This document shows, piece by piece, positions 1 to 64,000 of a stretch of DNA of 64,000 nucleotides. The DNA is from an archaeon (GTDB lineage: Archaea; Iainarchaeota; Iainarchaeia; Iainarchaeales; JAAZKV01). Position numbers and translations under genes: made by a program. The notes beneath the pieces were generated by a model. The model was not told the DNA's origin, did no database searches, and worked only from the letters and a program-made list of their open reading frames with translations. Each line of letters starts with the position of its first letter. Within the stretch, counting starts at the first letter, position 1. Location of the stretch: assembly GCA_041664905.1 (NCBI GenBank), contig JBAYJX010000003.1, positions 537 through 64,536 on the forward strand, written 5' to 3'.

Positions 1-26
1 TGACCATACCTAACAATCACAATATC

Positions 27-761
27 TTGTTTTTCCATACCTTCACAATTAATTTTTATATGGGTGTAGTTATAAATTTTGTTATGCGTGTTCCTGTAAA
101 GTTCTCAGCAATTCGTGCCGCTAAACTTAGTAGGGTTGGAAATAGGGCAAATGGGGTAACTCGTAGGTTAAAAAGTTCTGCTAATTCAATTGATTCTCTT
201 GTTTATTCTGTTGGTGATGAAGTTTTGAAAAGACTTCCTGTGCGGGCTTCAACTAATTCTGCAAAGAAGCACGAATTAAGCAAATCCCTGTCAAGAAAAG
301 CTGCAGATTCTTTTAAAGGTGTAGAACTTTCGCCTCTTCATTGTCTTGAGCGATGTAATCTTGCGCTTGGTTTGCTGCGTAAGTTAAAAGTTCCTGCGTG
401 GCTTGCTCGTCAGGTTTATTTAGACACTTCAAGTTATGATTTTAGACTTCATGATTATGTTGAGTTTTTTTCTGAAGGAAAAGTAAAAACTCTTGTTTTT
501 GGTTATTCTCCTGAAGGAAGAGACTATAATCACATTTTTCCTTTTGCTGCCAACAAAATCCATCCTGATGGGGGCATTGGTTCTGTTGTTTTTAGGGGGG
601 TTGATGGAAGTCAGATTGCGGGGGTAGTTGATTCAAAAAAATTGAGAATTTTTTTAATAAATCCAATAAATAGTAAACAAGCAACGAAGGATCGTAAAAG
701 AATTGAACTTATGGTTAAACATGGTGTAATTCCAAAAGAAGCGTTGTCCCAAATTAAATAG
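27..761 (+). CDS. hypothetical protein with Arg/Lys-rich N-terminal region (start uncertain; ATG candidates at 60 and 84)
   Basis: Long ORF with no motif I recognise. N-terminus 'MRVPVKFSAIRAAKLSRVGNRANGVTRRLK' is strongly basic. Confidence 0.4.
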   Translation: MFFHTFTINFYMGVVINFVMRVPVKFSAIRAAKLSRVGNRANGVTRRLKSSANSIDSLVYSVGDEVLKRLPVRASTNSAKKHELSKSLSRKAADSFKGVELSPLHCLERCNLALGLLRKLKVPAWLARQVYLDTSSYDFRLHDYVEFFSEGKVKTLVFGYSPEGRDYNHIFPFAANKIHPDGGIGSVVFRGVDGSQIAGVVDSKKLRIFLINPINSKQATKDRKRIELMVKHGVIPKEALSQIK

Positions 762-839
762 TAAGTTATTTTGGTTTTTTGTCAAAAAACCTCTTTTTAG
801 AAGCTTTATAAAGTTTTTCACGAGTGGAATATATGTGGT

Positions 840-912
840 GGGCCCGTAGCTCAGTCGGTAGAGCACTGGACTTTTAATCCAGGTGTCTAGGGTTCGATTC
901 CCTACGGGCTCG
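840..912 (+). tRNA. tRNA-Lys(UUU)
   Basis: Hand-folded cloverleaf: acceptor GGGCCCG/CGGGCTC, anticodon stem CTGGA/TCCAG, loop CTTTTAA, T-arm TAGGG-TTCGATT-CCCTA. No encoded CCA. Confidence 0.9.
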
Positions 913-941
913 CTCATTATCTTTTTTTATTTTTTGTTTTT

Positions 942-1051
942 GGGAATGCGCTATCAAACAATGTTTGATGGACGCCCACGCAAACCTATTGGTTTGCTAG
1001 GGCAACACCTTTAGTGAAAGGGGTTGCGAGTTAGTTGTCTACGGGCTCGCT
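942..1051 (+). repeat. tRNA-Lys-linked structured element, copy 1 (possible ncRNA or miniature integrated element)
   Basis: 110 nt, near-identical to 1852..1960. Four predicted hairpins. Its last 13 nt (1039..1051, ctacgggctcgct) repeat the tRNA 3' end at 902..914. T-runs on both sides. Confidence 0.6.
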
Positions 1052-1100
1052 TTTGTTCTTAAGAAAGTTTTATATCTAAGAAAGTTCTTTTAGTAGATTT

Positions 1101-1712
1101 ATGCCAGTTTTAATTAATTTCAAAATTTGTGATAATGCTTCTGAATGTAATGGTGCAGCGATTTGTCATACTCATGCAATTAGCTGGGATGAAAAAAATA
1201 AAACTCTTGTTATTGATAATTCTAAGTGTATTTCTTGTGGTAAGTGTGTACCTACTTGTATGGTTGATGCAATTAAAGTTGCTAAAACTCAAACAAAATT
1301 TGAGAAAATAAAAAAAGAATTTGATAAAGATAAGCGAAAGATTTCTGATTTGTTTGTTGATAGGTACGGTGCGCAAGCCTTGCATCGAGCATTTATAATT
1401 AATGAAGCTAAGTTTGATATTGAAGTTGAAAAATATCCTCGTTTGGTTGTAGCTGAATTATTTAATGATCAGTCAATAGTTTGTTTATATTGTTCTATTC
1501 CAATTAAGGATTTGTTTCCTAAGATGGACATTAAGTATAGGAAAGTTGCCATCTCGGATAACTTTCTTCTTGATAAGTTTGGTGTAAAGACGCTTCCAGC
1601 GTTAGTGTTTTTCAATGATGGAAAGTTTTTAGGTAAAGTTGAAGGGGCTTTTCCTCCTGAAAAGCAGAGTGAGCTTTCTAGTCTTATTTCTAAAATCTTG
1701 AAGAAAAAGTAG
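1101..1712 (+). CDS. 4Fe-4S ferredoxin domain fused to a thioredoxin-like domain
   Basis: N-terminal 'CISCGKCVPTC' (CxxCxxCxxxC) plus additional Cys residues. C-terminal thioredoxin-like pattern with 'CLYC' and 'LPALVFFNDGKFLGKVEG'. Confidence 0.6.
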   Translation: MPVLINFKICDNASECNGAAICHTHAISWDEKNKTLVIDNSKCISCGKCVPTCMVDAIKVAKTQTKFEKIKKEFDKDKRKISDLFVDRYGAQALHRAFIINEAKFDIEVEKYPRLVVAELFNDQSIVCLYCSIPIKDLFPKMDIKYRKVAISDNFLLDKFGVKTLPALVFFNDGKFLGKVEGAFPPEKQSELSSLISKILKKK

Positions 1713-1758
1713 TTTCCCTAACGCTTTTAAATTCTCTTTTTGCATTATTCTATTAAGT

Positions 1759-1831
1759 GGGCCCGTAGCTCAGTCGGTAGAGCACCAGACTCTTAATCTG
1801 GGTGTCTAGGGTTCGATTCCCTACGGGCTCG
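1759..1831 (+). tRNA. tRNA-Lys(CUU)
   Basis: Acceptor, D-arm and T-arm identical to the tRNA at 840..912. Anticodon stem CCAGA/TCTGG, loop CTCTTAA. Confidence 0.9.
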
Positions 1832-1851
1832 CTTTTTTTGTTTTTATTTTT

Positions 1852-1960
1852 GGGAATGCGCTATCAAACAATGTTTGATGGACGCCCACGCAAACCTATT
1901 GGTTTGCTAGGGCAATACCTTTATGAAAGGGATTGCGGGTTAGTTATCTACGGGCTCGCT
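1852..1960 (+). repeat. tRNA-Lys-linked structured element, copy 2
   Basis: 109 nt. The first 64 nt are identical to copy 1; five differences lie in hairpins 3 and 4. Ends (1948..1960) with the same 13-nt tRNA 3'-end repeat found at 1821..1833. Confidence 0.6.
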
Positions 1961-2043
1961 TTTTTTGTTATAAATTTTATCTTCTTTTTTGTGCTTTTGG
2001 GCGATATTAAAAAGCTTTTCATACCAATTTTTATTATTAGCCA

Positions 2044-2117
2044 GGGATTGTAGCTCAGCCTGGGAGAGCACAACGCTGAAGACGTTGGTGTCGCGAGTTC
2101 AAATCTCGCCAATCCCA
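2044..2117 (+). tRNA. tRNA-Phe(GAA)
   Basis: Acceptor GGGATTG/CAATCCC, anticodon stem CAACG/CGTTG, loop CTGAAGA, T-arm GCGAG-TTCAAAT-CTCGC. Confidence 0.9.
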
Positions 2118-2227
2118 TTTTTTCTAATTTTTTTAATTCAAAGACGCAAAATCCTGGACATATTTTCCTTTTCACCACCTTGTGAAAAGATTTATAATCC
2201 ACAATCACCTATATTTGTTTGATTTTT

Positions 2228-2962
2228 ATGAATCGTGTTAAGACTGGTATTTTTGGTTTTGATGAATTAGTTGAGGGTGGCTTGCCTGAGGGTAGAAGTT
2301 TTTTAATTTCAGGTGGTACTGGTACAGGTAAAACAATTTTTGCTACTCAGTTTTTAATTAATGGTGCAAAAGCAGGTGAGCCAGGAGTTTATTTGACTCT
2401 TGATGAAAGACCTGAATTAATTAGAGAGGATATGTTAAGATTTGGTTGGAACTTGCGTCAACTTGAAGACGCTAATATGATTAAAATTGTTGATGGAACA
2501 ATGGCAAAGTTAGGTATTCCTAGTGATGAAGAATTTTCTCTTCCAGCAACAGGATTTGATTTAGATAAATTGCTTTTGGAGTTAATGCGTGCTATAAAGA
2601 AAATTAAAGCAAAAAGAGTTGTTCTTGATTCAATTCCTGCTTTGGGTTTGAATTTTGAAAATGAGCATGAAATAAGAAAAGCTGTTCTAAAAGTTGTTTA
2701 TTTGTTAGCAAGAGCAGGAGTAACAACTGTTTTTACTACTGAAATTAATGAGGATTCAAAGCAGTTAGGTAAGTATGGTGTTGAAGAGTATGTTGCTGAT
2801 GGAGTAATTGTTCTTCATTATATGGGTATTGGTACTCAGAGTAATAGAACTTTGCATATTAGAAAGATGCGTGCAACAAAGCATAGTGAAGATTTGCACC
2901 CAATTCAAATTACTGAAACCGGGATTAAGGTTCACAAAGTTGAAGATGACTATAATCTTTAA
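2228..2962 (+). CDS. single-domain KaiC-like RecA-superfamily ATPase
   Basis: 'GIFGFDELVEGGLPEGRSFLISGGTGTGKTIFATQF' (Walker A) and overall KaiC/RadA-like pattern. ATG at 2228 chosen over the upstream TTG. Confidence 0.75.
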   Translation: MNRVKTGIFGFDELVEGGLPEGRSFLISGGTGTGKTIFATQFLINGAKAGEPGVYLTLDERPELIREDMLRFGWNLRQLEDANMIKIVDGTMAKLGIPSDEEFSLPATGFDLDKLLLELMRAIKKIKAKRVVLDSIPALGLNFENEHEIRKAVLKVVYLLARAGVTTVFTTEINEDSKQLGKYGVEEYVADGVIVLHYMGIGTQSNRTLHIRKMRATKHSEDLHPIQITETGIKVHKVEDDYNL

Positions 2963-2984
2963 TTTTTAATTAAAAAATAGTTTT

Positions 2985-3011
2985 GCAAAAGACAATTATG
3001 TTGTCCTTTGC
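2985..3011. terminator. hairpin between convergent genes, flanked by a T-run
   Basis: gcaaaagaca..tgtcctttgc forms an imperfect 10-bp stem and is followed by 'attttttta'. It sits between the + gene ending at 2962 and the - gene ending at 3023. Confidence 0.4.
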
Positions 3012-3022
3012 ATTTTTTTATT

Positions 3023-4213
3023 TTACTTTTTCTTTTTTAGAACAAATTTCCAAACAATAATTCCTACAATTACTAAAACAACAAGTATTAGTGTCATGTT
3101 TGGTCCTTCTGTTGTAGTTGTATCTGCTTTAATTGGGAGTTGTATTGTTTTTGTTTTTATTACAGCATCCGAATCTTGGTATTCTATAACAACATCTATT
3201 GTGTAGTCTGTGCCTGTGCTAAAAGTTATTCCTGTTTTAACTGTGTCCACATCGTTTGGGCCAAGCGAGCCAATGAATTGTTTTGGTTTGTCTACTACTC
3301 CGTTTGGTGTTTTAATTTCAACTACTGTAAACTCAGCTTTTCCTAGTCCCTTGTTATATATTTCTATAGTAATTTCTGCTTTTTGTCCATTTGCAACAGT
3401 TCCTGTTTTGTCTTTTAGAGTTGCATCAATGTCAACTAGTGCAAATACTTTGAGTCCAACATAGGATGTATCAGTGGTTCTTGTTCCTGAAGCATTTCTG
3501 TATGAAACTGCTACTGGTAGAGTATAATTTTTTATTGTTGCTGTATTTGTAACGCTAACTTTGAGTGTTACTTGTTTTTGTTCTCCTGGGTTTATGCTTG
3601 AAACATAAGCTGTTGCTGCGCCTAAGGGAGTAATATCTCTTTCAACAACTGTTCCTGTTGCGGTTATTGTTCTGTCTTCTTTTATTTCAAGCACAACATC
3701 GTAGGCTGGGCTTGTTCCCACATTTTGTAATGTAAATGAAATTTCTTTTTCTTGTCCGGGTAATAGTTTTTCACTTGTTGTTGAAACAACTTTTATTGTT
3801 GGTTCTTTTCCACCTACAATAATTGGGAATTGTTCTTTTATGCCAGTAGTGTTTCCAGTTGTACTAATCGTTACTGGTAAATAGTATGTTTTGTTTTCTG
3901 CAGCAGGATCAACATAAACCGTGAATTGAACTAGCGCTTTTCCAAATGATTCTATGGTTCCTACTGTTGCTGGATTTAGTTGTGTATCAGTTGGTTTAAT
4001 TGTAAAGGGGTAAGTGTTTTCGAGTTGTACTTTAACTCCTGTTTGTGATGTAGAGTCTTTGTTTTCGAGTTGTACAAGTACGGTGATTGTTGTTCCTGGT
4101 ACTGCCGGGCTTGGGGTATAATTAACTTGAGTTATTTCTGGTAGGGTCGCAAAAGCCGTGCTTACAATCATCACAAATATAAATAATATAATTCCCATTT
4201 GTTTTATTTTCAT
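3023..4213 (-). CDS. surface/S-layer-like protein with repeated beta-sandwich (CARDB/COG1361-like) domains, N-terminal signal anchor and C-terminal TM
   Basis: N-terminal hydrophobic segment. Repeated Thr/Val-rich segments such as 'PGTTITVLVQLENKDS' and 'PGQEKEISFTLQNVGTSPAYDV'. C-terminal 'LILVVLVIVGIIVWKFVLKKKK'. Confidence 0.55.
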   Translation of the reverse strand: MKIKQMGIILFIFVMIVSTAFATLPEITQVNYTPSPAVPGTTITVLVQLENKDSTSQTGVKVQLENTYPFTIKPTDTQLNPATVGTIESFGKALVQFTVYVDPAAENKTYYLPVTISTTGNTTGIKEQFPIIVGGKEPTIKVVSTTSEKLLPGQEKEISFTLQNVGTSPAYDVVLEIKEDRTITATGTVVERDITPLGAATAYVSSINPGEQKQVTLKVSVTNTATIKNYTLPVAVSYRNASGTRTTDTSYVGLKVFALVDIDATLKDKTGTVANGQKAEITIEIYNKGLGKAEFTVVEIKTPNGVVDKPKQFIGSLGPNDVDTVKTGITFSTGTDYTIDVVIEYQDSDAVIKTKTIQLPIKADTTTTEGPNMTLILVVLVIVGIIVWKFVLKKKK

Positions 4214-4284
4214 TAGAACCACACCCTTGGAAGATTTTGGCAAGAAAGCATTTAAATAGCTTATTTTTCTTTGCTCTCGCCTTT

Positions 4285-6060
4285 TTAGATTCTTTCTGCC
4301 GCTTGAACAGAGGGTATTTCTTCAATTTTTTCTAATAATCTCTCAAGTTTTGCAACTCCGTTAATCTCTATTCCAAATATTGCTTCAGCATACCCATTTT
4401 TTTTGATTTTGAAATTTGTGTTAATCAGTGTTGCTCCTGATTTTTTTATTTCAGTTAGTATTTCGGATAGTATTCCTGGTCTATCAATTGCTTTTACTCT
4501 AATTTCAGTTTTTCCTTTTTCTCTTTCAAATCCTATGCTGATTAATTTGTCTTTGCTTATTTTTTTTATGTTTGGGCAAGTAGTTTTGTGTACAATTATT
4601 TTTCTTTTTGTAGTTTTTACCCCTATTACATCTTCTCCTGGTAAGGGGTGGCAGCACTCAGCCATTTTAATTTTTTTCAAAGCCCCTATTTGTGGTGCTT
4701 TTTCTTTTTTTTGCATATTTACTTTTAATCCGAAATAAGTTTTGATTTTTTGTTTTGCTTTGTCAGTAACAACAAACCCTAACCAAGTTTTTTTGAGTTG
4801 TGGTTTTTCTGCCACAATTATTTCTACTTGGTCTAAGTTGTTTAGTTTTGTTTCTAGTGGGGCAAAATTTCCATTTACTCTTGCTTTTTCCATTTTCTTT
4901 CCAATATCTGTGTGTACAGCATATGCAAAATCAATTACACTTGCGCCTATGGGGAGCGATATCACATCGTGTTTTGGAGTAAAAACAAATATTCGTCGTC
5001 CTACACTTTTTTTGCCAAACACTTCTTTTCCTAGGGATTTTTGCCATTCAATTAATTGTCTTTCCCAACCTAATTCTTTTTCGAATTCTTTGTCTTTTTG
5101 AATTTGTTTATAATTCCAATAAGTTTCTCCTTCAATTCTTAAATGGTGTTCCCAAGTCCTTATTTGGATTTCAATAACCTCGTTTCCTCGTCTTACTGCT
5201 GTGTGTATGCTTTTGTATCCTGTATTTTTTGGTTTTGAAATATAATCATCAAATGCTTCTGGAATTATTTCATATTTTGAGTGAATGTACCCTAGTGTTT
5301 CATAGCATTCTTTTTCTTTGTTACAAATTATTCTTATTCCATAAATATCATTCATTTTTGAGAATGGGGTTTTTTTAAGTTTTTCAAAAATTGATTTAAA
5401 GTTTTTTGGTCTTCCCGTAACTTTTACTTGAATTTTTCCAACTAATAGGGATTCAATTTCTTTTTGTACGGTTTCTACAAGTGCTTCTCTTTCTATTCTT
5501 GTTTTGTTTACTAATTTTTTTACTTTCTCAAACCCGGCGGGATTTAGAACTCTAAAACTGTAATCTTGTATTTTCCAAGCGGATTCACCCAGTCCAAGTT
5601 TTGTTGCAAGGGGATAATAAATTTCTTCTGCTTTTTTCGCATAATTATCTTCAGAAATAAATTTTTCTTTGTTGTATAATGCATCAGCAATTTCGGCAGT
5701 TTTTATTATTATGGGCTGAAAAGTTTGGGATATGGATAATATTATTGAAGTTAGGGTCTCACTTGGTAGTTTACCAAAGTTTCTTTCTATGATGTCTTCT
5801 ATTTGTTTTATTGTTTTAACATTTTGTGTTGTTGTTTCTCCAAATAATTGGGTAATTTCATTTTCATTAATTAAATTATTGGGGAGTTCTTTTAGGATTG
5901 TGGCATTTATTGCTTCAATTGGCAAATTTTTTTCAAATAGTTCTTCGGCGACTCGTTTGTTTCTTTCAAAATTAGTTTGTCCTGTTTTTTCTTTTAAATA
6001 ATTTGTGGCATTAGTAATTGTTTTAATTTTTTCCTTGGCATTAACTTCACTAGTAACCAT
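4285..6060 (-). CDS. RelA/SpoT homolog: (p)ppGpp synthetase domain + TGS + ACT, with a degenerate His-free N-terminal region
   Basis: Synthetase motifs 'GRPKNFKSIFEKL', 'DIYGIRIIC', 'DYISKPKNTGYKSIHT', 'EIQIRTWEHH'. TGS-like 'IFVFTPKHDVISLPIGASVIDFAYAVH'. ACT-like C-terminus. Confidence 0.8.
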   Translation of the reverse strand: MVTSEVNAKEKIKTITNATNYLKEKTGQTNFERNKRVAEELFEKNLPIEAINATILKELPNNLINENEITQLFGETTTQNVKTIKQIEDIIERNFGKLPSETLTSIILSISQTFQPIIIKTAEIADALYNKEKFISEDNYAKKAEEIYYPLATKLGLGESAWKIQDYSFRVLNPAGFEKVKKLVNKTRIEREALVETVQKEIESLLVGKIQVKVTGRPKNFKSIFEKLKKTPFSKMNDIYGIRIICNKEKECYETLGYIHSKYEIIPEAFDDYISKPKNTGYKSIHTAVRRGNEVIEIQIRTWEHHLRIEGETYWNYKQIQKDKEFEKELGWERQLIEWQKSLGKEVFGKKSVGRRIFVFTPKHDVISLPIGASVIDFAYAVHTDIGKKMEKARVNGNFAPLETKLNNLDQVEIIVAEKPQLKKTWLGFVVTDKAKQKIKTYFGLKVNMQKKEKAPQIGALKKIKMAECCHPLPGEDVIGVKTTKRKIIVHKTTCPNIKKISKDKLISIGFEREKGKTEIRVKAIDRPGILSEILTEIKKSGATLINTNFKIKKNGYAEAIFGIEINGVAKLERLLEKIEEIPSVQAAERI

Positions 6061-6109
6061 AAATATAGGTGTGTTGCGTTGTTTTTATAAATGATTTTTT
6101 TATTTACTT

Positions 6110-7375
6110 TTAAGTTCCTTCGTGCCAGCTGTTCAAGTACTCAAGTTGTTCTGCTGTTAAAGTGTCAATTTCTACTCCTACTGCAGTTAATTGTAGTTTT
6201 GCGATTTCGTCATCTATTTCTTCAGGTAGTGTAATTACAGTTGCTTTTAATTTGCCTCTGTTTTTTGCAACAAATTCAGCAGCTAGTGCTTGTCCGCAAA
6301 AGGATGTTGCCATTACTTCGCTTGGGTGTCCTTCGGCAAGTGCAAGGTTTACAAGTCTACAATTTCCTAAGGTAATAATCTTTTTCCCATTTTTTAGTGT
6401 GAATTCTTCTACTAGCGGTCTAATTTCTTTTACATTAACAGAATTTTCTTGTATTGCTTTGTAATCAATTTCTATATCAAAGTGTCCTGAGTTTGCTAAG
6501 ATTGCATAGCTTTTCATTTGGTTAACATGTTCCATTCTAATTACATGTTTGTCTCCAGTAACAGTAATAAAAATATCTCCTTCTTTTGATGCTTCACTCA
6601 TTGGCATTACTCTAAATCCATCTAGTTTTGCTTGTAATGCTTTGAAATGGTTTACTTCTGTAACAATTACGTTTGAACCCATTCCTCTTGCTCGTAAGCT
6701 TACTCCTTTTCCGCATGATCCGTATCCGAGTACAACAACAGTTTTTCCCGCTAGTAAAATATTAGTTCCTCGAACAATTCCATCAAGTGTGCTTTGTCCA
6801 GTCCCATAATAATTGTCAAGTAGGTGTTTTGTTTTGTTGTCATTCACGGCAATAACTGGTACTTTTAGTGCGTTGTCTTTTTCCATTGCTTTTAATCGAA
6901 TTATTCCGGTGGTAGTTTCTTCAGCTCCTGCAATTAATTCTTTTAATATATCTGGGTGTCTTTCGTGTATTTCGCTTAGTAAATCGCATCCATCATCAAG
7001 TGTGTAATTTGGTTTTGTTTCTATTACTTTGTTTAAGTATTTGTAGTAATCTTCTTTTGTTTCTCCTTTGTATGCCCAAATTTTTACTCCTTCAGTTGCA
7101 AGTGCTGCCGCGACATCATCTTGTGTGCTTAAGGGGTTGCATGCGCATATTGCAACTTTTGCTCCGCCTGCAATTAGTGTTCTAACAAGTACTGCTGTTT
7201 CTTTTGTGGGGTGTAGTGCGATTCCAATGTTCATTCCAACAAGTGGTTTTTCTTTAGCAAATCTTTCTCTAACTTTAAGTAGCGCTCCCATTTGTGTTTC
7301 TGCCCAAGCAATGTTTTTCATTCCTTGTTCGGCTAGTTTAATATTTTTTACTTCAAAATTTGCGCTTGTATCCAT
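6110..7375 (-). CDS. ahcY: S-adenosyl-L-homocysteine hydrolase
   Basis: Full-length match to the AhcY pattern ('EETTTG', 'GYGSCGKG' NAD site, 'NSGHFDIEID'). Confidence 0.9.
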   Translation of the reverse strand: MDTSANFEVKNIKLAEQGMKNIAWAETQMGALLKVRERFAKEKPLVGMNIGIALHPTKETAVLVRTLIAGGAKVAICACNPLSTQDDVAAALATEGVKIWAYKGETKEDYYKYLNKVIETKPNYTLDDGCDLLSEIHERHPDILKELIAGAEETTTGIIRLKAMEKDNALKVPVIAVNDNKTKHLLDNYYGTGQSTLDGIVRGTNILLAGKTVVVLGYGSCGKGVSLRARGMGSNVIVTEVNHFKALQAKLDGFRVMPMSEASKEGDIFITVTGDKHVIRMEHVNQMKSYAILANSGHFDIEIDYKAIQENSVNVKEIRPLVEEFTLKNGKKIITLGNCRLVNLALAEGHPSEVMATSFCGQALAAEFVAKNRGKLKATVITLPEEIDDEIAKLQLTAVGVEIDTLTAEQLEYLNSWHEGT

Positions 7376-7522
7376 TTTAATCCCCTTTTATTATTTATTT
7401 TATTTTAACAGTATTTTATAAATCCTGCCTTTTCGTCAAATGTCTTGTGTTGTGTTTTGTCAGTTCTTTTTTTAAACTCGTTGAAGTATTTTTATTAGAT
7501 AAGTTGTGATTGGTGGTGTTTT

Positions 7523-7837
7523 ATGGTTGTATTTGAAAAATTTCCTAATGTAAAATTAGTTAAATTTCCTGAGCTTGATGAAGTTGACTTGGGGGTTATT
7601 CAGAATTCTCTTGCTCATTTTTTAGCAAAAGTTGGGGGGGATGCAAGTTTGCAGCTCTCTCTTAAGGAATATGCCAAGGGTGGGCTTAAGGCTCAACATG
7701 AAGTGCACGGGAAAGTTAGTATTAGCGGAAAGACTTTTTTTGCTGAGCATGAAACTTGGCAACTTTTAGAATCAGTTCAAAGTGTTTTAAAGAAACTTGA
7801 GAAAGAAGTTGCAAAAGAAGAAGGAAAGAAAAAGTAG
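7523..7837 (+). CDS. small protein, possibly with an HPF/YfiA (S30AE)-like fold
   Basis: About 100 aa. The beta-alpha-beta-beta-beta-alpha spacing and 'ISGKTFFAEHETWQLLESVQSVLKKLEKEV' resemble the hibernation-factor C-terminal helix. Weak, judged by eye. Confidence 0.3.
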   Translation: MVVFEKFPNVKLVKFPELDEVDLGVIQNSLAHFLAKVGGDASLQLSLKEYAKGGLKAQHEVHGKVSISGKTFFAEHETWQLLESVQSVLKKLEKEVAKEEGKKK

Positions 7838-7840
7838 TGT

Positions 7841-8026
7841 TTACTTTTTCTTTTTTGCCTTTTTTTTAGGTTTTGCTTTTTTAATTTTTGCTACTTTTTT
7901 AGCTGGTTTTGCAGCTTGTTTCTTTGTAGGTTTAGCAATAATTCCCGTTTCTTCTTGTTCTTTTTTTAGTTCTTCTCTCATTTGTTCGATTAAGTCTTTT
8001 ACTGACATTTTTTTTTCAAAAACCAT
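7841..8026 (-). CDS. small Lys/Ala/Pro-rich basic protein (H1-like tail)
   Basis: 'AKPTKKQAAKPAKKVAKIKKAKPKKKAKKKK'. A TATA-like tttatatataaaa lies upstream on the minus strand. Confidence 0.4.
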   Translation of the reverse strand: MVFEKKMSVKDLIEQMREELKKEQEETGIIAKPTKKQAAKPAKKVAKIKKAKPKKKAKKKK

Positions 8027-8211
8027 TTTTTAACACCGATTTTGTGCTAGAACATAGGCCTTTTTTATATATAAACTTTCCCTCTAAAAGTTAACTTAAA
8101 CATAATTTTTGTTAAAATTGGGTTTATTTGAAAAATAAGTGGTTTAAAACACTAGTTTATGTATAAGTTTTTTGTTAAAAAAGGTGCTTTTTTCTCTTTT
8201 GTTGACAAAAA

Positions 8212-8478
8212 TGGACACGCTAAGCAATGGATTTCTAGTTTGTGCGAGCATTTCATCTTGCTAGCTCCACTCCGTTTCCCTTCAGCGTATTATACTAAAA
8301 TTACCGTTGCTGCATTCCTGCCCTGGCGGGGTTCGTTTTAGAGCAATACCTGTAAGGACAGAGCTTCGACGCCAGTAAAATGGTGCTTGCATAAACATCA
8401 AAACCTCTCACCTAGCTTCGACCCCAACATAAAGCGGATTTTTGGTTACAAGCCACCGCTAGCGGCCCGGTCTAGTCC
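8212..8478 (-). ncRNA. signal recognition particle RNA (archaeal 7S RNA)
   Basis: GC-rich island. The minus strand reads GGACTAGACCGGGCCGCTAGCGGTGGCTTGTAACC (Alu-domain UGUAAC) and CCGCCAGGGCAGGAATGCAGCAACGGTAA (helix-8 pattern). Ends GCGTGTCC followed by a T-run. Confidence 0.85.
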
Positions 8479-8505
8479 AATATATTTCTTATTCAAAAAG
8501 CTTAA

Positions 8506-9150
8506 ATGATTGAGTTTTGTTTAATTGTTATGCCAATTTTTAGAAACGAATTAAATCAATCTGTTGCAAGAAGAAATAGGTTGCGCACTACTCTTCTCAC
8601 TCGCGCTGAAAAGATTGGGGGAAGAGTTTTGAGAAGAAAAACTAAAGAATGGTCTACTCGAACTAGTTTTAGAATAATTGATCTTGCGCGTGGTGGGGGA
8701 ATTAGTAAAGCTCTTGAAGAACTTTCTATTGTGCATAAAGGCAGGAAATTAAACATTTTGTATTGGGGTTGCGGTGAGGGCAGGGCAGCAAAAGAACTTG
8801 CAAAAAACCCTAAAAATAATGTTTTTGGTTTCTCAATTGATTCTTCAAAATACTGGGTTCATCCACAAGGGGTAACGTTTATTCAAACAGCAGTAGATGT
8901 TTTACCAATTTTTTTAAGAAAAAAGAAAATTAGTTTGGATTTAATTTTTGCTGAAAATTCGTTAAAATATTTGTCCCCTGAAAAACAAACAACTCACCTT
9001 TGCGAATTAGCAAAATTATTAACTTTGGGGGCAAAAGTTTTTCCTGATCCAGTTTTGTTAAGCCCTACACAAGAAGCCCAACTTAGAAAAGCCGGGTTTG
9101 AACTAAGTAAAGAAAAAAACTATTTAGTTACTTTAACAAAAAATAATTAG
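8506..9150 (+). CDS. class I SAM-dependent methyltransferase-like protein with a basic N-terminal extension
   Basis: Motif I-like 'ILYWGCGEGRAAKEL'. N-terminus 'ARRNRLRTTLLTRAEKIGGRVLRRKTK'. Alternative ATG at 8530. Confidence 0.55.
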   Translation: MIEFCLIVMPIFRNELNQSVARRNRLRTTLLTRAEKIGGRVLRRKTKEWSTRTSFRIIDLARGGGISKALEELSIVHKGRKLNILYWGCGEGRAAKELAKNPKNNVFGFSIDSSKYWVHPQGVTFIQTAVDVLPIFLRKKKISLDLIFAENSLKYLSPEKQTTHLCELAKLLTLGAKVFPDPVLLSPTQEAQLRKAGFELSKEKNYLVTLTKNN

Positions 9151-9198
9151 ATTTGTTCTTTTGAAATAATTAAAAGCCTAATGATGTGAGATTTAGTT

Positions 9199-10311
9199 AT
9201 GTCTTGCTTTGAATTAACTAGTGAGTCGAGTAAATCTCTTGCTCGCACAGGGGTTTTGCATACCGCGCACGGTAAACTCGAAACTCCTTTTTTTATGCCC
9301 GTAGCAACAAAGGGGGCAGTGAAATTTGTTTCTCATCTAGAACTTGAAAGTATGGGTGTTAATTGTTTGATTTCTAATGCTTTTATTAATTATTTAAAAC
9401 CTGGAGTTAATCACATAAAGGAAGCTGGTGGTCTACATAAGTTTTTTGGTTGGAATCATTCTCTTTTTACCGACTCTGGCGGTTTTCAACTTCTTTCAGA
9501 AGATTTTGTTGAGCATGTAACCGATAAAGGAGTTTTTTTTAGAAACCCTTTTGATAAGAGTGTTCATTTAGTTACTCCAGAAATTGCAATTAAGATTGAG
9601 AATGATTTGGGGGCAGATGTTGCAATGTGCTTGGATCACGTTCTTCATTTTGGAAAGAATAGGTTGGATTATTTTGATGCAATGCTTCGTACAACAGAGT
9701 GGGCGTTAAGGTGTAAAGAAGCTCACAATAATTCAAACCAACTTTTGTTTGGAATTACTCAAGGCGGAACTTTTTTAGATTTAAGAAAGAAGTCAACAAT
9801 TGCTTTAGAAAGTATTGGTTTTGATGGTTTGGCGTTTGGTGGTTTGTGTATTGGTGAAGACCCTAAAGCTATGTTTGATATTACAGAATTTTCAAAAAAG
9901 TTTGTTGCAAAAGACCGTCCAATTTATTTGATGGGAGTTGGTTCACCTTTAGAAATTTTGGGTTTAGTTGAGAGAGGAGTAGATATTTTTGATTCAGCAT
10001 ATCCCACAAGAATGGCTCGTCACGGAAAAATATTTACTCGTGGGGGTTGTGTTCAAATTAACAAAAGTAATTACAAAAGTGACTTTTCTTCGCTTGATGA
10101 AAAGTGTGATTGTTTTGTGTGTAAGTCTCACTCAAAATCTTATTTGCATCATTTGTATAAAACATATGAGCAAAATGGTTTAATGTTGTTAAGTTACCAC
10201 AACACTTTTTTTATTGCAAATTTGATTAAGGAAATTAGAGTTGCAATTAAAGAAAATAGATTTGAACAATATAAGAGTGATTTTATTAAGAATTATAAAT
10301 CAAAAAGGTGA
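9199..10311 (+). CDS. tgt: tRNA-guanine transglycosylase, catalytic domain only (no PUA/C-terminal domains)
   Basis: 'LFTDSGGFQL', 'LMGVGSP', and the Zn site 'CDCFVCKSHSKSYLHHL'. Confidence 0.85.
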   Translation: MSCFELTSESSKSLARTGVLHTAHGKLETPFFMPVATKGAVKFVSHLELESMGVNCLISNAFINYLKPGVNHIKEAGGLHKFFGWNHSLFTDSGGFQLLSEDFVEHVTDKGVFFRNPFDKSVHLVTPEIAIKIENDLGADVAMCLDHVLHFGKNRLDYFDAMLRTTEWALRCKEAHNNSNQLLFGITQGGTFLDLRKKSTIALESIGFDGLAFGGLCIGEDPKAMFDITEFSKKFVAKDRPIYLMGVGSPLEILGLVERGVDIFDSAYPTRMARHGKIFTRGGCVQINKSNYKSDFSSLDEKCDCFVCKSHSKSYLHHLYKTYEQNGLMLLSYHNTFFIANLIKEIRVAIKENRFEQYKSDFIKNYKSKR

Positions 10312-10315
10312 AATT

Positions 10316-10858
10316 ATGAAGGAAAATATTTTTGTAATAACTGGCGGTCCAAGTGTTGGTAAAACAGCTTTGCTTAAATCTTTGCGAGACCGGGGACATA
10401 TTTGTTTTGATGAGGTTGCTCGAGCATTTATTGAAGAACAATTGAGTGTTGGCGGAAAAATTGTTCCTTGGATTGATTTGCCTTTGTTTAACAAACATGT
10501 TCTTGATAGACAAATTCAGCAGCACTTGGATGCTGGTAAAGAACTACATTTTTTTGATCGGGGAATTCCGGATGATCTTGGTTATTTGAAATTAGGTAAT
10601 ATTCCAATTTCCCAAGAGTTTCAAAGAGCTGCGGATGAATATAGGTATAATAAAATAGTTTTTTTCCTTGAGCCTTGGAGAGAAATTTATGTTAATGATG
10701 CTGCAAGAAAAGAGCCTTTTGAGGTTGCATTAAAACTTTCTGATTGTTTAAAGCAAGCTTACATTAGCTGTGGTTATGAATTAGTTGTTGTTCCCAAGGT
10801 TTCTGTTAGAGAACGCACTGATTTTGTTTTGAATGAAGTTAAGAAATTAAATTTGTGA
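10316..10858 (+). CDS. AAA_28/NadR-like P-loop ATPase
   Basis: 'IFVITGGPSVGKTALLKSL'. AGGTGA lies 5 nt upstream of the ATG at 10316; the longer tracked ORF overlaps tgt. Confidence 0.6.
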   Translation: MKENIFVITGGPSVGKTALLKSLRDRGHICFDEVARAFIEEQLSVGGKIVPWIDLPLFNKHVLDRQIQQHLDAGKELHFFDRGIPDDLGYLKLGNIPISQEFQRAADEYRYNKIVFFLEPWREIYVNDAARKEPFEVALKLSDCLKQAYISCGYELVVVPKVSVRERTDFVLNEVKKLNL

Positions 10859-10891
10859 GCGAAATTTCTTTCGCCCACAAGAATTAGTATT

Positions 10892-11845
10892 TTATTCGTC
10901 AATATCTTCTATTCCGTTTTCAGTTATTCTATAGAGTGCTTCTCCATCAGGAAGGGATGGTGAATCAACGAGTTTTGCAACTCTTTTGTCTTCTTTACTT
11001 TTTCGCAGATATAATCTTGTTTTGCTTGCATGTCCTACAACATTTCCGCCCACGGGTTCTGTTGGGTCTCCAAATAATATATCTGGTCTTGACATTACTT
11101 GGTTTGTTACAAGTACAGCAACGTTACTCATTTCTGCGAGTTTTTGTAATGTTCGCATGTGTTTGTTTAATTTTTGTTGTCTTTCAGCTAGTGTTCCTCT
11201 TCCAACAAATTCTGATCGGAATTGTGCTGTTAATGAATCAATTATTACTAGTTTAATATTTTTTTCAACTACCATTTCTGCAGCTTTATCAGCAAGTATC
11301 ATTTGGTGTTCTGCATTGTATGCTCTTGCAACATAAATATTTTTTAGTGCTGCATCAACATCTAACCCGAATTTTTTTGCCACTTGTATTACTCTTTCTG
11401 GTCTAAACGAATTTTCTGAATCAATGTAAAGGCATGCCCCTTCTAGTCCTCCTTGTTCTTTTGGTAATTGTACTGTTACTGCTGTTTGGAAGCACCATTG
11501 GGATTTTCCGCTTGCCATTTTTCCGTATACTTCTGTAATGGATTGGGTTTCTATTCCGCCTCCAATTAAATTGTCAAGTTCTTTTGAGCCTGTTGTGAGT
11601 CTTCCGACTAGTTTTCTTTTTTCTGCCAAAACATCCGCTGTTTCAAATCCCATATCAAGGGCATCTCTTGCGGTTTTGATTGCCTTATCGGCAGTTCCGT
11701 CCCCAAGTCCAGCAATTTCTTTTAGTTCGCTAGCGCTTGCAGTTGCTATTTGTTCTAGTGTTTTGTATCCTGCATCAGCTAGTTTTTTTGCTGCCCCTTC
11801 TCCTACTCCTGGTATATCCTCTATTTTCTCTATTTTCTTAGCCAT
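10892..11845 (-). CDS. radA: DNA repair and recombination protein RadA
   Basis: N-terminal HhH 'IEDIPGVGEGAAKKLADAGY'. Walker A 'GKMASGKSQ'. RecA core. GAGGTGA lies upstream of the ATG at 11845. Confidence 0.92.
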   Translation of the reverse strand: MAKKIEKIEDIPGVGEGAAKKLADAGYKTLEQIATASASELKEIAGLGDGTADKAIKTARDALDMGFETADVLAEKRKLVGRLTTGSKELDNLIGGGIETQSITEVYGKMASGKSQWCFQTAVTVQLPKEQGGLEGACLYIDSENSFRPERVIQVAKKFGLDVDAALKNIYVARAYNAEHQMILADKAAEMVVEKNIKLVIIDSLTAQFRSEFVGRGTLAERQQKLNKHMRTLQKLAEMSNVAVLVTNQVMSRPDILFGDPTEPVGGNVVGHASKTRLYLRKSKEDKRVAKLVDSPSLPDGEALYRITENGIEDIDE

Positions 11846-12180
11846 AATTTTCACCTCGTCGTAAAGTGCTTTTTGAGCCTGATTTTTGGCTTTTAATCAA
11901 GTGGCCCGTTGCCTTTTAGACAATTAACTTTCTGTTGCGTTCTTTATAAATGGTTAACCAAGTGTCCTGCCGCCCAAGAATTCCTTTTTAAATTTCAGCG
12001 CAATTAAAAAACATGTCCTATATTTTGTGTAATTAGTATTATTTGTTTATAAATCTATTGAAATATTTTTGTCAGGCGATTTTTTTGTTCACTTTTGATA
12101 GTTATCTTTATTAATCTTTCATGCATCAAGTTGAAAGTAAAAAAAATTATTTCAATTTTTTAGTAAAACTGGTGAGAAAA

Positions 12181-12387
12181 ATGAAAAAATTCGAGAGATA
12201 TATCTATGTAGTACAAAATAAAAATGGGGGAAGTGCTCTGGAAAAAAATTTCCTTAAAGCATTTGACTTTTCATGGTTAGTAAAAGAATTTGATTCTTTG
12301 AACACGTGGGTTGGATTAAATAAATACAAAGTTAGTTTCGCTTTGTTGTCATTTATTTTTGCCTTGTTTTTGTTAAAGGGATTTTAG
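12181..12387 (+). CDS. small hypothetical protein with C-terminal TM segment
   Basis: GGTGAG lies upstream of the ATG at 12181. C-terminus 'FALLSFIFALFLL'. Confidence 0.3.
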   Translation: MKKFERYIYVVQNKNGGSALEKNFLKAFDFSWLVKEFDSLNTWVGLNKYKVSFALLSFIFALFLLKGF

Positions 12388-12397
12388 GGTGTTTTTT

Positions 12398-12502
12398 ATG
12401 CATGAATTTGAAGAATTAATTGTTTGGCTTGATACAGAGACTGCTAAAATTCCAGTTAAATCAAAAATATCTGCGCAAAAGCAGAAAAACTATTTTAATT
12501 AG
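12398..12502 (+). CDS. 34-aa hypothetical ORF (below the ORF-track cutoff)
   Basis: AGGGTG lies 6 nt upstream of the ATG. Sits between two other small Shine-Dalgarno-preceded ORFs. Confidence 0.25.
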   Translation: MHEFEELIVWLDTETAKIPVKSKISAQKQKNYFN

Positions 12503-12512
12503 GTGAAAAAAT

Positions 12513-12833
12513 ATGGTTAAAAAAAAGATTCGCTATGAGAACACGTTCGTGTCGTTTAATGAAAATATTTCAAACAACAAGTCACTTGCATTTTTTGAAT
12601 TGTTTTATTTGTCATTTGTAAATTTTGTTAAAGACACAATATTTATTGCAAAAAAGCAAAGTTTATTTTTAGGGGTATTTTCCTGTTCGGCTTTGTTTTT
12701 GCTTGCTTGGATTATGGACAAAATATTTTATGTTCCTTTTGTTCTTGCGCTTTTGGTTTTTGTTTCTATTATTTGGCGACAGCAAAAGCTTTTGTTAATA
12801 AAAAAAGATTTCGAAGAAAATGGGATTTTTTAA
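12513..12833 (+). CDS. small membrane protein (two predicted TM segments)
   Basis: AGGTGA upstream of the start. Hydrophobic stretches 'LFLGVFSCSALFLLAWI' and 'VPFVLALLVFVSII'. Confidence 0.45.
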   Translation: MVKKKIRYENTFVSFNENISNNKSLAFFELFYLSFVNFVKDTIFIAKKQSLFLGVFSCSALFLLAWIMDKIFYVPFVLALLVFVSIIWRQQKLLLIKKDFEENGIF

Positions 12834-12840
12834 GAATTCT

Positions 12841-14337
12841 TTAAAGTTCTTTTTCATATTGATCCGGTAATTGTGCACCAATTAAAGGATTTATTTGTTT
12901 TACTTCTTCGCATAGTTTGTGTACGTATTCTCTGTATGAGTAGTGTGCAGCTCTACTTGTTCGTGTTTTTGCAACATGGTGGAGTTCTTTTGCATTGAGT
13001 GTGTATAATACTTTGTAATTTGTTGCTAGTGGTAGTAGGTATTGTGCAATTTCTCGTGATACTCCTTGGTTAATTAGTTCAACCCAAACACTAAATGCTT
13101 TTTTTAGTGCATTAGTATATTCTTTTTTTGCTTCTTCATTCAAGTAATAAGGAATAGCATATCCATATTCAGGGCTTACTTCTGTATCTATCCAAGTAAG
13201 CATTCTGTTTCTATGCAAATCTCTTCCTGCCCCAAAATCAACCAGTGTTTCAAACCAGTAGTAAGCGTTTTCTGCGGCTCTGTGTGGTTTTTTTTCGATT
13301 GTATTGTAGGAAAATATTTTTTTAACAAGTTCTTTTTTTTGTTCGGGGGTAATTTCTTTTCCCCTTAAAAAAACTTTTCCTTTAACATAACTTGTGTCAA
13401 ATCCTTCTTTTGTTAGGTATTCGTAGCAAATAAGTTCTTCGGCATTCTGGGTTGTATTTATTGTTTTTATTGTTGGTTGTATATTCTCAAAAGTATGTTC
13501 TTCAATACTTATTTTTTCATTACTTTGATTTTGTTTTATTGGATTTATTGTAATCTCTTTATTTGTGTGTTCAATTCTAGTTTCATCCGCCACACAGTAT
13601 TCTTTTGCAAGTAGTGATGGATATTCTTTTGTTAGTGCTTCTTGCATTCGGTCTGCAATTTCATTAAGTTCATTATTTTTTATTGATTTTAAATCATGTA
13701 TTAGTGCTCGGAATTGTTGTGAGTTTGTACTTATTGCAAAATTAGTCATTGTGCTTGCAGGTAAAAGGTATCTTGCACCATCAAATGCTTTTTTCTTAAT
13801 GGTTTTTTCATCAGCAGTTATTCCTCGTGCTTTGTAGTTCTCAGTTATGTTGGTTATGAGTAAAGGTAAGACTTTTGAGTAAGTAGAAAAAAGGTAATCA
13901 ACTGCTTGAACATATTTTTCTTTTTGTTTTTCGTTTAGTTCAGCAGGAATATAGTAACTTGGGTTTGAAAAATCTTGGTATCTTGTGCTTCTTTCAAGGT
14001 AAGCAGATAATCTTTTGTTTTCAAAGTATTTGTTTGCTGCAAGTATGCTCACATTTTCAAGCCCAATGCTTGTGTGTGCGTGTTGTTCTATTGAGTGGTG
14101 CCCCCAAGCAATTGTTACTCTTTTGTGAAAATCAGTTACTTTTTGTGTATCTAGTCCTTTTTCATTTAAAATTTCTTTTATTATTTCAGAGAAGGGTTTT
14201 GCACTTTGGCTTAGTCGTCCGATAACCATGCTGTGGGTTTCTCCTTTTGCTTCTCCAGTTATTTTTACATTAAGTTCGTTAGCAATATCTTCAACCAAAT
14301 CATCAATCAGCATTACTTTGGCTTTTGCATTTTCCAT
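12841..14337 (-). CDS. thyX: flavin-dependent thymidylate synthase ThyX, tandem double-domain form
   Basis: First half: 'GHHSIEQHAHTS' and 'NKRLSAYLERSTRY' (a variant of the RHRxxSxxxxSxRY motif). Second half: 'FGAGRDLHRNRM' and 'ELHHVAKTRTSRAAHYSYRE'. At 498 aa it is about twice the usual length. Confidence 0.7.
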   Translation of the reverse strand: MENAKAKVMLIDDLVEDIANELNVKITGEAKGETHSMVIGRLSQSAKPFSEIIKEILNEKGLDTQKVTDFHKRVTIAWGHHSIEQHAHTSIGLENVSILAANKYFENKRLSAYLERSTRYQDFSNPSYYIPAELNEKQKEKYVQAVDYLFSTYSKVLPLLITNITENYKARGITADEKTIKKKAFDGARYLLPASTMTNFAISTNSQQFRALIHDLKSIKNNELNEIADRMQEALTKEYPSLLAKEYCVADETRIEHTNKEITINPIKQNQSNEKISIEEHTFENIQPTIKTINTTQNAEELICYEYLTKEGFDTSYVKGKVFLRGKEITPEQKKELVKKIFSYNTIEKKPHRAAENAYYWFETLVDFGAGRDLHRNRMLTWIDTEVSPEYGYAIPYYLNEEAKKEYTNALKKAFSVWVELINQGVSREIAQYLLPLATNYKVLYTLNAKELHHVAKTRTSRAAHYSYREYVHKLCEEVKQINPLIGAQLPDQYEKEL

Positions 14338-14523
14338 ATAAATTCTTCTTCAAGCTTCTTTTTTTAAACAAATCCTTTTTTTTGCCATTCTTCATATTGG
14401 TTTGTTTGAGATTTATCTAATTGTACAAATAATTCAAAATCAGCAGAGTGTGTTAATGGGTATGAAGCAAATAAACGCTAAGGTTCACTAATATTATTAT
14501 ACTTCTTTAACAGAAATAATTAT

Positions 14524-15492
14524 ATGTTGGTTTTAAAGGGGCCTAAGGCTAGTGCAAAAATTACTGCAAATACGCGTGCTCTTCGTAGAGTTTTTAGAAG
14601 AGTTGGGCTTGAAGAAAGTAGTTTGCCTGCTGTAGCCAAATACTCAAATGCTCCTTTAATCATTTCTCGTTTGCGCGCAATGAAAGCCGCAAAAGTTCCT
14701 CTTACTGGGATTGTTTATAAAGTTACTATGCCTGAAGAAAAATTTCGTGCTCTCTTAGAACGTTTTTCTTTTAAGTATTCTTTTACTTCTGGCCAAAGAA
14801 AATTGTTTGATGTTATGATTTCTAAAGGATTTTCTGAATCTCTTGCTGTTGAATTGTGTTCACCAAGGATGGCCTTGCAAAGCATGTACCTAGAGAAAAT
14901 AGATTTTTTTGAGTCCTTTAAGTTAGATCCAAAAGTTTATGGTGTTGAAAGAATTCCTCCTTCTGCTTATTCGCCTTTATTGAAGTTGCATTTAAGATAT
15001 TTAAAGGCGCGTGCATTAAGGCCAATGTTGACTAAACTTGCTGATGAGCATGCATCAAAAGTTTTGGACGAAAAATTTCCTGGTTGGCGTGAACTTCGTT
15101 CTCTTCAAAGAAAAAAAGGACATCCTGGCGGACGAATACATCCTTCTTCTATATTAAAGAAAGTTCGGGCATTTCTTGCAGCAGATATTGAGCCTACACT
15201 GTATTTATTAGAATATTCGCTTTCTCGTGCGAAAGAAATAAGGCGCGGCCAAGGGATTACTGGTAACTCTGCTCTTCTTAGAAATACGCCTCTGGGGAGA
15301 GGATTTGAAACTAGACTTGAAAAACAAATACGTCGACTAAATAAACAAATTCAAGTGCTTGAAAAAAAGTTTGTTAGTCGTTGGGGCAAGCCTGAAGTTA
15401 TAGAGGCCCATTCTGTCAAGATGAAAGCACTTCGTGAAGAACTTAAAGGGCTTATTATGCAAAAAAGGGAAATTGAGTTACAATCTAAGTAG
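14524..15492 (+). CDS. hypothetical basic protein with C-terminal coiled coil
   Basis: Long ORF with no recognised motif. The C-terminus shows a heptad pattern ('LEKQIRRLNKQIQVLEKKF'). Confidence 0.4.
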   Translation: MLVLKGPKASAKITANTRALRRVFRRVGLEESSLPAVAKYSNAPLIISRLRAMKAAKVPLTGIVYKVTMPEEKFRALLERFSFKYSFTSGQRKLFDVMISKGFSESLAVELCSPRMALQSMYLEKIDFFESFKLDPKVYGVERIPPSAYSPLLKLHLRYLKARALRPMLTKLADEHASKVLDEKFPGWRELRSLQRKKGHPGGRIHPSSILKKVRAFLAADIEPTLYLLEYSLSRAKEIRRGQGITGNSALLRNTPLGRGFETRLEKQIRRLNKQIQVLEKKFVSRWGKPEVIEAHSVKMKALREELKGLIMQKREIELQSK

Positions 15493-15588
15493 TTACTTAA
15501 CTAAGTAATTTTTTTATTTATTTTTTAGTTTTTTAAAACCACAGTTCATTTTATAATTCCTTTACTATTATTTATTTTGGGTTGGAAT

Positions 15589-16827
15589 ATGTTTGATGCA
15601 ATAAAAAAATTTGATCCAGAAATTTATCAGTATATAATGCAAGAGAAAGAGCGTCAAATGGAGGGGATTGAATTAATTCCTTCTGAAAATTTAGTTTCAA
15701 TGGCAGTGTTAGAGGCGTTAGGTTCTTACCCTACAAATAAATATTCTGAAGGTTATCCTGGCCACAGATATTATGGTGGTAATGAAATTATTGATAAAAT
15801 TGAACAATTAGCGATTGATCGTTTAAAGCAATTGTTTGGTGCCGAGCATGCTAATGTTCAACCAAACTCTGGTTCTCCAGCAAATATGGCAATGTATTCG
15901 GCGCTAATGAATGTTGGTGATAAAGCAATGGGGCTTAAGTTAACTGAGGGCGGTCACTTAACTCATGGACATAAAGTAAATTTTTCTGGTAAATTATATA
16001 ATTTTGTTCAGTATGGTGTTTCTAAGGAAAATGAAATGCTTGATTATGATGAAATTAGAAAAAAAGTTTTGGAAGAGAAACCAAAGTTAGTTCTTTCAGG
16101 GTACACCGCGTATCCGCGTTCAATTAATTTTAAAGAATTTAGAAGTATTTGTGATGAGGCCGGTTGTTATTGTGTTGCAGATATTTCTCACATCGGAGGG
16201 TTGTGCGCAGCAGGGGTGCATGAGAATCCTACTCCTTATTTTGATATGGTTACAACTACGACTCACAAAACTCTTCGTGGTCCAAGAAGTGCTGTAATAA
16301 TGTGTAAGAAAGAGTTTGCAGAGAAAGTTGATAAAGCAGTTTTTCCTGGTCTTCAGGGTGGGCCGCACGAACACGTGATTGCAGCTAAAGCAGTTGCATT
16401 CAAAGAGGCGCTCCAGCCAAAGTTTAAGGATTATGCTTCTCAAATAGTAAAGAATGCAAAAAAGTTAGCAGAATCTCTTCAATCGCATGGTTATAGATTA
16501 GTAACAAATGGCACTGATAATCATTTGATTTTAGTTGACGTAAGAAAATCCGGTATTAGTGGAATTGATGCTGAGAGGGCTTTAGAGAAAGCGGGTATTT
16601 ATTGTAACAAGAACACAATTCCTTTTGAAACTGGTTCTCCATGGGACCCTAGTGGAATTAGAATTGGTACTCCTGTGTTAACAACAAGGGGAATGAAAGA
16701 AAGTGATATGGTTGAAGTAGCTAATTTTATGCATTCAGCTCTTCAAAATAGAACAGATGATGCTAAACTTGCTCAAATTAAGTTGAATGTCAAGGATTTT
16801 TGTAAAAATTTTATTTTTTATCCTTAA
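15589..16827 (+). CDS. glyA: serine hydroxymethyltransferase
   Basis: 'ELIPSENLVS', 'YPGHRYYGG', and the PLP-lysine region 'TTTTHKTLRGPR'. Confidence 0.92.
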   Translation: MFDAIKKFDPEIYQYIMQEKERQMEGIELIPSENLVSMAVLEALGSYPTNKYSEGYPGHRYYGGNEIIDKIEQLAIDRLKQLFGAEHANVQPNSGSPANMAMYSALMNVGDKAMGLKLTEGGHLTHGHKVNFSGKLYNFVQYGVSKENEMLDYDEIRKKVLEEKPKLVLSGYTAYPRSINFKEFRSICDEAGCYCVADISHIGGLCAAGVHENPTPYFDMVTTTTHKTLRGPRSAVIMCKKEFAEKVDKAVFPGLQGGPHEHVIAAKAVAFKEALQPKFKDYASQIVKNAKKLAESLQSHGYRLVTNGTDNHLILVDVRKSGISGIDAERALEKAGIYCNKNTIPFETGSPWDPSGIRIGTPVLTTRGMKESDMVEVANFMHSALQNRTDDAKLAQIKLNVKDFCKNFIFYP

Positions 16828-17207
16828 TTTAATTTTTTAGGACTTTTTGTTAAAATTAAGTTTTCTAACTTTTTTAATTTAATTTTTTTTATTTTTTGTT
16901 GGTTTGTTGTTGTTTTTTATAAAAATTTTTTATTTAAAAAATATTTTTTTATAAAATTTCTTTGTATTTTTTATTTAACAATTTTATTTGGGCACAAATA
17001 TTAACTTTTTTAGTCTATTTTGTTTGCTTTTCATACTGCTTTTACCTTTTGTTGGACATTTTTTTGTTTTTACTAATGCGCTTTGGCTTTGTAGAGTTGT
17101 TTTTCCAAAGTAGTTTGTTTTGAGCAGTAAGCTTTTTATAGTAGGATTTCTTCTTATTCTCGGTTGGTTTTTTTAAATTTAATTAAGTTTAATTAAATAA
17201 AAAAATA

Positions 17208-20195
17208 GTGATAAAAAGATTAGGGGTGTTGCCTTTGCCTAAGTTTGTGATAAAGAGAGATGGTTCTAAAGCGCTTTTTGATAGTTCTAAAGTAGCTACT
17301 GCTATTTGGAAAGCAGTTCAAGCTGTTGGTGGTGTTGATAGGAAGCGTTCTGATGTTATTGCTGAGGAAGTTGTTGTAAGAATTAATGAAAAATATGGTT
17401 CTGACGGAGTTCCTTCTGTTGAAGAGATTCAGGATTTAGTTGAAACTACTTTAATTAAAGGTGGGCACGATAAAACAGCTAAAGCATATATTTTGTATCG
17501 TCACCAAAGAGAACTTTTGAGAAGAACAGAGGACATGGTAAATAATTTTGATATAGTTAATCAATATATTTCTCAAGAAGATTGGCGTGTTAGAGAAAAT
17601 TCTAACATGGCTTATTCTTTGCAAGGAATGAACTTTAATATTGCCGGTAGAGTTGTTTCTAATTATTGGCTTGGTAGAGTTTATCCTAAAGAAGTTGCTG
17701 AGGCACATAAAACTGCAGCACTTCACATTCACGATCTTGATTGTTTAGCTGCATATTGTGTTGGTTGGGACTTAAAGCAGTTATTGCTTGAAGGTTTTAC
17801 TGGTGTGAGAGGCAAAGTTTCATCAAAGCCTGCAAAGCACTTGCGTTCAGCGTTTGGGCAAATAGTTAATTTCTTTTATACTCTTCAAGGTGAAGCAGCA
17901 GGAGCTCAAGCTTTTTCAAACTTTGATACTTACTTAGCTCCTTTTATTAGATATGATAATTTGGATAGAAAACAAGTGAAGCAAGCAATTCAAGAATTTA
18001 TTTTTAATACTGCAGTTCCAACAAGAGTGGGTTTTCAATGTATGTCTGAAGATACAGAAATTTTGACGCCTCTTGGTTGGTTTGGATATTCTGATTTAAA
18101 GGAAGGGGACTTAATTAAAACATTTAATATTGAAAGTGGGGTAATTGAAGATAAACCAATTAAACGATTGTTTGCCCGAGAATATAATGGAAAAATGTTT
18201 AGGTTAAGAAACAGAATTTCTGATCAATTGATTTCTCCAAAACACCGGGTTGTAAGAAAAGCATTTGGTTCAAACAAATATATTCTTGAAGAAATTGAAT
18301 CCGTTAAATCACTTAAATCACCGTTTATAGTTCCAATTGCAGGGCTTAATAATTCAAAAGGTAGTATTTTGTCTAGTGAAGAAATCCGACTTCTTGCTTG
18401 GGTTATTGCCGAGGGTTCTAGCGAAAACCCCAAACACAAATATCGGCAGTGTGGTAGAATAACTCTTTACCAGTCAGAGAAATCAAACAAGAGTAAGTAT
18501 GAGGAAATTCTTTCTTTGTTGAAGGGATTCGCTCTGAAGTTTTCGATTAAAGATTCTATTCCTGCTTTTGGTTTTTCAACTAAGATGATTAGACTTAATG
18601 CCGCTTCTTCTCGTGAAGTTCACAATTATTTCCAAGATAAGTACGACATAAAGCACATCCCTCAAGAGTTATTCCAAATGAATCAAAATCAATCTCGTTT
18701 GTTTTTGGAAACCTATCTTAAAGCTGATGGGCATGAGGATTGTAAGATTTCTACAACAGATAAAAAGATTTTGGATGGTTTACAGCACATTTGCGTTTTA
18801 GCCGGGTATGGTTGTACGGTTTCAAAGCGTAAAGCAACTATTGGAAAAAAAGATATTTTTGTTTTAAGGTTAGTGAAGCATAATGAAACATATATTCAAA
18901 GAATTGAAGAAATTGATTATTCTGGAACAATTTGGTGTCCAAACACTGATAATGAAACAGTAATTGCTCGTCGCGCAGGTAAAGTGTTTATTACTGGTAA
19001 CACTCCTTTTACAAATATTACAATGGATTTGAATGTTCCTTCTCATATTGCTCATGATCCAGTAATTATTGGCGGTAAGGCAATGGAATTAACTTATGCG
19101 GATTTTCAAGAAGAAATGGATTTGTTTAATGATGTTTTTTGTGAGGTAATGACTGAGGGGGATGCGAGTGGTAGAATTTTTACTTTCCCAATTCCAACTT
19201 ATAATATTACTTCTAACTTTGATTGGGATTCTCCAAAGTATGATGGTATTTGGGAGATGACTGCTAAATATGGTATCCCTTATTTTGCAAATTATGTTAA
19301 CTCTGATATGAGTCCTGAAGATGCAAGGAGTATGTGTTGTAGGCTTCGCTTGGATAATAGAGTATTAAATAAAAGAGGAGGCGGATTATTCGGGGCAAAT
19401 CCTCTTACAGGGAGTATTGGGGTTGTTACAATTAATATGCCTCGATTAGGCTTTACTTCAAAATCAGAAAGTGAGTTTTTTGCTCAATTAGGTAGATTAA
19501 TGGATTTAGCAAAAGAATCTCTTGTAATAAAACGTAAAACAATTGAGCGTTTAGCTGATCAAGGATTGTATCCTTATGCAAAATATTATTTGCGCGGAAT
19601 AAAAGAACAAACTGGCGGTTATTGGACTAATCACTTTTCAACTATTGGTTTACTTGGGATGAATGAAGCTTTGCTTAATTTTATGAACAAGAACATTACT
19701 ACTAAAGAGGGTCAGGAGTTTACAATTAAGGTTCTTGATTTTATGCGTGATCGTTTGTTAGCTTATCAAGATGAAACAGGGGATTTGTTTAACTTGGAAG
19801 CTACTCCTGGTGAAGGTACTTCAAGAAGATTTGCTTGGGCAGACAAGAAACAGTTCCCAACAATTATTGTAGCAAATGAGAAACAGTTTAAGGAGCACGG
19901 AGTAGCCCCATATTACACTAACTCTACTCAACTCCCAGTTAGTCTTTCTCTTGATTTGTTTAGTGCGTTAGATTTGCAAGATCCTTTGCAAACAAGGTAT
20001 ACTGGTGGAACAGTGTTCCATGTTTTCCTTGGGGAAAAATTGCCTTCAAAGGAAGCTACAAAGAATTTAGTTAGAAAGATTTCTGCAAATTATCATTTGC
20101 CTTATTTTTCTCTTACTCCAACTTTTAGTGTGTGCCCAATTCATGGTTACATTGCTGGGGAGCATGAGTATTGTCCAGTTTGTGAGAAGGAGTAA
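17208..20195 (+). CDS. nrdD: anaerobic ribonucleoside-triphosphate reductase large polypeptide (ATP-cone + core + Zn site), intein-containing, lacking the glycyl-radical loop
   Basis: ATP-cone 'VIKRDGSKALFD'. Core motifs 'PTRVGFQ|intein|TPFTNITMD' and 'CCRLRLD'. Ends 'CPIHGYIAGEHEYCPVCEKE*'. GTG start. Confidence 0.85.
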   Translation: MIKRLGVLPLPKFVIKRDGSKALFDSSKVATAIWKAVQAVGGVDRKRSDVIAEEVVVRINEKYGSDGVPSVEEIQDLVETTLIKGGHDKTAKAYILYRHQRELLRRTEDMVNNFDIVNQYISQEDWRVRENSNMAYSLQGMNFNIAGRVVSNYWLGRVYPKEVAEAHKTAALHIHDLDCLAAYCVGWDLKQLLLEGFTGVRGKVSSKPAKHLRSAFGQIVNFFYTLQGEAAGAQAFSNFDTYLAPFIRYDNLDRKQVKQAIQEFIFNTAVPTRVGFQCMSEDTEILTPLGWFGYSDLKEGDLIKTFNIESGVIEDKPIKRLFAREYNGKMFRLRNRISDQLISPKHRVVRKAFGSNKYILEEIESVKSLKSPFIVPIAGLNNSKGSILSSEEIRLLAWVIAEGSSENPKHKYRQCGRITLYQSEKSNKSKYEEILSLLKGFALKFSIKDSIPAFGFSTKMIRLNAASSREVHNYFQDKYDIKHIPQELFQMNQNQSRLFLETYLKADGHEDCKISTTDKKILDGLQHICVLAGYGCTVSKRKATIGKKDIFVLRLVKHNETYIQRIEEIDYSGTIWCPNTDNETVIARRAGKVFITGNTPFTNITMDLNVPSHIAHDPVIIGGKAMELTYADFQEEMDLFNDVFCEVMTEGDASGRIFTFPIPTYNITSNFDWDSPKYDGIWEMTAKYGIPYFANYVNSDMSPEDARSMCCRLRLDNRVLNKRGGGLFGANPLTGSIGVVTINMPRLGFTSKSESEFFAQLGRLMDLAKESLVIKRKTIERLADQGLYPYAKYYLRGIKEQTGGYWTNHFSTIGLLGMNEALLNFMNKNITTKEGQEFTIKVLDFMRDRLLAYQDETGDLFNLEATPGEGTSRRFAWADKKQFPTIIVANEKQFKEHGVAPYYTNSTQLPVSLSLDLFSALDLQDPLQTRYTGGTVFHVFLGEKLPSKEATKNLVRKISANYHLPYFSLTPTFSVCPIHGYIAGEHEYCPVCEKE
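18039..19001 (+). mobile_element. intein (321 aa) with LAGLIDADG homing-endonuclease domain inside nrdD
   Basis: Starts 'CMSEDTEILTP' and ends 'VFITGN' before the +1 Thr. LAGLIDADG-like 'LLAWVIAEGS' and 'FLETYLKADGHE'. The flanks rejoin as GFQ-TPFTN. Confidence 0.85.
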
Positions 20196-20226
20196 AGAAA
20201 GTTTAGTTATTGTTTGTTGATTTTTT

Positions 20227-20234
20227 GGAGGTGA
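20227..20234 (+). promoter_or_regulatory. Shine-Dalgarno (GGAGGTGA) for the glycyl-radical mini-ORF
   Basis: GGAGGTGA lies 5 nt upstream of the ATG at 20240. Confidence 0.6.
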
Positions 20235-20239
20235 AGTGG

Positions 20240-20380
20240 ATGGTTAAAACAAAGTGCGAGGTTTATTCAAGAGTTGTTGGTTATATTAGACCAGTTAGTA
20301 ATTGGAACGACTCAAAACAAGCAGAGTTTGCTGATAGAAAAAAGTATGATTCAGCTGTAAATGAATGCGGTTGCCAATAG
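20240..20380 (+). CDS. stand-alone NrdD glycyl-radical domain (46 aa)
   Basis: Translates to 'MVKTKCEVYSRVVGYIRPVSNWNDSKQAEFADRKKYDSAVNECGCQ'. It contains the RxxGY radical-glycine loop normally found at the NrdD C-terminus. Not in the ORF track because it is under 60 aa. Confidence 0.7.
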   Translation: MVKTKCEVYSRVVGYIRPVSNWNDSKQAEFADRKKYDSAVNECGCQ

Positions 20381-20456
20381 TTTTTGTTAAGTATTATTGT
20401 AAGTATTGGTTAAACGCATTCTTTTATTTTTTTTATTTTTATTTCTTTTTTGGTGT

Positions 20457-21164
20457 ATGGGTGTTAGTGTGTTTATTGGGGCATTACAAAAAACTACTCT
20501 TACTGATTTTCCCGGTAAAGTTGCGTGTATTGTTTTTTTAGTGAATTGTAACTTTAAGTGCAAGTTTTGTTATAATAAAGAACTTACCGCGTACAAGTTT
20601 TTTAAAAAATCTAAGCGTGAGTTAATTCAGTCAAAAGATTTTTTTGATTTTTTAGAAGCAAAGAAAAAGATGCTTGACGGGGTAGTAATTACGGGCGGGG
20701 AACCCACGCTTTCTCCTGGTTTGTATGATTTTATAAAAAAAATTAAATCTATAGGGTTAGCAGTAAAGCTTGATTCTAATGGTACTCGTCCTTCCGTGTT
20801 AAGAAAGTTAATTGCTGATAAGTTAGTTGATTATATTGCAATGGATATTAAAGCTCCTCTTTCAAAGTACAAAGAAATTACTCAATCAAGTATTCCTGGC
20901 GAAGTAATTTTAGAATCAATTGATTTGATTCGTAATTCGGGGGTTCCTCACGAGTTTAGAACCACGCTTTACCCAAAGTTAACAAAAGAAGATTTAATTG
21001 AAATGTCTCATTTTATTCCAAAAGAAAAGTGGTTTTGGCAGAGTTTTGAGCCAAAGCAAGCACTAGATTTGCCTTCAAGAAAACTTAAGCCAATGAAGCC
21101 TAGTGAAGTAAAATTAATTCTTGCTGAGGTTAGGCCTGAAGTTGATGTAGTGTTTAGGGAATAA
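20457..21164 (+). CDS. nrdG: anaerobic RNR activating radical-SAM protein
   Basis: 'CNFKCKFC' (CxxxCxxC) and 'GVVITGGEPTL'. Lies immediately downstream of nrdD. ATG at 20457 preferred over the upstream TTG. Confidence 0.8.
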   Translation: MGVSVFIGALQKTTLTDFPGKVACIVFLVNCNFKCKFCYNKELTAYKFFKKSKRELIQSKDFFDFLEAKKKMLDGVVITGGEPTLSPGLYDFIKKIKSIGLAVKLDSNGTRPSVLRKLIADKLVDYIAMDIKAPLSKYKEITQSSIPGEVILESIDLIRNSGVPHEFRTTLYPKLTKEDLIEMSHFIPKEKWFWQSFEPKQALDLPSRKLKPMKPSEVKLILAEVRPEVDVVFRE

Positions 21165-21582
21165 CTTTTTGAATTACAAACCAGTTTGTACTTTTTTGGT
21201 ATTCTTTTATTTCATCAAGAAAGTATGAGTTAATTATTTTTTCTGCTTCCTTAAGTGTAAGCCACTTATACTCGGTGTGTTCTTTGCTTAAAGTAACAAT
21301 ATCATTTTTTGTTGTGCAAACAAATGAGGTCATTTCTATTTTTTGTCCATCAACTCTAGTAAACTTTCTTTTGCATAATGGTCTTAATATTTCTATTTCA
21401 AGATTTGTTTCTTCTTTTACTTCTCGTTTTAGTCCATCTTCTAATTTTTCTCCTACTTCAATTCTTCCTCCTGGTAGTTCCCAAGAAGAGGGGTGTTCAA
21501 CATCATCATCAGCTCTTTTCACAAGAAGTAATTTTTTGTTTTTTACAATGAAAGCTTTTGCTGCAGGGCTACGAGTAGTCAT
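21154..21582 (-). CDS. Nudix hydrolase
   Basis: Nudix box 'GGRIEVGEKLEDGLKREVKEETNL'. Confidence 0.85.
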   Translation of the reverse strand: MTTRSPAAKAFIVKNKKLLLVKRADDDVEHPSSWELPGGRIEVGEKLEDGLKREVKEETNLEIEILRPLCKRKFTRVDGQKIEMTSFVCTTKNDIVTLSKEHTEYKWLTLKEAEKIINSYFLDEIKEYQKSTNWFVIQKVIP

Positions 21583-21661
21583 AATTATCTTTTATGTTGT
21601 TTAAAATAATTTTCTAACACACCTCTTTAAATTATTTTGCTGTCAATATATTTTTGATTTT

Positions 21662-22228
21662 ATGTTTCTTGGGATAGTTGGGTTAAATGGTTCGGGCAAA
21701 GACACTGTTGCGCAGTATTTAGTTCAAAAACATAATTTTGTGCATGAGGATTTTGGTCAAGAGATTCGTGATGAACTTAAGACTCTTGGAAAAAATTATC
21801 TTGACCGAATTGAAATGATTAATCTTGCAAATGAGCGAAGGGCAAAGTTTGGGCATAATTATTGGGCAATTCGTTTGTTGACAAAGCACCCCGAAGGAAA
21901 AAATCTTGTTTTAACTTCTATTCGCAACCCTGCCGAGATTGATGAGATAAAATCTCGTGGAGGCATTGTTGTTGAAGTGTTTGCTGATATTAAAACTCGG
22001 TATGCTCGGACAGTAGATCGTGTAAAAAATGATTCTACCGCGCATGGTGATGTTGTGAGTTTTGAAGATTTTAAACGAAAAGAAGAAATGGAACTTTCAA
22101 GTACTGACCCAGCTAAACAACAGTTGCTAAAATGTATTGCTGCTGCGCAATATAAACTTAATAATGAGGGTTCCCAAAAGCAACTTGAAGCTCAACTTGA
22201 AGAGTTGTTTAGAAAATTGAAAGGATAA
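21662..22228 (+). CDS. P-loop nucleotide kinase-like protein (dephospho-CoA-kinase/UPF0200-like)
   Basis: 'IVGLNGSGKDTVAQYL', 'LTSIRNPAEIDEIK' and 'RYARTVDR'. Substrate unknown. Confidence 0.5.
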   Translation: MFLGIVGLNGSGKDTVAQYLVQKHNFVHEDFGQEIRDELKTLGKNYLDRIEMINLANERRAKFGHNYWAIRLLTKHPEGKNLVLTSIRNPAEIDEIKSRGGIVVEVFADIKTRYARTVDRVKNDSTAHGDVVSFEDFKRKEEMELSSTDPAKQQLLKCIAAAQYKLNNEGSQKQLEAQLEELFRKLKG

Positions 22229-22245
22229 TACACGAAATTAATCAG

Positions 22246-22749
22246 CTATTTTTGGTTTGCATATTCTGCGATATTTTGATCAAGTGTTACTAGTTCTATT
22301 CCTGCGTCCTTAAACATTTGTTCAGTTTCTGCTCCTGCGTGGTATCTTTTTTCTGCAACTACTCTTTTTATTCCACAGTTAACTATTAGCATTGCACATC
22401 TTAAGCACGGTGTCATTTGTAAATAAAGCGTTCCTCCTTCAAGGGGAATTCCAAGTTTTGCTGCTTGGCAAATCGCATTTTGTTCTGAGTGTATTGTTCT
22501 TTCACAATGCAATGATTTGTGTCCATCTTCATGTATAGTTTCTTTTAGTAAGTGCCCTACTTCATCACAATGTGGTAGTCCTTTTGGCGCTCCATTATAT
22601 CCTGTTACAAGTATTTGTTTGTCTTTGGTAACTACGCAACCTAGTCGAATTCGATCGCAAGTTCCTCTTCCCCCAACCATTTTTGCTATTCCTAAAAAGT
22701 ATTCATCCCACGAGGGTCGTTTGTAAGCTTCTTTTTTTTCAGTTTCCAT
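22246..22749 (-). CDS. dCMP deaminase
   Basis: Zn motifs 'HSEQNAI' and 'PCLRCAMLI'. Confidence 0.85.
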   Translation of the reverse strand: METEKKEAYKRPSWDEYFLGIAKMVGGRGTCDRIRLGCVVTKDKQILVTGYNGAPKGLPHCDEVGHLLKETIHEDGHKSLHCERTIHSEQNAICQAAKLGIPLEGGTLYLQMTPCLRCAMLIVNCGIKRVVAEKRYHAGAETEQMFKDAGIELVTLDQNIAEYANQK

Positions 22750-22790
22750 AACTATCCTCTGTTTTGTATATTTTTTTAAATCCTTCTTTT

Positions 22791-24047
22791 TTAGAGTATT
22801 TCTCTTACCCCAAATTCATTGTTTCCTGAGAATGAATTTGTTTTTTGGTATCCATATAGTTTGATTTCTTTTCCAATTAGTTTTCCATTGAGTTCAGCTG
22901 TAAGCACTTCGGTGCTTTTTCCATTTAGTGCACTCTCTAGTTCTTCTTGCAGCATTCCAATTGCTGTTAAAGCATTTTTTCCAAAGAAATTTGCTCGTAT
23001 TCCAGCAGTATCATCTTCTAGTGTAATTGATACAACTGCATTTTTCTTGCTCTCTGTTTCTCCGCAGTTTTCGCATAGTAATCCGTTTGGTGTGTGTTGC
23101 ACTTTTTTGCCGCATTTTTTGCAGACTTCAAAGAAATAGTTTCCTTTTTCAATTCCCGTTATTTTTCCAGTAATTGCCGCGCTTTCTCCATCAGTTAATT
23201 GGTTAATTTTTTTCTCAACTATTCTTTCTTTTAGTATTTCAGCAGCATTGGGCATATTTATTGTGCTTTCGCTCATTGTGGCAGTGTACCCTAAGTGTAG
23301 TTCTACTCCAAACCTTCCGTCTTTAGTATAAGCATTTTTGATTTCAACAACATCTCCTTCGTTGTATTTTTCTAGTTCATCAGCTTTATCATTCCAAGCA
23401 GTTGCTCGTAAGAGTGCAGTTTCGTCTCCGATTTGAAATGAGCATAATTTTCCTTTTCTATCATTTGATTCAAATTCTTTGCAAGGAAATTTTCGTAATA
23501 TTCTTCCAACAAGATTTACTCCATTAGCTCCAGCTTTAAGTTCAGCCATTTTTTCAAAAGTTTCTTCTTTTTTGTTTAGTATTTGTATTGTTCCATTGAA
23601 TCCTAAAGTAACTTGTGTTTTGTCATTGTATTTTGAGACAATTACATTGGATAATATTATTTCGCTTCCTTTTGTTAAGTCATATTTATCCACTTGGTCG
23701 TTCCATAGTGTAGCTCGTACTTCGCCAGTTCCATCAGAGAGTATTATTGATTTTAGTTTTCCTTTTTTGCCATTTTTATCAAATTCTTTTAATGGAAAAA
23801 CTGCTTCAACCAGTCCTTTAATTTCAATTCCTTTCATTCCTTCAGTGAGTTGTCCTACTTGTACTTGTTCGAGTGCTTCTTGTTTTAATCCTAGTTCTTT
23901 TTGAACCATAAATGAAGCCCCTTGTTCAGTTAGTAATCCCGAAAATTTTTCCACTTTTGCTTTAATTAGTGCTCGCACTTCTTCTTCGCTTTTACCAGTT
24001 TTTTGTGCAATTTCAGAAATTATTTCTTCAGGAGTTTTTTCAGTCAT
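22791..24047 (-). CDS. rpa: replication protein A-like ssDNA-binding protein (multiple OB folds + Zn ribbon)
   Basis: N-terminus 'LLTEQGASFMVQKELGL'. Repeated OB-like units. 'CKKCGKKV..CENCGE'. Confidence 0.75.
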   Translation of the reverse strand: MTEKTPEEIISEIAQKTGKSEEEVRALIKAKVEKFSGLLTEQGASFMVQKELGLKQEALEQVQVGQLTEGMKGIEIKGLVEAVFPLKEFDKNGKKGKLKSIILSDGTGEVRATLWNDQVDKYDLTKGSEIILSNVIVSKYNDKTQVTLGFNGTIQILNKKEETFEKMAELKAGANGVNLVGRILRKFPCKEFESNDRKGKLCSFQIGDETALLRATAWNDKADELEKYNEGDVVEIKNAYTKDGRFGVELHLGYTATMSESTINMPNAAEILKERIVEKKINQLTDGESAAITGKITGIEKGNYFFEVCKKCGKKVQHTPNGLLCENCGETESKKNAVVSITLEDDTAGIRANFFGKNALTAIGMLQEELESALNGKSTEVLTAELNGKLIGKEIKLYGYQKTNSFSGNNEFGVREIL

Positions 24048-24131
24048 TGTGTTTCACTAAAATAGTTTTGATTATTCTTATTGATACTTTATTTGCATTC
24101 CTTTTATAATCTTTCGAGTCCTTCCTGCCGG

Positions 24132-24695
24132 CTATTCTTTTGGAATAATATTTTTTTCATTTAGTTCTTTGATAAGTTCATTAAAGAATTTTAATAAGAT
24201 TGGGAATTCCAAAAAATATGCTTCTTTGTATTTTCTAAGTTTCTCTTCAGTGTATCCGTGTTCTTTCCATTCAGTTGGTTGGTGGATTGATTGTAAAATA
24301 GGATCAAGTGCATCTATTGCATGAGCAAATTTTGCTTCAAGAGTTCTGTTTTCCAAGTATTCTTTCCAGATTTTTTTAAATTCAGTTACAATTTCTTTTG
24401 GAAGTTCTTTTTCAAGTTGTTTAAGTGCTTTCTCTTCAAGTTCTTCTTTTTTTGTCCGTTCCTCTATTTTTAGTATATCAATATCCCCTGCATGTATTTC
24501 CACATAGTCATGATAAAGTAAGAGTTTGATTACTTTAATTTCACTTAGTTTTGGGTGTTTTTTTAAGAAATATTCAGCAATGGTAATAGCAGAGAACGTG
24601 TGTTCCGCAGTAGTTTCGTTTCGTTCCTCAACTTTTCCTGATCTTTTAATTTCTTTTAGTTTGTAGGGGGTGTGCAGCTTCTCAAGTAGTGTCAT
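24132..24695 (-). CDS. HD-domain phosphohydrolase, YfbR-like 5'-deoxynucleotidase
   Basis: 'ETTAEHTFS' and 'LLYHDYVEIHAGDI'. Confidence 0.7.
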   Translation of the reverse strand: MTLLEKLHTPYKLKEIKRSGKVEERNETTAEHTFSAITIAEYFLKKHPKLSEIKVIKLLLYHDYVEIHAGDIDILKIEERTKKEELEEKALKQLEKELPKEIVTEFKKIWKEYLENRTLEAKFAHAIDALDPILQSIHQPTEWKEHGYTEEKLRKYKEAYFLEFPILLKFFNELIKELNEKNIIPKE

Positions 24696-24827
24696 ACAAA
24701 TAGTTTTTGCCCAAAGATTTTATTAATTGAAGTATTTGCAGTAAAATTTCACTCTTTTTTGGGTTTCGTTTTTTTCCCAAAAGAAGCCTTTTTATACCCC
24801 TTTTTCCTAGAATTTGGTAGTGAGTGT

Positions 24828-25604
24828 ATGAAAGACGGTAAGGTTTACACTAAGTTACTTGGTCAACTAAAAGAGCAAGCAGGGCTTCTTTTCTTAGTTA
24901 TTGACCCCCCTAATCAGGATCCTGTGGTAGCGGGTAAAATTGCTTCTATTGCGGAGAAAGCAGGGGTTAGTGCTATTGCTGTTGGTGGTTCTTTAGGGGC
25001 TCAAGGAAAGATTTTGGATGATACGCTGACTGCAATTAAGGATAAGTCAAAACTTCCAACAATTCTTTTCCCAGGTAATATTGCAACTCTTTCAAAATTA
25101 GCTGATGCTACTTACTTTCTTTCAATGCTAAATAGTAATGATCCTTATTATATTTCTGGTGCTCAAACAGCCGCAGCTTTTCCAATTAAGAAAATGGGTC
25201 TTGAAGTAATTCCAACTTCTTATATTATAGTTGAACCAGGTAGAGCAGTTGGTTTTATGGGTAGAGCTCAATTAATTCCAAGAAATTTAGGTTATTTAGC
25301 AGCAGCTAATGCATTAGCCGGTCAGTACATGGGCGCTAAAATGGTTATTCTTGAATCAGGCGGGGGAGCACCAGAACCAGTTTCAAAGGAAATGATTGCT
25401 CAAACAAAATCTTCTATTGAAATTCCTTTAGTAATAGCAGGGGGAGTTAGAACTCCTGAATTTGCATTTGATTGTATTTCAAGTGGAGCAGATATAGTTC
25501 ATGTTGGTTCTGCAATTGAGAAAACTAAATCGGATGCAGAAATTAAATCCAAGTTAGAGAAAATGGTTGAATCTGTTAACAAAGCCGCAAAATCAAAGCA
25601 ATAG
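24828..25604 (+). CDS. geranylgeranylglyceryl phosphate synthase (PcrB family)
   Basis: 'AIAVGGSLG', 'ILFPGN', 'ILESGGGAPEPV' and 'PLVIAGGVRTPE'. Confidence 0.85.
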   Translation: MKDGKVYTKLLGQLKEQAGLLFLVIDPPNQDPVVAGKIASIAEKAGVSAIAVGGSLGAQGKILDDTLTAIKDKSKLPTILFPGNIATLSKLADATYFLSMLNSNDPYYISGAQTAAAFPIKKMGLEVIPTSYIIVEPGRAVGFMGRAQLIPRNLGYLAAANALAGQYMGAKMVILESGGGAPEPVSKEMIAQTKSSIEIPLVIAGGVRTPEFAFDCISSGADIVHVGSAIEKTKSDAEIKSKLEKMVESVNKAAKSKQ

Positions 25605-25621
25605 TTTTGATAATTCTTTTT

Positions 25622-26110
25622 ATGAAAAACGATCAATTTGTTGAGGGCCTTCTTGAGGGCTGTAAGAAAGCTAATTGTGAGTGTACTTGTTGTGATGGTG
25701 ATCAAGTAGAGGAATGGGTTAATGAGTACTTTGCTTTTCACGAGCGTACTAAAGATTATTTAGCAGAAATTGGGATTAAGATTAGTTTTGTTGGGGATCG
25801 AGTGCGCTTCGAGAATTGTTCTGATGGTAAGGAGTGTAAGTTTTTGAAGTTTTCATTAAATAAAGATATTGACCCTCGCCCTATTGATTGCAAAATATTC
25901 CCTTATGTAGTTGATTGGGAAGATATTGATTTTGATAACAAGATAGTTCACTTGTATTATTGGGATAAAACTTGTCCATTAACAAAAAAAGATTTGGTTC
26001 CAGAGAGTTTTAGAAAAGAAGTTGAATCAATAATAAAGCGTGATTTTGCAGTTCTTTTCTATGGCACGCGTTTCAAGGTTGTTTTTGTTAATGACATTAA
26101 AACAAAGTAG
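25622..26110 (+). CDS. YkgJ-like cysteine-cluster protein
   Basis: 'CECTCC' cluster, then 'CKFLKF...DPRPIDCKIFPY', matching the CxxCxxCC...RPxxCrxFP family pattern. Confidence 0.5.
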   Translation: MKNDQFVEGLLEGCKKANCECTCCDGDQVEEWVNEYFAFHERTKDYLAEIGIKISFVGDRVRFENCSDGKECKFLKFSLNKDIDPRPIDCKIFPYVVDWEDIDFDNKIVHLYYWDKTCPLTKKDLVPESFRKEVESIIKRDFAVLFYGTRFKVVFVNDIKTK

Positions 26111-27007
26111 TTATTTTTTCTCTAGTTTTATTTCTTGTAATCTTAAGTCTTTTGCAACTTCGCTTATTGCTTCTTTTAGTGTAATTTTTTGTTTGTATCC
26201 TAGTTTTTCAATTTTTGTTATCTCGTAGTTTCTTTCTTTTGATAAGTGTCTAATGTTTCCCATTGAGAGTACTTTCATTCCAAGTATTTTTCCCAAAAAC
26301 ACTCCCAAAAAAGTTGGAATGTGTTTTACTCCTTTTGGGAGTAGTAGTTCTTCTTGCACCATTTCGCAGAACTGGTTTAGTGTTTTTTTTTCTTTTCCGC
26401 TAACTAAATAAGTTTCTTTATTTTTTCCTTTTTCAAGCACCTTAACAATTGCGTGTGCGAGTTCTTTTACATAAATTATTTGGAAAGTATTTGTTCCCGT
26501 ACAAGGTAGGGGATACTTTTTCTTAAGCATTTTGAACATTTTTTTCCAGTATTCATTTGCCCCAAATATCATTGCGCTTCGAACCACACAAACAGTGGTT
26601 TTTGATTTAATCCCTAAAACAATTTGTTCTCCAGTAACTTTGCTTTTTTCATAAGTGTTTTCTGGGGTAACCGGAGTTTTTTCATTTACTTCGCGAGTTG
26701 TAAACCCATACACTCCAGTTGTGCTCATGAAAATTAGTTTTTTTAGTTTGGTTTTTTCTGCTGCGTGGGCAATATTTTTTGTTCCTTCAACATTTATTTT
26801 CCAAAGGGCAGGATTTTCGTTTTCAACTATTCCCGCAAGGTGTATACAGCAGGAGGCTTTTTTCATCTCAGTTTCAATTTGTTCTTGATTTAGTATGTTT
26901 TTTCCGTTTGAAATATCAAATTCAATCACAGTGTGTTTGTTTTTACAAAGTACCTTAAGCACTTCTTTTCCCAAAAACCCGCTTGACCCAGTTAGTAGTA
27001 CTTTCAT
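26111..27007 (-). CDS. NAD-dependent epimerase/dehydratase
   Basis: 'MKVLLTGSSGFLGKEV' Rossmann motif with SDR-like spacing. Confidence 0.8.
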   Translation of the reverse strand: MKVLLTGSSGFLGKEVLKVLCKNKHTVIEFDISNGKNILNQEQIETEMKKASCCIHLAGIVENENPALWKINVEGTKNIAHAAEKTKLKKLIFMSTTGVYGFTTREVNEKTPVTPENTYEKSKVTGEQIVLGIKSKTTVCVVRSAMIFGANEYWKKMFKMLKKKYPLPCTGTNTFQIIYVKELAHAIVKVLEKGKNKETYLVSGKEKKTLNQFCEMVQEELLLPKGVKHIPTFLGVFLGKILGMKVLSMGNIRHLSKERNYEITKIEKLGYKQKITLKEAISEVAKDLRLQEIKLEKK

Positions 27008-27020
27008 AGTATCACATAGT

Positions 27021-27821
27021 TTAAATGAATATTAACATAATAAAGTTTGGTTGTAGGATTGCGCCGAGTACCCCGACTAAAATAAATGGTCCGAAAGGAG
27101 GCAATTTTCGTAAAACATAAATACTTTTGATTCCTGCTTTTTTTAGTAATTTGATTTCGTTTGGTCCAATTAATTGTTTCCCTTTTAATAATTTAATTAC
27201 TTTGGCCAGATTTCTTTCAGGCGCAATAACTTCATCTTCTTCCAAGTTTTTCATTAATACTTTTGCTTCAAAAAAGTTTTTTGTAATTCCGTTTTGAAAA
27301 GCAATAAATACGAGTCCGAATAACATCGGGATAATTACTATTTCAGCGCTTAGTGTGCTCAAAAAACCCATTGTAGTTAGTGAATAGAAATATACTATAA
27401 CTATTGCTCCAAGGATTATTGCGCGAAATATACTTTTTTTATTTTCTTCAAGGTTTATTCCTTTTCTAAAATATTTTATTCCATAATAAACCGAATAAAA
27501 CACCATTGAGCTCATTGCCGCAAATAGCATTATTGTCGCGAGGAAAACAAAATCATTATATGGGTTAAGGAGTGCAATTCCAACAAATAGTTTGACATCT
27601 CCTCCGCCTAGTTTTCCGAGTTTGTAAACCAAATATAAAATAAAAAATAATCCAACTCCGATTATTAGGTTGTTCCATTGTTGCAAAATTATTGAGATTA
27701 ATAATCCGATTATTATCATAGGAATTGTTATCCAATCATAAATGTACCCAGTTTTAGCATCAGTTACTGCGCCAAGTGTAGTTCCAAGTAGTAGTGCTGC
27801 TTGTTGTAGTAGAATTAACAT
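27021..27821 (-). CDS. A24-family prepilin/preflagellin peptidase
   Basis: Catalytic Asp motifs 'DAKTGYIYDW' and 'GGGDVKLF'. Polytopic membrane protein. Confidence 0.8.
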   Translation of the reverse strand: MLILLQQAALLLGTTLGAVTDAKTGYIYDWITIPMIIIGLLISIILQQWNNLIIGVGLFFILYLVYKLGKLGGGDVKLFVGIALLNPYNDFVFLATIMLFAAMSSMVFYSVYYGIKYFRKGINLEENKKSIFRAIILGAIVIVYFYSLTTMGFLSTLSAEIVIIPMLFGLVFIAFQNGITKNFFEAKVLMKNLEEDEVIAPERNLAKVIKLLKGKQLIGPNEIKLLKKAGIKSIYVLRKLPPFGPFILVGVLGAILQPNFIMLIFI

Positions 27822-27884
27822 ACAAATAATAGGTTTTTGGGTTTTATTTAATTAACTGTTTAAGGTTTTTTGTTTCAAACTGTT

Positions 27885-28466
27885 TTATTGTATTTCAATG
27901 TATAAGTCAGCTTGTGTGTGTGCATTTTTGGGGGCATCAATTTCTTTAAATCCAAATGATTTGTAGTAGTTTGAAAGTTTAGCATTAGCCGGAGAGTTAA
28001 TTACTATTCTGTAATTGTGTGATTTGAAGTGTTTTATTCCCATTTGTTTTATTTCGTCCAAAACTGTTTGAAAGTAACCTCTTCCCCTTTCAGCCAGAAG
28101 TGGTAATGGGGCAGTATCAACTGGCCCTAAAGTAGATTTTCCTATTGCGTTTAGTTTGATTTCTCTTTTTGGGGTGTAAACAAAAATGTTTGCTCCCCTC
28201 GGCTCGCTTTTTTTTTCAGATATTTTTCTAACTGTAATTCGGTATGTAAAGTCTGCGTCAGTCGGGGTAATAGGGATTTGTGTTATTTCTCTAGAGACTG
28301 TAAATATTTCCCCTGCTTTGTTTTTGTATACTCTTTCGCGAACTCCTTTTGGAGTAGAAGGAGTTTTTGTTGCTCTTCTAAATGCTTTTTGTTCGACAAG
28401 TGGTGCTCTTTTCATTCCATATTTTCTTCGCAAGAATTTTTTAGCGACAGTTATTGGATTTATCAT
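27885..28466 (-). CDS. GNAT-like protein with a conserved basic N-terminal tail (paralog A)
   Basis: 'ERGRGYFQTVLDEIKQMG...NAKLSNYYKSFGFKE' (GNAT motif A/B pattern). N-terminus 'KKFLRRKYG...RERVYKNKAGEIFTVSRE'. Confidence 0.5.
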   Translation of the reverse strand: MINPITVAKKFLRRKYGMKRAPLVEQKAFRRATKTPSTPKGVRERVYKNKAGEIFTVSREITQIPITPTDADFTYRITVRKISEKKSEPRGANIFVYTPKREIKLNAIGKSTLGPVDTAPLPLLAERGRGYFQTVLDEIKQMGIKHFKSHNYRIVINSPANAKLSNYYKSFGFKEIDAPKNAHTQADLYIEIQ

Positions 28467-28479
28467 GAAATCACTTTAT

Positions 28480-29049
28480 TTAATTTATTTTTTGAATTAA
28501 ACTTGGTTTGTTTGTTTTTCCTAATTTAGTTTCTGTAAGTCCAAATGATTTTAAATAACTTAAAACTTTTAGGTTTGTTGGAACATCCATAGTAATAGTG
28601 TAGTTGTGTCCATCAAAGTGTTTTTGTCCAAGTTGTTTCATTTCATCAAGAATTGCGGTGAAGTGTCCTCGTCCTTTTTCCCCTCCTTTTGGTGCAAGTT
28701 CTGTATCAATATATTCTCCATTAAATTTTCCTAGTGAATTAAGCCTAATAGTTCGGGGAGTACTCTCCACTTCAACTTCTGCACTTGTGGGTGTGTGAGC
28801 AGATCCATTTATTTTTTCAATCGCGATAGCATAGTGGATTGTATTCACTTTTTTTAGATGTGGTTGTTCTTCTCTTGAAACGCTAAACATTTCTCCCGCT
28901 TTGTTTTTGTATACTCTTGCGCGGTGTCCGTTAGGTTTTGTTTGGGATTTAGTTAAATTTCTAAATTTAATGTGCTCTTGCACGGTTGCTTTTGTTATTT
29001 GGTATCTTCTTCTAAAGAATTGTCTTATTGCTCTTAGTGGGTTATACAT
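28480..29049 (-). CDS. GNAT-like protein with a conserved basic N-terminal tail (paralog B)
   Basis: 'EKGRGHFTAILDEMKQLG...LKVLSYLKSFGLTE'. N-terminus 'RQFFRRRYQ...RARVYKNKAGEMFSVSRE'. Tandem with 27885..28466. Confidence 0.5.
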   Translation of the reverse strand: MYNPLRAIRQFFRRRYQITKATVQEHIKFRNLTKSQTKPNGHRARVYKNKAGEMFSVSREEQPHLKKVNTIHYAIAIEKINGSAHTPTSAEVEVESTPRTIRLNSLGKFNGEYIDTELAPKGGEKGRGHFTAILDEMKQLGQKHFDGHNYTITMDVPTNLKVLSYLKSFGLTETKLGKTNKPSLIQKIN

Positions 29050-29074
29050 GAAATCACTTTTTTTTCAATCTGCT

Positions 29075-32000
29075 TTATCTTAACCTAAACTTTTTTTGTC
29101 CTTTTTTTCCTTGCATTTGTCTTAACATATCTCCGATTCCTTTTTCTCCAAAGTTTTTCATTGCTTTTTCACTTTGAATGTTTTTAAATTTTTTAAACAT
29201 TTTTTTCATTTGTTTGTATTGTTTTATTAGTTCTCGTACATCTTCAATCTTTGCTCCCGCCCCTTTTGCAATTCTTTCTAATCTGTTTCTGTTCAGCACT
29301 TCGGGATCTATTCTTTCTTGTTCTGTCATTGAATCAATTATTACTTTGAATGAATCCATTTTGTCTTGGCCTGCTTCTAGCATTTCTTTTGGTAGTTTTA
29401 CACTTAACCCAAGCATTTCAGCTACTTTGTTTAGTGGTCCCATTTTTTTTGTTGCTTTTAGTTGTTCATAAAACATTCTTAAATTAAAATTTCCTTTCAT
29501 GAGTTCTTCCGGATCAAGGTTTTCCATTTCTGCTTCTTTTGCTTTTTCTAGTAATCCTTGTAAATCTCCATAACCCATGATTCGCGACAAATATCTATTA
29601 GCATCAAAGGACTCAAATTCGTTAAGTTTTTCTCCAACTGAGATAAAGTATACGCTAGCACCAGTTTCGTTGCATGCAACAAGTGCTCCTCCTCCTTTTG
29701 ATGATCCATCCATTCTTGTAATTATTACTCCGTTTATTCCTACTGCGTTGTGGAATGCTTGGGCTTGTTTTTTTGCCAAGTTTCCCATATCTGCTCCAAT
29801 AACGAGCCACTTTTCTTCACTTGCAAATGCTTTGTCAATTTCTTGTATTTCGCTAACTAGGTCACTATCAAGTCCGCTTCTTCCTGCTGAGTCGCAAATA
29901 ATTAAATCGCACCCTTTCCCTGTAAGTTCTTTTATTCCAGCTTTAATTATTTTTTCTGGTTTTGTTTCGCCTTTTATTCCAAAGAAATCTGCTCCGGCAA
30001 GTTTTGCATTTGTTTGTAATTGTTCAAATGCAGCTGGTCGGAATGTATCTGCACAAATCACTCCTACTTTTTTTTCTCGTTTTGTGTAATAGTGTGCAAG
30101 TTTTCCTGCTGCAGTAGTATTGTGAACGATAATGTGGTTTGCCACAAAGTTATGGTAATCTTCTACTGTTAGATCATAAACATATTCTGTATTGTCCACA
30201 ATTTCAATTTTCTTTATTTTTATCCATGCGATTTCAGCGGTTGCGAGTTTTTCAAGTTGTGTGAGTTTTGTTTGGTCAAAGGATTGAACAGTTTTGATTA
30301 GTTGCATTCCATTAGTGGTTATTTGTGCTAATCCATTATTTTGTTTTATTAAGTTTAGTTCTTCTAATCTGCAAATATTTGCAGTAACCCAGCCCAAAGG
30401 TTCATTTAATTTTTCTGCTAGTTGTTTTGAGCTTGTTTCTTCAAAAGTTGCGCGTAGTAATTCTTCGTTTTTATTTTTCGTTTTTGTTAGTGCAATTAGA
30501 AAGTTTTGTAATGCATTTCTTGAAATTAATCCTTCGTTTTCATATGTTCCGTACGAGCTTACATATTTTTGTATTTCTCCTATTGTGGTGCCATAATATT
30601 CTCGCACTTCTTTTAATCTTGGCCCAACATGAAGCATTTCTTGTTTTCCATAAGTTTGTCCCTCTCCCACGCTTGCCATTTGAGTTAATCTCTGTTGTTT
30701 AAACTCTGTCTTTGAACCAATTTCTTTTGCAAAAAGTTCAACGTCTTTTGCCTTCAGGAAGACTCTAAAGTAATCTTTTTCCTTTATTTTGCGTTTGGAA
30801 AAACTTGGCACAAGGTCAAAACTTGATAGCAGTACTCTTAGGTCTTCAGCCATCATTTTGCTTGCAGTGCAAAATTCAATGCTTCGTTTACCTTTCGCTA
30901 TGTATCCATCGCAATCAAAGTATGCCTGGAGAAAGGTAATTTTAGTTTCTTTATTTGCTTGAAGTATTTGTTTTGGGATTCTTATTTTGTCACTTTTTTT
31001 GTTAAATGGTGCCCCGAAAGCAGAGTTTATGAATTGGGTCAATATGATTGAACCGAAAATAACTTTTTTTAGATTTTTGGTGCGGATGTCTTTTTTGACA
31101 CTTGGTTTTAGGTTAAATAGGTTTTCTCCGAGAATGGTTATTCTTTCGATTAGGGCGTCTTCTTCGTTTACTATTTCGAGATACTTTTTTGTCAGGTGTC
31201 CATCGGCATAAAAGTAACCTAAAAACTCGGCTAACTCTGGGGTCATGCATAAGGGAAGTGTAATTTTTCTTGCTCCACTGTTTGCTTTTCCTGCAACAAT
31301 TTTTTCTTCAGGGTTATATGTATAACCTAAAGAAATTATTTTTTTCAACGTTGTTTGCCTTATTATTCCGGACTTTAAGTTTGAAGTAAAAGTTATGTAA
31401 GAATAATTTTCATTCAGGATTGTGAAGGCGTTGTGTAGTGTAATGTAATTTGTTTTTAAGTAATTAGTTATTTCTTTACAGATTTTTAAATCATTAATTT
31501 GTAAATCTTCGCTTATTATGTAACCTAATCTTGGCGAGTTTTCTTCGCTGGATTCAATTGTTATTTTTCTAGGGGTTGCGATAAACTGCCCGAGCTTTAT
31601 TGCTTCAGCCTTTATTTTTTTTACTTCCGAGTTTTCCAGAACAAAAAATGGGTGTTCTGGGGTGGTGGTGATGTGGTGGTTATTTCCATTGTCAAGTGTG
31701 ATTTTATAGAGTGGCTGATCTTTTTTTAATTTCCACAAATGGGTTGCTTTTGATTTTATTATTTTCATGCTTATGGGGTCCCACGAAAAGACGTCAACTG
31801 GTTTTGATAATTCATTTGCAAAACCATCTTCTAAAGAAAGTTCTGTTTCTTGATTTTTATCATACAGCTCTTTTATTGTTTGTATTTCTCCGCTTGGGGT
31901 TGGCACAATAGTTTCTGGGTGCACACATTTCCCTGCCCCAAATAATCCACATAGTAGTATTCTTTTTGGATTCTCGGGGGTTTTTTGTCCACCCAGCATT

Positions 32001-32242
32001 TCTACTAGTGCATCGTAAGTAACTTTTGTAATGTGTTCTCTTCGAGACAAAGTCCCTTTTATTTCTCCGAAAGCGTTTTCTTCTATTTTTTTAGAAATAG
32101 TAAATACTGTTGTTGTATCAACGTTTGCAGAAATTAGTGCTCTTTGGATTTCTTTTATTGCTTCTTTTACTGTTTCTTTGTCTACTATTCCTGCGCCTTG
32201 GATTTTGTCCATTGCTTTTCGTAGTGTTTCTCCTAAACCCAT
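29075..32242 (-). CDS. srp54: signal recognition particle protein SRP54, intein-containing
   Basis: N domain, then G domain 'LLCGLFGAGK|intein|TTAAGKLAHYY', 'DTFRPAA' and 'DSAGR', then M domain. AGGTG lies upstream of the ATG at 32242. Confidence 0.9.
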   Translation of the reverse strand: MGLGETLRKAMDKIQGAGIVDKETVKEAIKEIQRALISANVDTTTVFTISKKIEENAFGEIKGTLSRREHITKVTYDALVEMLGGQKTPENPKRILLCGLFGAGKCVHPETIVPTPSGEIQTIKELYDKNQETELSLEDGFANELSKPVDVFSWDPISMKIIKSKATHLWKLKKDQPLYKITLDNGNNHHITTTPEHPFFVLENSEVKKIKAEAIKLGQFIATPRKITIESSEENSPRLGYIISEDLQINDLKICKEITNYLKTNYITLHNAFTILNENYSYITFTSNLKSGIIRQTTLKKIISLGYTYNPEEKIVAGKANSGARKITLPLCMTPELAEFLGYFYADGHLTKKYLEIVNEEDALIERITILGENLFNLKPSVKKDIRTKNLKKVIFGSIILTQFINSAFGAPFNKKSDKIRIPKQILQANKETKITFLQAYFDCDGYIAKGKRSIEFCTASKMMAEDLRVLLSSFDLVPSFSKRKIKEKDYFRVFLKAKDVELFAKEIGSKTEFKQQRLTQMASVGEGQTYGKQEMLHVGPRLKEVREYYGTTIGEIQKYVSSYGTYENEGLISRNALQNFLIALTKTKNKNEELLRATFEETSSKQLAEKLNEPLGWVTANICRLEELNLIKQNNGLAQITTNGMQLIKTVQSFDQTKLTQLEKLATAEIAWIKIKKIEIVDNTEYVYDLTVEDYHNFVANHIIVHNTTAAGKLAHYYTKREKKVGVICADTFRPAAFEQLQTNAKLAGADFFGIKGETKPEKIIKAGIKELTGKGCDLIICDSAGRSGLDSDLVSEIQEIDKAFASEEKWLVIGADMGNLAKKQAQAFHNAVGINGVIITRMDGSSKGGGALVACNETGASVYFISVGEKLNEFESFDANRYLSRIMGYGDLQGLLEKAKEAEMENLDPEELMKGNFNLRMFYEQLKATKKMGPLNKVAEMLGLSVKLPKEMLEAGQDKMDSFKVIIDSMTEQERIDPEVLNRNRLERIAKGAGAKIEDVRELIKQYKQMKKMFKKFKNIQSEKAMKNFGEKGIGDMLRQMQGKKGQKKFRLR
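30119..31927 (-). mobile_element. intein (603 aa) with LAGLIDADG homing endonuclease, inserted in the SRP54 P-loop
   Basis: Starts 'CVHPETIV' with block B 'TTPEHPF'. Ends 'YVYDLTVEDYHNFVANHIIVHN' before the +1 Thr. LAGLIDADG 'LAEFLGYFYADGHL' and 'FLQAYFDCDGYI'. 108 + 603 + 347 aa = 1058 aa. Confidence 0.9.
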
Positions 32243-32382
32243 TATTTGCACCTATATAGATAGTGTTTTGCGAATAACTTTAAACGCTTTGGTTTAGCCT
32301 AAATAAATATCTCGTTTATGGGTAGTAGTTGCTTTTACATATGCTTTTAAATCTTTAAATCTATTTTAGTTTAGGTGATTTT

Positions 32383-32958
32383 GTGGATCCTTTAACATTA
32401 GTTTTAGTAGCAATAATCGGGTTTGTAGTTTTAGTTGGGATAGTTGCGGTTGTTATCTACAATTCGTTAGTTACTGTTCTAAAGCAAGTTGATAATGCTT
32501 GGGCACAGATTGATGTTCAACTTAAGAGAAGGGCTGATTTGATTCCTAATTTAGTTGAAACTGTTAAAGGTTATGCAAAGTTTGAGAAGAGTGTTCTTGA
32601 GGGCGTAACTCAAGCAAGAACTGCTTTAATGTCAGCAAAGAATCCTAAGGATGCAGCGAAAGCTGATAATATGCTTACGGGTGCATTGAAAAGTATTTTT
32701 GCTGTAGCGGAAGCTTATCCTGTTCTAAAAGCTAATGAAAATTTTAAGGCTTTACAGGAAGAGTTGTCTTCAACTGAGAACAAAGTTGCTTTTGCTCGAC
32801 AGTTCTACAATGATATGGTTACAAAGTGGAATACAATGATTCTAACTTTCCCTAACAATTTCTTTGCTGGTATGTTTGGGATGAATAAAGAAAGAGAGCT
32901 TTTTGCTGCAAACGAAAGCGAAAGAGCTTCTGTTAAAGTTGATTTCTCTAAAATGTAA
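32383..32958 (+). CDS. lemA: LemA family membrane protein
   Basis: N-terminal TM segment, then 'IDVQLKRRADLIPNLVETVKGYAKFE'. Confidence 0.85.
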   Translation: MDPLTLVLVAIIGFVVLVGIVAVVIYNSLVTVLKQVDNAWAQIDVQLKRRADLIPNLVETVKGYAKFEKSVLEGVTQARTALMSAKNPKDAAKADNMLTGALKSIFAVAEAYPVLKANENFKALQEELSSTENKVAFARQFYNDMVTKWNTMILTFPNNFFAGMFGMNKERELFAANESERASVKVDFSKM

Positions 32959-33006
32959 GTTAGTTCGCAAGAGCACTTTTTGTGCTTTTGCTTTTTATTT
33001 TTTTAG

Positions 33007-33933
33007 GTGACTTTGATGCCCACTATGGATTTTTACAAGCAAATTGAAGATAATAAACGTATGACTTACTTGATGTTTTTAGCTTTTTTTATTCTAATTG
33101 GAATTTTAGCTTTTTTGATTTCTGCTATTCTTGGCGGGCTTAACATTTATGGCTTAACATATTTCTCGGTAATGGGAATTTTGATTATTGTTTTTGCGGT
33201 TTTTTCTTATTATTCTTGTGATTCTATTGTAACCGCTGTTTCTGGTGCAAAGAAAGCTGATCGTCAACAGTATAGGCAGTTGTATAATTTGGTTGAAGAG
33301 ATGTGTATTGCTGGGGGTCTTCCCGAGCCGCGAGTTTTTATTATTGAGGATACTGCGATTAATGCTTTTGCTACCGGCAGAGATCCACAACATGCAGTTG
33401 TTTGTGTTACAACTGGTGCATTAACTTTATTGAATAGAGATGAACTTCAAGGAGTAATTGCTCATGAATTATCTCACATAAAAAATTATGATATTAGAAC
33501 AATGTCAATTGCAACTGTGTTAGTAGGGGTAGCAGTTCTTCTTTCCGATTTAATTTTGAGATTTGCACTTTATTCAAGAGGGGATTCTGATTCAAAAGAT
33601 AATAAACTTTTTATTGTTTTAATTGTTGTTGCAATAATTTTAGCAGCGCTCACTCCTTTAATTGCTAATATGATTAAACTTGCTGTTTCAAGAAAAAGAG
33701 AATTTGCTGCAGATGCGGGTTCTGCTCAAATGACTCGTAACCCGCAAGGGCTAGCTAGTGCTTTGGAAAAGATTTCAAAAGATATTGAGCCTCTTGAAGC
33801 TGCAAATAAAGCTACCGCTCACTTGTATATTGCCGATCCTTTAAAGAATACAAAAGGTTTGTGGTTGAAAAATATGTTCCAGACTCATCCGCCCATAGAA
33901 CAAAGAATTTCTTTGCTTAAAGGAATGAAGTGA
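33007..33933 (+). CDS. htpX: M48 zinc metalloprotease HtpX
   Basis: 'HELSHIKNYD' (HExxH), TM segments, 'EFAADAGSA'. Usual LemA-HtpX pairing. Start codon uncertain. Confidence 0.85.
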   Translation: MTLMPTMDFYKQIEDNKRMTYLMFLAFFILIGILAFLISAILGGLNIYGLTYFSVMGILIIVFAVFSYYSCDSIVTAVSGAKKADRQQYRQLYNLVEEMCIAGGLPEPRVFIIEDTAINAFATGRDPQHAVVCVTTGALTLLNRDELQGVIAHELSHIKNYDIRTMSIATVLVGVAVLLSDLILRFALYSRGDSDSKDNKLFIVLIVVAIILAALTPLIANMIKLAVSRKREFAADAGSAQMTRNPQGLASALEKISKDIEPLEAANKATAHLYIADPLKNTKGLWLKNMFQTHPPIEQRISLLKGMK

Positions 33934-33941
33934 TTTTTTTT

Positions 33942-34652
33942 ATGGCGCGGCGTACGCTTCGTAAATTTTTAGCTTTTGAAGAACTTGCCTCAAATAGGGT
34001 TGGTTCATTAAAACAATCTGTTCGTAAGCGTGGTTTTACTAAAGCTCTTATAAGAGCAGGGACTGCTCAAAGTTTGCGGATTTCTCGCAAGGAAGACCTT
34101 AAACGTACGGGTGGTAGGTGGAACGTAAGTTTTGATGCAGGTCTAACCCAGCTCAATACTTTTTTTCGCGCAGATTTAATTAAAGAAGCTAAATCTGCGT
34201 TCAAATCAACTGGTTCTGGAGTAAAGCACGTTGTGGATATTGGTTGTGGTACTGGGAGGGGCGCGGTTGAATTTGCTCAAAAAATTGGTCCAGGGGTTCG
34301 CGTATCTGCGACAGGGACAAAAATTCTTCCCGATTGGCAGTCTCATATAGGTCATGAAAGCGTTGACTTTAAAGTTGCGCATGGTCAAAATCTTTCAAAG
34401 AGATTTGCACCAGGTTCAGTGGATTTTATTTTTTCAAACTTAGGAATTATGCATTCGCAAGTAACCAGACACTCTTTAGTAGAGTGTTATAAAATATTAA
34501 AAAAACATGGTCGTTTAGTTTTAACAATTTCAGTTGAGCGGTTGCATCAAAAAGATTTAAATTATACAGGGCTTTTCAAAGAATATAAAACCCACCAATT
34601 TGTATTTTTTGGGGATGCGAGTTTAGTTTCATTTTTTTTAGAAAAGCGTTGA
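33942..34652 (+). CDS. class I SAM-dependent methyltransferase-like protein with a basic N-terminal extension
   Basis: Motif I 'VVDIGCGTGRGAVEF'. N-terminus 'MARRTLRKFLAF...VRKRGFTKALIRAG'. Confidence 0.6.
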   Translation: MARRTLRKFLAFEELASNRVGSLKQSVRKRGFTKALIRAGTAQSLRISRKEDLKRTGGRWNVSFDAGLTQLNTFFRADLIKEAKSAFKSTGSGVKHVVDIGCGTGRGAVEFAQKIGPGVRVSATGTKILPDWQSHIGHESVDFKVAHGQNLSKRFAPGSVDFIFSNLGIMHSQVTRHSLVECYKILKKHGRLVLTISVERLHQKDLNYTGLFKEYKTHQFVFFGDASLVSFFLEKR

Positions 34653-34656
34653 TTGT

Positions 34657-35205
34657 TTAGAAATCAACCATTGTGAACAGTAATTTTCCATTTATGTCTA
34701 TATCCACTAAAATATTTGCTCCGAAAAAATCCACTATTTCTAATTCTTCAATAGCATTGTGTTTTTGGTAAAACTCTTCTGCAGCTTTTTGATATTTTAA
34801 GTATAGTTCTTTTTGTGTTAAGCCTGTTTTTTCAAGCATGGCTTTTACTTTTTGAGAAGGTTTAAAATTACCATATTTGCTCAGATAAAGATCTGACAGT
34901 TCTGTTGCTGTTGGAAAAGGATAATACTTTTCAACAATTTTTCCGTTTGCATAATATCTTTTTGATACCTTTAAAGTGTAATTTTTTCCTTGTAGTTCTT
35001 TTAGGTGTTTAATTACTAATCTTCTGTGAATTTTTTCTCCTTCTTGTCGAGTTATTGGTTGTTTTTTTATTAGCATTTGTTTTCTGCGTAGTTTTGCTGT
35101 CCAAAAAAGTTGTTTTCTATAGGTATTGCGGTTGAAGACTACTAAAGGTCTAAAGGTAAGTGTTCTTTTTGCTTTTTTTAATAGGTGTTTAATTTTCCTT
35201 AACAA
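34657..35205 (-). CDS. hypothetical basic protein (dispersed orphan family)
   Basis: 'MLRKIKHLLKKAKRTL...', 'KRYYANGKIVEKYY', and the C-terminus 'FFGANILVDIDINGKLLFTMVDF'. Confidence 0.4.
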   Translation of the reverse strand: MLRKIKHLLKKAKRTLTFRPLVVFNRNTYRKQLFWTAKLRRKQMLIKKQPITRQEGEKIHRRLVIKHLKELQGKNYTLKVSKRYYANGKIVEKYYPFPTATELSDLYLSKYGNFKPSQKVKAMLEKTGLTQKELYLKYQKAAEEFYQKHNAIEELEIVDFFGANILVDIDINGKLLFTMVDF

Positions 35206-35214
35206 AATTTCACC

Positions 35215-36855
35215 TTAAATTATTCTTTCTAGGATAAACTCTGGAGTGAATTCTTCAAAGTCATCATACCCTTGTCCTGTTCCAACAAAGAGGATTGGTT
35301 TTTTCATTTTATAGAGTAGTGAAATTGCTGTTCCGCCTTTGGCATCAGTATCAATTTTTGTTAAAATAAATCCATCTATTCCAACAATGCTTTTGAATTC
35401 TTCTACTTGATCTAATGGTGTTTGTCCTACATATGCTTCTCCGACATAGAGTTTCAAATCTGGTTTAGCTACTCGTTCAATTTTTCGTAATTCTTCCATC
35501 AAGTTTTTGTTTGTTTCTTGTCTTCCTGCAGAATCAATTAGTACTACATCAATTTTTCCTGCTTCTGCAGCTTTTACTGCATCAAATGCAACAGCAGCAG
35601 GGTCAGCTCCGTATTGTTGTTTTATTACTCTCACACCAAGTTTGTTTGCGTGGACTTCTAGTTGGTCAATTGCTCCTGCTCTAAATGTATCTGCGGCTGC
35701 AACAATGCAAGTTTTTTTGTTTTTTTGAAAGTAATTTACTAGTTTTGCAATACTGGTTGTTTTTCCTGCTCCATTAGGTCCAAGCATTAGTATTTTTAGC
35801 GGCTGGTGTTTTTTTGTTTCTTCAAGGAGATTAATTTTTTCTGTTGTCATCATTTCGGTTAGTATTTCTTTTATTTGTTCTTGTAAGAAATGATCAATGT
35901 TTTTTGCAGATGTTTTTGTTCCAACTAAGCGTTGTTTTATTTTGTTAACTAGTTCTCTTGCAGCATCTTGTTCTACATCACTTTCAATTAAACTTAGTTC
36001 TAGTTCCCATAACAGATCTTCTATTTGTTTTTCGCTTATTTCTATTCCTCCAAAGAGGATTCCTTTTAGTCCACCAGTTATTCCTACTTTTGCTTTGAGT
36101 TCTCGCTTGTCTTCATCTAAACTCTTAATGTGAATATCTCTTGGTTTTTCTACTGGCTCGGGAGCAAAAGATTTTGCTTCTATGTCTTCCTCTTCTTCAA
36201 TTTCTTCTGTTTCTATAGTTTCTTCAGGCAATTTAATTTTTTCTTCTTCAGGCAAAGTTGGGATAATTTTCTTTTCTTCTTTTTCAACAGGTTTTTTTGT
36301 TACTTCTTTTTCGCCAGTCTCTTCTTTAAGAATTTCTTCTTTTTCAATTGTAATTGTATCTTTTCCTTCTTTTTGAACTTCTGTTTCTATTTCTTTAAAC
36401 AGTTTAGCTTCAAGTTCATTAGCAATTTCTTCTTTTGTTTTTTTCTTCACTTCAACTTTTTTTTCAAGTGGTGTGGCATCTGCTTTCTTTTTGCCAAGTC
36501 CAAATAATTTTCCAAGTATTCCTGTTTTTTTTTCAGGTGTTTTAGTCTCAACAGGTTTTGTTTCAGTAGCTTTAATCTCAACTACTAGTTTAACCTCTTC
36601 TTTTTTAGTTAAACTTTCTTTTTTTGGTGGTTCTTTTTCAACTAGTATTTGTTTTTTTTCTTCAAGAATAGGTTTAGAAATAACTTGTGCTGTCTTTTCT
36701 TTTTGTGGTTTAACTTCAGAAATAGTTTTCTTTTCTTCTTTTATAGGCTCAACCTTAATTTCTTCAATTGGTTTTTTACCCTCTTCTTCTTTTGTAATAG
36801 TTTGTTTGAGTTTGGATCCAAAATCAGCTATTTTTTGCTTAAGAAAACCAAACAT
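35215..36855 (-). CDS. ftsY: SRP receptor FtsY with a long Lys/Glu-rich N-terminal domain
   Basis: NG domain 'MLGPNGAGKTTSIAKL', 'DTFRAGA', 'DSAGR', 'TKIDTDAKGG'. About 300 aa of K/E-rich N-terminus. Confidence 0.9.
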   Translation of the reverse strand: MFGFLKQKIADFGSKLKQTITKEEEGKKPIEEIKVEPIKEEKKTISEVKPQKEKTAQVISKPILEEKKQILVEKEPPKKESLTKKEEVKLVVEIKATETKPVETKTPEKKTGILGKLFGLGKKKADATPLEKKVEVKKKTKEEIANELEAKLFKEIETEVQKEGKDTITIEKEEILKEETGEKEVTKKPVEKEEKKIIPTLPEEEKIKLPEETIETEEIEEEEDIEAKSFAPEPVEKPRDIHIKSLDEDKRELKAKVGITGGLKGILFGGIEISEKQIEDLLWELELSLIESDVEQDAARELVNKIKQRLVGTKTSAKNIDHFLQEQIKEILTEMMTTEKINLLEETKKHQPLKILMLGPNGAGKTTSIAKLVNYFQKNKKTCIVAAADTFRAGAIDQLEVHANKLGVRVIKQQYGADPAAVAFDAVKAAEAGKIDVVLIDSAGRQETNKNLMEELRKIERVAKPDLKLYVGEAYVGQTPLDQVEEFKSIVGIDGFILTKIDTDAKGGTAISLLYKMKKPILFVGTGQGYDDFEEFTPEFILERII

Positions 36856-36895
36856 TTTTTCTCATCTCTTTAAAGAAGTAAAAATTAAGTTAGTT

Positions 36896-37372
36896 TTACT
36901 TTGATATTGTTGGTGGTGCGTATTTTAGTTGTTCTTTTAGGTTTCTTTTTTCAGCATCTATTTGTTTTAGTATTCCAACAACGTTTGTAAGTCTTTGTTC
37001 TGTTTGTGTGCAATCAGCAGATAGTTTTTCCATTTGTTTGTGCAATTTTTCTTCTTTTTCAGTTAGCCATTTTATTGTTTCTTCAACACTTTCTTCTTTG
37101 TAAGAATTATCTGCTAATCCTCTTTTGCATTGTTTAATGTTTTTGGCTTCAACTTCTATTAATATTGTTGCGCCTAGGTTTATCATCATTTTTCCGTTTG
37201 TTTTTGTCATTTCTTTTAGTCCTTCTTTTGCAATAACTGTTTCTCTATAGCCCGTAGCAATTCTTTCAAGCATGTTTTGTTTGTACATTAAGGATTGTTC
37301 TTCTTGTTGTGCCATTTGTACAAGTTGTCTTTCGTTGAATCCTTCTTGTTTTTTTTGCTTTTCTTCAGCCAT
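36896..37372 (-). CDS. pfdA: prefoldin alpha subunit
   Basis: Coiled coil, beta hairpins, coiled coil ('MINLGATILIEVEAKN'). Conserved position next to ftsY. Confidence 0.75.
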   Translation of the reverse strand: MAEEKQKKQEGFNERQLVQMAQQEEQSLMYKQNMLERIATGYRETVIAKEGLKEMTKTNGKMMINLGATILIEVEAKNIKQCKRGLADNSYKEESVEETIKWLTEKEEKLHKQMEKLSADCTQTEQRLTNVVGILKQIDAEKRNLKEQLKYAPPTISK

Positions 37373-37373
37373 T

Positions 37374-37586
37374 TTATTGTTTCGCCTCTTTTATTGATTC
37401 AAGTTTAATATTTACTCTTGTTAATCTTTGTTTGCTCCCCATTTCAGCGAATACTTTTTCTGTAGCCATTTTTTCGTTTTCTGCAGTTACTTTTGTATCA
37501 AACTTGTGTATTTCTCCTTTCTTTTTATAAGTTCCTTTTGTTTCGTATGTTTTCATGTTCCTCACCCAAAATTCCTTTTTCGACAA
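37374..37586 (-). CDS. rplX: 50S ribosomal protein LX (L18Ae/L20A)
   Basis: 70 aa, 'KFDTKVTAENEKMATEKVFAEMGSKQRL'. Conserved position between eIF6 and pfdA. Confidence 0.75.
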   Translation of the reverse strand: MSKKEFWVRNMKTYETKGTYKKKGEIHKFDTKVTAENEKMATEKVFAEMGSKQRLTRVNIKLESIKEAKQ

Positions 37587-37613
37587 AAATAAATATCTAT
37601 CTAATTGCTTTTT

Positions 37614-38276
37614 TTATTCTTCTGTTCCCATTAATGCATCTTCTATTCTATTAATCTCGTAAGGGGAAGTGTTTTCGCCCATAATTATTCCTTTTGTGTT
37701 TGCAATTACTGAGTTTCTAATAAATGTGTCTCCTGTGTTAGCAGTAGAGGAACCCCCCTTTACTCCAAATATTTCTTCTAGAACTAAAGCTTCTTCTTTT
37801 GAAATATTAGGGTTTACTAAGAATCCTTTGTTTGTTGCAACAATGCATGAACCAACAATATCAGTTTTAGCAATATTTGTTTGTGTAACCTTTAATCCTG
37901 TTTTTTTTATTTCATCTACTGCTTTTTTTTGTAATGTTTTAGATACGGCTGCGCCTGTATCATTTATTTCTATCATGTTGCCTAGTGCGTTTTCAGTATG
38001 AATTAGTTTTACCTTAATCTCTCTTTCAATTGTTTCGAATTCTTTTGGTGGAATAAAACTAGGTAAGTAAACATATTTGTTATTCATTTTTGCAAATACT
38101 GATAATAATGAGCTTCCATATAGGTTTGCTTTTACTACTTTAGTATTTAGTGTTTCTTCCAAGGTTTTTACTGCCCTATCTTCAATTGATGGGGGCACAA
38201 AAGAGAGGGTGTCATTTGTTATTCCAAATAATCCAACGTAAGTTGATCCAAGTAGTCTTATTCTAGCTATATTCAT
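37614..38276 (-). CDS. eif6: translation initiation factor 6 (aIF6)
   Basis: Pentein repeat pattern ('GSTYVGLFGITND', 'GNMIEINDTGAAVS', 'VGSCIVATNKGFLV'). Confidence 0.85.
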   Translation of the reverse strand: MNIARIRLLGSTYVGLFGITNDTLSFVPPSIEDRAVKTLEETLNTKVVKANLYGSSLLSVFAKMNNKYVYLPSFIPPKEFETIEREIKVKLIHTENALGNMIEINDTGAAVSKTLQKKAVDEIKKTGLKVTQTNIAKTDIVGSCIVATNKGFLVNPNISKEEALVLEEIFGVKGGSSTANTGDTFIRNSVIANTKGIIMGENTSPYEINRIEDALMGTEE

Positions 38277-38344
38277 TCAGATTACCTTTAATAAATAAAA
38301 GTCCAAAAGGGTTTATTAGTTATGCCCTTTTGGATTTAATAGCT

Positions 38345-38737
38345 TTATTCTTTTTTTGCGACTTTGGCAGTTTTAGCTTCTTCTTTTTTCTCTGCAGCCA
38401 AGTTTGCTGCTTTTGCTTCAACTGGTGCTTTTTCAGCAGTTTTGTTGTCTTTTTTCTTTTCTTGTTTTGGTTCGTATTTTTCTTCAGGTAACATTACTCT
38501 TGCGGTATTTTTTTCTTTAACTACTTTTACAGTTAGTTTTCTTATTGCGTTGTATTTTCCGCGTCCCCAAAGCAGTTCATTAAGTTTATTACTTAACTTA
38601 ATGTCTGTTAATCTAGTTTCTTTTGTTACTCCGTTTTTCAAAGCGAATTTTGAAGCAATAGCCCTTTTTGTGAGTGGTTTTGCAAACGCTCTTTTCAGGT
38701 TTATTGTTATTGTTCTTTCCTTAAAATCTTTAGCCAT
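38345..38737 (-). CDS. rpl31e: 50S ribosomal protein L31e with Lys/Ala/Glu-rich C-terminal extension
   Basis: 'ERTITINLKRAF...LNELLWGRG'. About 45 extra K/A/E-rich residues. Confidence 0.85.
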   Translation of the reverse strand: MAKDFKERTITINLKRAFAKPLTKRAIASKFALKNGVTKETRLTDIKLSNKLNELLWGRGKYNAIRKLTVKVVKEKNTARVMLPEEKYEPKQEKKKDNKTAEKAPVEAKAANLAAEKKEEAKTAKVAKKE

Positions 38738-38747
38738 TTTTCATCAC

Positions 38748-39008
38748 CTACTCCACCTTTACAGGTACCGGTTTACTATGCTTTTTGTGGTCCCCGCTCT
38801 TCTTTATTTTCTTAGCTTGTTTGTGCCTTGCAGCAAAATACTTCATTTTCATATCAATATTTTTCCAAGTTCTTTTTTGCTTGGTGTTCCAAATTCTTTT
38901 TCCTGCTTTTTGCATTATCCAAACAGGCGCATTAGTGAGCCCTGACCCTGTTTTTTTTCTTTCACTTATCATGAAATCTTTGAAATCTTCTGTTTTGTGT
39001 TTAGCCAT
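38748..39008 (-). CDS. rpl39e: 50S ribosomal protein L39e with terminal extensions
   Basis: 'NAPVWIMQKAGKRIWNTKQKRTWKN' matches the L39e core (vPaWvmlKt...RrhWRR). 86 aa versus about 50 typical. Confidence 0.7.
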   Translation of the reverse strand: MAKHKTEDFKDFMISERKKTGSGLTNAPVWIMQKAGKRIWNTKQKRTWKNIDMKMKYFAARHKQAKKIKKSGDHKKHSKPVPVKVE

Positions 39009-39589
39009 TATTGCTCACTTCCTTCTTTTTTCTTTGCGCTAGCTTTGTCTGTTTTCTTTGTATCTATTGCTTTGCCGTGTCCTCTGTCCTGCATTTTTAG
39101 TGTGTCTTGCACTTCTTTCTTCTTCTTTTCATCGAACACTTTCTTTTCCTTAGCTTTAGCAACATATTTGTTTTCTTTCATGTTAGCTTCAACTAATTTT
39201 GAAGTTTCATTTAGTAATTTAATTCCTTTTTTGCTTGCCTTTCTTCCTTTTGGCAATGCTTTTTCTAAGTATCCAAGTTTTTCTAAGGCTTGTACTGCGC
39301 TTCGAATTACTTTTCCGCTTGCTTTGTAGTGGTGTTCTCTTTTTACTCCTCTATTTCTTCTTCCACCATAATAAGATCTAAGTGCTTCTGTTCCAATTAC
39401 TCCCCACTTGATTGCTCTGTATAGAATGCTTGCCATTCTTACGTAGAACCAATCTTCTCTTTGTGGTGCTCGTTCATTGTGAACCCCTGTTTTTACGTAG
39501 TCAGCCCACGCTGGTTTTTCTACTTCTTTTGATAATTTCTGGGCAGTTTCCTCTATAAGGTACTCTGCCGGCACATCATGTATTCCCAT
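39008..39589 (-). CDS. rps19e: 30S ribosomal protein S19e with Lys-rich C-terminal extension
   Basis: 'DVPAEYLIE...PAWADYVKTGVHNERAPQ...DWFYVRMASILY...GGRRNRG'. AAGGTGAT lies upstream of the ATG. Confidence 0.9.
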   Translation of the reverse strand: MGIHDVPAEYLIEETAQKLSKEVEKPAWADYVKTGVHNERAPQREDWFYVRMASILYRAIKWGVIGTEALRSYYGGRRNRGVKREHHYKASGKVIRSAVQALEKLGYLEKALPKGRKASKKGIKLLNETSKLVEANMKENKYVAKAKEKKVFDEKKKKEVQDTLKMQDRGHGKAIDTKKTDKASAKKKEGSEQ

Positions 39590-39718
39590 CCAATCACCTT
39601 AACTTTTCAGTCCGAAGTGCTCTAACCCAAAGGGTGAGCTATTAGACTTATTATAGAAAACCCTTCTAAAAACCTTTAAAAAGGTTGGGGGAGGGAGTTT
39701 TTGGGCATTAGTTAAACG

Positions 39719-40048
39719 TTACTTCTTTTCCTTTAACCCAAATCTTTTTACAAATCCGCATTCAGTGCATTTTACAACTAAAAACGGTTTTTCTTCTTTT
39801 GTGAGTACTTTCATTGAGTAACATTTTTTACAGTATTTGATTTTGAGTTCTTTAGATATTTGTACTCTGCATTTTTCTCCAATTCTTTTAGCAAGTTGTA
39901 AGTATCTTTTTTGGTATTTGTCATTACCTTCTGCAAGTTCAAATAAACGATAAATTCTTTCTAAAGCAATGTTTTGGTTGCCTTTGAGATTTTTTTCACC
40001 GCTCTTAGTGTCTTTTTCTTTTTCAGCAGGTTTAGTTTTAGTTTTCAT
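39719..40048 (-). CDS. rnp4: RNase P protein component 4 (Rpp21/Rpr2)
   Basis: 'RYLQLAKRIGEKCRVQI...YCKKCYS...VKCTECGFVKRF' Zn ribbon. Confidence 0.8.
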   Translation of the reverse strand: MKTKTKPAEKEKDTKSGEKNLKGNQNIALERIYRLFELAEGNDKYQKRYLQLAKRIGEKCRVQISKELKIKYCKKCYSMKVLTKEEKPFLVVKCTECGFVKRFGLKEKK

Positions 40049-40092
40049 AATAACTTAGAGTTACAATTAGGTTAAATTGCTTTTGTTGAACT

Positions 40093-40644
40093 CTACTCAA
40101 ACTTTATTTTAGTAAACGAATGCAAATCAATTCCATATTTTGCATATATTCGCAATATTCCTTCGTGTCCAATATCTTTTCCAGTGAGTCCAAGTAACGC
40201 AAGTCCTTTTTCCACTTCTTCCTTGCTTTTAGCTTCTATTTCAAGTAAAGTTGGTATTCTTGGCCAAGTGTCTAAAGTAAATTCAATACTATCAAGAATA
40301 AATTTGTGTCTTTTATTTTCTTGGTAGTATTTTCCAGTAAAACATTTTAATTTTGATAATAATTCGCTTGCTTTGTTAAAATCGCTTACAGTAAACTCTA
40401 TTTCTTCAGTTTGATCAATTGCAGTGCCTGTTTTGTTTTTGTAGGTGATTGTTGTTTTTCCATTAGCTTCGCGTAAGCGTACCCATTCCCCCCAACCTGA
40501 ATTTTCATGATCAAGGCACTTAATATCAAACACAAATCTTTTTTGTAAGTGCTCTTTCTCTTCGCGTGCCCCAAGTGCTCTTAACTTTTGAGCAATCTCA
40601 GTAGGATTAACATCAAGTACTTGTGTTTCGTATTCTTTTCCCAT
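40093..40644 (-). CDS. CYTH-domain protein (CyaB/ThTPase-like)
   Basis: N-terminus 'EYETQVL' and 'VRLREANGKTTITYK'. Beta-barrel spacing typical of CYTH. Confidence 0.65.
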   Translation of the reverse strand: MGKEYETQVLDVNPTEIAQKLRALGAREEKEHLQKRFVFDIKCLDHENSGWGEWVRLREANGKTTITYKNKTGTAIDQTEEIEFTVSDFNKASELLSKLKCFTGKYYQENKRHKFILDSIEFTLDTWPRIPTLLEIEAKSKEEVEKGLALLGLTGKDIGHEGILRIYAKYGIDLHSFTKIKFE

Positions 40645-40690
40645 GAAAAGAATTGGTTTAGAAGTTGTTTAAAATTTGTGTTTTGGAAGA

Positions 40691-41005
40691 CTACTTTGTA
40701 AATTCTTTTACCCAATTAAGAAATTCTTTGTTTCCATCCATTTTGAAGAAGGCGATGATTGGGCATTTGTCGGAGTGTAGTTTTTTTACTTCAATTATTA
40801 TTTTTTGCTTATTTTTTATTAAAGAGAATGCGCTGATGTTGTAATACTCTTTTTCTACAATTTGATTATTCCACCAGTATCTTGATGGGCCCTTGGTTAT
40901 TAGTGTGCCTGCAACCATTTTTTTTATTACTAAACTGTCTGCGATTTTGTTTGCTTCTTTTCGATTAACAGCACTTATTAGTATTTGGCAAAACTGGTCT
41001 TTCAT
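40691..41005 (-). CDS. cutA: CutA1 divalent-cation tolerance protein
   Basis: About 100 aa. 'EANKIADSLVIKKMVAGTLI...SRYWWNNQIVE'. Confidence 0.65.
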   Translation of the reverse strand: MKDQFCQILISAVNRKEANKIADSLVIKKMVAGTLITKGPSRYWWNNQIVEKEYYNISAFSLIKNKQKIIIEVKKLHSDKCPIIAFFKMDGNKEFLNWVKEFTK

Positions 41006-41078
41006 ATAGTTCTCTACAGTATTTGAAGTTATTAACGTTTTCTTTTAGACATTTTGAGAATTAGTTAATTATGTTAAG

Positions 41079-41219
41079 TGCGCCCACGGGGATTTGAACC
41101 CCGACAAAAAGCTAACCTCAGCTACTCGCTTTCTATCCCTTCAACGAAGGGATAAATTCTTTCGCGAGCCTTAGTTAAGGCTCTGGAAGGCTTTTATGCT
41201 ACCATTACATCATAGACGC
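41079..41219 (-). tRNA. tRNA-Gly(UCC) with a 70-nt intron at position 37/38
   Basis: Minus strand: acceptor GCGTCTA/TGGGCGC, D-arm ATGT-AATGGTA-GCAT, anticodon stem AAAGC/GCTTT, loop C-T-TCC-A|intron|A, T-arm CGGGG-TTCAAAT-CCCCG. 141 nt in total. Confidence 0.75.
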
Positions 41220-41292
41220 ATTATTGAGCTTTGCTCGTTAAATTAATTCCTCCCACCTTTCTTTTTTAAACGTTCGTTTTTAGCCGTTTTAT

Positions 41293-41604
41293 CTAGTAAT
41301 AGGGATCATTGCATAGTTGAAAGAATTTTGTGGCCCGTTTTTCTCCAAGTAGTTTTATTGCTTCTTCTTCAAGTTTGTGTATTGTGCTGTCGTTTTGCAA
41401 ACTTCCGCTTGCGCCATATTGGCGTCTTTGGGTGGAGCGTTGTTTTGCAAGAGTTGTAAGTCTAATTATTTGGATTGTTTCTTGTTCTGTTGCATTTATT
41501 GTTTGTAGCGCAGTTCTTACTTTTTCGTGCATGGTTGTCATAGTGTGTTTTTTTGGTTGTATCCCGATTTTTTTTAAAATAAATTCTCTTGCTCTTCGCC
41601 ACAT
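41293..41604 (-). CDS. hypothetical protein
   Basis: ORF only; no recognised motif. Confidence 0.35.
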   Translation of the reverse strand: MWRRAREFILKKIGIQPKKHTMTTMHEKVRTALQTINATEQETIQIIRLTTLAKQRSTQRRQYGASGSLQNDSTIHKLEEEAIKLLGEKRATKFFQLCNDPYY

Positions 41605-41673
41605 AACTTATCAAATATTAATTGAGCAGTTGGTTTTTTATTGAGTTTAGTTCTTTTTTGTTTGGTGTATTTA

Positions 41674-42351
41674 ATGCAGGGTAAACTTATTGTTATTGAG
41701 GGGACTGATGGTTCTGGTAAGGCTACTCAAAGTAAGCTCTTGATTGAAGCTTTAAACAAAAAAAATATTTCTACTGAGTATGTTGATTTTCCGCAATATG
41801 GGGAAAAAAGTGCTGGGTTAGTTGAGAATTATTTGAATGGCAAGTACGGTTCAGCTAGTGAAGTTTCTCCCAAGGTTGCTTCTATTTTTTATGCAGTTGA
41901 TAGATATGATGCTTCGTTTAAAATTCGTCCTTGGCTTAATGATGGGAAAGTTGTAATTAGTAATAGGTATGTTTCTGCTAATCTTGGTCATCAAACGGGT
42001 AAAATAAAGGATCAAAAAGAAAGGGATGAGTTTGTTAAGTGGCTTGAGGATTTAGAGTATAATCTTTTTGGTATTCCTAAACCAGATTTGACTATTCTTC
42101 TTTTCATGCCTTGTGAGATTGCTCAAAAACTTGTTGATAATAAAGCTGCAAGAGCGTATATTGGTGGTCAGAAGAGAGATATTCACGAAGCGGATTTGCA
42201 ACATTTAAAGGATGCAGAGAAAGCTTATTTGGATCTTGTTGATAAGAAGGGTTGGAAACTAGTTGAGTGTTCAGAGAATGGTTCTCCGTTGCCAATTGAA
42301 AAGATTCAAGAAAAAGTTTTGTTAGTGGTTGAAGAATTTTTAAAAAATTAA
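41674..42351 (+). CDS. tmk: thymidylate kinase
   Basis: 'LIVIEGTDGSGKATQ' and 'SNRYVSANLGHQ'. Confidence 0.85.
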   Translation: MQGKLIVIEGTDGSGKATQSKLLIEALNKKNISTEYVDFPQYGEKSAGLVENYLNGKYGSASEVSPKVASIFYAVDRYDASFKIRPWLNDGKVVISNRYVSANLGHQTGKIKDQKERDEFVKWLEDLEYNLFGIPKPDLTILLFMPCEIAQKLVDNKAARAYIGGQKRDIHEADLQHLKDAEKAYLDLVDKKGWKLVECSENGSPLPIEKIQEKVLLVVEEFLKN

Positions 42352-42363
42352 GGGGGTGTTTTT

Positions 42364-42999
42364 GTGGTTGGAACTTTTATTGCTTTTGATGGGGGCCCTG
42401 GTTCTGGTAAGGGTACGATGATTAGGAAAACTTTTGAGTATGTTTATGGTAAGAGTAAGAAGTATGATAATATTTTGGTTACTGATGAACCAACTAATGG
42501 TCCTTTTGGAAAAAAAGTGAGAGAATTATTTAAGCAACAAAAAAGTCCACAAGATTTAGCGGAAGAAATTTTAATTACTTTTGTTGAGGATAGAAAGTGG
42601 CACATTGAAAATATTATTGCTCCTGCTTTGGAAAAAAATTTTGTTGTAATAGCTGATAGATACAAGTATGGGAGTATTGCTTATCAAACAGTCCAAGGGT
42701 CTAATTTAGAAAAGTGTGTTGAATTAAACAAGCCTCTTCTAGCTCCAGATTTAGCTCTAATTCTTGATGTTGAACCAACTGAGGCTGTGAGGAGAATGAA
42801 TTCTGATCAAACTGATGCTGAAAAAAGAAAGCAAACAGATAATTTTCGTCAGCTAGATTTTGTTACTAATTTGAGAAAGTATTTTTTGCAGGTTCCAAAA
42901 CTTTTGTCAGAAGAAAATATTCAAATTATTGATGCAAATAAACCAATTGGGGATGTTTTTGCTCAGATTAAACCGTTGTTGGATAAAGTTTTATTCTAA
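42364..42999 (+). CDS. thymidylate kinase family paralog
   Basis: 'IAFDGGPGSGKGT' and 'ADRYKYGSIAYQ'. GTG start. Tandem to tmk. Confidence 0.7.
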   Translation: MVGTFIAFDGGPGSGKGTMIRKTFEYVYGKSKKYDNILVTDEPTNGPFGKKVRELFKQQKSPQDLAEEILITFVEDRKWHIENIIAPALEKNFVVIADRYKYGSIAYQTVQGSNLEKCVELNKPLLAPDLALILDVEPTEAVRRMNSDQTDAEKRKQTDNFRQLDFVTNLRKYFLQVPKLLSEENIQIIDANKPIGDVFAQIKPLLDKVLF

Positions 43000-43069
43000 T
43001 AAAAATAACAACTTTTTTGGCAGAAGTAACGTTTTTAAACAAGAAAATCCTACTCCTAGTAGTGGTTTA

Positions 43070-43972
43070 ATGAATTTTGGTAGAATAATTTCTTCAATGT
43101 TTGATTGGATTTCTGTTAAGAAAGCTGTTTGGTATGTAGTTTTTTTTGGTATTTCTATTCCTGTTTTATTGCTTTTTCCACAGGTTTTTCAAAATGGCTT
43201 GTATCCTACTGCCGCAACACCAATAACTCTTATTTTGTATGATATTCTTTATTTGTGCGTCATTTTGGGAATAATGGTTTTGATTCAGTTTAGTTTGTCG
43301 GAAAAAAAAGAGAGTGTGTGTAAGATTTCTATTGGAAAAATTATTGACACTTTTTTTCTTGTTTTTGCAGAGTTTTTTTATCTTTTAGTTTGGAATATTC
43401 ATTTTCCTTTTAGAGCAATTCAATTTTTGCTTTTAATTGCTTCTGCAATGGTGTATTATTATTTTTCTGTTATGCAAACGGATTTATTGCTTTTAGCTTC
43501 TTATTTGTGTTTTACTGCTTACTTTATTATTGTTGTTTATAATGCCGTGAGAATTTTTTTCACTACAACTATTTTTTGCCACAGGGATTTGGGGATAAAA
43601 GAAACGATTAAAGAATCTTGGGCAATTACTCACAATAAATTTTATGAAACATTTTGTTCTATTGCGCTTTGTCTTGTAATGTCTTTTGTAATGTTTTCAT
43701 TTATTTCGCTTGCGCTTGGCGCATTTGCTTCTCTTGTTTTGAAATACTTTTTTATTGAATCAATTGCTTTTGATTTGGGTTCAAAAGCAGCGTTTGCTTT
43801 TGCTTTAGCTCCGGTCCTAATTGCTTATCATCACGGAGTGACTGAGACTTATTTGCAGTTATCTAGCCACAAGAATGCTTCTACAAGTGTGAAAAGAATT
43901 CTTGCTCACAGAGTATTGCACAAGAAAGCAAAAGCCCCTGTAAGAAAATTAATTAAGAAAAAGAGAAAGTAA
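43070..43972 (+). CDS. polytopic membrane protein with Lys-rich C-terminal tail
   Basis: At least six hydrophobic segments. Ends 'HKKAKAPVRKLIKKKRK'. Confidence 0.5.
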   Translation: MNFGRIISSMFDWISVKKAVWYVVFFGISIPVLLLFPQVFQNGLYPTAATPITLILYDILYLCVILGIMVLIQFSLSEKKESVCKISIGKIIDTFFLVFAEFFYLLVWNIHFPFRAIQFLLLIASAMVYYYFSVMQTDLLLLASYLCFTAYFIIVVYNAVRIFFTTTIFCHRDLGIKETIKESWAITHNKFYETFCSIALCLVMSFVMFSFISLALGAFASLVLKYFFIESIAFDLGSKAAFAFALAPVLIAYHHGVTETYLQLSSHKNASTSVKRILAHRVLHKKAKAPVRKLIKKKRK

Positions 43973-44042
43973 TTTGGTTATTCAACTTTTTTTCTTTATT
44001 TTAGTAAGCAAGTTTTAAAATATTCTGTTTGTTTGTTTTGTT

Positions 44043-44585
44043 ATGATTCCTGCTAAAATGTTTTTTGTAAAAGGCGTGGGGGTGCACAAGGATAAATTAG
44101 CTTCTTTTGAATCTGCTTTGAGAAATGCCGGGATTGAAAAATTTAATTTAGTTTATGTTTCAAGTATTTTTCCGCCTAAGTGTAAAATTGTTTCTAAAGA
44201 AGAAGGGTTAACTCAGCTTTCTCCTGGAGAAATTGTTTATTGTGTGATGGCGAGAACAGAAACAAATGAGCCTAATAGATTAATTTCTGCTTCAGTTGGG
44301 CTTGCTGTGCCCAAAGACTCTGATAGTTATGGTTATCTTTCTGAGCACCATGGTTATGGGGAAACTGATGAAAAATCAGGGGATTATGCTGAAGATTTAG
44401 CTGCAAGTATGCTTGCAACTACTCTTGGAATAGAATTTAATTCTCAAACTGATTGGGAAGAACGAGAACAGGTATTCAAAGCTAGTGGTAAAATAATTAA
44501 AGCAACTCACACAAGTCAATCCGCAGAAGGAAACAAAAATGGTTTATGGACAACAGTAATTAGTGTTGCGGTACTATTGCCATAA
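44043..44585 (+). CDS. pdaD: pyruvoyl-dependent arginine decarboxylase
   Basis: '[17 protein letters not shown]...[11 protein letters not shown]' (Ser-Ser self-cleavage site). Confidence 0.85.
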
Positions 44586-44669
44586 AGAAAGTTTTTAGTG
44601 AAATTTTTCTAAAAAAAAATGTGTGGCTTAGTTAGTTTTATTTTGAAAATGTTTAAGCTTTAATAGTAA

Positions 44670-45368
44670 TTATTTTCTAGTTCGACTTTTTAGAACGCGT
44701 TGTTTTTTTCTTACCTTGAATTTTACATCAAACTCTGGGTGGAGTGTTTTGAGTTGGGCTTGTCTTATTTTTCCCGCAACAACTTTTTGAATAGCTTGTG
44801 TTACTCCTTTTGCAAGTGAGTTAACATTGAGTCCTAATTTTTTTGTTGCAGCAGCATCTGTAACTTTATAAAAATACTCCTCATCATACCAATATGCTCT
44901 TCCCTCTGGGCGTTTCATCTTAGGGTAAACTTTGTCATATACCCACTTAGGCATTTCTTTATACGCCGCGCGCACCTCAACAGAAATTCGGGGTACAGTT
45001 CCCCATGTTCGTGTTGGAGAAGAGATAAAAGCAAAATCGGCCAAGTCATTTTTTTTCAAAGAATCTTTTTTCCAATATGGTGAAGAAGTATTTGTATCAT
45101 GAAAATCCAAAGCAAAGTCTGGTTTAATTACATCCACTAATGCTTCCATATGCTTCCAACGTTTGTGTTCTGCAGGATGCATTTCTGGATCTGCATCAAA
45201 GCTATGTTTAAGCCCAAGAGCGGTGTGTAAATTTGATCCTCTAAAAGGGATTTTATGTAAAAATACCTTATTCCCTTCTGCGCGTAACATTTCAGCAACT
45301 TTAATTGCGACAGCACCAGAAAACGCTTCTGAAGGGTGATAGTTGTAGGAGACAATAATTCTTGACAT
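44670..45368 (-). CDS. possible AstE/AspA (M14-like) zinc deacylase with a basic C-terminal tail
   Basis: 'NYHPSEAFSG' (HxxE) and 'ALDFHDT'. Tail 'KFKVRKKQRVLKSRTRK'. Weak. Confidence 0.35.
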   Translation of the reverse strand: MSRIIVSYNYHPSEAFSGAVAIKVAEMLRAEGNKVFLHKIPFRGSNLHTALGLKHSFDADPEMHPAEHKRWKHMEALVDVIKPDFALDFHDTNTSSPYWKKDSLKKNDLADFAFISSPTRTWGTVPRISVEVRAAYKEMPKWVYDKVYPKMKRPEGRAYWYDEEYFYKVTDAAATKKLGLNVNSLAKGVTQAIQKVVAGKIRQAQLKTLHPEFDVKFKVRKKQRVLKSRTRK

Positions 45369-45443
45369 GCATAGATTACAGTCTAGTTGTATATAAAATT
45401 GACTTATAATAAAAAGCACAAAGCATTATTTTGCTATAACCTA

Positions 45444-45638
45444 TTATTTTTGTAATATCTTCTTCATTCTTTTTGTAGGAAATAGTTTTGTAATTATTTC
45501 TTGTCTCCATTTAAAAAATTTTTCAATACAGGCTTCACAAACATCTATTTCGTGGGTTTGGTCAATTTTTAGGTGATTAAATTCAGAGCTATAATTTTTG
45601 ATAGGGGTTTCACACAATTTGCAATTCATGTTTTTCAC
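45444..45638 (-). CDS. small zinc-ribbon protein
   Basis: 'CKLCE' ... 'CEAC'. Confidence 0.4.
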   Translation of the reverse strand: MKNMNCKLCETPIKNYSSEFNHLKIDQTHEIDVCEACIEKFFKWRQEIITKLFPTKRMKKILQK

Positions 45639-45653
45639 TTTTTTATTTCTAAA

Positions 45654-45725
45654 TGCGACCGCCGGGAATTGAACCCGGGCCCCGTCCTTGGCAAGGACGA
45701 ATCATAGCCACTAGACAACGATCGC
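45654..45725 (-). tRNA. tRNA-Gly(GCC)
   Basis: Minus strand: acceptor GCGATCG/CGGTCGC, anticodon stem CGTCC/GGACG, loop TTGCCAA, T-arm CCGGG-TTCAATT-CCCGG. Confidence 0.85.
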
Positions 45726-45826
45726 TTTGGTTAGTCAAAATACTTGGTATTTTGGTTATAATTATTTTTCGCCAAGTATTGTTTAAAAACCTGCTTTTGA
45801 GGGCAAGTGTCTTTAGCCTGACTCAC

Positions 45827-47545
45827 TTATACGTAGCGTTTGTTGACCCAAAATAGTCCAAATAGCATTACTGCTGTTCCCATTACTAGTGCAATTATTA
45901 TTATGATTGGGTTTTCAACGAGTTTGTCTGTTATATTTGTTTCATTTTCGTGTTGAATTTTTTGTTCTATTACTGTTTCTTTTACTGGTTCTTTTGGCAC
46001 AATTACTACTTTTTGTTGTTGGGGAACTATTGTTTGACTAAATAGTGTTGTTGGTGTTGTTATTGTTACATAATATGCGTCATCATTATAATCTGGAATT
46101 TCTTTTGTAGTTGTTTTGCTTTGAAAAGAAGAAATGTTTTCTACACTATTTAAATTAAAAGTTCCATCTTTTATATTTAGATCAAATGTTTTGTCGGTTG
46201 GATAAAAATTTGTGGTTATTACTTGTATTTTTAGTGTTCCTTCATGCGCTATTGGGGTTATGTCATTTACAACTATTTCTCCCTCATTTTCCATAGTTCC
46301 TGGAACCAAAGTAAATTCTTTTGTGTAGGGACTTGACAGACTATTAAATGTAATAAATCCTTTGGCTAGCTGGTTTTGACTTAGTTGTAGGTTTGGAAAT
46401 AGTTTGAAAGTAACAATTTGGCTTTCGCCAGGATTAAGTATTACTGATTTCTTTTTTTCTTGTATAATAAATTCAGCATAAGTTTCTTTTATGCTTATTG
46501 GAATTACAAGTACTCCGTTTGTTTTGTTTGTAACTTTTAGGGGAACCTCATTCCACTTGTTTGCGGTTAGGTTGCTTAAATCACTTTCTAATTGAACTTC
46601 ATCAAAATATTGTTTTGATATTATTTTTACTTCGGGGAGGGGTTGCGGGCCGAATGTTACATTTGCTGTTTGTGGGAAATATGCTTTTGCGATTGATAGT
46701 GTTACATCGTTGTATGAGCCGAGGCTAATGTGTGTTGCATCAGCAAATCCGCTTTCTCTAAAAGTTGGGTCTGAGGGGATCCAACCGTATTTTTCGTGGT
46801 ATACACTAATCCATGCGTGGTTTCCCCATAACTGTCCATCAAAAGTAACTCCAATATTTAGTCTTGTTGGGAGTCCCTTTGCTCTAAGCATTGCTGCGGC
46901 AAGATTTGCAAATTCATCACACACTCCTTTTCTACTTAGGAGTGTATCTACTGCTGATTTTTGTAAAAGATAATATTTTTGAAAATCGCTTCCTTTAGCA
47001 TATTCAACGTAGTCATTTACCCAAAGAATGGTTTTGTTTAATGTATCAAGAAAACTGTTTGTCAATAATTTGTTTTTTGTAAGCGTTACAATTTCTGTCG
47101 AATCACTTTCAACTTTTTCACTTGGCTCAGTGTAAAGTTTTAATTGTCCTGTAATTGTTCCTAAATTGTAGTCACTCATTTTGTAAATTATTGAACTTGT
47201 GCTAACCTCTGCAATTAGTTCATATGTAAAATCTCCGTTTTGTGTTATTGTGAATGAAACATATTTGTTGTTGAATTCGTCAAGCGTGTATTTTGGGTAT
47301 ATTTTGTTTCCGTTTATGATTAGCACTTCTTCAATTATTTTTACTTTTTGAAATTCGCTTTCTGGGAAAGTTAGTGTTTGAAATTTTACTTCTTCTCCAG
47401 TTTTTAGTCCTGAAATAGTTCCGTTTCCAAATAATTTTACTTGCGCAGTGAGACTCCCAATTGTAGTGGGATAAAAAGAGTCTTCAGCAACCACTAGACC
47501 CATAATTAAAATTAGTATTAATAGTATTACTAAGAGTTTCTTCAT
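45827..47545 (-). CDS. membrane-anchored transglutaminase-like cysteine protease domain protein
   Basis: Signal peptide. 'GVCDEFANLAAAMLRAKGLP...GNHAWISVY...WIPSDPT' (Cys-His-Asp). C-terminal TM segment. Confidence 0.75.
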   Translation of the reverse strand: MKKLLVILLILILIMGLVVAEDSFYPTTIGSLTAQVKLFGNGTISGLKTGEEVKFQTLTFPESEFQKVKIIEEVLIINGNKIYPKYTLDEFNNKYVSFTITQNGDFTYELIAEVSTSSIIYKMSDYNLGTITGQLKLYTEPSEKVESDSTEIVTLTKNKLLTNSFLDTLNKTILWVNDYVEYAKGSDFQKYYLLQKSAVDTLLSRKGVCDEFANLAAAMLRAKGLPTRLNIGVTFDGQLWGNHAWISVYHEKYGWIPSDPTFRESGFADATHISLGSYNDVTLSIAKAYFPQTANVTFGPQPLPEVKIISKQYFDEVQLESDLSNLTANKWNEVPLKVTNKTNGVLVIPISIKETYAEFIIQEKKKSVILNPGESQIVTFKLFPNLQLSQNQLAKGFITFNSLSSPYTKEFTLVPGTMENEGEIVVNDITPIAHEGTLKIQVITTNFYPTDKTFDLNIKDGTFNLNSVENISSFQSKTTTKEIPDYNDDAYYVTITTPTTLFSQTIVPQQQKVVIVPKEPVKETVIEQKIQHENETNITDKLVENPIIIIIALVMGTAVMLFGLFWVNKRYV

Positions 47546-47610
47546 GCCAATATTAAGTCTCGATAACTTAAATAACTTTCTTGTTTAGAAAAAAGTAATT
47601 AAATATTAAG

Positions 47611-47683
47611 TGGGCCGAACCGGATTCGAACCGGCGACTCTCACCTTGTAAGGGTGATGTCATAACCGCTAGACCACCGGCCC
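47611..47683 (-). tRNA. tRNA-Val(UAC)
   Basis: Minus strand: acceptor GGGCCGG/TCGGCCC, anticodon stem TCACC/GGTGA, loop CTTACAA, T-arm GCCGG-TTCGAAT-CCGGT. Confidence 0.85.
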
Positions 47684-47824
47684 ACCTTGTGCGGTTTGAC
47701 TGCTTTGCAGTCATTAAAGAAAAAGTCGCGCAGTGTTTTTTTAAACCTTGACTTTGGCTTTTTTTGTTAGTTTTGATGTAAAAAGAAGGGTTTATATATT
47801 AGGATTTGGCTTATCTACTCTAAG

Positions 47825-48286
47825 GTGATGCTTTTGCAGAAAACAATTCTTTTCAGGCTGGGTTCGAGAAATTTCCAATGGGCTAAGGTTCTTGGGGCTT
47901 TTTTGGCAATCATTACTGTGTTGATGTTAATTAAATCAGCTGCGGTGATGTTTGATTCTTGGCAAACAGTTAGGGATTTTAATAAATGCACTGAGTTTTC
48001 TGGCGTAAAGGATTTAGCAAACCTAAGTAGTTCTGAGCAGTTACTTGCTCAATTGCGCTACGAGGATTGTAAAGATTCTTTGTATGAAATTACGGGCGCT
48101 CAAATTCCTGGTGCAGAAACTAGTTTAACTTCAAGGCAAGCAGCTACAGCGTTAGCTAGTCCAATGGCTGGGTTCTTTTTTTGGGCAATCCTGTTCATGT
48201 TATCATTGTTCTTGTTATTTAACAAAACAGTGGTTATTCCTATTGAAGAAGTTGAGCAAGTTTCAAGACCGTTTAAGAGAAAATAA
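47825..48286 (+). CDS. hypothetical membrane protein
   Basis: Two hydrophobic segments; no recognised motif. Confidence 0.4.
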   Translation: MMLLQKTILFRLGSRNFQWAKVLGAFLAIITVLMLIKSAAVMFDSWQTVRDFNKCTEFSGVKDLANLSSSEQLLAQLRYEDCKDSLYEITGAQIPGAETSLTSRQAATALASPMAGFFFWAILFMLSLFLLFNKTVVIPIEEVEQVSRPFKRK

Positions 48287-48356
48287 AGTTTTATTAAAAT
48301 TTGAAAAAAAGAAAAAGTGAAGGAAATTTCCTTCACTTTCTAATATTTTAATTTTT

Positions 48357-49796
48357 CTACATTGTGTATGCTTTTACTTTTTTAGGAGTTATTTGTCCTT
48401 TTTTTACTCCAATTATAACTGATACATCTTTTGCTTCAGCAGCTTCCACTAGTCTGTTTGTGATTATTCCATCAAACATTATTGTGTGGATTTTTTTCTT
48501 TTGTTTTGTTATTGTTTCAAGCAAGTCTTTTACATCAACATCCTTGATTTTCTTTTGTTTTTCGTCTAATATTCTTGCTTTTGATTTTCCTTTGAGTTTA
48601 TCAAAGTCTTTTTTCATTTCCAGTATTTCCGCAGGGACAACTTCTTCTCTTTGGAATTGTGGGGCAGGATTGTATCCTCCTTGCATTGGTGGCCTAAAAT
48701 CGTTTCTTTGTCCGAATGGTCTAGGTTGAAATCCTCTGTCTTGTCCGAATTGTTGTCTTGGTTGGAAATCATTTCTTTGTCCGAATGGTCTAGGTTGGAA
48801 GTTTCTATCATTTCCAAACTGGGGTCTATTGTTCCCGAATTGTGGTCTTCGATCAAAGTTGTTGTTAAAACTTCTTCCGAATTGCGGTCGATCGTTAGAG
48901 TGTTCGTGTCTGTTTTCAAACGGTCTAGGAGCAAAACTTCTTTCGTGTTCGAAGTTTGGTTTGAAGTTTGCTTCTTGTGTGCTGAATGCTTCAGCAAATG
49001 GAACTTTTCGTTTTAGTGCTAGTAGTATTTCTTTTTGTACTAGTTCTTCAACTTCTTTTCCATCTGGAGCTTTTGCAACAAAATCTACTTTTGTTAGTGA
49101 GCCAAGTTTTTTAGCGTTGAGTTCTCCGCCTCTGTCTCCGTCAATTAAAACAGTTGTTATTTTTTCTTTGCATAGTTGTATTAGTGGGGTATCAATATTT
49201 CCACCATTCATTGCAACCGAATTGTTTATTCCGTAGCTTAAGAGTTTGAGTACATCTGCTCTTCCTTCAACAATTATTATTTCGGGCGCAGTTTCTACTT
49301 CTGGTCCTGCAGCAAGTCCTCTAAAGTTAAGGATTTTTTCTGTGCGGATTTCTGATTTAATTGTGTCGGCTAGTTCCGTACTTTCTATTCCTTCGTTTTG
49401 TTGCATTCTTTTTAGTAGTTCTTTTGCTCTGTCAGTAATTGTTTCTCTTTTTTCTTTTCGGGTATCCTGAATTTTTAAAACTTTTACTTTTGCTTCAAAA
49501 GGTCCAACTTTTTCAACTGTTTCAATTGTTGCGGCTAGAATACTTGTTTTTACTTGGTCAAGTGAACTAGGCATGATTATTTCACCTGCTGTTGTTCCTT
49601 TTCCTTTGTTTACAGTTATTTCTATTCTACCGATTTTACCGCTTTGCTGTAACTCTTTAAGATCCATGTCTTCCCCAAGTAGTCCTTCGCATTGTCCGAA
49701 AATTGCTCCTATAATATCAGGTTTTTCTACTACTCCTGTTACTTCGTAGTTTGCAAGTATTTCGTATTTTACTGTGCTTAAATAGGTTTTAGCCAT
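48357..49796 (-). CDS. dnaG: archaeal DnaG (TOPRIM) primase/exosome-associated protein with a low-complexity repeat insert
   Basis: 'GVVEKPDIIGAIFGQCEGLLG'. TOPRIM motifs 'IIIVEGRADV' and 'LIDGDRGGE'. The ATG at 49796 is preceded by GGAGAGTGA; an alternative ATG is at 49826. Confidence 0.85.
   Translation of the reverse strand: MAKTYLSTVKYEILANYEVTGVVEKPDIIGAIFGQCEGLLGEDMDLKELQQSGKIGRIEITVNKGKGTTAGEIIMPSSLDQVKTSILAATIETVEKVGPFEAKVKVLKIQDTRKEKRETITDRAKELLKRMQQNEGIESTELADTIKSEIRTEKILNFRGLAAGPEVETAPEIIIVEGRADVLKLLSYGINNSVAMNGGNIDTPLIQLCKEKITTVLIDGDRGGELNAKKLGSLTKVDFVAKAPDGKEVEELVQKEILLALKRKVPFAEAFSTQEANFKPNFEHERSFAPRPFENRHEHSNDRPQFGRSFNNNFDRRPQFGNNRPQFGNDRNFQPRPFGQRNDFQPRQQFGQDRGFQPRPFGQRNDFRPPMQGGYNPAPQFQREEVVPAEILEMKKDFDKLKGKSKARILDEKQKKIKDVDVKDLLETITKQKKKIHTIMFDGIITNRLVEAAEAKDVSVIIGVKKGQITPKKVKAYTM
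48651..48971 (-). repeat. in-frame tandem repeats encoding an R/Q/F/P/G-rich segment of DnaG
   Basis: Near-identical 26-nt blocks at 48703..48728 and 48772..48797 (period 69 nt). Peptide repeats 'FQPRPFGQRND' and 'RPQFGN'. Confidence 0.8.
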
Positions 49797-49881
49797 TTTT
49801 TCACTCTCCGTTTTTTGTGTTGGCATTTTTTTGCTTTAAGTAATATGAAACTCCAATTGTTCCTTGTTTCCTTGTTAGGTT

Positions 49882-50151
49882 TTAAAGAATTAGTTTGTGT
49901 TCTTCAAGTAAACTAAGTATTTCGCTTTCTAGCAAATTTACTTTGATTTTCTTTTTATTGCTTTTTAAACCGAAAACAATTGTTGTTTCTGCTTTGAAGA
50001 ACTTTGTTAGTTCTTTTGTGATTTCATTATTCGCTTTGTTGTCTTGTGGTTTTTTAGTAGACTTAACAATTAGTAATTTTTTTTCCTTGTCAAATTCTAC
50101 TGTAAATTCTTTTTTTCCAGTCAAAACTTTTGCGTCAATAATTGTTTCCAT
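49882..50151 (-). CDS. DUF167/YggU-like protein
   Basis: 'KPQDNKANNEITKELTKFFK...VFGLKSNKKKIKV' matches the UPF0235 pattern. Confidence 0.6.
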   Translation of the reverse strand: METIIDAKVLTGKKEFTVEFDKEKKLLIVKSTKKPQDNKANNEITKELTKFFKAETTIVFGLKSNKKKIKVNLLESEILSLLEEHKLIL

Positions 50152-50313
50152 TGTTTAACACAAACTATTCATAACAGCGCTATTGTTGCGCTAGTAAAAC
50201 GCACTCTTTGGTGCTTAAACCCTTTTAAGGCATTTATTACAAAAAAATCTTCATATGAAGGGCATTTAAACTTAACCCCCTCCAAAAGAAGTTGATTCGC
50301 AAGGAGTGGTTTT

Positions 50314-50484
50314 ATGAGTAAGTTTGAATCTAGTGGTAGTAAGAATCCGGGGGATGGTTCGCGTCTTCCATTTGGAAAGAAACTTTCTAAGTGGTTTTAT
50401 AACTTTCAGATCGCTCTGACTAGGGACAAGGAAGCTGAAGAGCATTCTGTTCACCAGTTTGGGGAAGCGAAGTTAAGAAAGTAA
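50314..50484 (+). CDS. 56-aa hypothetical basic protein (below the ORF-track cutoff)
   Basis: AAGGAG lies about 7 nt upstream of the ATG. It competes with the tracked minus-strand ORF 50272..50454, which has no Shine-Dalgarno. Confidence 0.35.
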   Translation: MSKFESSGSKNPGDGSRLPFGKKLSKWFYNFQIALTRDKEAEEHSVHQFGEAKLRK

Positions 50485-50501
50485 GTTTTGAGGTGATTTG
50501 T

Positions 50502-50684
50502 TTGGATAAAAAGAATCCTTTTAGTGAAGCATCAAAAAATAGGCGAAAAGCAATTAATGCACGTAACTCTGAGTTAACAGATAAAAAGAAACTCTCTCCT
50601 GCAGAGAAGCGTAATCGTTCAAAAGATCAAATAGTTGATTTGTCTGCGAAAGATAGTATTTCTCCTAAAGGGTTGTACGTTTAA
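50502..50684 (+). CDS. 60-aa hypothetical basic protein
   Basis: GAGGTGA (50490..50496) lies 5 nt upstream of the in-frame TTG at 50502. Confidence 0.35.
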   Translation: MDKKNPFSEASKNRRKAINARNSELTDKKKLSPAEKRNRSKDQIVDLSAKDSISPKGLYV

Positions 50685-50749
50685 TTTTCTCTTGGGCGGC
50701 GCGTTGCCCCCATAACCTTTAAGTAGTTGGTTTTAGTTTTGTTGGTAAT

Positions 50750-51139
50750 ATGGCTCATTACAATAAAGGTGCTAATGCTGAGCGTGAATTAATTCACACT
50801 CTTTCGGATATGGGTTTTGCTGTGTTGCGTGTTGCAGGAAGTGGTGTATCCCCTCTCCCGAGTCCTGATGTTGTTGCTCTAAAGAACGGAAGAATTCTCG
50901 CTTTTGAGTGTAAGGCTTGGAAAGGAAATTATTTAGCAATTCCTCTAGTGACAATGAATGATGAGGTTAATTGGGCGCGTACTGCGGGAGCCGAGTTTTT
51001 TATTGGGTGGAAAGTTCCTCATGAGGGTTGGTTGTTTGTGAAATTTGATCACTTTCATGATGCCGGAAAGAATTTTATGATTTCCTTAGAGGAAGCGAAA
51101 AAGAACTCCATTTCTCTTAACACTCTTGCAGGAATTTAA
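50750..51139 (+). CDS. hjc: Holliday junction resolvase Hjc
   Basis: 'KGANAERELIHTLSDMGFAVLRVAGSG...PDVVALKNGRILAFECK'. Confidence 0.85.
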   Translation: MAHYNKGANAERELIHTLSDMGFAVLRVAGSGVSPLPSPDVVALKNGRILAFECKAWKGNYLAIPLVTMNDEVNWARTAGAEFFIGWKVPHEGWLFVKFDHFHDAGKNFMISLEEAKKNSISLNTLAGI

Positions 51140-51344
51140 AGTAGGTTAGTTTTTTTGTGTAGTGTGTTTTTAACCCCTTTTTTGTAGTATTGCTTTATGC
51201 GCGTATCTACTGATGAAATTCTTTACGAGTTAAAACTAAGATTAGAAAAAGAAAAATCAATTAAACAAAAAGTTCAGTTAAAGCAATTAGTTGAGCTTGT
51301 TAAACAATTGTGATTTTACTAATTTTTATTAGCATCTTTTAAAC

Positions 51345-52115
51345 TCACATTAGTTCGTGTCTTTGGTATCTTTCTAACATTTCGCGTGCTGCTTTCATTG
51401 TGTCGGGTTTGCCGCCTTTGTGCAAAAATCTGTTTTTTATAGCAATAGCTTCTAATAGTTCTTCTTCGTCCATTTTTTCAGCATCAATAAGCTCAATTCC
51501 ATAAAATTTAGCAGGTTTTTCTTTTCCTAGTGCTTGAATTAGTTTTACTGCCGCAGTTTCAACATCTTTTAATTGGTTAGGGTTTTTTGATTCAACTAAA
51601 AATAAATCAAACTCATTCTCATGGAATGGAATTATTCCTGGCGAATCAATTAAGTACATTCCATCAGTTACTTTTACTTTTGCTAAACCTCGTGTTAGTC
51701 CTGCTTTTCTTGATGTAGCGACTCTTCCTCTTCCTTTTCCAGCAAGTGCATTAATTAGTGTGCTTTTTCCAACATTAGGGTAACCAATTATTCCTACGGT
51801 AAATCTTTCTCTTCCTTTTGATTCAACTGCGATTTCTCTTCTAATAATATTTATTCCGTCTCTTCCCAGTGCTGAAATAAAAATTGTTTTAACGTGACTC
51901 ATTGAGGATATTTCTGCTTTTTTCTTTTCCATTTCTTCTTTTGGCATAAGATCGGCTTTGTTTATTACTAATAGTAATTGTTTTCTCTTTGCTCGGACCA
52001 TATTTTCAAGCGTGGCGTTTCTAGTTCTCTCAGGATGTCGTGCATCAAGTAGTTCAATAATCAAATCCGATTGTCTGATTAATTCCGAAATGTGTTTCAT
52101 GAATCCTGTTCGCAT
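51345..52115 (-). CDS. circularly permuted ribosome-biogenesis GTPase (YlqF/RbgA family)
   Basis: G4 'NKADL' precedes G1 'GYPNVGKST'. 'DARHPERT' and 'LIDSPGI'. Confidence 0.8.
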   Translation of the reverse strand: MRTGFMKHISELIRQSDLIIELLDARHPERTRNATLENMVRAKRKQLLLVINKADLMPKEEMEKKKAEISSMSHVKTIFISALGRDGINIIRREIAVESKGRERFTVGIIGYPNVGKSTLINALAGKGRGRVATSRKAGLTRGLAKVKVTDGMYLIDSPGIIPFHENEFDLFLVESKNPNQLKDVETAAVKLIQALGKEKPAKFYGIELIDAEKMDEEELLEAIAIKNRFLHKGGKPDTMKAAREMLERYQRHELM

Positions 52116-52120
52116 AATTT

Positions 52121-52738
52121 TCAGTCCTGTATTCCAAGATAATGTTCATCAACATCTAAGTCGCTCATACGGTCTAATTGATTATACAATTCAATCGCTT
52201 TTAAAACCGCTGTTTTTCTTGTGGGAGTTATTTGAGTTTGTGCTATGTATTTTCGGAGCATTTTTGGATTTATCCCCCCTACTGCAAAAAAAGTGGGTTT
52301 TCCATTTACAACACTTACATTTTGTTTTCCTGTTTGAATATCAATTCCTGCGAGTCGCATCTTTTTTAATGGGGCAACCGCTTCCGGAGGATAGTTTACT
52401 TTTTTTTGTCTTGCAGTTTCTCGTCGGCTTGTTGCCATCCTTATGTTTTGTTTTGACCTTAATACATGTTGGGTAATTATTTCTTTTGTCTCCGGGATAA
52501 ATCTCTTTGGCCTTAAGTTCCATTCTGGGAAAAGCAAGTAGGCTATTTGATGTGCGCGAAACCGTAGAGCCATATTTTTTAAGCTTGGTCTTGGCATGAA
52601 ATGTTCGACATCTTTTGGGACTCTTCCCACAAGCCCTTTTAATTTTCCCTCAGTATAATAATACACTTTGCCACGGTCTTCTTCTCCAATTAATGTTTTT
52701 TTTCCAAAAGGGGTGTGCACAATAGTTTTTCTAACCAT
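52121..52738 (-). CDS. hypothetical protein (dispersed orphan family)
   Basis: 'GKVYYYTEGKLKG' and 'AGIDIQTGKQNVSVVNGKPTFFAVGG'. Confidence 0.4.
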   Translation of the reverse strand: MVRKTIVHTPFGKKTLIGEEDRGKVYYYTEGKLKGLVGRVPKDVEHFMPRPSLKNMALRFRAHQIAYLLFPEWNLRPKRFIPETKEIITQHVLRSKQNIRMATSRRETARQKKVNYPPEAVAPLKKMRLAGIDIQTGKQNVSVVNGKPTFFAVGGINPKMLRKYIAQTQITPTRKTAVLKAIELYNQLDRMSDLDVDEHYLGIQD

Positions 52739-52748
52739 AAAAATAAGT

Positions 52749-53090
52749 TTAAAGTAATTTTAAATCGTTAAAATATTTTTGGCCTTCTACTTCGTTCACT
52801 GGTCCGCACGCAAAGCAGGTTTTGCTTCCGGGCTCAATTTGTGTTCTTCCCGCATCAGTTATTAGTGCGCATGGTAAGTGTTTTTTTGTTTTTTCAAATA
52901 ACTCAAGTAATTCTTCTGTACTATTTACTTTTAGCACTACTTTTTTCATTCCCCATTTTTTCCAATCCTTAACTGTCTCTTCATCAACCTTGTCAAGTAC
53001 ACTTACTGCGGCATGTGCGCACTGTGCACAAAGTTTACCTTTATTCATTCCAAGGGATGTATTCATTACAATGTATTGTGTTAGTTCCAT
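52749..53090 (-). CDS. pth2: archaeal-type peptidyl-tRNA hydrolase Pth2
   Basis: 'GKLCAQCAHAAV' and 'DAGRTQIEPGSKTCFACGP'. Confidence 0.9.
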   Translation of the reverse strand: MELTQYIVMNTSLGMNKGKLCAQCAHAAVSVLDKVDEETVKDWKKWGMKKVVLKVNSTEELLELFEKTKKHLPCALITDAGRTQIEPGSKTCFACGPVNEVEGQKYFNDLKLL

Positions 53091-53135
53091 CGTATCACAT
53101 TAATTAAAATCCAATCATGTTTTAAACGTCTTTTT

Positions 53136-53426
53136 TTAGTCCATAAATATGCTTAATTGTTCAAGTTCCGTAGTAAGCGCTGCAACTCTTGGCGAGTTTG
53201 GGTTTTTGGCTCTTGCTTCTTTTAATATTCCCTCTACTTGTAAGTATCTTTGACGTAGTGTTTTCAAAAGTGCCAGGTTTGTTTGTTGTCGTTGTGCCAC
53301 TATCGCTTTGGTATTGGTTGGTTCATTTCGGCGTAGACGCATTTCTCGAATTAACTCCCTGGCATATTCGTTGTTTGTTTGTCTTCTATTTGTTTGTCTT
53401 GGTTTTAGAGTTATTCGCCTGCTCAT
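53136..53426 (-). CDS. hypothetical basic protein
   Basis: ORF only. N-terminus 'MSRRITLKPRQTNRRQTNN'. Confidence 0.35.
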   Translation of the reverse strand: MSRRITLKPRQTNRRQTNNEYARELIREMRLRRNEPTNTKAIVAQRQQTNLALLKTLRQRYLQVEGILKEARAKNPNSPRVAALTTELEQLSIFMD

Positions 53427-53488
53427 GAATAAATATAGTGTTTGGGGGGTTTTATTTCTTTCTATTAGTCTTTTTCAATTTCTTTGTG

Positions 53489-53911
53489 TTATTGCTTTTC
53501 CTTATTTATATTGGCATTTTTAACAAGCTCTGATGAGGATCTTATTTTTGCTCCAAGCCCATCAACTATTTTTATATTAAATTCTTTGCACACCTTGCTT
53601 TCTGGAATTTCGTCTTGTGTTCTATCTCCGCCTTTAGCAAAAATGTTTGGTTTCACTAAGCGTAGGCTTTCACAAACACTTCTATCTTTGTCTACTGAAA
53701 GTACAACCCTATCCACGCATTTTAATGAGGAAACAATCTTCATGCGATCTTGTTCGTTCATAAAAGAATATCCTTTTTTGAGTTTTGTTTGTTCATCATT
53801 GTTTACTATTACTACTAGTTCATCCCCAAGTTTTTTTGCGAGTTCCAAGGATTCAATGTGTCCTACATGTAATGGATCAAAGTATCCGCTTGCCGCTACA
53901 ATTATTTTCAT
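53489..53911 (-). CDS. cytidylyltransferase-like nucleotidyltransferase (RibL/TagD-like)
   Basis: 'ASGYFDPLHVGHIESL' (HxGH). About 140 aa. Confidence 0.7.
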   Translation of the reverse strand: MKIIVAASGYFDPLHVGHIESLELAKKLGDELVVIVNNDEQTKLKKGYSFMNEQDRMKIVSSLKCVDRVVLSVDKDRSVCESLRLVKPNIFAKGGDRTQDEIPESKVCKEFNIKIVDGLGAKIRSSSELVKNANINKEKQ

Positions 53912-54327
53912 TTAGTTTCCCTCTTTTTATTATAATCATCTATTGCTGCTCTTAGCGCTTGGTCACCTAAAACCGAGCAGTGGATTTTAATTGCAGGTAA
54001 TCCCCCAAGTCTATCCATAATATCTTTGCCCGTGAGTTTTGCTGCCTTTTCTAAGGCCATTCCGCCTTTGTCTTTTAGCATTACTGATAAAATTGAGGTT
54101 GAGGCAATTGCGCTAGCACACCCAAATGTCCTCCATTTTACATCTTTTATTTTGTCATTTTTTACTTTAATCCACATTTCCATTAAATCGCCGCATTTCA
54201 TGTTTCCTACTTGTCCGTATCCGTCAAAGTTTTTTATTTCACTCGCGCTTTTTAAAAAGTTTTGTGGTGTCATAAAGTGCTTTTTTACTTCAGGTGAATA
54301 AAACCAATCATTTCCTTCTACTTTCAT
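53908..54327 (-). CDS. iscU: Fe-S cluster scaffold IscU/NifU-like
   Basis: 'GNMKCGDLM', 'FGCASAIASTS' and 'KIHCSVLGDQALRAAI'. Confidence 0.85.
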   Translation of the reverse strand: MKVEGNDWFYSPEVKKHFMTPQNFLKSASEIKNFDGYGQVGNMKCGDLMEMWIKVKNDKIKDVKWRTFGCASAIASTSILSVMLKDKGGMALEKAAKLTGKDIMDRLGGLPAIKIHCSVLGDQALRAAIDDYNKKRETK

Positions 54328-55529
54328 TTTTCCATCCTCCTTAGTTCATTTTCATTTTTTCCCCACACTGGGGAAATTTTTCTTAAAAACTCAATTGTTT
54401 CTTTTAGTTGTTTTATTGTGTAATCAATTTGTTTTTTTGTAGTGTCTTTTCCAAGTGAAAATCTTATGCTTCCATGTGCAAGTGCATGATCTCTTCCTAT
54501 AGCAAGTAGTACGTGACTTGGATCAAGTGAGTGGGATGTGCAAGCACTTCCTGTGCTAATCCTAATTCCTTTTTCATTTAATCTTAACAAAATACTTTCG
54601 CCTTCTACGCCTTCAAATGAAGTATTTACATTATTTGGCAAACGATTTTCTCGGTGTCCGTTTAAATAAACGCGTGGAATTTCTTTTTCTACTTTTTTTA
54701 TTAAATAATTTCTAAGTGCTGTAAGTCGTTTGCTTTCTTTTTTCTTTTCTTTTTCTGCGAGAGTTAGTGCCGTAGCGAGCGCAATAATTCCGGGAACATT
54801 TTCAGTTCCTGCCCTCATTCCTCCTTCGTGTGCCCCGCCATGGATTAAAGCTTCAAGTTTTACTTCCGCTTTTTTGTATAACAACCCTGTTCCCTTGAAA
54901 GCGTATACTTTGCTTCCATTTAGGGTCATTAAATCTACTCCGAGTTCTTTTACATTCAAATTCAAATACTCTGCTCCTTGGCAGGCATCAGTGTGGAAAA
55001 GCGTGTTGTGTGTGTGACACACTAAAGAAATTTCTTTTAAGGGTTGTATTGTCCCAATTTCATTGTTTGCGTACATTATTGAAACCATTAAAACATTTCC
55101 CAAATTTTCAGTAAGTAATTTTTTCAAATCTTTTAAATCAACAGTTCCGGTTTCATCTACTTTTACAAATAGTGTGTTAAATCCAAATCTCTCCAGCCAC
55201 TTTAGTGTTTCAAGTACTGCGTGGTGTTCTGTTTTCTGAGTAATAAAAACTCCTTTTTTGCCTTCAAGCATTGAATGGAATGCAACCCCTTTTAGTGCGA
55301 GGTTAATGCTTTCTGTTCCGCTTCCAGTAAAAATTATTTCTTCAGGAGCACAATTTAATGTTTTGGCAATATTTGCACGTGCTTCAATAATCGCTTTTTT
55401 TGCAACTAGCCCAGTTGAGTGAAATGAGCTAGGGTTTCCAAATTTTTCAGTAAAGTAAGGCAAAGCCTCTTTTAGTGCTTCTTTTCTTGTTGGAGTAGTT
55501 GAGGAGTAATCTAAATATGTTTCTTTCAT
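54324..55529 (-). CDS. iscS: cysteine desulfurase (NifS/IscS)
   Basis: 'FTGSGTESINLA', 'HTDACQ', 'LNGSKVYAFKG' (PLP Lys) and 'STGSACTS' (active-site Cys). Confidence 0.9.
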   Translation of the reverse strand: MKETYLDYSSTTPTRKEALKEALPYFTEKFGNPSSFHSTGLVAKKAIIEARANIAKTLNCAPEEIIFTGSGTESINLALKGVAFHSMLEGKKGVFITQKTEHHAVLETLKWLERFGFNTLFVKVDETGTVDLKDLKKLLTENLGNVLMVSIMYANNEIGTIQPLKEISLVCHTHNTLFHTDACQGAEYLNLNVKELGVDLMTLNGSKVYAFKGTGLLYKKAEVKLEALIHGGAHEGGMRAGTENVPGIIALATALTLAEKEKKKESKRLTALRNYLIKKVEKEIPRVYLNGHRENRLPNNVNTSFEGVEGESILLRLNEKGIRISTGSACTSHSLDPSHVLLAIGRDHALAHGSIRFSLGKDTTKKQIDYTIKQLKETIEFLRKISPVWGKNENELRRMEK

Positions 55530-56029
55530 TTTCTGCGCCTCCTAATTGGTTTAATTATGACTTTTGGTTTAACTAGTTTTTTTTGCAATTTTGTTCGTTG
55601 AAAAGTTCTATAACTTAGATAAATATCTTTTCCATAATTCATTATTAATTTTAAGTGCGCCTTAGAACCTGTCTTTCCTAAAGCCATTGCCATTTTTGCT
55701 TTAGCATTTTTTAGCGAGTATCCTCGAGCCAGTAAACAAGCTAATGCAAATGCAGGAGAAGTATCCATGCCCGCGTAGCAAAAGATTGCATAATTTGTTT
55801 TTAATGAATTTGCGCTTTTTATTAGATTTGCACTTGCCAAGTTATTTATCAGGGGGTGGTTGTCTGTTTGATAAGTGTGATAATTAATTCCTTCAAATTG
55901 TGGCAATTTGTGGTGTGGTGGCAAAAAGAAAACATCTGCTATGTTGTGTTCTCTTAAGCGGCTTTCCTTAAATGGGGTCATGAAGTCTCCAAAAAAAATA
56001 TTTGTCCCGGGTATGTTTGTGAGAGGCAT
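55526..56029 (-). CDS. dual-specificity-phosphatase-like protein with a non-canonical active-site loop
   Basis: DSP-like spacing, with 'IFCYAGMDTSPAFALACLL' where HCxxGxxRS is expected (Arg replaced by Thr). AAGGTGA lies upstream of the ATG at 56029. Tail 'KPIRRRRK'. Confidence 0.45.
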   Translation of the reverse strand: MPLTNIPGTNIFFGDFMTPFKESRLREHNIADVFFLPPHHKLPQFEGINYHTYQTDNHPLINNLASANLIKSANSLKTNYAIFCYAGMDTSPAFALACLLARGYSLKNAKAKMAMALGKTGSKAHLKLIMNYGKDIYLSYRTFQRTKLQKKLVKPKVIIKPIRRRRK

Positions 56030-56040
56030 TTTGTTCACCT

Positions 56041-56352
56041 TTAAGCGTGTCTGCATTTGCAGTGTTTTTCCGCGTGGTCTTCAAATATTTCAAATAATGT
56101 TTTGTTTTTGTTTGTTGAAAAAATATCTGATTTTAAGTAATAAATGCTTGTTTTTCCTTCTTTTCGGTAGTCAACGAAACTACATTTTCTTAGTTGTGTT
56201 AGGGCGTGACTGACTAAACTTTGTTCTCTTCCTAGTTCTGTGCAAATTTCTTGTACTGTTCTTGGCTTTTCAATTAATAATCCAATTATTTGGCTTCGGA
56301 GTTTGTTTCCTAAGATTTCCATGCATTTGTGTACGCCAGGCTTTTCTTTCAT
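56041..56352 (-). CDS. ArsR-family winged-helix transcription regulator
   Basis: 'LGNKLRSQIIGLL...TVQEICTELGREQSLVSHALTQLRK'. Confidence 0.8.
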   Translation of the reverse strand: MKEKPGVHKCMEILGNKLRSQIIGLLIEKPRTVQEICTELGREQSLVSHALTQLRKCSFVDYRKEGKTSIYYLKSDIFSTNKNKTLFEIFEDHAEKHCKCRHA

Positions 56353-56440
56353 ATGAATTAGTATTCATGTTTGGCTTTTTAATCTTATCTGGTACAGTTT
56401 AAAATTTAGGGCATTCCAATTAGAATGCCAATTAAAAAAT

Positions 56441-56767
56441 TTATTGAGTAGTTCCTTTGTAAGTTATTTTTTTAGTGGTTCCGTCTTCGCCCCACATGTA
56501 TGTCATGTCAACGGGTTTGTCGCGTTCAAGTACTACTTGTTTGTCTCCAGGGTTAGCCATTTTTAATGTGAATAACTTTGAGAACCTTACTACTGCTCGG
56601 TCTCCTGATATTTTCAATAGTTCATAAACAGATTCTTCGTTTCCGTTTCCTCTTATTCTATCAAATTTTTCTCCTTCTTCCACTTCAAAAACTTCATCAG
56701 TAATGTCTTTTTTGAATGGGGGTTTCCAAGAGCTCTTTATTGTTCTAATTTCAAATTTTGCCTTCAT
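56441..56767 (-). CDS. hypothetical protein
   Basis: ORF with AGGTG 7 nt upstream of the ATG at 56767. Confidence 0.4.
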   Translation of the reverse strand: MKAKFEIRTIKSSWKPPFKKDITDEVFEVEEGEKFDRIRGNGNEESVYELLKISGDRAVVRFSKLFTLKMANPGDKQVVLERDKPVDMTYMWGEDGTTKKITYKGTTQ

Positions 56768-56990
56768 AAGTAACACCTGCGCAGGAAATTCTAGTCTTTA
56801 CTTTTGCTGACCTGATTTTAGCCAGTTTTTCCGCACAATTAGATGCCGACTTTCCTTATAAACCTTGCTTTTTTGGCCGTTTTGTAATTAAGTTTTGAAG
56901 TTAGGTGTCTGTCTAAAAGGGGTTTTGGGAGTAAAACATGACTTTGGCAAGTTTAAAAAACAAATTAAGCCTAGTATTTGAGGTAACAAA

Positions 56991-57572
56991 ATGGATGAGC
57001 CGATTAAAAAATTTAAGGCTTGTGTGGTTGAGGCGGCAAGTAACCCTAATTTTATTCACCACAAGTGGTTTGTAAAGTGGCATCTTGAGTTAGTGGATAA
57101 ATTGGCCAGTGAGCTTTGTGATATTTATAAAAGTGCAGATAGAGATTTGGTTGAACTACTAGTCTGGCTTCACGATTATGGGAAAATACTTGATTTTGAT
57201 AAAGAGCATGAAACAACATTGTTAAAAGGAAAACAAAAGTTACTTGAGCTTGGTTTTCCAAAACCAACTATTTTGAAAGCCATTAAATATGTTGAGCTAA
57301 TGGATAAAAAAGATAAACTTGATAAAGCTCCGATTGAAGTCAAAATAGTTTCTTCTGCTGACGGGGCCGCACATTTAATTGGTCCGTTTTTTCCAATTCA
57401 TTGGTATGAAAACCCTAAAACAGGCATTGAGGAACTAATGCAAGGTCACATATCTAAAGCATTAAGTGATTGGAATAAAAAAATTGTTTTGCCCGAAATT
57501 AAAAAAGCGTTTAAAACAAGACACGAGTTTTTGTTAGAAACAAACGGCAAACTTCCTAAACACTTCCTTTAA
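56991..57572 (+). CDS. HD-domain metal-dependent phosphohydrolase
   Basis: 'HHKWFVKWH' ... 'LVWLHDYGK'. Confidence 0.65.
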
Positions 57573-57706
57573 ACAAAATAAGAATTGTTAAATCGTTTTT
57601 GTTATTTTTTAGATAGTTTTCTTGTCCGCAATTATTTGTGTTTTCTGCGGCGGCACTATCCTTGGCTTAGCTTTATATAAGTGGGGAATCTTTTATCTTA
57701 ATTAGT

Positions 57707-58786
57707 ATGTTTAATGATTTTTTAGACAAGGCGGTTTTGGCAGTCAAAACAAGGCAGTCCTATAATGAAAGGCTTGCTAGTTTTCTTGCGCAGTTAAAGA
57801 CTAAACCTTCTCCTAATTTATCAGAACCAGTTGTTTTAAGTGTTGAGAAAACCCCTTTTTCGGGTTCGGTTGCAGGAGTAGATTCAGGTTTTGTTTCAAA
57901 AAAACTTTCTTTTTTAGATTTAGTTTTAGTAAAAACAACTGGAGTTGTGTTCACTTACAAAGAGGGTCAACTGCTTGATGCAAAGTATCACCCAGCTCCT
58001 TTTTCTTTTCCCGAACCGCTTCTTCTTCGTTCGGGTCTTGAGCGGGATGAAGAGGCTCAAAGTGTTTCGCTTATTCGCTTGGAACAAGAAGTTAATTGTG
58101 CGATTGATGTGATAAAAAAGTTTAAACCAAAGTACTTGTTTATTGACGGTTCAATAGTTCCCCAGTATCAGGATAAGCCTAGAAAGGAATCTGAAATAAA
58201 TAATGATTATGAATCTATTGTGAAACTCTTCCAAAAGTTATACAAAGTCGCAGAGGATAATTCTTCTACTCTTGTTGCATGTGTAGAGGATTCTCGCGGT
58301 ACAAGGTTTAGACAAATATTACAGGAAGAAGTTCTTCCAATGAATAAAATAAATTTAGATAAAACTCTTCTTGACGGGGCTTTTGATGCTTCTCTTTTAG
58401 ATTATTATTTGTTGCAAGGCGAAAGAACCTTTGCTTTTTCTTACACTAACTCTGTTTCTGCTCACGCAATTCTAAAGGATTATGATAACGAGTGGGCAAA
58501 AAGTATTTTTGTTTTTTATTTAAAGTGTTCCACTTTTGATAAACCTTTAAGAGTTGAATTTATTTGTAAGGACAAAAAAGATTTGTCAAAGTGTGCTAAA
58601 GAGATTTCAGAAATTGTTTTTTCCTTATCTTCTCTTCATCGAGAGTATTCTTTTCCAAGTATTTTGATTGAAGCTGACTTAAGAGCAGGTTTAAGTGAAC
58701 AAGAGATTTCAGTAGTATACGATAGATTAGTTGATCAATTAGGTGGCAAAGTAAGAATGAGAAGAACAAATAGGCCTTTTAATTAA
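57707..58786 (+). CDS. nurA: NurA 5'-3' nuclease
   Basis: 'VAGVDSGF' and 'YLFIDGSIVPQ' (NurA catalytic Asp motifs). Length and pattern are typical. Confidence 0.75.
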   Translation: MFNDFLDKAVLAVKTRQSYNERLASFLAQLKTKPSPNLSEPVVLSVEKTPFSGSVAGVDSGFVSKKLSFLDLVLVKTTGVVFTYKEGQLLDAKYHPAPFSFPEPLLLRSGLERDEEAQSVSLIRLEQEVNCAIDVIKKFKPKYLFIDGSIVPQYQDKPRKESEINNDYESIVKLFQKLYKVAEDNSSTLVACVEDSRGTRFRQILQEEVLPMNKINLDKTLLDGAFDASLLDYYLLQGERTFAFSYTNSVSAHAILKDYDNEWAKSIFVFYLKCSTFDKPLRVEFICKDKKDLSKCAKEISEIVFSLSSLHREYSFPSILIEADLRAGLSEQEISVVYDRLVDQLGGKVRMRRTNRPFN

Positions 58787-58811
58787 AACTGTGTGTGTTA
58801 TACGTGAAAGC

Positions 58812-59441
58812 ATGAGTGCCGAAGAATATGAAGTTAAACTTTTTGGGCGAACAGATTACGGTTCAGACAACAAAGCAATTTTGCCTAATGATGCTTTGGG
58901 TTTGATTAAGTCCCCTATGTCATTTTTTATGTTTCAAATTTTATCAAAAGGGGATTCTAAGTGTGTTGCACAAATAGAATTTGTATTAAGAAATAATGAA
59001 AAAGAACCTATTTTGAGCGTTTATGGTTCTAGTGAGGAACTGAAAGAATCTCTTACTTTTTTTAGAGTGTATCGTCAAACTCCTTTTAGGCTTCTTCTTT
59101 TTTCTGCACTTACTTTGGCAAGAAAAAAAGGGATTAGAAAGTTTTATTCGGAAGCTGGAATGGTGGACCTTGGCAGGGGGCATGCAGCACAAATGCGTGA
59201 AGGTCTATTTAAGCACATTTCTAAAGGAAAAACCTATGGATGGCATGCACACAAGATTGGAGTTTTCCCACCGTTGTCTCTTTTGGGTTTAACTAGAATG
59301 ATTCAAAAACATGTGCCTGTTCCTACTCGCTTTTTACCCCCTACATCCGTTTTGCGAAAGAAACGGGCGACGAGTTATATTGTACTTAGAAGGAATCGGG
59401 TAAGAAAGAGAATGCCCTTTCGGGGGCTAAGGCGGAAGTGA
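58812..59441 (+). CDS. hypothetical protein P1, possibly a degenerate GNAT-like core, with a conserved basic C-terminal tail
   Basis: 'FFRVYRQTPFRLLLFSALTLARKKGIRKFY' and tail 'PVPTRFLPPTSVLRKKRATSYIVLRRNR'. Paralog of the next gene. Confidence 0.45.
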   Translation: MSAEEYEVKLFGRTDYGSDNKAILPNDALGLIKSPMSFFMFQILSKGDSKCVAQIEFVLRNNEKEPILSVYGSSEELKESLTFFRVYRQTPFRLLLFSALTLARKKGIRKFYSEAGMVDLGRGHAAQMREGLFKHISKGKTYGWHAHKIGVFPPLSLLGLTRMIQKHVPVPTRFLPPTSVLRKKRATSYIVLRRNRVRKRMPFRGLRRK

Positions 59442-59499
59442 GCGGTGAAAATAATATTTTTAAAGCAGGCTTTAATTGAATTTGTTTAAATTGATTTTT

Positions 59500-60120
59500 A
59501 TGGTTAAACCAAAGTATGAGTTAATTATTGATGATGGTAACACGCCTAGGGATAAGAGTGTTTTGTCTGATGAGCGTGAGCTCGAACTAGGTTTGTTTTT
59601 GACTATTCGCGAGACTTCAAATAAAATTAGTGTGGCTAATATTCATTTCTCGATTTCTTGGATTGGCAAAGAACGATTAATGCGAATAACTAGTTCCTCC
59701 CAGAATAAAATGCGCGTACTTGATTTTTTTAGGGTTTTTAGACAGTCGCCTTTTCGTCTTCTTTTGCTTTCCACTTTTTCCATTGCAAAGAAAACTGGGG
59801 CGACTAAGTTTTTTTCTGGTTCGGGTATGGGGGATTTTGGACAGGCGCATCGTAAACAGGAAGCTGAAGGGTTGTTTAAGCACGTTAAATTCGTTGGTCC
59901 CTCAACAGATACTTTTCATGAGTTAGGTGTATTTCCTAGTCTTAGTGTTAGTGAACTAAGTAGTATTCTTAAAAGAGAAAAGCCTGTTCCAAAAAGGCTT
60001 CTTTCGCCGTCTTCGCCTTTAAGAAAAGTTAGGGCTGCAAGTTATGTTAAGCTTAAACTAAATCGGCTTGGTAAAACAAAATACGAAGCATCAAAAAAAT
60101 TGAGGGTTGTTGGTAAATGA
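59500..60120 (+). CDS. hypothetical protein P2 (paralog of P1)
   Basis: 'FFRVFRQSPFRLLLLSTFSIAKKTGATKFF' and tail 'PVPKRLLSPSSPLRKVRAASYVKLKLNR'. Confidence 0.45.
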   Translation: MVKPKYELIIDDGNTPRDKSVLSDERELELGLFLTIRETSNKISVANIHFSISWIGKERLMRITSSSQNKMRVLDFFRVFRQSPFRLLLLSTFSIAKKTGATKFFSGSGMGDFGQAHRKQEAEGLFKHVKFVGPSTDTFHELGVFPSLSVSELSSILKREKPVPKRLLSPSSPLRKVRAASYVKLKLNRLGKTKYEASKKLRVVGK

Positions 60121-60725
60121 TTAAGTGTATTTTTTTTGATTTGGGGGGAGTAGTTCTTCCTACTCCAATTGAAGGGGTTTTAACCGAAATTGCGCGAGAA
60201 CTAAATATTCCAGTTGCATTTTTAAATCAAGTTAGGAACGAAAACAAGGAAGCTCTTTGGGATGGAAAAATGTCAGTTAAAGATATTGTTGTATTAGTTA
60301 AAAAAGAATTTTCTCTTCCAAGTAGTGTTGAAGATATTTTGGGTATTTGGGAGAAAACTTATTTGCGAGTAAATTTGCCCGACCCAAAGGTTATTCTTTT
60401 AATAAAAAATTTAAAGAAAAAGTACAAGGTTGGTTTTATTTCTAATTTGTGGGATTTATCTGCGCAAATTAACCGGAAAAGAAAGTTGTGTGCGGATTTT
60501 GACTTGTGTGTATTTTCTTGCGAACTTGGGATACACAAACCCCAAAAAGAGATTTTTGATTTAGCAATAAAAAAAGCTGGTTGTTTGGGCGAAGAGTGCG
60601 TTTTTATTGATGATAGGAAAGAATATTTCAAAGTTGCTGAGGAAGCTGGTATGAAAACTTTTGAATACAAAGGGTTAGATCAACTTGTTTTGGAACTAAA
60701 AGAGCTTGGGGTTGAAGTTAAATGA
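60117..60725 (+). CDS. HAD-superfamily hydrolase
   Basis: Motif I 'IFFDLGGVV', 'ISNLW', 'FIDDRKEY'. ATGA overlap with P2. Confidence 0.75.
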   Translation: MIKCIFFDLGGVVLPTPIEGVLTEIARELNIPVAFLNQVRNENKEALWDGKMSVKDIVVLVKKEFSLPSSVEDILGIWEKTYLRVNLPDPKVILLIKNLKKKYKVGFISNLWDLSAQINRKRKLCADFDLCVFSCELGIHKPQKEIFDLAIKKAGCLGEECVFIDDRKEYFKVAEEAGMKTFEYKGLDQLVLELKELGVEVK

Positions 60726-61396
60726 TTAAAGCGGTTGTTTTTGATTTGTGGGAAACCTTAATTCCTGCCACTATTGATTTTGTGCATTTGGCATCTCTTT
60801 TGAAAAAAGGGAAAGTTCCAATGCACGATTTTCTTAGGCGTTATGAGCTTGCTGTTCAATTAAAAAAGTACAGGGGCGTTGAAGAGTTAAGAAAAGATTT
60901 TTTTAAAGCATTTGGTGAGGAAAATAAGGAGACTTTGGAAGAAGAATTGTATGAAGTTTTTTTTAACAGGTTCGATAAAATAAGGTATTATCCAGAAGCC
61001 GAAGAAGTGTTAAAGAAACTAAAGTCCGAGGGATATAAGTTAGCCCTTCTTTCAAACACAGAGAGTGTTCACGCCTCAGAAATAGTAAAGAAATTGTCTT
61101 TTGAAAAATATTTTGACGCTTTGTGTTTTAGTTTTGAAATTGGTGCGATAAAGCCTGATGAAAAGGTTTTTAGGTGTGCTTTAAATGAACTTAAAATTAA
61201 ACCAAGTGAGGCCCTAATGGTTGGTAATTCTCTTCGTTCTGATATTGGGGGCGCACAAAAAGTTGGTATGCATACTTGTTGGATAAATAGAAAAGAAAGA
61301 CCAATTGATTCAGTTACCGTAAAGTCCGAGTTTGAGATTTCTTCACTTGACAAGATTTTTTGGGTGCTTGGGGAATTAAACTCAAATCAAAAGTAG
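60722..61396 (+). CDS. HAD-superfamily hydrolase
   Basis: Motif I 'VVFDLWETL', 'LLSNTE', 'VGNSLRSDIGGA'. ATGA overlap with the previous HAD gene. Confidence 0.75.
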   Translation: MIKAVVFDLWETLIPATIDFVHLASLLKKGKVPMHDFLRRYELAVQLKKYRGVEELRKDFFKAFGEENKETLEEELYEVFFNRFDKIRYYPEAEEVLKKLKSEGYKLALLSNTESVHASEIVKKLSFEKYFDALCFSFEIGAIKPDEKVFRCALNELKIKPSEALMVGNSLRSDIGGAQKVGMHTCWINRKERPIDSVTVKSEFEISSLDKIFWVLGELNSNQK

Positions 61397-61414
61397 ATTT
61401 TGTATTATATTTAG

Positions 61415-62182
61415 GTGTTTTTTGTGGTGCGGGTTGTTCGTCATGTTCCTATTAAGAAAAAATTATCGCTTCGCGAAATGAGAGGGCAAACTTTTGCTGT
61501 GCGATCAGTTAGTTCTGTTTTTGTTCATCCGCGCAAGGTTATGGGTGCACGTTTTACTAAAGTAAATTCGGGAAAAGAAGCGGTTCTTTATAAGGATAAA
61601 AAAACAAAACACATTTTCAAGTTTTGGAGACAAGATTGGATTCTCTCAACTTACAAAATGTATTTGAATGGCACTCCTGTGCATAGGCGTGCTGCAATTA
61701 GAGCGGCACGTAGATTTGATTTGAGGGATCATCAGATTTTTCAGACCACTGAATCAAAGGAAATTCCTCATCACGGTATTCCTCTTAATCAGTTCGCCCA
61801 GATTACTTTTGTGTTATCTGGGATGACCGAGGATGTTTTGTCTCGTGCAAAAAAACTTGGGATTCCTTGTCCGTCTTATGCTAAAATGGTGCATCACCCG
61901 ACTAAGGAGATGTTTGTTGTTGAGTTAAGTGATTTATCAAAACCAGGGTGTATAATTGTTTCTGCTAATGAGATAACTTCTTTGGAAATAAAAAAAGGAA
62001 TAAAGAATTTTGATGAAATAATTGAGGGGATTGAATCTGATAAAAAACTTTTAGCTTCAATTGGATTAAAGTCGGATGAATCTCAGCACCCTCCTCTTTC
62101 GGGCTGGCTTGTTAGGATAAATAAAAAAACAGGGGTTGCTAAAAGGTTTCTTTGGGATGTAACAAATCTTTCATATGCCTGA
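61415..62182 (+). CDS. hypothetical basic protein (start uncertain: GTG at 61415 or 61424, or ATG at 61478)
   Basis: ORF with no recognised motif. 'GKEAVLYKDKKTKHIFKF' and 'WLVRINKKTGVAKRFLWDV'. Confidence 0.4.
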   Translation: MFFVVRVVRHVPIKKKLSLREMRGQTFAVRSVSSVFVHPRKVMGARFTKVNSGKEAVLYKDKKTKHIFKFWRQDWILSTYKMYLNGTPVHRRAAIRAARRFDLRDHQIFQTTESKEIPHHGIPLNQFAQITFVLSGMTEDVLSRAKKLGIPCPSYAKMVHHPTKEMFVVELSDLSKPGCIIVSANEITSLEIKKGIKNFDEIIEGIESDKKLLASIGLKSDESQHPPLSGWLVRINKKTGVAKRFLWDVTNLSYA

Positions 62183-62240
62183 ATATTGTCGGCAAATCAC
62201 TGGCAGTTGATTTAAAAATAACTTCTTCTTTTCTTTTGTT

Positions 62241-63770
62241 ATGCGTGAACAATTAGGCACTGTTGTTTCAACTATGGAGGGGCCTTCTCCGAGTACTGTT
62301 GATTTTGTTGTTAATAACGGTAAAGTTCACAAAGGGTGTTTTGTAGAGTTAGATTATTCCGAGGGCACAATGATGCTTTTAGTTGAGGATGTAATTAAAA
62401 CAAATAGATATTTTGAGAGGCCTGATTCAGTTAAAGCAATTGGAGAGGAGCTTGAGAAAAACTTTCCTGCCGCGGAGTGGGAGTTTTTAATTGCAAAAGC
62501 AAAGCCTTTGGGAGTTTTTACAGAAATTAATATTCAAAGAGCAACTTTCCCACCTTCCCCTGGAGTGAAAGTATTTAATGCTGATAATGAAAGGATAAAG
62601 AAATTTTTGGCTCTTCAAGAAGATGGTTTGAATTTAGGAAAACTCCAGTTTCATGATGTTGAATTAAAAGTAAATCTTTCAAAACTACTTCAAAAACACT
62701 TAGCAATAGTTGCCACAAGTGGTGCTGGAAAGTCTTATTTTGTATCTGTTTTGCTTGAAGAACTCTTAATGCGTAAAAAAGAACAGGGTCAAATTGGAGT
62801 AGTAGTAATGGATACTCATGGAGAGTATACTTGTTTTGGCGAACCGGTAAAGCAATCAAATCAAAATCAGTTCATGGATTTTTCTTCTAAAACAAAAATT
62901 ATTGATGGAACCAAAATAAAGATTGCGTGTAGCAAGGTTTCAGTTAGCATGTTTTCTTCAATTGTAGAACTTTCGCCTAATCAAAAGAGAGCCTTAGCAA
63001 GAATTCTTTCTAAATTAAATGATGAAATGAAGTCAGGTGCGGGTCCGTTTGATTTGAATGCAGTTAAATCAGAAATAGAGAATATTGATAATGAAAAAAC
63101 TCGAGCTTCACTATATGGGGTAATTTCAGAAATTGAAGACATTGGTTTGTTTGGAAAAATTGATGAACCAAGCGTAGTTGATTTTGTTAAGCCTGGGCAA
63201 ATGGTTGTAATTGATTTGAACTTAGTTATTTCAGAGAAAAAGAAACAAATTTTGGTAGCATATCTTTCAAATAAATTGTTTAACGAAAGAAGATCTCACT
63301 CAAAAAAGATTCCTCCGTTTGCATTGTTTGTTGAGGAAGCGCATAATTTTATTCCTGAAGGAACTGCAATAGAGCACGCTGTTGCAAGGAGTTCGCTAAG
63401 AACAATTGCAAGGGAAGGCAGAAAATTTGGGGCTTCATTAGTAGTAATTTCTCAAAGACCAAAGAGGCTTGATACAACTACTCTTGCTAATTGTAACACA
63501 AATATTATTCTTCGAATAACTAATCCCTATGACTTGGACCACATTTCTCAGTCCTGTGAAGGTTTGGATAAGTCAAGTATTGGAATAATTTCTTCTTTAA
63601 GAGTTGGAGAAGCGCTTGTAGTTGGTGAAGCTGCTAATGCGCCAACTTTTTTTAAAGTTAGATTAAGAAAGTCCCAGCCAAGCAGACATGAAACTAATTT
63701 AGAGGATGCTGCGCGTGCCTTTCAATCTGACACAGATAAAAAAAGTGAAGAAGTAAATTCGTTTTTGTGA
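62241..63770 (+). CDS. herA: HerA hexameric DNA helicase/translocase ATPase
   Basis: N-terminal HAS barrel. Walker A 'VATSGAGKS', Walker B 'ALFVEEAHNFIP', and 'REGRKFGASLVVISQRP'. Confidence 0.85.
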   Translation: MREQLGTVVSTMEGPSPSTVDFVVNNGKVHKGCFVELDYSEGTMMLLVEDVIKTNRYFERPDSVKAIGEELEKNFPAAEWEFLIAKAKPLGVFTEINIQRATFPPSPGVKVFNADNERIKKFLALQEDGLNLGKLQFHDVELKVNLSKLLQKHLAIVATSGAGKSYFVSVLLEELLMRKKEQGQIGVVVMDTHGEYTCFGEPVKQSNQNQFMDFSSKTKIIDGTKIKIACSKVSVSMFSSIVELSPNQKRALARILSKLNDEMKSGAGPFDLNAVKSEIENIDNEKTRASLYGVISEIEDIGLFGKIDEPSVVDFVKPGQMVVIDLNLVISEKKKQILVAYLSNKLFNERRSHSKKIPPFALFVEEAHNFIPEGTAIEHAVARSSLRTIAREGRKFGASLVVISQRPKRLDTTTLANCNTNIILRITNPYDLDHISQSCEGLDKSSIGIISSLRVGEALVVGEAANAPTFFKVRLRKSQPSRHETNLEDAARAFQSDTDKKSEEVNSFL

Positions 63771-63846
63771 ATCCCTCCCTTGATTTTTCTTATGGCCGGC
63801 ATGGCACTTCCCAAGTCTTTATAAATAAAAAAAATGGCTTTGTGTC

Positions 63847-64000
63847 ATGTTCCCAAACACAGATGCAGTTCTCGCTAGCGAAGAGCTAAAGAATTCAATT
63901 CCCCGAGTAAAAGAATTTTTTTACTTGACTAAGGTTTCTTACAACGAACCAAAGTCAGAAATGTTAGTCGAGTTTTCAAACCCAAATGAGCGAATTATTC
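63847..64000 (+). CDS. hypothetical protein, 5' fragment (runs off the window)
   Basis: Open frame from the ATG at 63847 to the window end. Confidence 0.3.
   Translation, partial: MFPNTDAVLASEELKNSIPRVKEFFYLTKVSYNEPKSEMLVEFSNPNERII

Follow-up and report, generated by a model that had tools for sequence, protein, structure and literature searches.

Both tRNA-Lys genes in the archaeal DNA analyzed here (a stretch of 64,000 nucleotides, hereafter the window) are followed by a copy of a folded, non-coding element of 92–93 nt, which was also found behind a tRNA-Arg and a tRNA-Thr gene elsewhere. The element is polymorphic for insertion among related genomes, the repeats that flank it derive from its tRNA target, it is associated with a single T-arm sequence, and its core is under selection for structure. 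We consider it probable that this is a miniature, non-coding and non-autonomous insertion element, site-specific in its choice of target, which duplicates part of the tRNA and is moved in trans. Presence and absence at three loci, a tail taken from the local tRNA, a constant orientation and a shared sequence motif together point to insertion with target duplication, and the same four features argue against an att site borne by the element, against vertical inheritance of an RNA gene and against a segmental duplication.

The window is chromosomal DNA of low GC content (34%) from a DPANN-type archaeon. It carries housekeeping genes (RadA, SRP54, FtsY, TGT, SHMT and NrdD) and, as revealed by an Rfam search, an archaeal SRP RNA. 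Two further contigs, L004 and L005, represent the same strain. For the proteins encoded near the element copies, the best relatives come from uncultured archaea with labels such as Woesearchaeota, Aenigmatarchaeota and Diapherotrites. DPANN archaea have tiny genomes in which few mobile elements have been recognised.

Organization of the element and its flanking repeats

An earlier note on this DNA had described near-identical elements at positions 942–1051 and 1852–1960, with the first 64 nt identical and five differences thereafter. This was confirmed, the differences being C>T, a 1-nt indel, G>A, A>G and G>A. In agreement with the same description, each copy lies downstream of a tRNA-Lys gene past a T-rich spacer (27 nt and 18 nt, respectively, from the 13-mer) and ends in the 13-mer CTACGGGCTCGCT, which also ends its tRNA. 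This 13-mer occurs exactly four times in the 64 kb (at 902, 1039, 1821 and 1948), with no occurrence expected from shuffled sequences. At the second copy, the repeat is actually 22 nt long (CTACGGGCTCGCTTTTTTTGTT). The basic picture of a small insert without coding capacity, flanked by a direct repeat of a tRNA 3' end, holds, and its parts are as follows:

840..913, + strand: target gene 1, an intact tRNA-Lys(UUU) with the T-arm GGGTTCGATTCCC (ARAGORN; Rfam tRNA, 72.5 bits)
902..914, + strand: left direct repeat of site 1, CTACGGGCTCGCT, equal to tRNA positions 63–73 plus 2 trailer nt
915..941, + strand: T-rich spacer of site 1
942..1034, + strand: element core, copy 1, 93 nt, GGGAATGCGC...GCGAGTTAG (alignment A3; model R1, 114.5 bits; covariation)
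951–971, + strand: hairpin 1 of copy 1, with a GCG/CGC extension to 948–975
974–1003, + strand: hairpin 2 of copy 1, including an outer GCCC/GGGC stem
1004–1025, + strand: hairpin 3 of copy 1
1035..1038, + strand: four variable nt (TTGT) at the junction of core and repeat, site 1
1039..1051, + strand: right direct repeat of site 1, followed by the T-run that is found directly behind the tRNA at empty sites (cf. L001)
1759..1832, + strand: target gene 2, an intact tRNA-Lys(CUU) with the same T-arm as tRNA-Lys(UUU) (ARAGORN; Rfam)
1821..1842, + strand: left direct repeat of site 2, 22 nt, CTACGGGCTCGCTTTTTTTGTT
1843..1851, + strand: T-rich spacer of site 2, TTTATTTTT
1852..1943, + strand: element core, copy 2, 92 nt (model R1, 118 bits; 95.7% identical to copy 1)
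1861–1881, 1884–1913 and 1914–1934, + strand: hairpins 1, 2 and 3 of copy 2
1944..1947, + strand: four variable nt (TTAT), site 2
1948..1969, + strand: right direct repeat of site 2, 22 nt

Four insertion sites are known, behind tRNA-Lys(UUU), tRNA-Lys(CUU), tRNA-Arg(UCU) and tRNA-Thr(UGU), in two lineages. All copies lie on the strand of their tRNA and share the same order along it, namely the intact tRNA (including the left repeat), a T-rich spacer, the core, 4–5 non-conserved nucleotides, the right repeat and the original flank, the bracketed insert measuring 110–135 nt. The core, GGGRATGCGC ... GCGRGTTAG, is 90–93 nt long and contains no ORF. The spacer varies between copies (9–27 nt with the repeats removed), with TTTT always directly before the core, and a long T-run between tRNA and element is missing only in the tRNA-Arg copy. 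At the other end, the nucleotides between core and right repeat are TTGT, TTAT, ACAA and GTATA in the four copies.

A duplication of 13–29 nt accompanies every copy, and at each of the four sites the terminal repeat is the 3' end of that site's own tRNA. Its left boundary is constant, at tRNA position 62/63 in all four copies, and its right boundary falls 2, 11, 2 and approximately 18 nt past the discriminator, with repeat lengths of 13 (Lys-UUU), 22 (Lys-CUU), 14 (Arg) and approximately 29 nt (Thr). No fixed att core could be recognised, as cores that are 93–96% identical are nevertheless accompanied by the repeat CTACGGGCTCGCT at the tRNA-Lys genes and by CCTCCAGGCCCGTA at tRNA-Arg. Since the repeat changes with each tRNA, it acts as a target duplication, unlike an attL/attR core that the element would bring along unchanged; the attL/attR reading offered earlier was not borne out, given that the repeat follows the local tRNA and varies in length (13, 14, 22 and ~29 nt). 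Terminal inverted repeats were not found either, the left end TTTTGGGAATGCGC being unrelated to the reverse complement of the right end CTAACYCGCAAC.

Occupied and empty tRNA sites

Genome and metagenome collections were scanned with exact anchors of 21–22 bases, by which diverged relatives are missed. Among 185,579 species genomes (one genome per species), the scan returned one true match, in the archaeon ADurb.Bin336, where a neighbouring protein is labelled Ca. Iainarchaeum. This copy (L006, L020–L025) lies behind an intron-containing tRNA-Thr(UGU) and ends in CCACTAAGGCT plus a T-run, which corresponds to its own tRNA-Thr 3' end minus one G; cores of the Iainarchaeum type and of the window type share 83% identity. 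The JGI metagenome contigs, scanned in the same way, also gave one true match (L009), the other four of five pattern matches (L007, L008, L010 and L011) being chance matches in high-GC DNA. At this locus (L009/L018), the core follows tRNA-Arg(UCU) at a distance of 11 nt, and the element ends in CCTCCAGGCCCGTA, that is, the tRNA-Arg end plus two trailer bases. L018 comes from assembly ERZ27249449, the same as the window contig, and both have a GC content of 34%. The Arg contig and the window probably belong to one genome, and the window organism would thus have at least three copies. Another contig, L019, breaks within the element, as repeats do.

With filters off, covariance model R1 detected no additional copies, degenerate ones included, either in the window or at related loci. 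A weak match to it inside the intron of the tRNA at 41125–41192 (E = 0.56) was dismissed as noise. Because the scans yielded one further true match each, we infer mobility from presence and absence of the element and not from a large number of copies.

The shared 3' half of the two tRNA-Lys genes had initially been proposed as a possible target, a view contradicted by the copies behind tRNA-Arg(UCU) and tRNA-Thr(UGU), whose repeats match their respective tRNAs. Common to all four occupied tRNAs is the T-arm GGGTTCGAWTCCC. In the element-bearing contigs, 4/4 tRNAs with this T-arm, and hence every occurrence of the motif, are occupied, compared to 0/6 tRNAs with other T-arms (Phe, Gly, Val, an intron-containing tRNA, Leu and Ser), which, with so few cases, is no more than suggestive of a T-arm preference.

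Empty sites, which the earlier note had proposed to look for, were found in related genomes at all three loci (Lys, Arg and Thr). At the Lys locus, L001–L003 have a conserved neighbourhood, comprising Trm56, two tRNA-Lys genes almost identical to their window counterparts, a Fer4-thioredoxin-like gene, tRNA-Phe, and genes for KaiC-like, CARDB and RelA/SpoT proteins. The Fer4-thioredoxin-like homologues show 66–71% identity and lie on long contigs. In L001–L003, a T-run and then unrelated sequence come directly behind the tRNA-Lys genes, and model R1 found no match. The Arg locus is empty in L014, which was obtained from the same JGI sample as L001 and in which tRNA-Arg(UCU) precedes the same downstream gene; the flank behind this tRNA-Arg aligns with the sequence behind the right repeat of L009. 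Likewise, the Thr locus is empty in a sister species of Bin336, represented by eight contigs (L026–L033; neighbour protein 82% identical), with a T-run and the shared flank directly behind tRNA-Thr. At both the Arg and the Thr locus, the sequence past the right repeat is homologous to the sequence that directly follows the tRNA at the empty site.

Folding of the core and selection on its structure

The window copies fold better than shuffled sequences (z = -4.1 and -4.4 for the + strand), the fold of the + strand is more stable than that of the - strand, and a U-G pair is used on the + strand. Of the four hairpins proposed earlier, hairpins 1–3 with the GCG/CGC extension were recovered by RNAalifold, with three compensatory pairs across genomes, but hairpin 4 is not conserved. 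The latter (GCGAG...CTCGC) forms in the window and Arg copies and is impossible in the Iainarchaeum copy, as the tRNA-derived repeat supplies its 3' strand, which therefore differs from tRNA to tRNA. Two of the three compensatory changes affect hairpin 1 (C-G to U-A and A-U to G-C). The third, again C-G to U-A, affects hairpin 3, where the C-G to T-A change noted between the window copies was confirmed.

Sequence variation is distributed very unevenly over the core. Eleven of the 12 hairpin-loop columns vary, compared to only 2 of 26 junction and terminal columns (Fisher p = 7e-7 against the loops), and six of the 8 variable columns among 56 in stems make up the three compensatory pairs. The core is under selection for structure, since loops vary, three stem pairs covary and junctions are near-invariant. 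With regard to the suggestion of a tRNA-linked structured ncRNA, the structural part stood, with the core clearly under structural selection and hairpins 1–3 conserved, whereas hairpin 4 turned out to be the tRNA-derived tail. The strong conservation of the junction bases would be compatible with a functional RNA, too. In a low-coverage strain variant (L024), two adjacent stem-breaking changes are present in hairpin 3.

Two additional pairings were considered, and neither was adopted. A closing stem of positions 4–10 with 85–91 is possible; it produces a four-way junction reminiscent of a cloverleaf and, for the Iainarchaeum copy, represents the fold of minimum energy, but it showed no covariation and was 2–5 kcal/mol worse than the alternative fold in the other copies. 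Pairing between the 5' GGGAAU of the element and AUUCCC of the T-arm is perfect in the window and was rejected, with no covariation in the Thr copy.

Origin of the element and its relation to known systems

The scanned window and flanks revealed neither an autonomous partner nor a candidate enzyme. Of the 68 window ORFs with 100 aa or more, 36 were scanned, and neither these nor the scanned ORFs beside the L006 and L009 copies contained transposase, integrase or reverse-transcriptase domains; cas1 and polB domains were likewise absent from the scanned window and flank ORFs. The ORF at 27–761, which adjoins tRNA-Lys(UUU), was rejected as a partner protein, with no Pfam or PHROG match and no homologue near the other copies. 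Further, the element had no match in viral contigs (exact-pattern scans) and no BLAST match in phage and plasmid records, and no published description of such an element was found in the literature. In Rfam, it was unmatched at the gathering score, and relaxing the threshold to E = 10 (positions 900–2000) brought up only unrelated noise.

Several known classes were set aside. C/D or H/ACA sRNAs, hammerhead or twister ribozymes, IS110 bridge RNAs and split or permuted tRNAs were dismissed by eye, and so was an integron attC site, as GTTRRRY fits only two of the four copies and no single long hairpin is present. For a TnpB/Cas12-type guide RNA (a scaffold whose 3' guide would match the tRNA), no effector was found, and the element itself would need to bear the matching tRNA end. 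A palindrome-associated element derived from IS200/IS605, which inserts 3' of a short motif without target duplication, is at odds with the 13–29-nt duplication seen everywhere. Archaeal tRNA introns lie inside the tRNA at a bulge-helix-bulge, whereas the element lies behind a complete tRNA and, in three of the four copies, past long T-runs.

According to the mechanism that we propose, insertion would take place a few bases downstream of tRNA genes with the T-arm GGGTTCGAWTCCC, always on the tRNA strand. The duplicated stretch would comprise the 3' strand of the T-stem (from position 62/63), the 3' strand of the acceptor, the discriminator and then 2–19 nt of trailer, so that the tRNA would be kept intact upstream, with a copy of its tail and the original T-run terminator ending up behind the element. 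We infer movement in trans, the enzyme and the nature of the intermediate: the three hairpins and the invariant junctions may be recognised by a trans-acting enzyme with its gene elsewhere, as folded single-stranded DNA or as RNA, one strand being presumably cut at a fixed place beside the T-arm and the other at a variable distance downstream, in a manner similar to Cas1 or casposase. A DNA-level nuclease or integrase is more likely than an RNA intermediate. Once inserted, and with no clear promoter, the element would either not be transcribed at all or be reached by readthrough transcription from the tRNA promoter. The two window copies could also derive from each other by recombination instead of from two insertions, given the 3' half that both tRNA-Lys genes have in common.

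The geometry, with a T-loop recognition sequence followed by the duplicated segment, appears to resemble most closely the integration catalyzed by the casposase/Cas1 of Aciduliprofundum boonei. The A. boonei casposon is located at tRNA-Pro, where a recognition segment covering the T-loop is adjacent to a duplicated segment of 15 bp (PMC5137440). Similarly, the element is inserted at the tRNA 3' end, and the T-arm GGGTTCGAWTCCC lies immediately upstream of a duplicated segment of 13–14 nt or longer. However, casposons are large, encode cas1 and polB and have terminal inverted repeats, whereas the element is 92 nt long, with no ORF and no inverted termini. In addition, 5 bp of the A. boonei duplication lie within the tRNA, compared to 11–12 nt for the element. 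Casposon duplications measure ~14–15 bp; those of the element are variable, with 13–14 nt at two sites and 22 and ~29 nt at the other two.

With MITEs, the element shares small size, lack of coding capacity, structure, multiple copies, insertion polymorphism among close relatives and direct repeats of the target; it is 92–93 nt long, without an ORF, and occurs twice in the window and once more on a contig of the same assembly. Unlike MITEs, it has no terminal inverted repeats, its target duplication is long and variable instead of fixed in length, and it uses one kind of target only (tRNA 3' ends with one T-arm) in one orientation. R2 and its non-autonomous derivatives adopt the orientation of the host gene, have no promoter of their own and structured RNA ends, and show precise and variable junctions and a variable duplication. 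The element is similar to such R2-type or SINE-like sequences in its variable target duplication, untemplated junction bases, host orientation and combination of one precise with one variable junction, but these are eukaryotic and depend on a reverse transcriptase/endonuclease, of which the scanned window and flank ORFs showed no trace. The element is without the hallmarks of every known transposition chemistry, namely inverted termini, a fixed duplication length and a constant att core.

Four alternatives to a mobile element moved in trans were weighed. A stand-alone structured small RNA gene with a cellular function, co-transcribed with the tRNA and freed by tRNA 3' processing, is in our view unlikely, although it stays in contention and would account for several features. 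In that case, the tRNA-like tail and the U-run would form the 3' end of the RNA, and the patchy distribution would reflect gain and loss. Free loops, covarying stems and invariant junctions are the variation pattern of a functional RNA, which is in line with the better folding of the + strand and its U-G pair, but the strain variant with two adjacent stem-breaking changes and the lack of an Rfam family match are not. As to expression, all copies lie on the tRNA strand and end before a T-run, and co-transcription is plausible for the Arg copy, which is only 11 nt (with a T4 run) from its tRNA; by contrast, the T7–T8 runs between tRNA and element in three of the four copies should stop the archaeal polymerase, no TATA-like box is evident at about -26, and in the Arg copy, tRNA and core lie too close together to accommodate a promoter. 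Moreover, the element is missing from sister species at all three loci and is multi-copy within one assembly, and a functional tail need not equal that of the adjacent tRNA, reach into its trailer or vary in length. The small-RNA and mobile readings are not fully exclusive, as the folded core may be what a mobilising enzyme binds. A recent segmental duplication of one tRNA-Lys gene with its flank, without wider meaning, which the earlier note had named as a refutation of its own reading, can be practically discarded. The copies are indeed 95.7% identical, with alignable spacers and shared tRNA-Lys 3' halves, but a Fer4-thioredoxin-like protein gene separates them and their flanks are otherwise unrelated; the cores behind tRNA-Arg and tRNA-Thr, with tails of their own on another contig and in another lineage, rule out a one-off event.

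The remaining two alternatives concern known routes of integration, and we regard both as improbable. In one of them, a virus or plasmid would have been integrated into the tRNA gene by a tyrosine recombinase, and all but ~110 nt beside attR later deleted. The start of the repeat adjoins the T-loop, a known crossover region, which would suit such a relic. Independent decay at four sites would not converge on one 92-nt core with constant ends, though, and an att core should be constant, while here cores of 93–96% identity stand beside wholly different Lys and Arg repeats, the lengths of which (13 to ~29 nt) do not fit a classical integrase core. Partial repeats of tRNA 3' ends are the standard footprint of archaeal integrative elements, for example the 44-bp repeats around PYG1 of Pyrococcus yayanosii (PMC9897764). 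Such elements and the one described here have in common an intact tRNA on one side of the insert and a partial 3' copy on the other, but the scanned flanking ORFs hold no integrase gene or fragment, viral contigs and phage or plasmid records gave no match, the insert has 100–130 nt instead of kilobases, and the repeats are shorter, variable and supplied by the target. In the other alternative, similarly improbable, the element would be retroposon-like, its RNA being copied by target-primed reverse transcription at a nick at tRNA position 62/63, with a second, variable nick leading to the variable duplication. One fixed boundary with a variable duplication length, the 4–5 non-conserved nucleotides at the junction beside it, the low-complexity stretch of variable length at the other junction and the selection on a folded single strand would all be explained, as would the host-gene orientation, which R2-type elements co-transcribed with their target also share. 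On the other hand, no reverse transcriptase was found in the scanned window and flank ORFs, T-runs would cut off the transcripts of three of the four copies, and transcripts would carry the old tRNA tail, which was not seen at other sites. Further, there are no 5'-truncated copies among the few known, and, to our knowledge, no such retroposon-like elements have been described in archaea.

A bolder form of the preferred reading, to which we give only a slim chance, is that the element is a non-autonomous member of a new archaeal site-specific class, whose enzyme would read the T-arm and act via a folded single-stranded intermediate; in its radical version, this intermediate would be an RNA, of which target-primed reverse transcription would make a copy at the nicked tRNA gene. 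Were the radical version true, this would be the first SINE-like retroposon of Archaea. If the element is mobile, as the preferred reading of a miniature insertion element implies, it would represent a new type of site-specific genome parasite, guided by the T-arm, which duplicates the tail of the tRNA without disrupting the tRNA gene. The element would then also be a handle on the mobilising enzyme, be it a Cas1 relative, a novel nuclease or integrase, or a reverse transcriptase, and the structural alignment and model are now available for broader searches. Insertion with target duplication would also explain the short tRNA-tail fragments beside tRNA genes of genomes of this kind, and such fragments can confuse tRNA annotation.

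Rearrangement of the tRNA-Lys region

The gene order of the tRNA-Lys region differs between the window, where positions 840-2117 are rearranged, and three relatives with the same gene neighbourhood and tRNA-Lys sites lacking the element (L001-L003). In the relatives, tRNA-Lys(UUU) and tRNA-Lys(CUU) are followed by a Fer4/thioredoxin-like gene, whereas in the window this gene sits between the two tRNA genes. Further, a conserved repeat pair, GGTAATTAC / AGTAATTAC, is located immediately upstream of tRNA-Lys(CUU) in all three relatives and is absent from the window.

Positions of the repeat pair in the relatives
L001, 3856-3890
L002, 3872-3905
L003, 3828-3860

On the other side of the window's tRNA-Lys(UUU), a 244-aa ORF (27-761, + strand) is flanked by this tRNA and Trm56. 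Searches of Pfam and PHROG with the ORF returned no match, and no gene was found at the equivalent position in L001-L003.

A second insert at tRNA-Thr and variants of the element

In Ca. Iainarchaeum ADurb.Bin336, a second insert of 188 nt, unrelated to the element, was observed upstream of the element-bearing tRNA-Thr (L006 2431-2672, - strand), with an identical situation in the six further contigs of this locus (L020-L025). The insert has three hairpins, and a direct repeat of 39 nt lies within it. Ahead of the insert stands a second copy of the tRNA-Thr promoter region together with nucleotides 1-18 of the tRNA. The geometry of the insert is the mirror image of that of the element. The sister species lacks the 188-nt insert upstream of tRNA-Thr.

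One of these contigs carries a strain variant of the element (L024 2419-2508, - strand), in which hairpin 3 carries TT instead of GG on its 3' strand, and the T-runs are also shorter; as coverage of this contig is only 3.5x, the variant may be an assembly error. Another element-bearing contig (L019) starts within the element, at model position 17 (element at 1-77), as expected if the element were a repeat that breaks assemblies.

Other tRNA and protein-coding features

In two further relatives, tRNA-Arg(UCU) is inverted and adjoins the same downstream gene as the other tRNA-Arg(UCU) loci (L012 2300-2395; L016 1438-1545). Both tRNAs contain an intron, and neither was detected by ARAGORN.

Additional features of the window
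41079-41219, - strand, intron-containing tRNA (Rfam, 48.8 bits)
29075-32251, - strand, SRP54 gene with an intein insertion, the intein carrying a LAGLIDADG endonuclease domain
4285-6060, - strand, RelA/SpoT-type protein with HD, RelA_SpoT, TGS and ACT domains

The intron of the tRNA in the window spans approximately 67 nt, and the anticodon was read by eye as UCC. The RelA/SpoT-type protein is thus encoded by an archaeon, and its gene is kept in the same place in relatives.

What the first reader, a model, noticed from the sequence alone, without database searches (positions are those of the whole stretch)
20130..20380. Split anaerobic RNR: the glycyl-radical loop is a separate 46-aa gene with its own ribosome-binding site
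The 995-aa nrdD ORF ends (TAA at 20193..20195) right after the Zn-site-like 'CPIHGY...YCPVCEKE'. It never reaches the radical-glycine loop. 44 nt later, in another frame, an ORF reads 'MVKTKCEVYSRVVGYIRPVSNWNDSKQAEFADRKKY...'. That is the RxxGY glycyl-radical motif and the following WN..K..EF..R segment, which normally form the NrdD C-terminus. GGAGGTGA lies 5 nt upstream of its ATG. One indel cannot fuse the two ORFs: the small ORF's frame has a TAG at 20204..20206, downstream of the large ORF's TAA. This argues against a simple sequencing frameshift. A detachable radical domain would parallel GrcA/YfiD, the stand-alone spare radical domain for pyruvate formate-lyase. I do not know of such a split being described for class III RNR.
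Basis: partly seen in the sequence, partly recalled or inferred. Interest (0 to 1): 0.72.

Follow-up and report, generated by a model that had tools for sequence, protein, structure and literature searches.

The report
Two-gene anaerobic ribonucleotide reductase
In this archaeon the oxygen-sensitive enzyme that makes DNA building blocks has its radical-carrying loop encoded as a separate 46-residue protein, an arrangement conserved in well over a hundred lineages of ultra-small archaea and bacteria that I could not find described in the literature I searched.

Summary
The large nrdD ORF (17208..20195) covers the Pfam NRDD model up to position 529 of 562. The 46-aa ORF (20240..20380) covers 531–562, including the radical glycine. 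It is not an error or a pseudogene. The order large nrdD (no loop), small ORF, nrdG recurs in DPANN archaea, Patescibacteria and Thermotogae. A Bacillota locus has the order nrdD, nrdG, small ORF. Gaps run from a 29-nt overlap to about 180 nt, all three relative frames and all three stop codons occur, and each small ORF has its own start codon. Both genes are under strong purifying selection. In the spacer only the Shine-Dalgarno is conserved. An exhaustive search found 128 distinct short, Met-initiated clusters among the best 150 representatives. All homologs of the large subunit above about 70% identity are truncated in the same way. The break lies between the Zn-ribbon and the glycine loop and replaces one or two linker residues. 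The best explanation is an obligate two-subunit class III RNR. No paper or curated family found here describes it. The GrcA parallel is functional only. True "spare" copies next to complete nrdD genes also turned up.

The parts
17208..20195 (+). nrdD large subunit gene (995 aa including an intein, about 674 aa after splicing). It has the ATP-cone, the catalytic barrel and the Zn-ribbon, but no glycyl-radical loop. The true start may lie a few codons downstream of the GTG.
   Evidence: Pfam NRDD E 8e-171 with the best stretch ending at profile position 529/562, ATP-cone E 3e-23. NF006126 1009 bits against a cutoff of 548. pN 0.08-0.11 against pS 0.53-0.58 versus L015.
17244..17513 (+). ATP-cone (allosteric activity site), aa 13-102
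   Evidence: PF03477, 82.6 bits
18039..19001 (+). Intein with a LAGLIDADG-like endonuclease domain (aa 278-598, Cys1 ... Asn | Thr+1), inserted between VGFQ and TPFTN
   Evidence: Absent from the 86-88% identical L015 protein, which reads VGFQ|TPFTN without a gap. Weak intein_Nterm and LAGLIDADG_3 hits.
19335..19340 (+). Cys710-Cys711 of the SMCCRL motif, equivalent to SCCR in T. maritima NrdD and MGCR in T4 NrdD (finger-loop / thiyl-radical cysteine region)
   Evidence: Sequence. Motif equivalence from PMC4493059.
20133..20183 (+). Zn-ribbon ligand motif C-P-I-H-x9-C-P-V-C (aa 976-992), entirely on the large subunit
   Evidence: Sequence. Aligns to the CxxxHx6CxxC Zn site of T. maritima NrdD.
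20193..20195 (+). TAA stop of the large subunit, 3 residues after the last Zn ligand
   Evidence: 42 of the 120 closest homologs stop 3-36 residues after the same CxxC.
20196..20239 (+). 44-nt intercistronic spacer with no significant RNA structure and no Rfam match
   Evidence: Fold z-score -0.79. No Rfam hit. The spacer has diverged from L015 except around the SD.
20227..20234 (+). Shine-Dalgarno GGAGGTGA, 5 nt before the ATG. It holds the only GGAGGTG in the 64-kb window.
   Evidence: GGAGGTG occurs once in the window. SD-core 5-mers precede ORF starts in 29% of cases against 10% for control k-mers. The TTGGAGGTGAA block is conserved in L015.
20240..20380 (+). Small subunit gene (46 aa): glycyl-radical loop and C-terminal tail of NrdD
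   Evidence: Pfam NRDD positions 531-562, E 1.4e-10. 14 synonymous against 1 nonsynonymous difference versus L015. Hundreds of stand-alone homologs.
20270..20284 (+). RVVGY radical motif. Gly14 (20279-20281) is the predicted radical site.
   Evidence: Invariant in alignment A1. Aligns to the RIVGY motif of T. maritima NrdD, whose radical glycine is Gly621.
20366..20377 (+). C-terminal CGCQ tail
   Evidence: A tail Cys occurs in 68/117 small subunits against 3/78 fused homologs. Low model confidence here.
20381..20456 (+). AT-rich spacer with long T-runs between the small gene and nrdG. It could be an archaeal oligo-T terminator and/or a promoter, but this was not tested.
   Evidence: Sequence. 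A similar T-rich tract is present in L015.
20457..21164 (+). nrdG, the radical-SAM activase (235 aa from the ATG; the longest ORF starts at TTG 20406)
   Evidence: TIGR02495 NrdG2, 188 bits against a cutoff of 131. Gene call of 235 aa in L001/L002.

Best explanation
This is a functional class III (anaerobic) ribonucleotide reductase whose catalytic chain is encoded by two cistrons. The large subunit (about 674 aa after intein splicing) carries the ATP-cone, the ten-stranded barrel with the finger-loop cysteines, and the complete Zn-ribbon. The 46-aa small subunit is translated independently from its own strong Shine-Dalgarno and ATG. It carries the RVVGY glycine loop and the C-terminal tail. 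I infer that the small subunit docks non-covalently so that its loop enters the barrel as in single-chain NrdD, that NrdG (encoded just downstream) puts the radical on Gly14, and that catalysis then proceeds as usual. The fission happened in the short linker between the Zn-ribbon and the loop, where one or two codons were replaced by stop + spacer + SD + ATG. What is shown: two separate, conserved, selected genes that together make one complete NrdD. What is inferred: assembly, activation in trans, and any benefit. A plausible benefit is that after oxygen cleaves the chain at the glycyl radical, only a 46-residue peptide has to be remade. A free loop may also be an easier substrate for the activase.
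For: The two ORFs tile the family profiles exactly: Pfam up to 529 + 531-562 of 562, NF006126 up to 649 + 648-683 of 684. The fused homolog P0147 reads CPKCEAEGIKTKCEVYSR where the window reads CPVCEKE* + MVKTKCEVYSR. The large, small, nrdG order recurs in archaeal contigs (L006, L012, L015, L037, L046, L047, L051, L059) and bacterial contigs (L003, L008-L011, L022, L073, L077, L091). Gaps run from -29 to about +180 nt, all three relative frames occur, and stops are TAA, TAG or TGA. L086 has an ATGA overlap, and the spacers of L008 and L077 contain repeat hairpins. In Bacillota locus L076 the small gene lies after nrdG. The Thermotogae loci have AAGGAGG plus a TTG start inside the end of the large ORF. 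Purifying selection: in the small ORF core, 14 of 18 synonymous sites differ but only 1 of 75 nonsynonymous sites versus L015, and omega is about 0.1 against more distant relatives. For the large subunit, pN is 0.08-0.11 against pS 0.53-0.58. Only the SD block is conserved in the spacer, and this genome uses such SDs. Abundance: 427 clusters at 90% identity matched, and the best 120 listed are all 41-79 aa. 128 of the best 150 representatives at 50% identity are short, start with Met and have no Zn motif. Every large-subunit homolog above about 70% identity lacks the last 46 residues. The break maps between the Zn-ribbon and the Gly loop of T. maritima NrdD. The radical domain is known to be mobile (PMC11226230). 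A model of the joined chain is confident (pLDDT 85, with residues 675-710 at 85-93) and matches solved NrdD structures at TM 0.70/0.77.
Against: There is no direct evidence of expression, assembly or activity. All data are genomic, mostly from metagenome-assembled genomes. The structure model joins the two chains covalently and rests on an alignment that includes fused homologs, so it is not independent evidence of docking. Only 64 kb of this genome is visible, so a second complete nrdD or another RNR class elsewhere cannot be excluded. The proposed selective advantage is speculative, and close fused relatives exist in the same phyla (L057, L089, L049, L078), so the split is not obligatory for that lifestyle.
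Confidence: 0.85

Rival explanations
1. Sequencing or assembly error, or a decaying pseudogene: the real gene is one continuous nrdD.
For: MAG-derived sequence. One related assembly (L002) does carry a 1-nt indel that breaks the large ORF further.
Against: Two changes would be needed to fuse the ORFs. The same 3957-nt nrdD-to-nrdG stretch is identical in an independent Logan assembly. The split is conserved in dozens of distant genomes with different spacers. Both parts are under strong purifying selection. The L002 indel lies elsewhere in the gene, and L002 still has the 46-aa gene as a separate ORF.
Confidence: 0.02
2. Translational recoding (programmed frameshift, stop readthrough, or ribosomal bypass as in T4 gene 60) produces a single fused NrdD from the two ORFs.
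For: The gap is short (44 nt), similar in size to the 50-nt bypassed gap of T4 gene 60 (from my own knowledge of that system).
Against: Across homologous loci the relative frame is 0, +1 or +2, the gap runs from -29 to about +180 nt, all three stop codons are used, and an in-frame TAG lies in the small frame upstream of the ATG. The spacer has no significant structure. In L076 the activase gene lies between the two parts. Each small ORF has its own start codon (ATG in most, TTG or GTG in the Thermotogae and Bacillota loci), and several have a clear SD.
Confidence: 0.03
3. RNA or protein splicing joins the halves (an archaeal bulge-helix-bulge mRNA intron, a group I/II intron, or a split intein).
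For: The host is an archaeon with an intron-containing tRNA. The same gene already hosts an intein. T4 nrdD is known to carry a group I intron (from my own knowledge).
Against: No Rfam intron family and no stable structure in the spacer. The large subunit ends 3 residues after the Zn site and the small one starts MVKTKC, leaving no room for split-intein halves. Gaps as short as 4 nt, overlapping genes, and the permuted order in L076 are incompatible with cis-splicing.
Confidence: 0.01
4. The small protein is a GrcA-like spare part for a different, complete NrdD encoded elsewhere in the genome, and the adjacent truncated large ORF is inactive or has another role.
For: Stand-alone NrdD-type radical domains do coexist with complete nrdD genes: L092 has a complete nrdD, then an 88-aa Zn-ribbon + loop protein, then nrdG. 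Desulfobacterales encode unlinked proteins of about 118 aa. Only 64 kb of this genome can be inspected.
Against: The adjacent large subunit is under purifying selection with all catalytic motifs intact. There is no second nrdD in the window. The tight large-small linkage is conserved. The true spares carry their own Zn-ribbon, which the window's small protein lacks.
Confidence: 0.04

Closest known systems
Canonical single-chain class III RNR (NrdD with activase NrdG; T4, E. coli, T. maritima, P. copri, S. thermophilus)
   Same: Same family by profile. Same domain order: ATP-cone, barrel, Zn-ribbon, Gly loop, tail. An adjacent NrdG. The predicted fold matches solved NrdD structures.
   Different: The Gly loop and tail are a separate 46-aa polypeptide with its own ribosome-binding site. 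All solved and characterised NrdDs carry them on the same chain.
GrcA/YfiD (and T4 Y06I), the autonomous glycyl radical cofactor of pyruvate formate-lyase
   Same: A small stand-alone protein carrying an RVxGY-type radical glycine, presumably activated by the cognate radical-SAM activase and functioning by insertion into a large subunit.
   Different: It is not homologous at family level: only PF13597 is hit, not PF01228. GrcA replaces the whole radical domain of an oxygen-cleaved PFL that has its own loop. Here the partner has no loop at all, so the small protein is constitutive rather than spare, and it lacks the Zn-ribbon part of the domain. A 2026 review states that formate lyases are the only GRE class with known spare-part proteins (PMC13450708).
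Split class II RNR NrdJa/NrdJb (Pseudomonas aeruginosa and other gamma-proteobacteria)
   Same: An RNR catalytic chain encoded by two adjacent genes, with the C-terminal functional module on the second chain (PMC4520616, PMC9669993, PMC3267527).
   Different: A different class (B12-dependent). NrdJb is a large folded protein with IscU-like and Zn-finger domains and carries no radical site.
Genes-in-pieces class I RNR of phage Aeh1 (alpha-a + alpha-b)
   Same: A split catalytic subunit that reassembles into an active enzyme (PMC3267527).
   Different: Class I. To my knowledge that split was created by insertion of a homing-endonuclease gene. Here the spacer is 44 nt with no ORF, and the break separates the radical site from the barrel.
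Class I RNR alpha/beta architecture (NrdA/NrdB)
   Same: The stable radical resides on a polypeptide different from the one holding the active site.
   Different: NrdB is an unrelated ferritin-like metalloprotein that transfers the radical over a long distance. Here the radical loop is a fragment of the catalytic chain itself and presumably sits next to the active-site cysteine.

Membership tests
Class III RNR catalytic subunit NrdD (PF13597 / TIGR02487 / NF006126) | Match to the whole family profile above the curated cutoff | tested here: met
   The large ORF alone scores 569.9 bits on PF13597 and 1008.7 bits on NF006126 (cutoff 548). Large + small tile the profiles end to end.
Class III RNR catalytic subunit NrdD (PF13597 / TIGR02487 / NF006126) | C-terminal radical glycine in an RVxGY motif | tested here: met
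   RVVGY is at small-ORF residues 11-15, invariant in alignment A1, and aligns to the RIVGY motif of T. maritima NrdD, whose radical glycine is Gly621. Radical formation itself cannot be tested here.
Class III RNR catalytic subunit NrdD (PF13597 / TIGR02487 / NF006126) | Zn-ribbon between the last barrel strand and the Gly loop | tested here: met
   CPIH-x9-CPVC at large-ORF aa 976-992 aligns to the CxxxHx6CxxC Zn site of T. maritima NrdD. Metal binding was not tested.
Class III RNR catalytic subunit NrdD (PF13597 / TIGR02487 / NF006126) | Finger-loop cysteine motif (MGCR/SCCR) | tested here: met
   SMCCRL at aa 708-713. Motif from PMC4493059. The third Cys suggests an NrdD2/NrdD3-like subtype, but the diagnostic Glu was not examined.
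Class III RNR catalytic subunit NrdD (PF13597 / TIGR02487 / NF006126) | Dedicated radical-SAM activase NrdG encoded nearby | tested here: met
   TIGR02495 NrdG2, 188.3 bits against a cutoff of 131 for the ORF ending at 21164.
Class III RNR catalytic subunit NrdD (PF13597 / TIGR02487 / NF006126) | Barrel and glycyl-radical loop on one polypeptide (true of all characterised members) | tested here: not met
   Stop at 20193-20195, a 44-nt spacer, and a new start at 20240. Conserved as two genes in relatives.
GrcA/YfiD autonomous glycyl radical cofactor (Pfam PF01228 Gly_radical) | Sequence membership in the PFL-type Gly_radical family | tested here: not met
   At E <= 0.1 the small ORF hits only PF13597 NRDD. 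NCBIfam hits are only NrdD models.
GrcA/YfiD autonomous glycyl radical cofactor (Pfam PF01228 Gly_radical) | Coexists with a parent enzyme that has its own radical loop (the spare-part relationship) | tested here: inconclusive
   The adjacent large subunit has no loop, and there is no second nrdD in the 64 kb. The rest of the genome is not available.
GrcA/YfiD autonomous glycyl radical cofactor (Pfam PF01228 Gly_radical) | Restores activity to the oxygen-cleaved parent enzyme | not testable with these tools
   Needs biochemistry.
Split RNRs (class II NrdJa/NrdJb; phage Aeh1 NrdA-a/b) | Catalytic chain encoded by two adjacent cistrons | tested here: met
Split RNRs (class II NrdJa/NrdJb; phage Aeh1 NrdA-a/b) | Homology to class II or class I RNR, or a mobile endonuclease gene at the break | tested here: not met
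   The family is class III. The spacer is 44 nt with no ORF.
Programmed recoding site (frameshift / bypass / readthrough) | Fixed frame relation and conserved recoding signals across homologs | tested here: not met
   Frames, gap lengths and stop codons all vary. In L076 nrdG lies between the two parts. The spacer is not structured.
Intein (the 321-aa insert in the large subunit) | In-frame insert with N-terminal Cys, C-terminal Asn followed by Thr/Ser/Cys, absent from close orthologs | tested here: met
   C278 ... N598 | T599. The insert is precisely absent in L015. Weak intein_Nterm and LAGLIDADG hits. The residue before the terminal Asn is Gly rather than the usual His.

The most novel reading that the evidence does not exclude
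The 46-residue protein is a freely exchangeable radical-carrying subunit. NrdG activates it off the enzyme. It then docks into the large subunit, and it is swapped for a fresh copy after oxygen cleavage or radical loss. That would make this class III RNR functionally an alpha/beta enzyme like class I. The Cys-rich C-terminal tail (CGCQ here), enriched in split forms, may in addition shuttle reducing equivalents to the active site, as the C-terminal cysteine pairs of class I and II RNRs do. Together with the true spare copies found next to complete nrdD genes, this would mean that spare-part radical proteins are not restricted to formate lyases.
Probability: 0.3. Interest if true: 0.85.

Novelty: new variant of a known kind. 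Interest (0 to 1): 0.74.

Why it matters
All characterised glycyl radical enzymes carry the radical glycine on the catalytic chain. How the buried loop leaves the barrel to reach the activase is a long-standing open question. A natural enzyme whose loop is a separate 46-residue peptide gives a direct experimental handle on three things:
- whether the activase acts on the free peptide;
- whether the radical-bearing peptide docks afterwards;
- whether it can be exchanged after oxygen damage.

It also extends the "spare-part" idea beyond pyruvate formate-lyase. It shows that large-scale RNR surveys that discard short sequences have missed a subunit. And it affects annotation: in DPANN and Patescibacteria genomes, a truncated nrdD followed by a tiny ORF should be read as a complete enzyme, not a pseudogene.

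Tried and rejected
- **Related-loci search with the single 46-aa sequence.** I repeated it with alignment A1.
- **Single-sequence AlphaFold of the joined chain.** Useless, pLDDT 33. The alignment-based model is confident, but it is not independent evidence of docking because fused homologs inform it and the chains are joined. No coordinates are returned, so I could not measure whether Cys6 of the small subunit lies near the Zn site.
- **Sigma-70 promoter and terminator scan.** At background level, and not appropriate for an archaeon, so ignored.
- **GGAGGTG count.** Not enriched over shuffles in the window (1 found against 2.2 expected). The argument therefore rests on its position, on genome-wide SD usage, and on its conservation in L015.
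- **NJ tree.** Only a rough guide. L047 and L057 sit on a long branch, probably because an intein falls in the region used, and L069 had no recognisable Zn motif. I do not claim a number of fission events.
- **Thermotogae loci.** I first suspected frameshifted fused genes. Inspection showed an SD plus a TTG start.
- **Tn7 attachment at nrdD.** Considered as a cause of the split and rejected, because those elements insert outside the gene.
- **Literature searches.** No description of a split class III RNR was found. The library lacks most subscription-journal papers.


Full report
**1. The observation**

Every coordinate in the finding is correct.
- The 995-aa ORF 17208..20195 ends ...SVCPIHGYIAGEHEYCPVCEKE with TAA at 20193-20195.
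- A 44-nt spacer follows.
- GGAGGTGA lies at 20227-20234, 5 nt before the ATG at 20240.
- The 46-aa ORF MVKTKCEVYSRVVGYIRPVSNWNDSKQAEFADRKKYDSAVNECGCQ ends at 20380.
- The small frame has a TAG at 20204-20206, downstream of the TAA, so one indel cannot fuse the ORFs.

Profile searches show the two ORFs tile the NrdD family exactly. For Pfam NRDD, the large ORF reaches position 529 of 562 (E 8e-171) and the small ORF covers 531-562 (E 1.4e-10). For NCBIfam NF006126, the large ORF reaches 649 and the small ORF covers 648-683 of 684. The next gene is an NrdG2-type activase (188 bits against a cutoff of 131).

The unusual length of the large ORF comes from a 321-residue intein (aa 278-598). It is absent from an 86-88% identical relative that reads straight through VGFQ|TPFTN.

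**2. Not an artefact**

The same 3957-nt nrdD-to-nrdG stretch is identical in an independent assembly, L001. A second assembly, L002, differs by one mismatch and one 1-nt indel elsewhere in the large gene and still has the separate 46-aa gene.

The closest distinct relative, L015, is an archaeal MAG.
- Its large ORF also stops just after the Zn motif (…CPICDQEKS*).
- It has a spacer of similar length with a different sequence.
- Its small ORF differs from the window at 14 of 18 synonymous sites but at only 1 of 75 nonsynonymous sites in the 31-codon core.
- The large subunit shows pN 0.08-0.11 against pS 0.53-0.58.
- In the spacer only TTGGAGGTGAA is conserved.

The genome does use AGGTGA-type Shine-Dalgarno sites. 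29% of core 5-mers precede an ORF start, against 10% for control k-mers. The site before the small ORF holds the only GGAGGTG in the 64 kb.

**3. How widespread it is**
- A word-indexed search with the 46-aa protein returned 427 clusters at 90% identity. The best 120 are all 41-79 aa.
- An exhaustive HMM search of 1.84 billion representatives gave 149 short proteins among the best 150. Of the 150, 128 start with Met and have no Zn motif upstream, 11 differ only in the called start codon, 7 carry their own CxxC, and 1 is a full-length NrdD.
- Searching in the other direction with the C-terminal extein plus the small ORF, every homolog above about 70% identity covers only about 90% of the query and ends 3-36 residues after the CxxC (EKE, EQE, DQEKS, EKED…). 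Fused proteins appear only at 68% identity or below.

**4. Genomic contexts**

The order large nrdD (no loop), small ORF, nrdG occurs in three kinds of genome:
- clearly archaeal contigs: L012 has Pcc1, prefoldin and L37ae; L006 has PcrB and RPA; others are labelled Woesearchaeota, Aenigmatarchaeota and Micrarchaeota;
- clearly bacterial contigs: L008-L011 have FtsA, FtsZ, NrdR and RF-1; others are Patescibacteria and Saccharibacteria MAGs;
- Thermotogae: an AAGGAGG and a TTG start lie inside the end of the large ORF.

In a Bacillota MAG (L076) the order is nrdD-large, nrdG, small ORF. Across these loci the gap runs from a 29-nt overlap to about 180 nt. The relative frame is 0, +1 or +2. The stop of the large gene is TAA, TAG or TGA. 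L086 has an ATGA overlap. Two Patescibacteria spacers contain repeat hairpins.

This pattern fits ordinary separate cistrons. It does not fit frameshifting, readthrough, bypass or cis-splicing. The window's spacer has no significant structure (z = -0.79) and no Rfam match.

**5. Where the chain is cut**

[quoted passage not shown] The window's CxxHx9CxxC motif is wholly on the large subunit. The small subunit starts five residues before the conserved CEVYSRVVGY.

The fused homolog P0147 reads CPKCEAEGIKTKCEVYSR, and the window reads CPVCEKE* + MVKTKCEVYSR. The fission therefore replaced one or two linker residues and lost nothing else.

Cryo-EM work on P. copri NrdD defines the radical domain as Zn site + buried Gly loop + surface tail, and shows that it is mobile and can be fully disordered (PMC11226230). 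So the cut lies inside the radical domain, at a point compatible with independent movement of the loop.

A model of the spliced large chain joined to the small chain, built with an alignment of fused, split-large and small sequences, is confident: pLDDT 85.2 and pTM 0.79, with the small part at 85-93 apart from the last ten residues. It matches solved NrdDs (8P2S_B, TM 0.70/0.77). This shows compatibility with the canonical fold. It is not independent proof of docking.

**6. Mechanism**

*Shown:* two selected genes that together encode one complete NrdD, with an activase gene beside them.

*Inferred:*
- the small subunit inserts its loop into the barrel non-covalently;
- NrdG generates the radical on Gly14;
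- catalysis is otherwise canonical, probably of a thiol-dependent NrdD2/3-like subtype given the SMCCRL motif.

A plausible advantage is cheap repair. Oxygen cleaves glycyl radical enzymes at the radical glycine, and here only a 46-residue peptide would need replacing, instead of a chain of about 674 residues that also requires intein splicing. A free loop may also be a more accessible activase substrate. These benefits are speculative. Fused forms persist in the same phyla (L057, L089, L049, L078).

**7. Evolution**

A rough NJ tree of the last 280 residues before the Zn site places the split forms in at least two main groups. One is DPANN-archaeal and contains the window. The other is Patescibacterial. 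Fused relatives are interspersed, and there are separate Thermotogae and Micrarchaeota cases.

Junction styles also differ. The window's clade has CE(K/Q)E* + MVKTKC. Patescibacteria and some DPANN have CDEEIGY… followed by a longer tail, with a longer N-terminus on the small protein. This suggests several fissions and/or transfer between co-occurring DPANN and Patescibacteria, but I do not claim a count.

**8. Comparison with known systems**

Known split RNRs are the class II NrdJa/NrdJb and the class I phage Aeh1 alpha-a/alpha-b. Neither separates a radical site from the barrel.

GrcA/YfiD is the closest functional analogue, but the small protein is not a member of that family, and here it is constitutive rather than spare.

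A June 2026 review states that formate lyases are the only GRE class with known spare-part proteins (PMC13450708). None of my eight full-text searches, and none of the RNR evolution papers I checked, describes a split class III RNR. One large RNR phylogeny removed all sequences under 400 residues (PMC9531940), which would hide the small subunit. NCBIfam has no model specific to these proteins. Sources sometimes name them simply "anaerobic ribonucleoside-triphosphate reductase".

**9. Verdict**

This is a new variant of a known enzyme: widespread in public data but, as far as I can tell, undescribed. It is of real interest to the RNR and glycyl-radical field.

The main limits are:
- no expression or biochemical data;
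- only 64 kb of the genome is visible;
- the literature library is incomplete.

Noticed in passing
L092:2354-2620 (Bdellovibrionales MAG); also L033:3755-4111, L025, L028, L030, L040, L064, L071, L075 (Desulfobacterales / delta-proteobacteria) and L063 (Parcubacteria): A third class of stand-alone NrdD-type radical proteins of about 88-130 aa that carry their own CxxC...CxxC Zn-ribbon plus the CEVYSRVVGY loop. In L092 the gene sits between a complete nrdD (Pfam NRDD 1-562 of 562, with its own loop) and nrdG. In the delta-proteobacterial loci no nrdD-like ORF lies upstream of it, and in L033 the flanking genes are unrelated. These look like true GrcA-style spare parts for class III RNR, which a 2026 review says are unknown outside formate lyases.
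   Followed up: partly
window 18039-19001: A 321-aa intein with a LAGLIDADG-like domain interrupts nrdD between VGFQ and TPFTN. It is absent from the 86-88% identical L015 ortholog, so it is a recent or mobile insertion. The residue before the terminal Asn is Gly, not the usual His.
   Followed up: partly
window 20366-20377 and small-subunit homologs P0001-P0120: The C-terminal tails of the split small subunits are enriched in cysteines. 68 of 117 have a Cys and 31 of 117 have a CxC, CxxC or CC motif (CGCQ in the window), against 3 of 78 fused homologs. This could be a redox shuttle or a metal site. The function is unknown.
   Followed up: partly
L076:1-1750 (Bacillota MAG): Permuted gene order: nrdD-large (ending ...CPKCEAEEKAKNNE*), then nrdG, then a 46-aa small subunit with a GTG start and an AGGAGG Shine-Dalgarno.
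   Followed up: yes
L083 and L085, about 3900-4130 (Thermotogae-type MAGs): The small subunit starts at a TTG preceded by AAGGAGG, inside the last ~29 nt of the large ORF. A fused Thermotogae relative (L060) exists, suggesting an independent fission.
   Followed up: partly
L008:4875-5000 and L077:3895-3964 (Patescibacteria): The large-small spacers contain copies of a hairpin repeat (GTCATTCCCGCG(A/T)AGGCGGGAATC-like), apparently a REP-like element that has colonised the intercistronic gap.
   Followed up: no
window 41079-41219 (- strand): An Rfam tRNA match spans 141 nt and was not called by ARAGORN. It is probably an intron-containing archaeal tRNA. An archaeal SRP RNA lies at 8209-8482 (-).
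   Followed up: no
window about 12841-24695: nrdD sits in a cluster of DNA-precursor and replication genes: an unusually long (498 aa) ThyX-family ORF, SHMT, nrdD/small/nrdG, NUDIX, a dNMP-kinase-like AAA protein, dCMP deaminase, an RPA-like OB-fold protein and an HD phosphohydrolase. Much of this order is shared with L006.
   Followed up: no
L002:2970-5956: This otherwise near-identical assembly has one 1-nt indel and one mismatch that break the large ORF into 850 + 150 aa. This is probably an assembly error or a strain variant, and it is unrelated to the conserved split.
   Followed up: yes
P0241 (66 aa, metagenomic): A small-subunit homolog with a tandem duplication of the radical loop (…CEVYSRVVGYLSPVSHWNEGKKEEW EVYSRVVGYLSPVSHWNEGKKEEW…). 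It may be an assembly artefact or a genuine two-loop variant.
   Followed up: no
window 20381-20456; L015 about 4150-4245: Long T-runs between the small gene and nrdG, present in both relatives. They may act as an archaeal oligo-T terminator and/or an nrdG promoter, which would make nrdD + small one transcription unit separate from nrdG.
   Followed up: no
model m85033053fad6, residues about 381-411 (window large ORF aa about 702-732): The only internal low-confidence stretch of the model is the SMCCRLRLDNR...GGGLFG region. This mirrors the disordered SCCR loop reported for the T. maritima NrdD crystal structure.
   Followed up: no

Follow-up and report, generated by a model that had tools for sequence, protein, structure and literature searches.

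The closest described counterparts of the locus analysed here are the archaeal end-resection operons of thermophiles such as Sulfolobus, Pyrococcus and Thermococcus, in which the genes are arranged as herA-mre11-rad50-nurA (PMC3326311, PMC4351679, PMC12977600), and the NurA-HerA pair of Deinococcus radiodurans (PMC9960219, PMC4663267). HerA is also found together with effectors in a number of defence systems (PMC11514289, PMC11291478). In the present case, all eight open reading frames of the original prediction were found at the coordinates it gave, on the + strand of the window (the whole 64,000-nt stretch of archaeal DNA that was analysed), and the layout it described was confirmed: nurA and herA flank five tightly packed co-directional genes, with an HD-domain gene upstream. 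The features are as follows.

56991..57572, + strand: HD-domain phosphohydrolase (193 aa; PF01966, E 6.8e-6)
57648..57679, + strand: predicted nurA promoter, with variant box CGGCGGCACT at 57648-57657 and TATA box TTTATATA at 57672-57679, 35 nt before the ATG
57707..58786, + strand: nurA, 5'-3' nuclease of the NurA-HerA end-resection pair (359 aa; PF09376 over residues 54-324, E 9.6e-8)
58812..59441, + strand: P1, basic protein with a predicted GNAT-like fold (209 aa; longest reading frame from GTG 58791)
59500..60120, + strand: P2, paralog of P1 (206 aa; longest reading frame from TTG 59476)
60117..60725, + strand: HAD1, HAD-IA hydrolase (PF00702, E 1.8e-10)
60722..61396, + strand: HAD2, HAD-IA hydrolase (PF00702, E 1.6e-25)
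61415..62182, + strand: basic 255-aa protein, earlier called an orphan (GTG start)
62190..62218, + strand: predicted herA promoter, with box CGGCAAATCACT at 62190-62201 and TATA box TTTAAAAA at 62211-62218, 30 nt before the ATG
62241..63770, + strand: herA, hexameric ATPase/translocase and partner of NurA (509 aa; DUF87, E 2.5e-29)
63797..64000, + strand: conserved 551-aa gene behind herA, of which the window holds the 5' end and its own predicted promoter (box 63797-63808 of the same type as that of herA, TATA box 63818-63825), the rest lying on another contig (C54)

The ATGA overlaps at the P2/HAD1 (60117-60120) and HAD1/HAD2 (60722-60725) junctions were found as described, while the 4 nt claimed between the nurA stop and P1 apply to the longest reading frame (GTG 58791) and become 25 nt with the start used in the public gene call (ATG 58812).

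Close spacing had suggested expression as a single unit, which the predicted promoters, with transcription units assigned here from motifs alone, do not favour. The nurA promoters of relatives carry the box CGGCA-N3-YRCY 9-10 nt ahead of the TATA box, compared with a shortened variant 14 nt from the TATA box in the source genome. Ahead of herA, where a Shine-Dalgarno sequence was not found at the start, box and TATA box are kept in the relatives from the genus regardless of which gene lies upstream. Boxes of this type are also found ahead of radA, of recJ, of a DNA-repair radical-SAM gene and of the gene behind herA, with 10 occurrences in the genome compared with 0-4 in shuffled sequences. 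The stretch from nurA to herA is probably not one operon, since a separate, conserved promoter is predicted for herA. The HD gene, whose stop codon is followed by runs of T5/T6 and for which tblastn found no homolog in the nurA loci of more than 50 relatives, looks like a neighbour outside the module, predicted to be a separate transcription unit, nurA having a separate TATA box, and in a position unique to the source genome.

Both flanking genes are near-universal, single-copy, vertically inherited housekeeping genes. NurA was identified in 58 of 61 relatives and, across the phylum, in 180 of 201 genomes (38-77% identity), HerA in 58 of the 61 relatives (48-87% identity), nurA is single copy in the source genome, and wherever relatives and genomes of the phylum were compared, nurA is followed by herA on the same strand, with an identity gradient across relatives that resembles the phylogeny. 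The claim that neither mre11 nor rad50 lies nearby had to be revised: rad50 seemed missing because the contig carrying the window (C3) stops approximately 230 nt past herA, 3 nt beyond the window. Over its final 22 nt it overlaps with the beginning of contig C54, which holds the remainder of the gene behind herA and then a convergent rad50, approximately 3.2 kb downstream of herA; a candidate Mre11 is encoded on another contig, C1. The 551-aa gene, for which no sequence match was found in Pfam or PDB, also lies 3' of herA in two relatives (G011, G051) and three metagenome loci (L046, L047, L051).

These observations bear on the second option of the original prediction, according to which the pair belongs to a different system, anti-phage systems being mentioned there as a setting in which HerA-type ATPases are paired with nucleases. 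Spelled out, the HerA-type ATPase and the nuclease would then act against phages or plasmids, and the five genes would serve as sensors or effectors. There is precedent for this in the HerA-effector systems already described (PMC11514289, PMC11291478), and HerA does match the HerA models of PADLOC (E 5e-53) and, at 128 and 115 bits, the NCBIfam models of anti-phage HerA. These matches are generic, however, since NCBIfam HerA models for double-strand break repair score higher (158 and 152 bits; all four below cut-off), and the neighbouring genes matched no defence model and no phage family when searched. With single-copy core genes that follow the phylogeny, rad50 nearby, a promoter box common to radA and recJ, and a regional GC content that is not atypical, this option was rejected; it is strongly disfavoured and, in our estimate, close to negligible.

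The first option, the recruitment of accessory genes between nurA and herA, is supported, and for HAD2 and for P1/P2, both of which recur behind nurA in the neighbourhoods compared, a single chance insertion does not account for the position. It fails for the five genes as a unit, which are not one cassette because their distributions differ completely among relatives. The explanation that we favour, and to which we give somewhat better than even chances, is that a small DPANN-type archaeon has here its chromosomal, housekeeping NurA-HerA end-resection locus, and that the spacer within it has become a slot tolerant of insertions, in which accessory genes accumulate; biochemical roles and transcript structure are here inferred from gene identities, distributions, synteny, predicted folds and promoter motifs. 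With separate TATA promoters for nurA and herA, a gene landing between the nurA stop and the herA promoter would be read from the nurA promoter and leave herA unharmed, and a box common to both promoters, as seen in relatives and with a shortened variant at nurA in the source genome, would allow nurA and herA to be regulated together although not fused in one transcript. The contents of the slot would then be layers of different age: HAD2, which keeps its place behind nurA across the whole family and in a second one; HAD1, a second HAD gained within the genus; the tandem copies P1/P2 of a very rare basic family; and the 255-aa protein, a recent mobile add-on.

HAD2 is an old, family-wide component and forms a conserved wedge between nurA and herA. 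Among the 35 genomes of the family in which the locus is retained, a set spanning about 50-77% NurA identity, 33 have its ortholog between the two genes, and HAD2-like genes (29-36% identity) follow nurA in a second family (f2) and in two further genomes (G042, G047). In relatives HAD2 is separated from nurA by 8-118 nt, mostly less than the 20-317 nt between it and herA. Two genomes (G029, G035) have lost HAD2 and retained nurA-herA, and HAD2 is therefore dispensable; given its long fixation, it is probably nonetheless functionally tied to NurA.

The nearest solved structure is PH1655 of Pyrococcus horikoshii (2hoq, E 7e-21), with which HAD2 aligns over its full length and shares the nucleophile Asp, the Ser/Thr of motif II, the Lys of motif III and the cap domain. 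The two differ in motif I, which is D-x-D-x-T in PH1655 and F-D-L-W-x-T in HAD2, an unusual D-x-W form: Trp occupies the Asp+2 position in 24 of 24 aligned orthologs, and the HAD2-like genes have FDLWGT or FDLWDT wherever the motif was read (G037, G042, G047). The D-x-W motif means that the Asp+2 general acid/base of phosphomonoesterases is missing, and in the source genome motif IV reads GNS, with Asn for the first Asp of PH1655 and of the other aligned orthologs (GDS or GDT), so that judging by these residues HAD2 of the source genome may be weakly active or inactive. The named models that HAD2 matches best represent capped HAD-IA enzymes acting on small molecules, among them the TIGR02253 family (127 bits) and the YjjG-type pyrimidine nucleotidases (90 bits), although every named model match of HAD1 and HAD2 sits below its curated cut-off. 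Enzymes of the capped HAD-IA type usually have small molecules as substrates, and the likeliest role of HAD2 is the hydrolysis of small phosphorylated compounds that arise in resection, e.g., nucleotides freed by the nuclease.

A phosphatase-fold gene fixed between the genes of a nuclease and a motor also brings to mind DNA-end cleaning, in which HAD2 and HAD1 would strip 3'-phosphates or similar blocks before or during resection, as the phosphatase domain does in polynucleotide kinase-phosphatase. The HAD and DSP/PTP superfamilies both include polynucleotide-end phosphatases, and each kind occurs in the slot of some family. Polynucleotide 3'-phosphatases of the HAD type belong to class HAD-IIIA, however, the models of which score lower than those of the capped HAD-IA enzymes (TIGR01662, 41.9 bits against a cut-off of 44.6), and both HADs lack Asp+2; such a role is unlikely for HAD2, and the explanation as a whole is in our opinion very improbable.

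HAD1, with motif I D-L-G-G-V, resembles the TIGR02247 family (71 bits) and glucose-1-phosphatases. It is present in 6 of the 22 genomes of the genus: orthologs (52-57% identity) take the same position in G002, G013 and G015, whereas G004 and G019 carry a second type (32-33%). HAD1 is a recent addition and probably a passenger.

P1 and P2 are paralogous, as originally claimed (44% identity over 149 residues, E 4e-40), and together with the 255-aa protein they are indeed basic (pI 10.6, 10.4 and 10.1, respectively). The family is very rare, with 15 hits among 1.84 billion representatives, and occurs in 3 of the 61 genomes and on 6 metagenome contigs. On every contig that includes the upstream flank, a run of one to three copies begins directly behind nurA, e.g., in G011, G008 and the metagenome loci L046 and L047. 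P1 matched nothing in Pfam, NCBIfam, PADLOC or PHROGs. Its AlphaFold2 model (pLDDT 80.6, pTM 0.79) points to a GNAT-like fold with moderate TM scores: the top Foldseek matches in PDB (E 3e-5, probability 1.0, TM 0.35-0.43) and in the viral library are all GNAT acetyltransferases, and the predicted beta-alpha core is shared with KKT23 (9evq), the Gcn5 HAT module (9ynv), NatD (4u9w) and a mycobacterial lysine acetyltransferase (4ava). Unlike in these proteins, beta4 of P1 is followed by an additional helix, a conserved basic stretch of approximately 50 residues extends the C-terminus, and R-Q-[ST]-P-F-R stands in place of the acetyl-CoA pyrophosphate loop R/Q-x-x-G-x-G/A. P1 and P2 may be acyltransferase-like factors directed at NurA or chromatin.

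The 255-aa protein is not a true orphan, having four metagenomic homologs (48-66% identity) and two in other families (35-39%; G051, G045). One of these precedes herA (L051), others sit beside unrelated genes (L052, L053, G051, G045). The gene of the 255-aa protein, with AGGTG 8 nt ahead of the GTG start, is a sporadic, recent and mobile add-on that only sometimes adjoins herA, and probably a passenger. The AlphaFold2 model is of low confidence (pLDDT 60) and its top Foldseek matches are the kinases PRPK/Bud32, HopBF1 and CtkA (best E 7e-3), so that the protein may have a protein-kinase-like fold, for which sequence searches gave no support.

Taken together, acetyltransferase-like, kinase-like and phosphatase-like proteins could form a module of post-translational control that adds acetyl or phosphate groups to NurA, HerA or chromatin proteins, removes them again and thereby gates resection. 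The protein acetyltransferases best matching the predicted fold of P1, the weak resemblance of the 255-aa protein to small protein kinases, the invariant R-x-x-R-x-x-S in the tail of the P family, and the presence in the slot of a canonical GNAT (G046) and a DSP-type protein phosphatase (G051) are consistent with this. The parts do not co-occur, however: G011, L046 and L047 have P genes without the 255-aa gene, and most genomes have HAD2 alone. Given also that P1/P2 match no GNAT sequence profile and have no glycine in the acetyl-CoA loop, that capped HAD-IA enzymes usually act on small molecules, and how poor the kinase-like model is, we consider such control improbable.

A more serious competitor, although still a doubtful one, is that the five genes are functionally unlinked to NurA-HerA, the spacer being, in a compact genome, a safe and well-expressed landing site in which HAD2 persists by inertia. 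In many relatives from other families nurA and herA are adjacent or parted by quite different genes, including a zinc-ribbon gene, a DSP-PTPase (E 1e-10), a canonical GNAT (E 1.3e-12), MazG (E 1.8e-17), a PIN toxin-antitoxin (VapBC) pair and an HGSNAT-type membrane acyltransferase; such mixed content, with a toxin-antitoxin pair and a membrane protein, is explained equally well by hitch-hiking. Also in favour of it are the separate herA promoter, the loss of HAD2 from G029 and G035 with nurA-herA retained, the Asp to Asn change in motif IV of HAD2 in the source genome, and decayed copies: in G008 a remnant of a P gene contains a TAG stop, in G011 one P copy is split, and in G002 stops interrupt a HAD1-like stretch. 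Against this, HAD2 keeps its position in nearly all family genomes and a D-x-W HAD takes the same position in other families, P-family runs start behind nurA alone in several independent genomes and contigs, and enzymes of like kind (phosphatases, GNAT, nucleotide pyrophosphatase) recur in the slot of unrelated families.

The locus resembles the thermophile operons in that a NurA-domain nuclease and a HerA (DUF87) ATPase, both core and single-copy, are encoded close together on one strand, with rad50 nearby and a candidate Mre11 and radA in the same genome. It differs in that nurA precedes herA with five genes between them, mre11 is unlinked, rad50 is convergent and herA has its own predicted promoter, while the proteins themselves are far below NCBIfam equivalog cut-offs (HerA 158 bits against 800; NurA matched no NCBIfam model). 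The D. radiodurans pair is likewise a nurA-herA module without adjacent mre11 and rad50, but there the two genes are adjacent and uninterrupted (PMC9960219, PMC4663267); in the literature found, no HAD or GNAT-like genes are described between bacterial nurA and herA, and the fixed position of a HAD behind nurA has not been described previously. With Sir2-HerA (PMC11514289) and DUF4297-HerA (PMC11291478) the locus shares a HerA-family ATPase encoded beside a nuclease or effector and matching PADLOC HerA profiles. Unlike these systems, it lacks Sir2, DUF4297 and any other defence effector, HerA is partnered by a bona fide NurA-domain protein, and the pair shows the distribution of core genes instead of that of a sporadic island, under a regulatory box common to recombination genes.

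The open reading frames attributed to this region in the original prediction are exactly those present there, all of them on the plus strand; between nurA and herA they comprise two paralogous basic proteins (P1 and P2), two HAD-IA hydrolases (HAD1 and HAD2) and a further basic protein of 255 aa.

Genes of the nurA-herA region (window coordinates)
56991-57572, plus strand: HD gene, Pfam HD match
57707-58786, plus strand: nurA, Pfam NurA
58791/58812-59441, plus strand: P1, matching no Pfam family
59476/59500-60120, plus strand: P2, matching no Pfam family
60117-60725, plus strand: HAD1, Pfam HAD
60722-61396, plus strand: HAD2, Pfam HAD
61415-62182, plus strand: 255-aa basic protein, matching no Pfam family
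62241-63770, plus strand: herA, Pfam HerA/DUF87

Both of the proposed ATGA overlaps (P2 with HAD1 and HAD1 with HAD2) are real, and the proposed paralogy of P1 and P2 is borne out by 44% identity. P1, P2 and the 255-aa protein have pI values of 10.1-10.6, and GC content is even across the region, which lies on contig C3 of a 1.29 Mb genome that is 84% complete; the window also encodes an archaeal SRP RNA. The HD gene was rejected as a member of the module, as T5/T6 runs follow its stop and nurA has a TATA box of its own, TTTATATA, 35 nt before its ATG; no homolog of the HD gene was found in the nurA locus of any relative, with more than 50 loci tabulated. Further upstream, a 111-aa protein with no family match (56441-56776, minus strand, starting MKAKFE(I/V)RTIKSSWKPPFKK...) is encoded divergently from nurA in nearly all family genomes examined, making it a very stable neighbour, with ArsR, a DSP-like gene, nifS and iscU coming next.

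Both nurA and herA belong to the core gene set and are inherited vertically. The NurA domain (PF09376) covers residues 54-324 with an E-value of 9.6e-8, above the cut-off, and the RNase-H-like acidic motifs GVDSGF, IRLEQE, FIDGS and VEDSRG can be recognised in it; no NCBIfam model matched NurA. HerA shows the DUF87 domain (E 2.5e-29), a Walker A motif TSGAGKS and a Walker B region FVEEAHNF. This genome has a single nurA. Of 61 relatives sampled, 58 have NurA (38-77% identity) and 58 have HerA (48-87% identity), with nurA always followed by herA on the same strand, and across the phylum 180 of 201 sampled genomes contain NurA. Three relatives have herA within open frames of 793-1146 aa (G010:C14:4379-7714, G047:C27:6027-9419 and G044:C6:89087-91168) with the HerA match in two pieces, which looks like intein insertion around residues 165-170, past the Walker A region; in G016, nurA (locus L075, 274-1411) is broken into an ORF of 134 aa and one of 234 aa that differ in frame, which is a frameshift or an assembly error.

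The locus is a housekeeping end-resection pair. The suggestion that it might instead belong to a different system, such as anti-phage defence, was abandoned in view of the core-gene distribution and the lack of any neighbour matching a defence model: none of the neighbours of nurA and herA matches a PADLOC model at E <= 0.001, and none has a phage-family (PHROGs) match. An anti-phage HerA system of the kind that pairs with a Sir2 or DUF4297-type effector in a sporadic island was likewise rejected, as no effector was found and both genes are core. The top NCBIfam matches of HerA are equivalogs for double-strand-break-repair HerA, which it matches at only 152-158 bits where the cut-offs are 800-970, and the anti-phage HerA models score lower still, all of them far under cut-off.

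Rad50 had also been thought to be missing, together with Mre11, from the vicinity of this pair, but it seemed so because the contig ends just past herA. Contig C3 stops 3 nt beyond the end of the window and overlaps the start of contig C54 by 22 identical nt; on the latter the ORF beginning at 63847 continues (C54:1-1521) to give a joined product of 551 aa. On C54 this gene is followed, on the opposite strand, by a Nudix gene, a 120-aa gene and rad50, which encodes 682 aa with SMC_N, AAA_23 and a zinc hook and is convergent, its 3' end lying about 3.2 kb from the herA stop. The order herA, a gene of about 540 aa and convergent rad50 is common to G011, L046, L051 and G051, and the 551-aa gene, which has its own box-bearing promoter, follows herA in every relative examined; it has no Pfam match and no significant PDB profile match. 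Mre11 has a candidate of 404 aa (C1:49224-50438, minus strand; top match NF041031, E 1.4e-23, below the cut-off) that is unlinked from rad50, nurA and herA, and these four genes do not form one operon. Judged solely by their size and order, the ORFs of 577 and 378 aa beside this candidate may encode topoisomerase VI B and A. As a contig-end artefact, the apparent absence of rad50 is a caution on method.

Each of the five inserted genes was located in relatives and the gene order was tabulated in more than 50 loci; the counts come from draft genomes, several of which are broken inside the locus. Because the distributions differ gene by gene, the five genes are not one co-inherited cassette, as had been proposed. 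Of the 35 family genomes that keep the locus, 33 have a HAD2 ortholog (38-65% identity) between nurA and herA, G029 and G035 being without HAD2 and the whole locus missing from G030. HAD2-like genes of 29-36% identity are also found behind nurA in a second family, f2 (G037, G066, G072, G134, G176 and G177), and in G042 and G047, with motif I reading FDLWGT or FDLWDT where it was read (G037, G047 and G042); G052 has a canonical DxD HAD behind nurA. HAD1 occurs in six of the 22 genomes of the genus, this one included, with orthologs of 52-57% identity in G002, G013 and G015 and a second type, of 32-33%, in G004 and G019. For the 255-aa protein four homologs of 48-66% identity were found: that of L051 immediately precedes herA, another has an aminoacyl-tRNA synthetase gene as its neighbour and a third follows a Nudix gene. 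Weaker homologs in G051 and G045 lie outside the nurA-herA interval. Both HAD1 and the 255-aa gene seem to be recent passengers.

The P family occurs in three of 61 genomes, and each time the run of copies starts directly after nurA: this genome has two, G011 three in tandem and G008 a remnant. Decay is visible in two of them, the first of the three G011 copies (L012, 9481-10145, minus strand) being split into ORFs of 88 and 159 aa and the sole G008 copy (L013/L026, about 7892-8173) being an 89-aa remnant with an in-frame TAG stop. A scan of metagenomes added six further P contigs, among them L046, with the order nurA-P-HAD2-herA, and L047, with P-P-HAD2-herA, as well as L045 and L050, with tandem copies, and L049, where a copy is followed by unrelated genes. 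The profile search with the family gave 15 hits among 1.84 billion representative proteins, the word-based search with P1 returned P1 itself only, and the reference-genome scan found one other genome.

Viewed across relatives, the nurA-herA interval proves to be a slot of variable content. In G049, G055, G056 and G060, from other families of the order, it is a gap of 9-55 nt; elsewhere it contains a zinc-ribbon protein of about 70 aa (at least eight genomes). Other occupants are a DSP-PTPase in G051 (L054 1583-2122, E 1e-10), weakly also in G044, a canonical GNAT in G046 (L073 1134-1616, E 1.3e-12), a MazG pyrophosphatase in G045 (L072 1701-2024, E 1.8e-17), in G037 a PIN toxin preceded by a small partner (L057 1687-2307), an HGSNAT-type membrane protein in G006, G007 and G028 (E 9e-53) and proteins of about 290 aa without assignment in G013, G016 and G020. 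Most of the loci in G051, G046, G045 and G037 have the zinc-ribbon protein as well, adjoining herA. The slot thus repeatedly holds phosphohydrolases and proteins of acyltransferase fold, along with plainly unrelated passengers.

Transcription signals, read from sequence only, may account for this tolerance. The herA ATG is preceded at 30 nt by a TATA box, TTTAAAAA, without a Shine-Dalgarno sequence, and 9 nt upstream of the TATA box stands the box CGGCAAATCACT; in genus relatives the herA box and TATA are kept regardless of the preceding gene. In another genus of the family GGTGA precedes herA, which there looks translationally coupled. The pattern CGGC[AG]-N2-4-YACY-N4-18-TATA has 10 matches in the genome, against 0-4 in 20 mononucleotide shuffles, and the box (CGGCA-N3-YACY, 9-10 nt upstream of the TATA box) precedes herA, the 551-aa gene, radA, archaeal recJ (E 2e-81) and a TIGR03916-type DNA-repair radical-SAM gene.

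Box sites
62190-62218 of the window: box and TATA of herA
63797-63825 of the window: box and TATA of the 551-aa gene
About 11930-11975 of the window, minus strand: box and TATA of radA
C2:53883, minus strand: further box site
C5:35750, plus strand: further box site

The promoters of nurA in relatives carry the box, the window's own nurA having a shortened variant, and mre11 and rad50 are without it. This is a candidate DNA-repair regulon box, which would predict a small regulon of radA, recJ, herA, the nurA of relatives, the radical-SAM repair gene and the 551-aa gene; a first candidate for its regulator would be the nearby, divergently oriented ArsR-type gene (56041-56352). The layout of two promoters with a shared box would explain how the slot tolerates insertions: because herA has a promoter to itself, new genes could settle behind the nurA stop, where they would be expressed with nurA and leave herA undisturbed.

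The main rival explanation for the slot is that all of the inserts are passengers, HAD2 included. We nevertheless favour, on balance, a functional tie of HAD2 to NurA, as suggested by its conservation, because HAD2 has been fixed long enough and in enough lineages. Both HAD1 and HAD2 match PF00702 and PF13419 above the cut-offs, and in both the nucleophile Asp is present and the HAD phosphatase motif I D-x-D-x-[TV] is absent; that of HAD1 reads D-L-G-G-V, and its weak matches are to epoxide-hydrolase-N-terminal-like and glucose-1-phosphatase families. HAD2 is a capped HAD-IA protein, matching TIGR02253 at 127 bits, type II dehalogenase at 107 and YjjG-type nucleotidase at 90, all below cut-off, and the closest solved structure is the capped PH1655 (2hoq, E 7e-21, full-length alignment). 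A PNKP-like DNA 3'-phosphatase, which would belong to the cap-less class IIIA, is disfavoured by these capped matches and by the alignment to PH1655; the HAD-IIIA models TIGR01662 and YqeG reach 41.9 bits against a cut-off of 44.6 and 56 against 89, respectively. Since HAD2 is a capped HAD-IA, its substrate is more likely to be a small molecule than a DNA end, and our best guess would be the nucleotides released by resection, which would fit the MazG, Nudix and HD genes found in or around the locus in other members.

Motif I of HAD2 reads F-D-[LFM]-W-x-T in 24 of 24 aligned orthologs, so that the nucleophile Asp is kept and the Asp+2 acid/base is Trp; motifs II (S/T) and III (K) are conserved, and motif IV is GDSLRSD in most orthologs and GDS or GDT in all, with GNSLRSD in this genome. 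Here the stretch at 61222-61242 reads MVGNSLRSD, the first metal-binding Asp being replaced by Asn, and all 23 other aligned orthologs have Asp at that place. Because of this Asn and the extra HAD1 copy, HAD2 could be losing its activity in this genome.

P1, P2 and the 255-aa protein match nothing in Pfam, NCBIfam, PADLOC or PHROGs. The P1 model, built from an alignment of 11 sequences (pLDDT 80.6, pTM 0.79), has only GNAT acetyltransferases as top structural matches in the PDB and a viral library, at probability 1.0 and a moderate TM of 0.35-0.43, and its strands and helices follow the order of the GNAT core, to which an additional helix behind beta4 and a basic extension at the C-terminus are added. 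A GNAT fold is thus predicted for P1 and P2, which form a new, rare family tied by position to nurA. The GNAT profiles of Pfam and NCBIfam did not match either protein, and hhalign gave no signal between the family and the canonical GNAT of G046 (probability 0.1). For the 255-aa protein the model is of low confidence (pLDDT 60, about 80 in the C-terminal half), and its top Foldseek matches, PRPK, HopBF1 and CtkA (best E 7e-3, TM 0.37-0.46), suggest a weak resemblance to small atypical protein kinases that is a lead only; no kinase profile matched it, and its family has no significant PDB profile match.

To our knowledge, the regulation of NurA-HerA and the fate of its products are poorly known. 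The HAD hydrolase kept between nurA and herA throughout the family, and the family of predicted GNAT fold that has been seen only behind nurA, are candidate partners or regulators of NurA-HerA, their hosts being uncultured archaea with reduced genomes and a probable dependence on salvage. A broader reading, which we hold to be rather unlikely, is that this phylum has an undescribed accessory layer dedicated to NurA-HerA resection, consisting of the nurA-fixed D-x-W HAD and the nurA-only GNAT-fold family, with the slot elsewhere filled by an analogous DSP phosphatase, canonical GNAT or MazG. Such a layer would process resection nucleotides, or modify NurA, HerA or chromatin to gate resection, and a single promoter box would tie all of it to radA and recJ.

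With regard to known systems, NurA-HerA is essential in model archaea where tested (PMC4351679). The literature search yielded no description of nurA and herA being separated by a HAD or GNAT gene, and no paper naming NurA, HerA and "haloacid dehalogenase" together. Both candidates differ in a motif from known counterparts: where GNAT acetyltransferases have the acetyl-CoA loop R/Q-x-x-G-x-G/A, nearly all members of the P family read R-Q-[ST]-P-F-R, with no glycine, and whereas motif I of PH1655 is the canonical FDLDDT, that of HAD2 is FDLWET.
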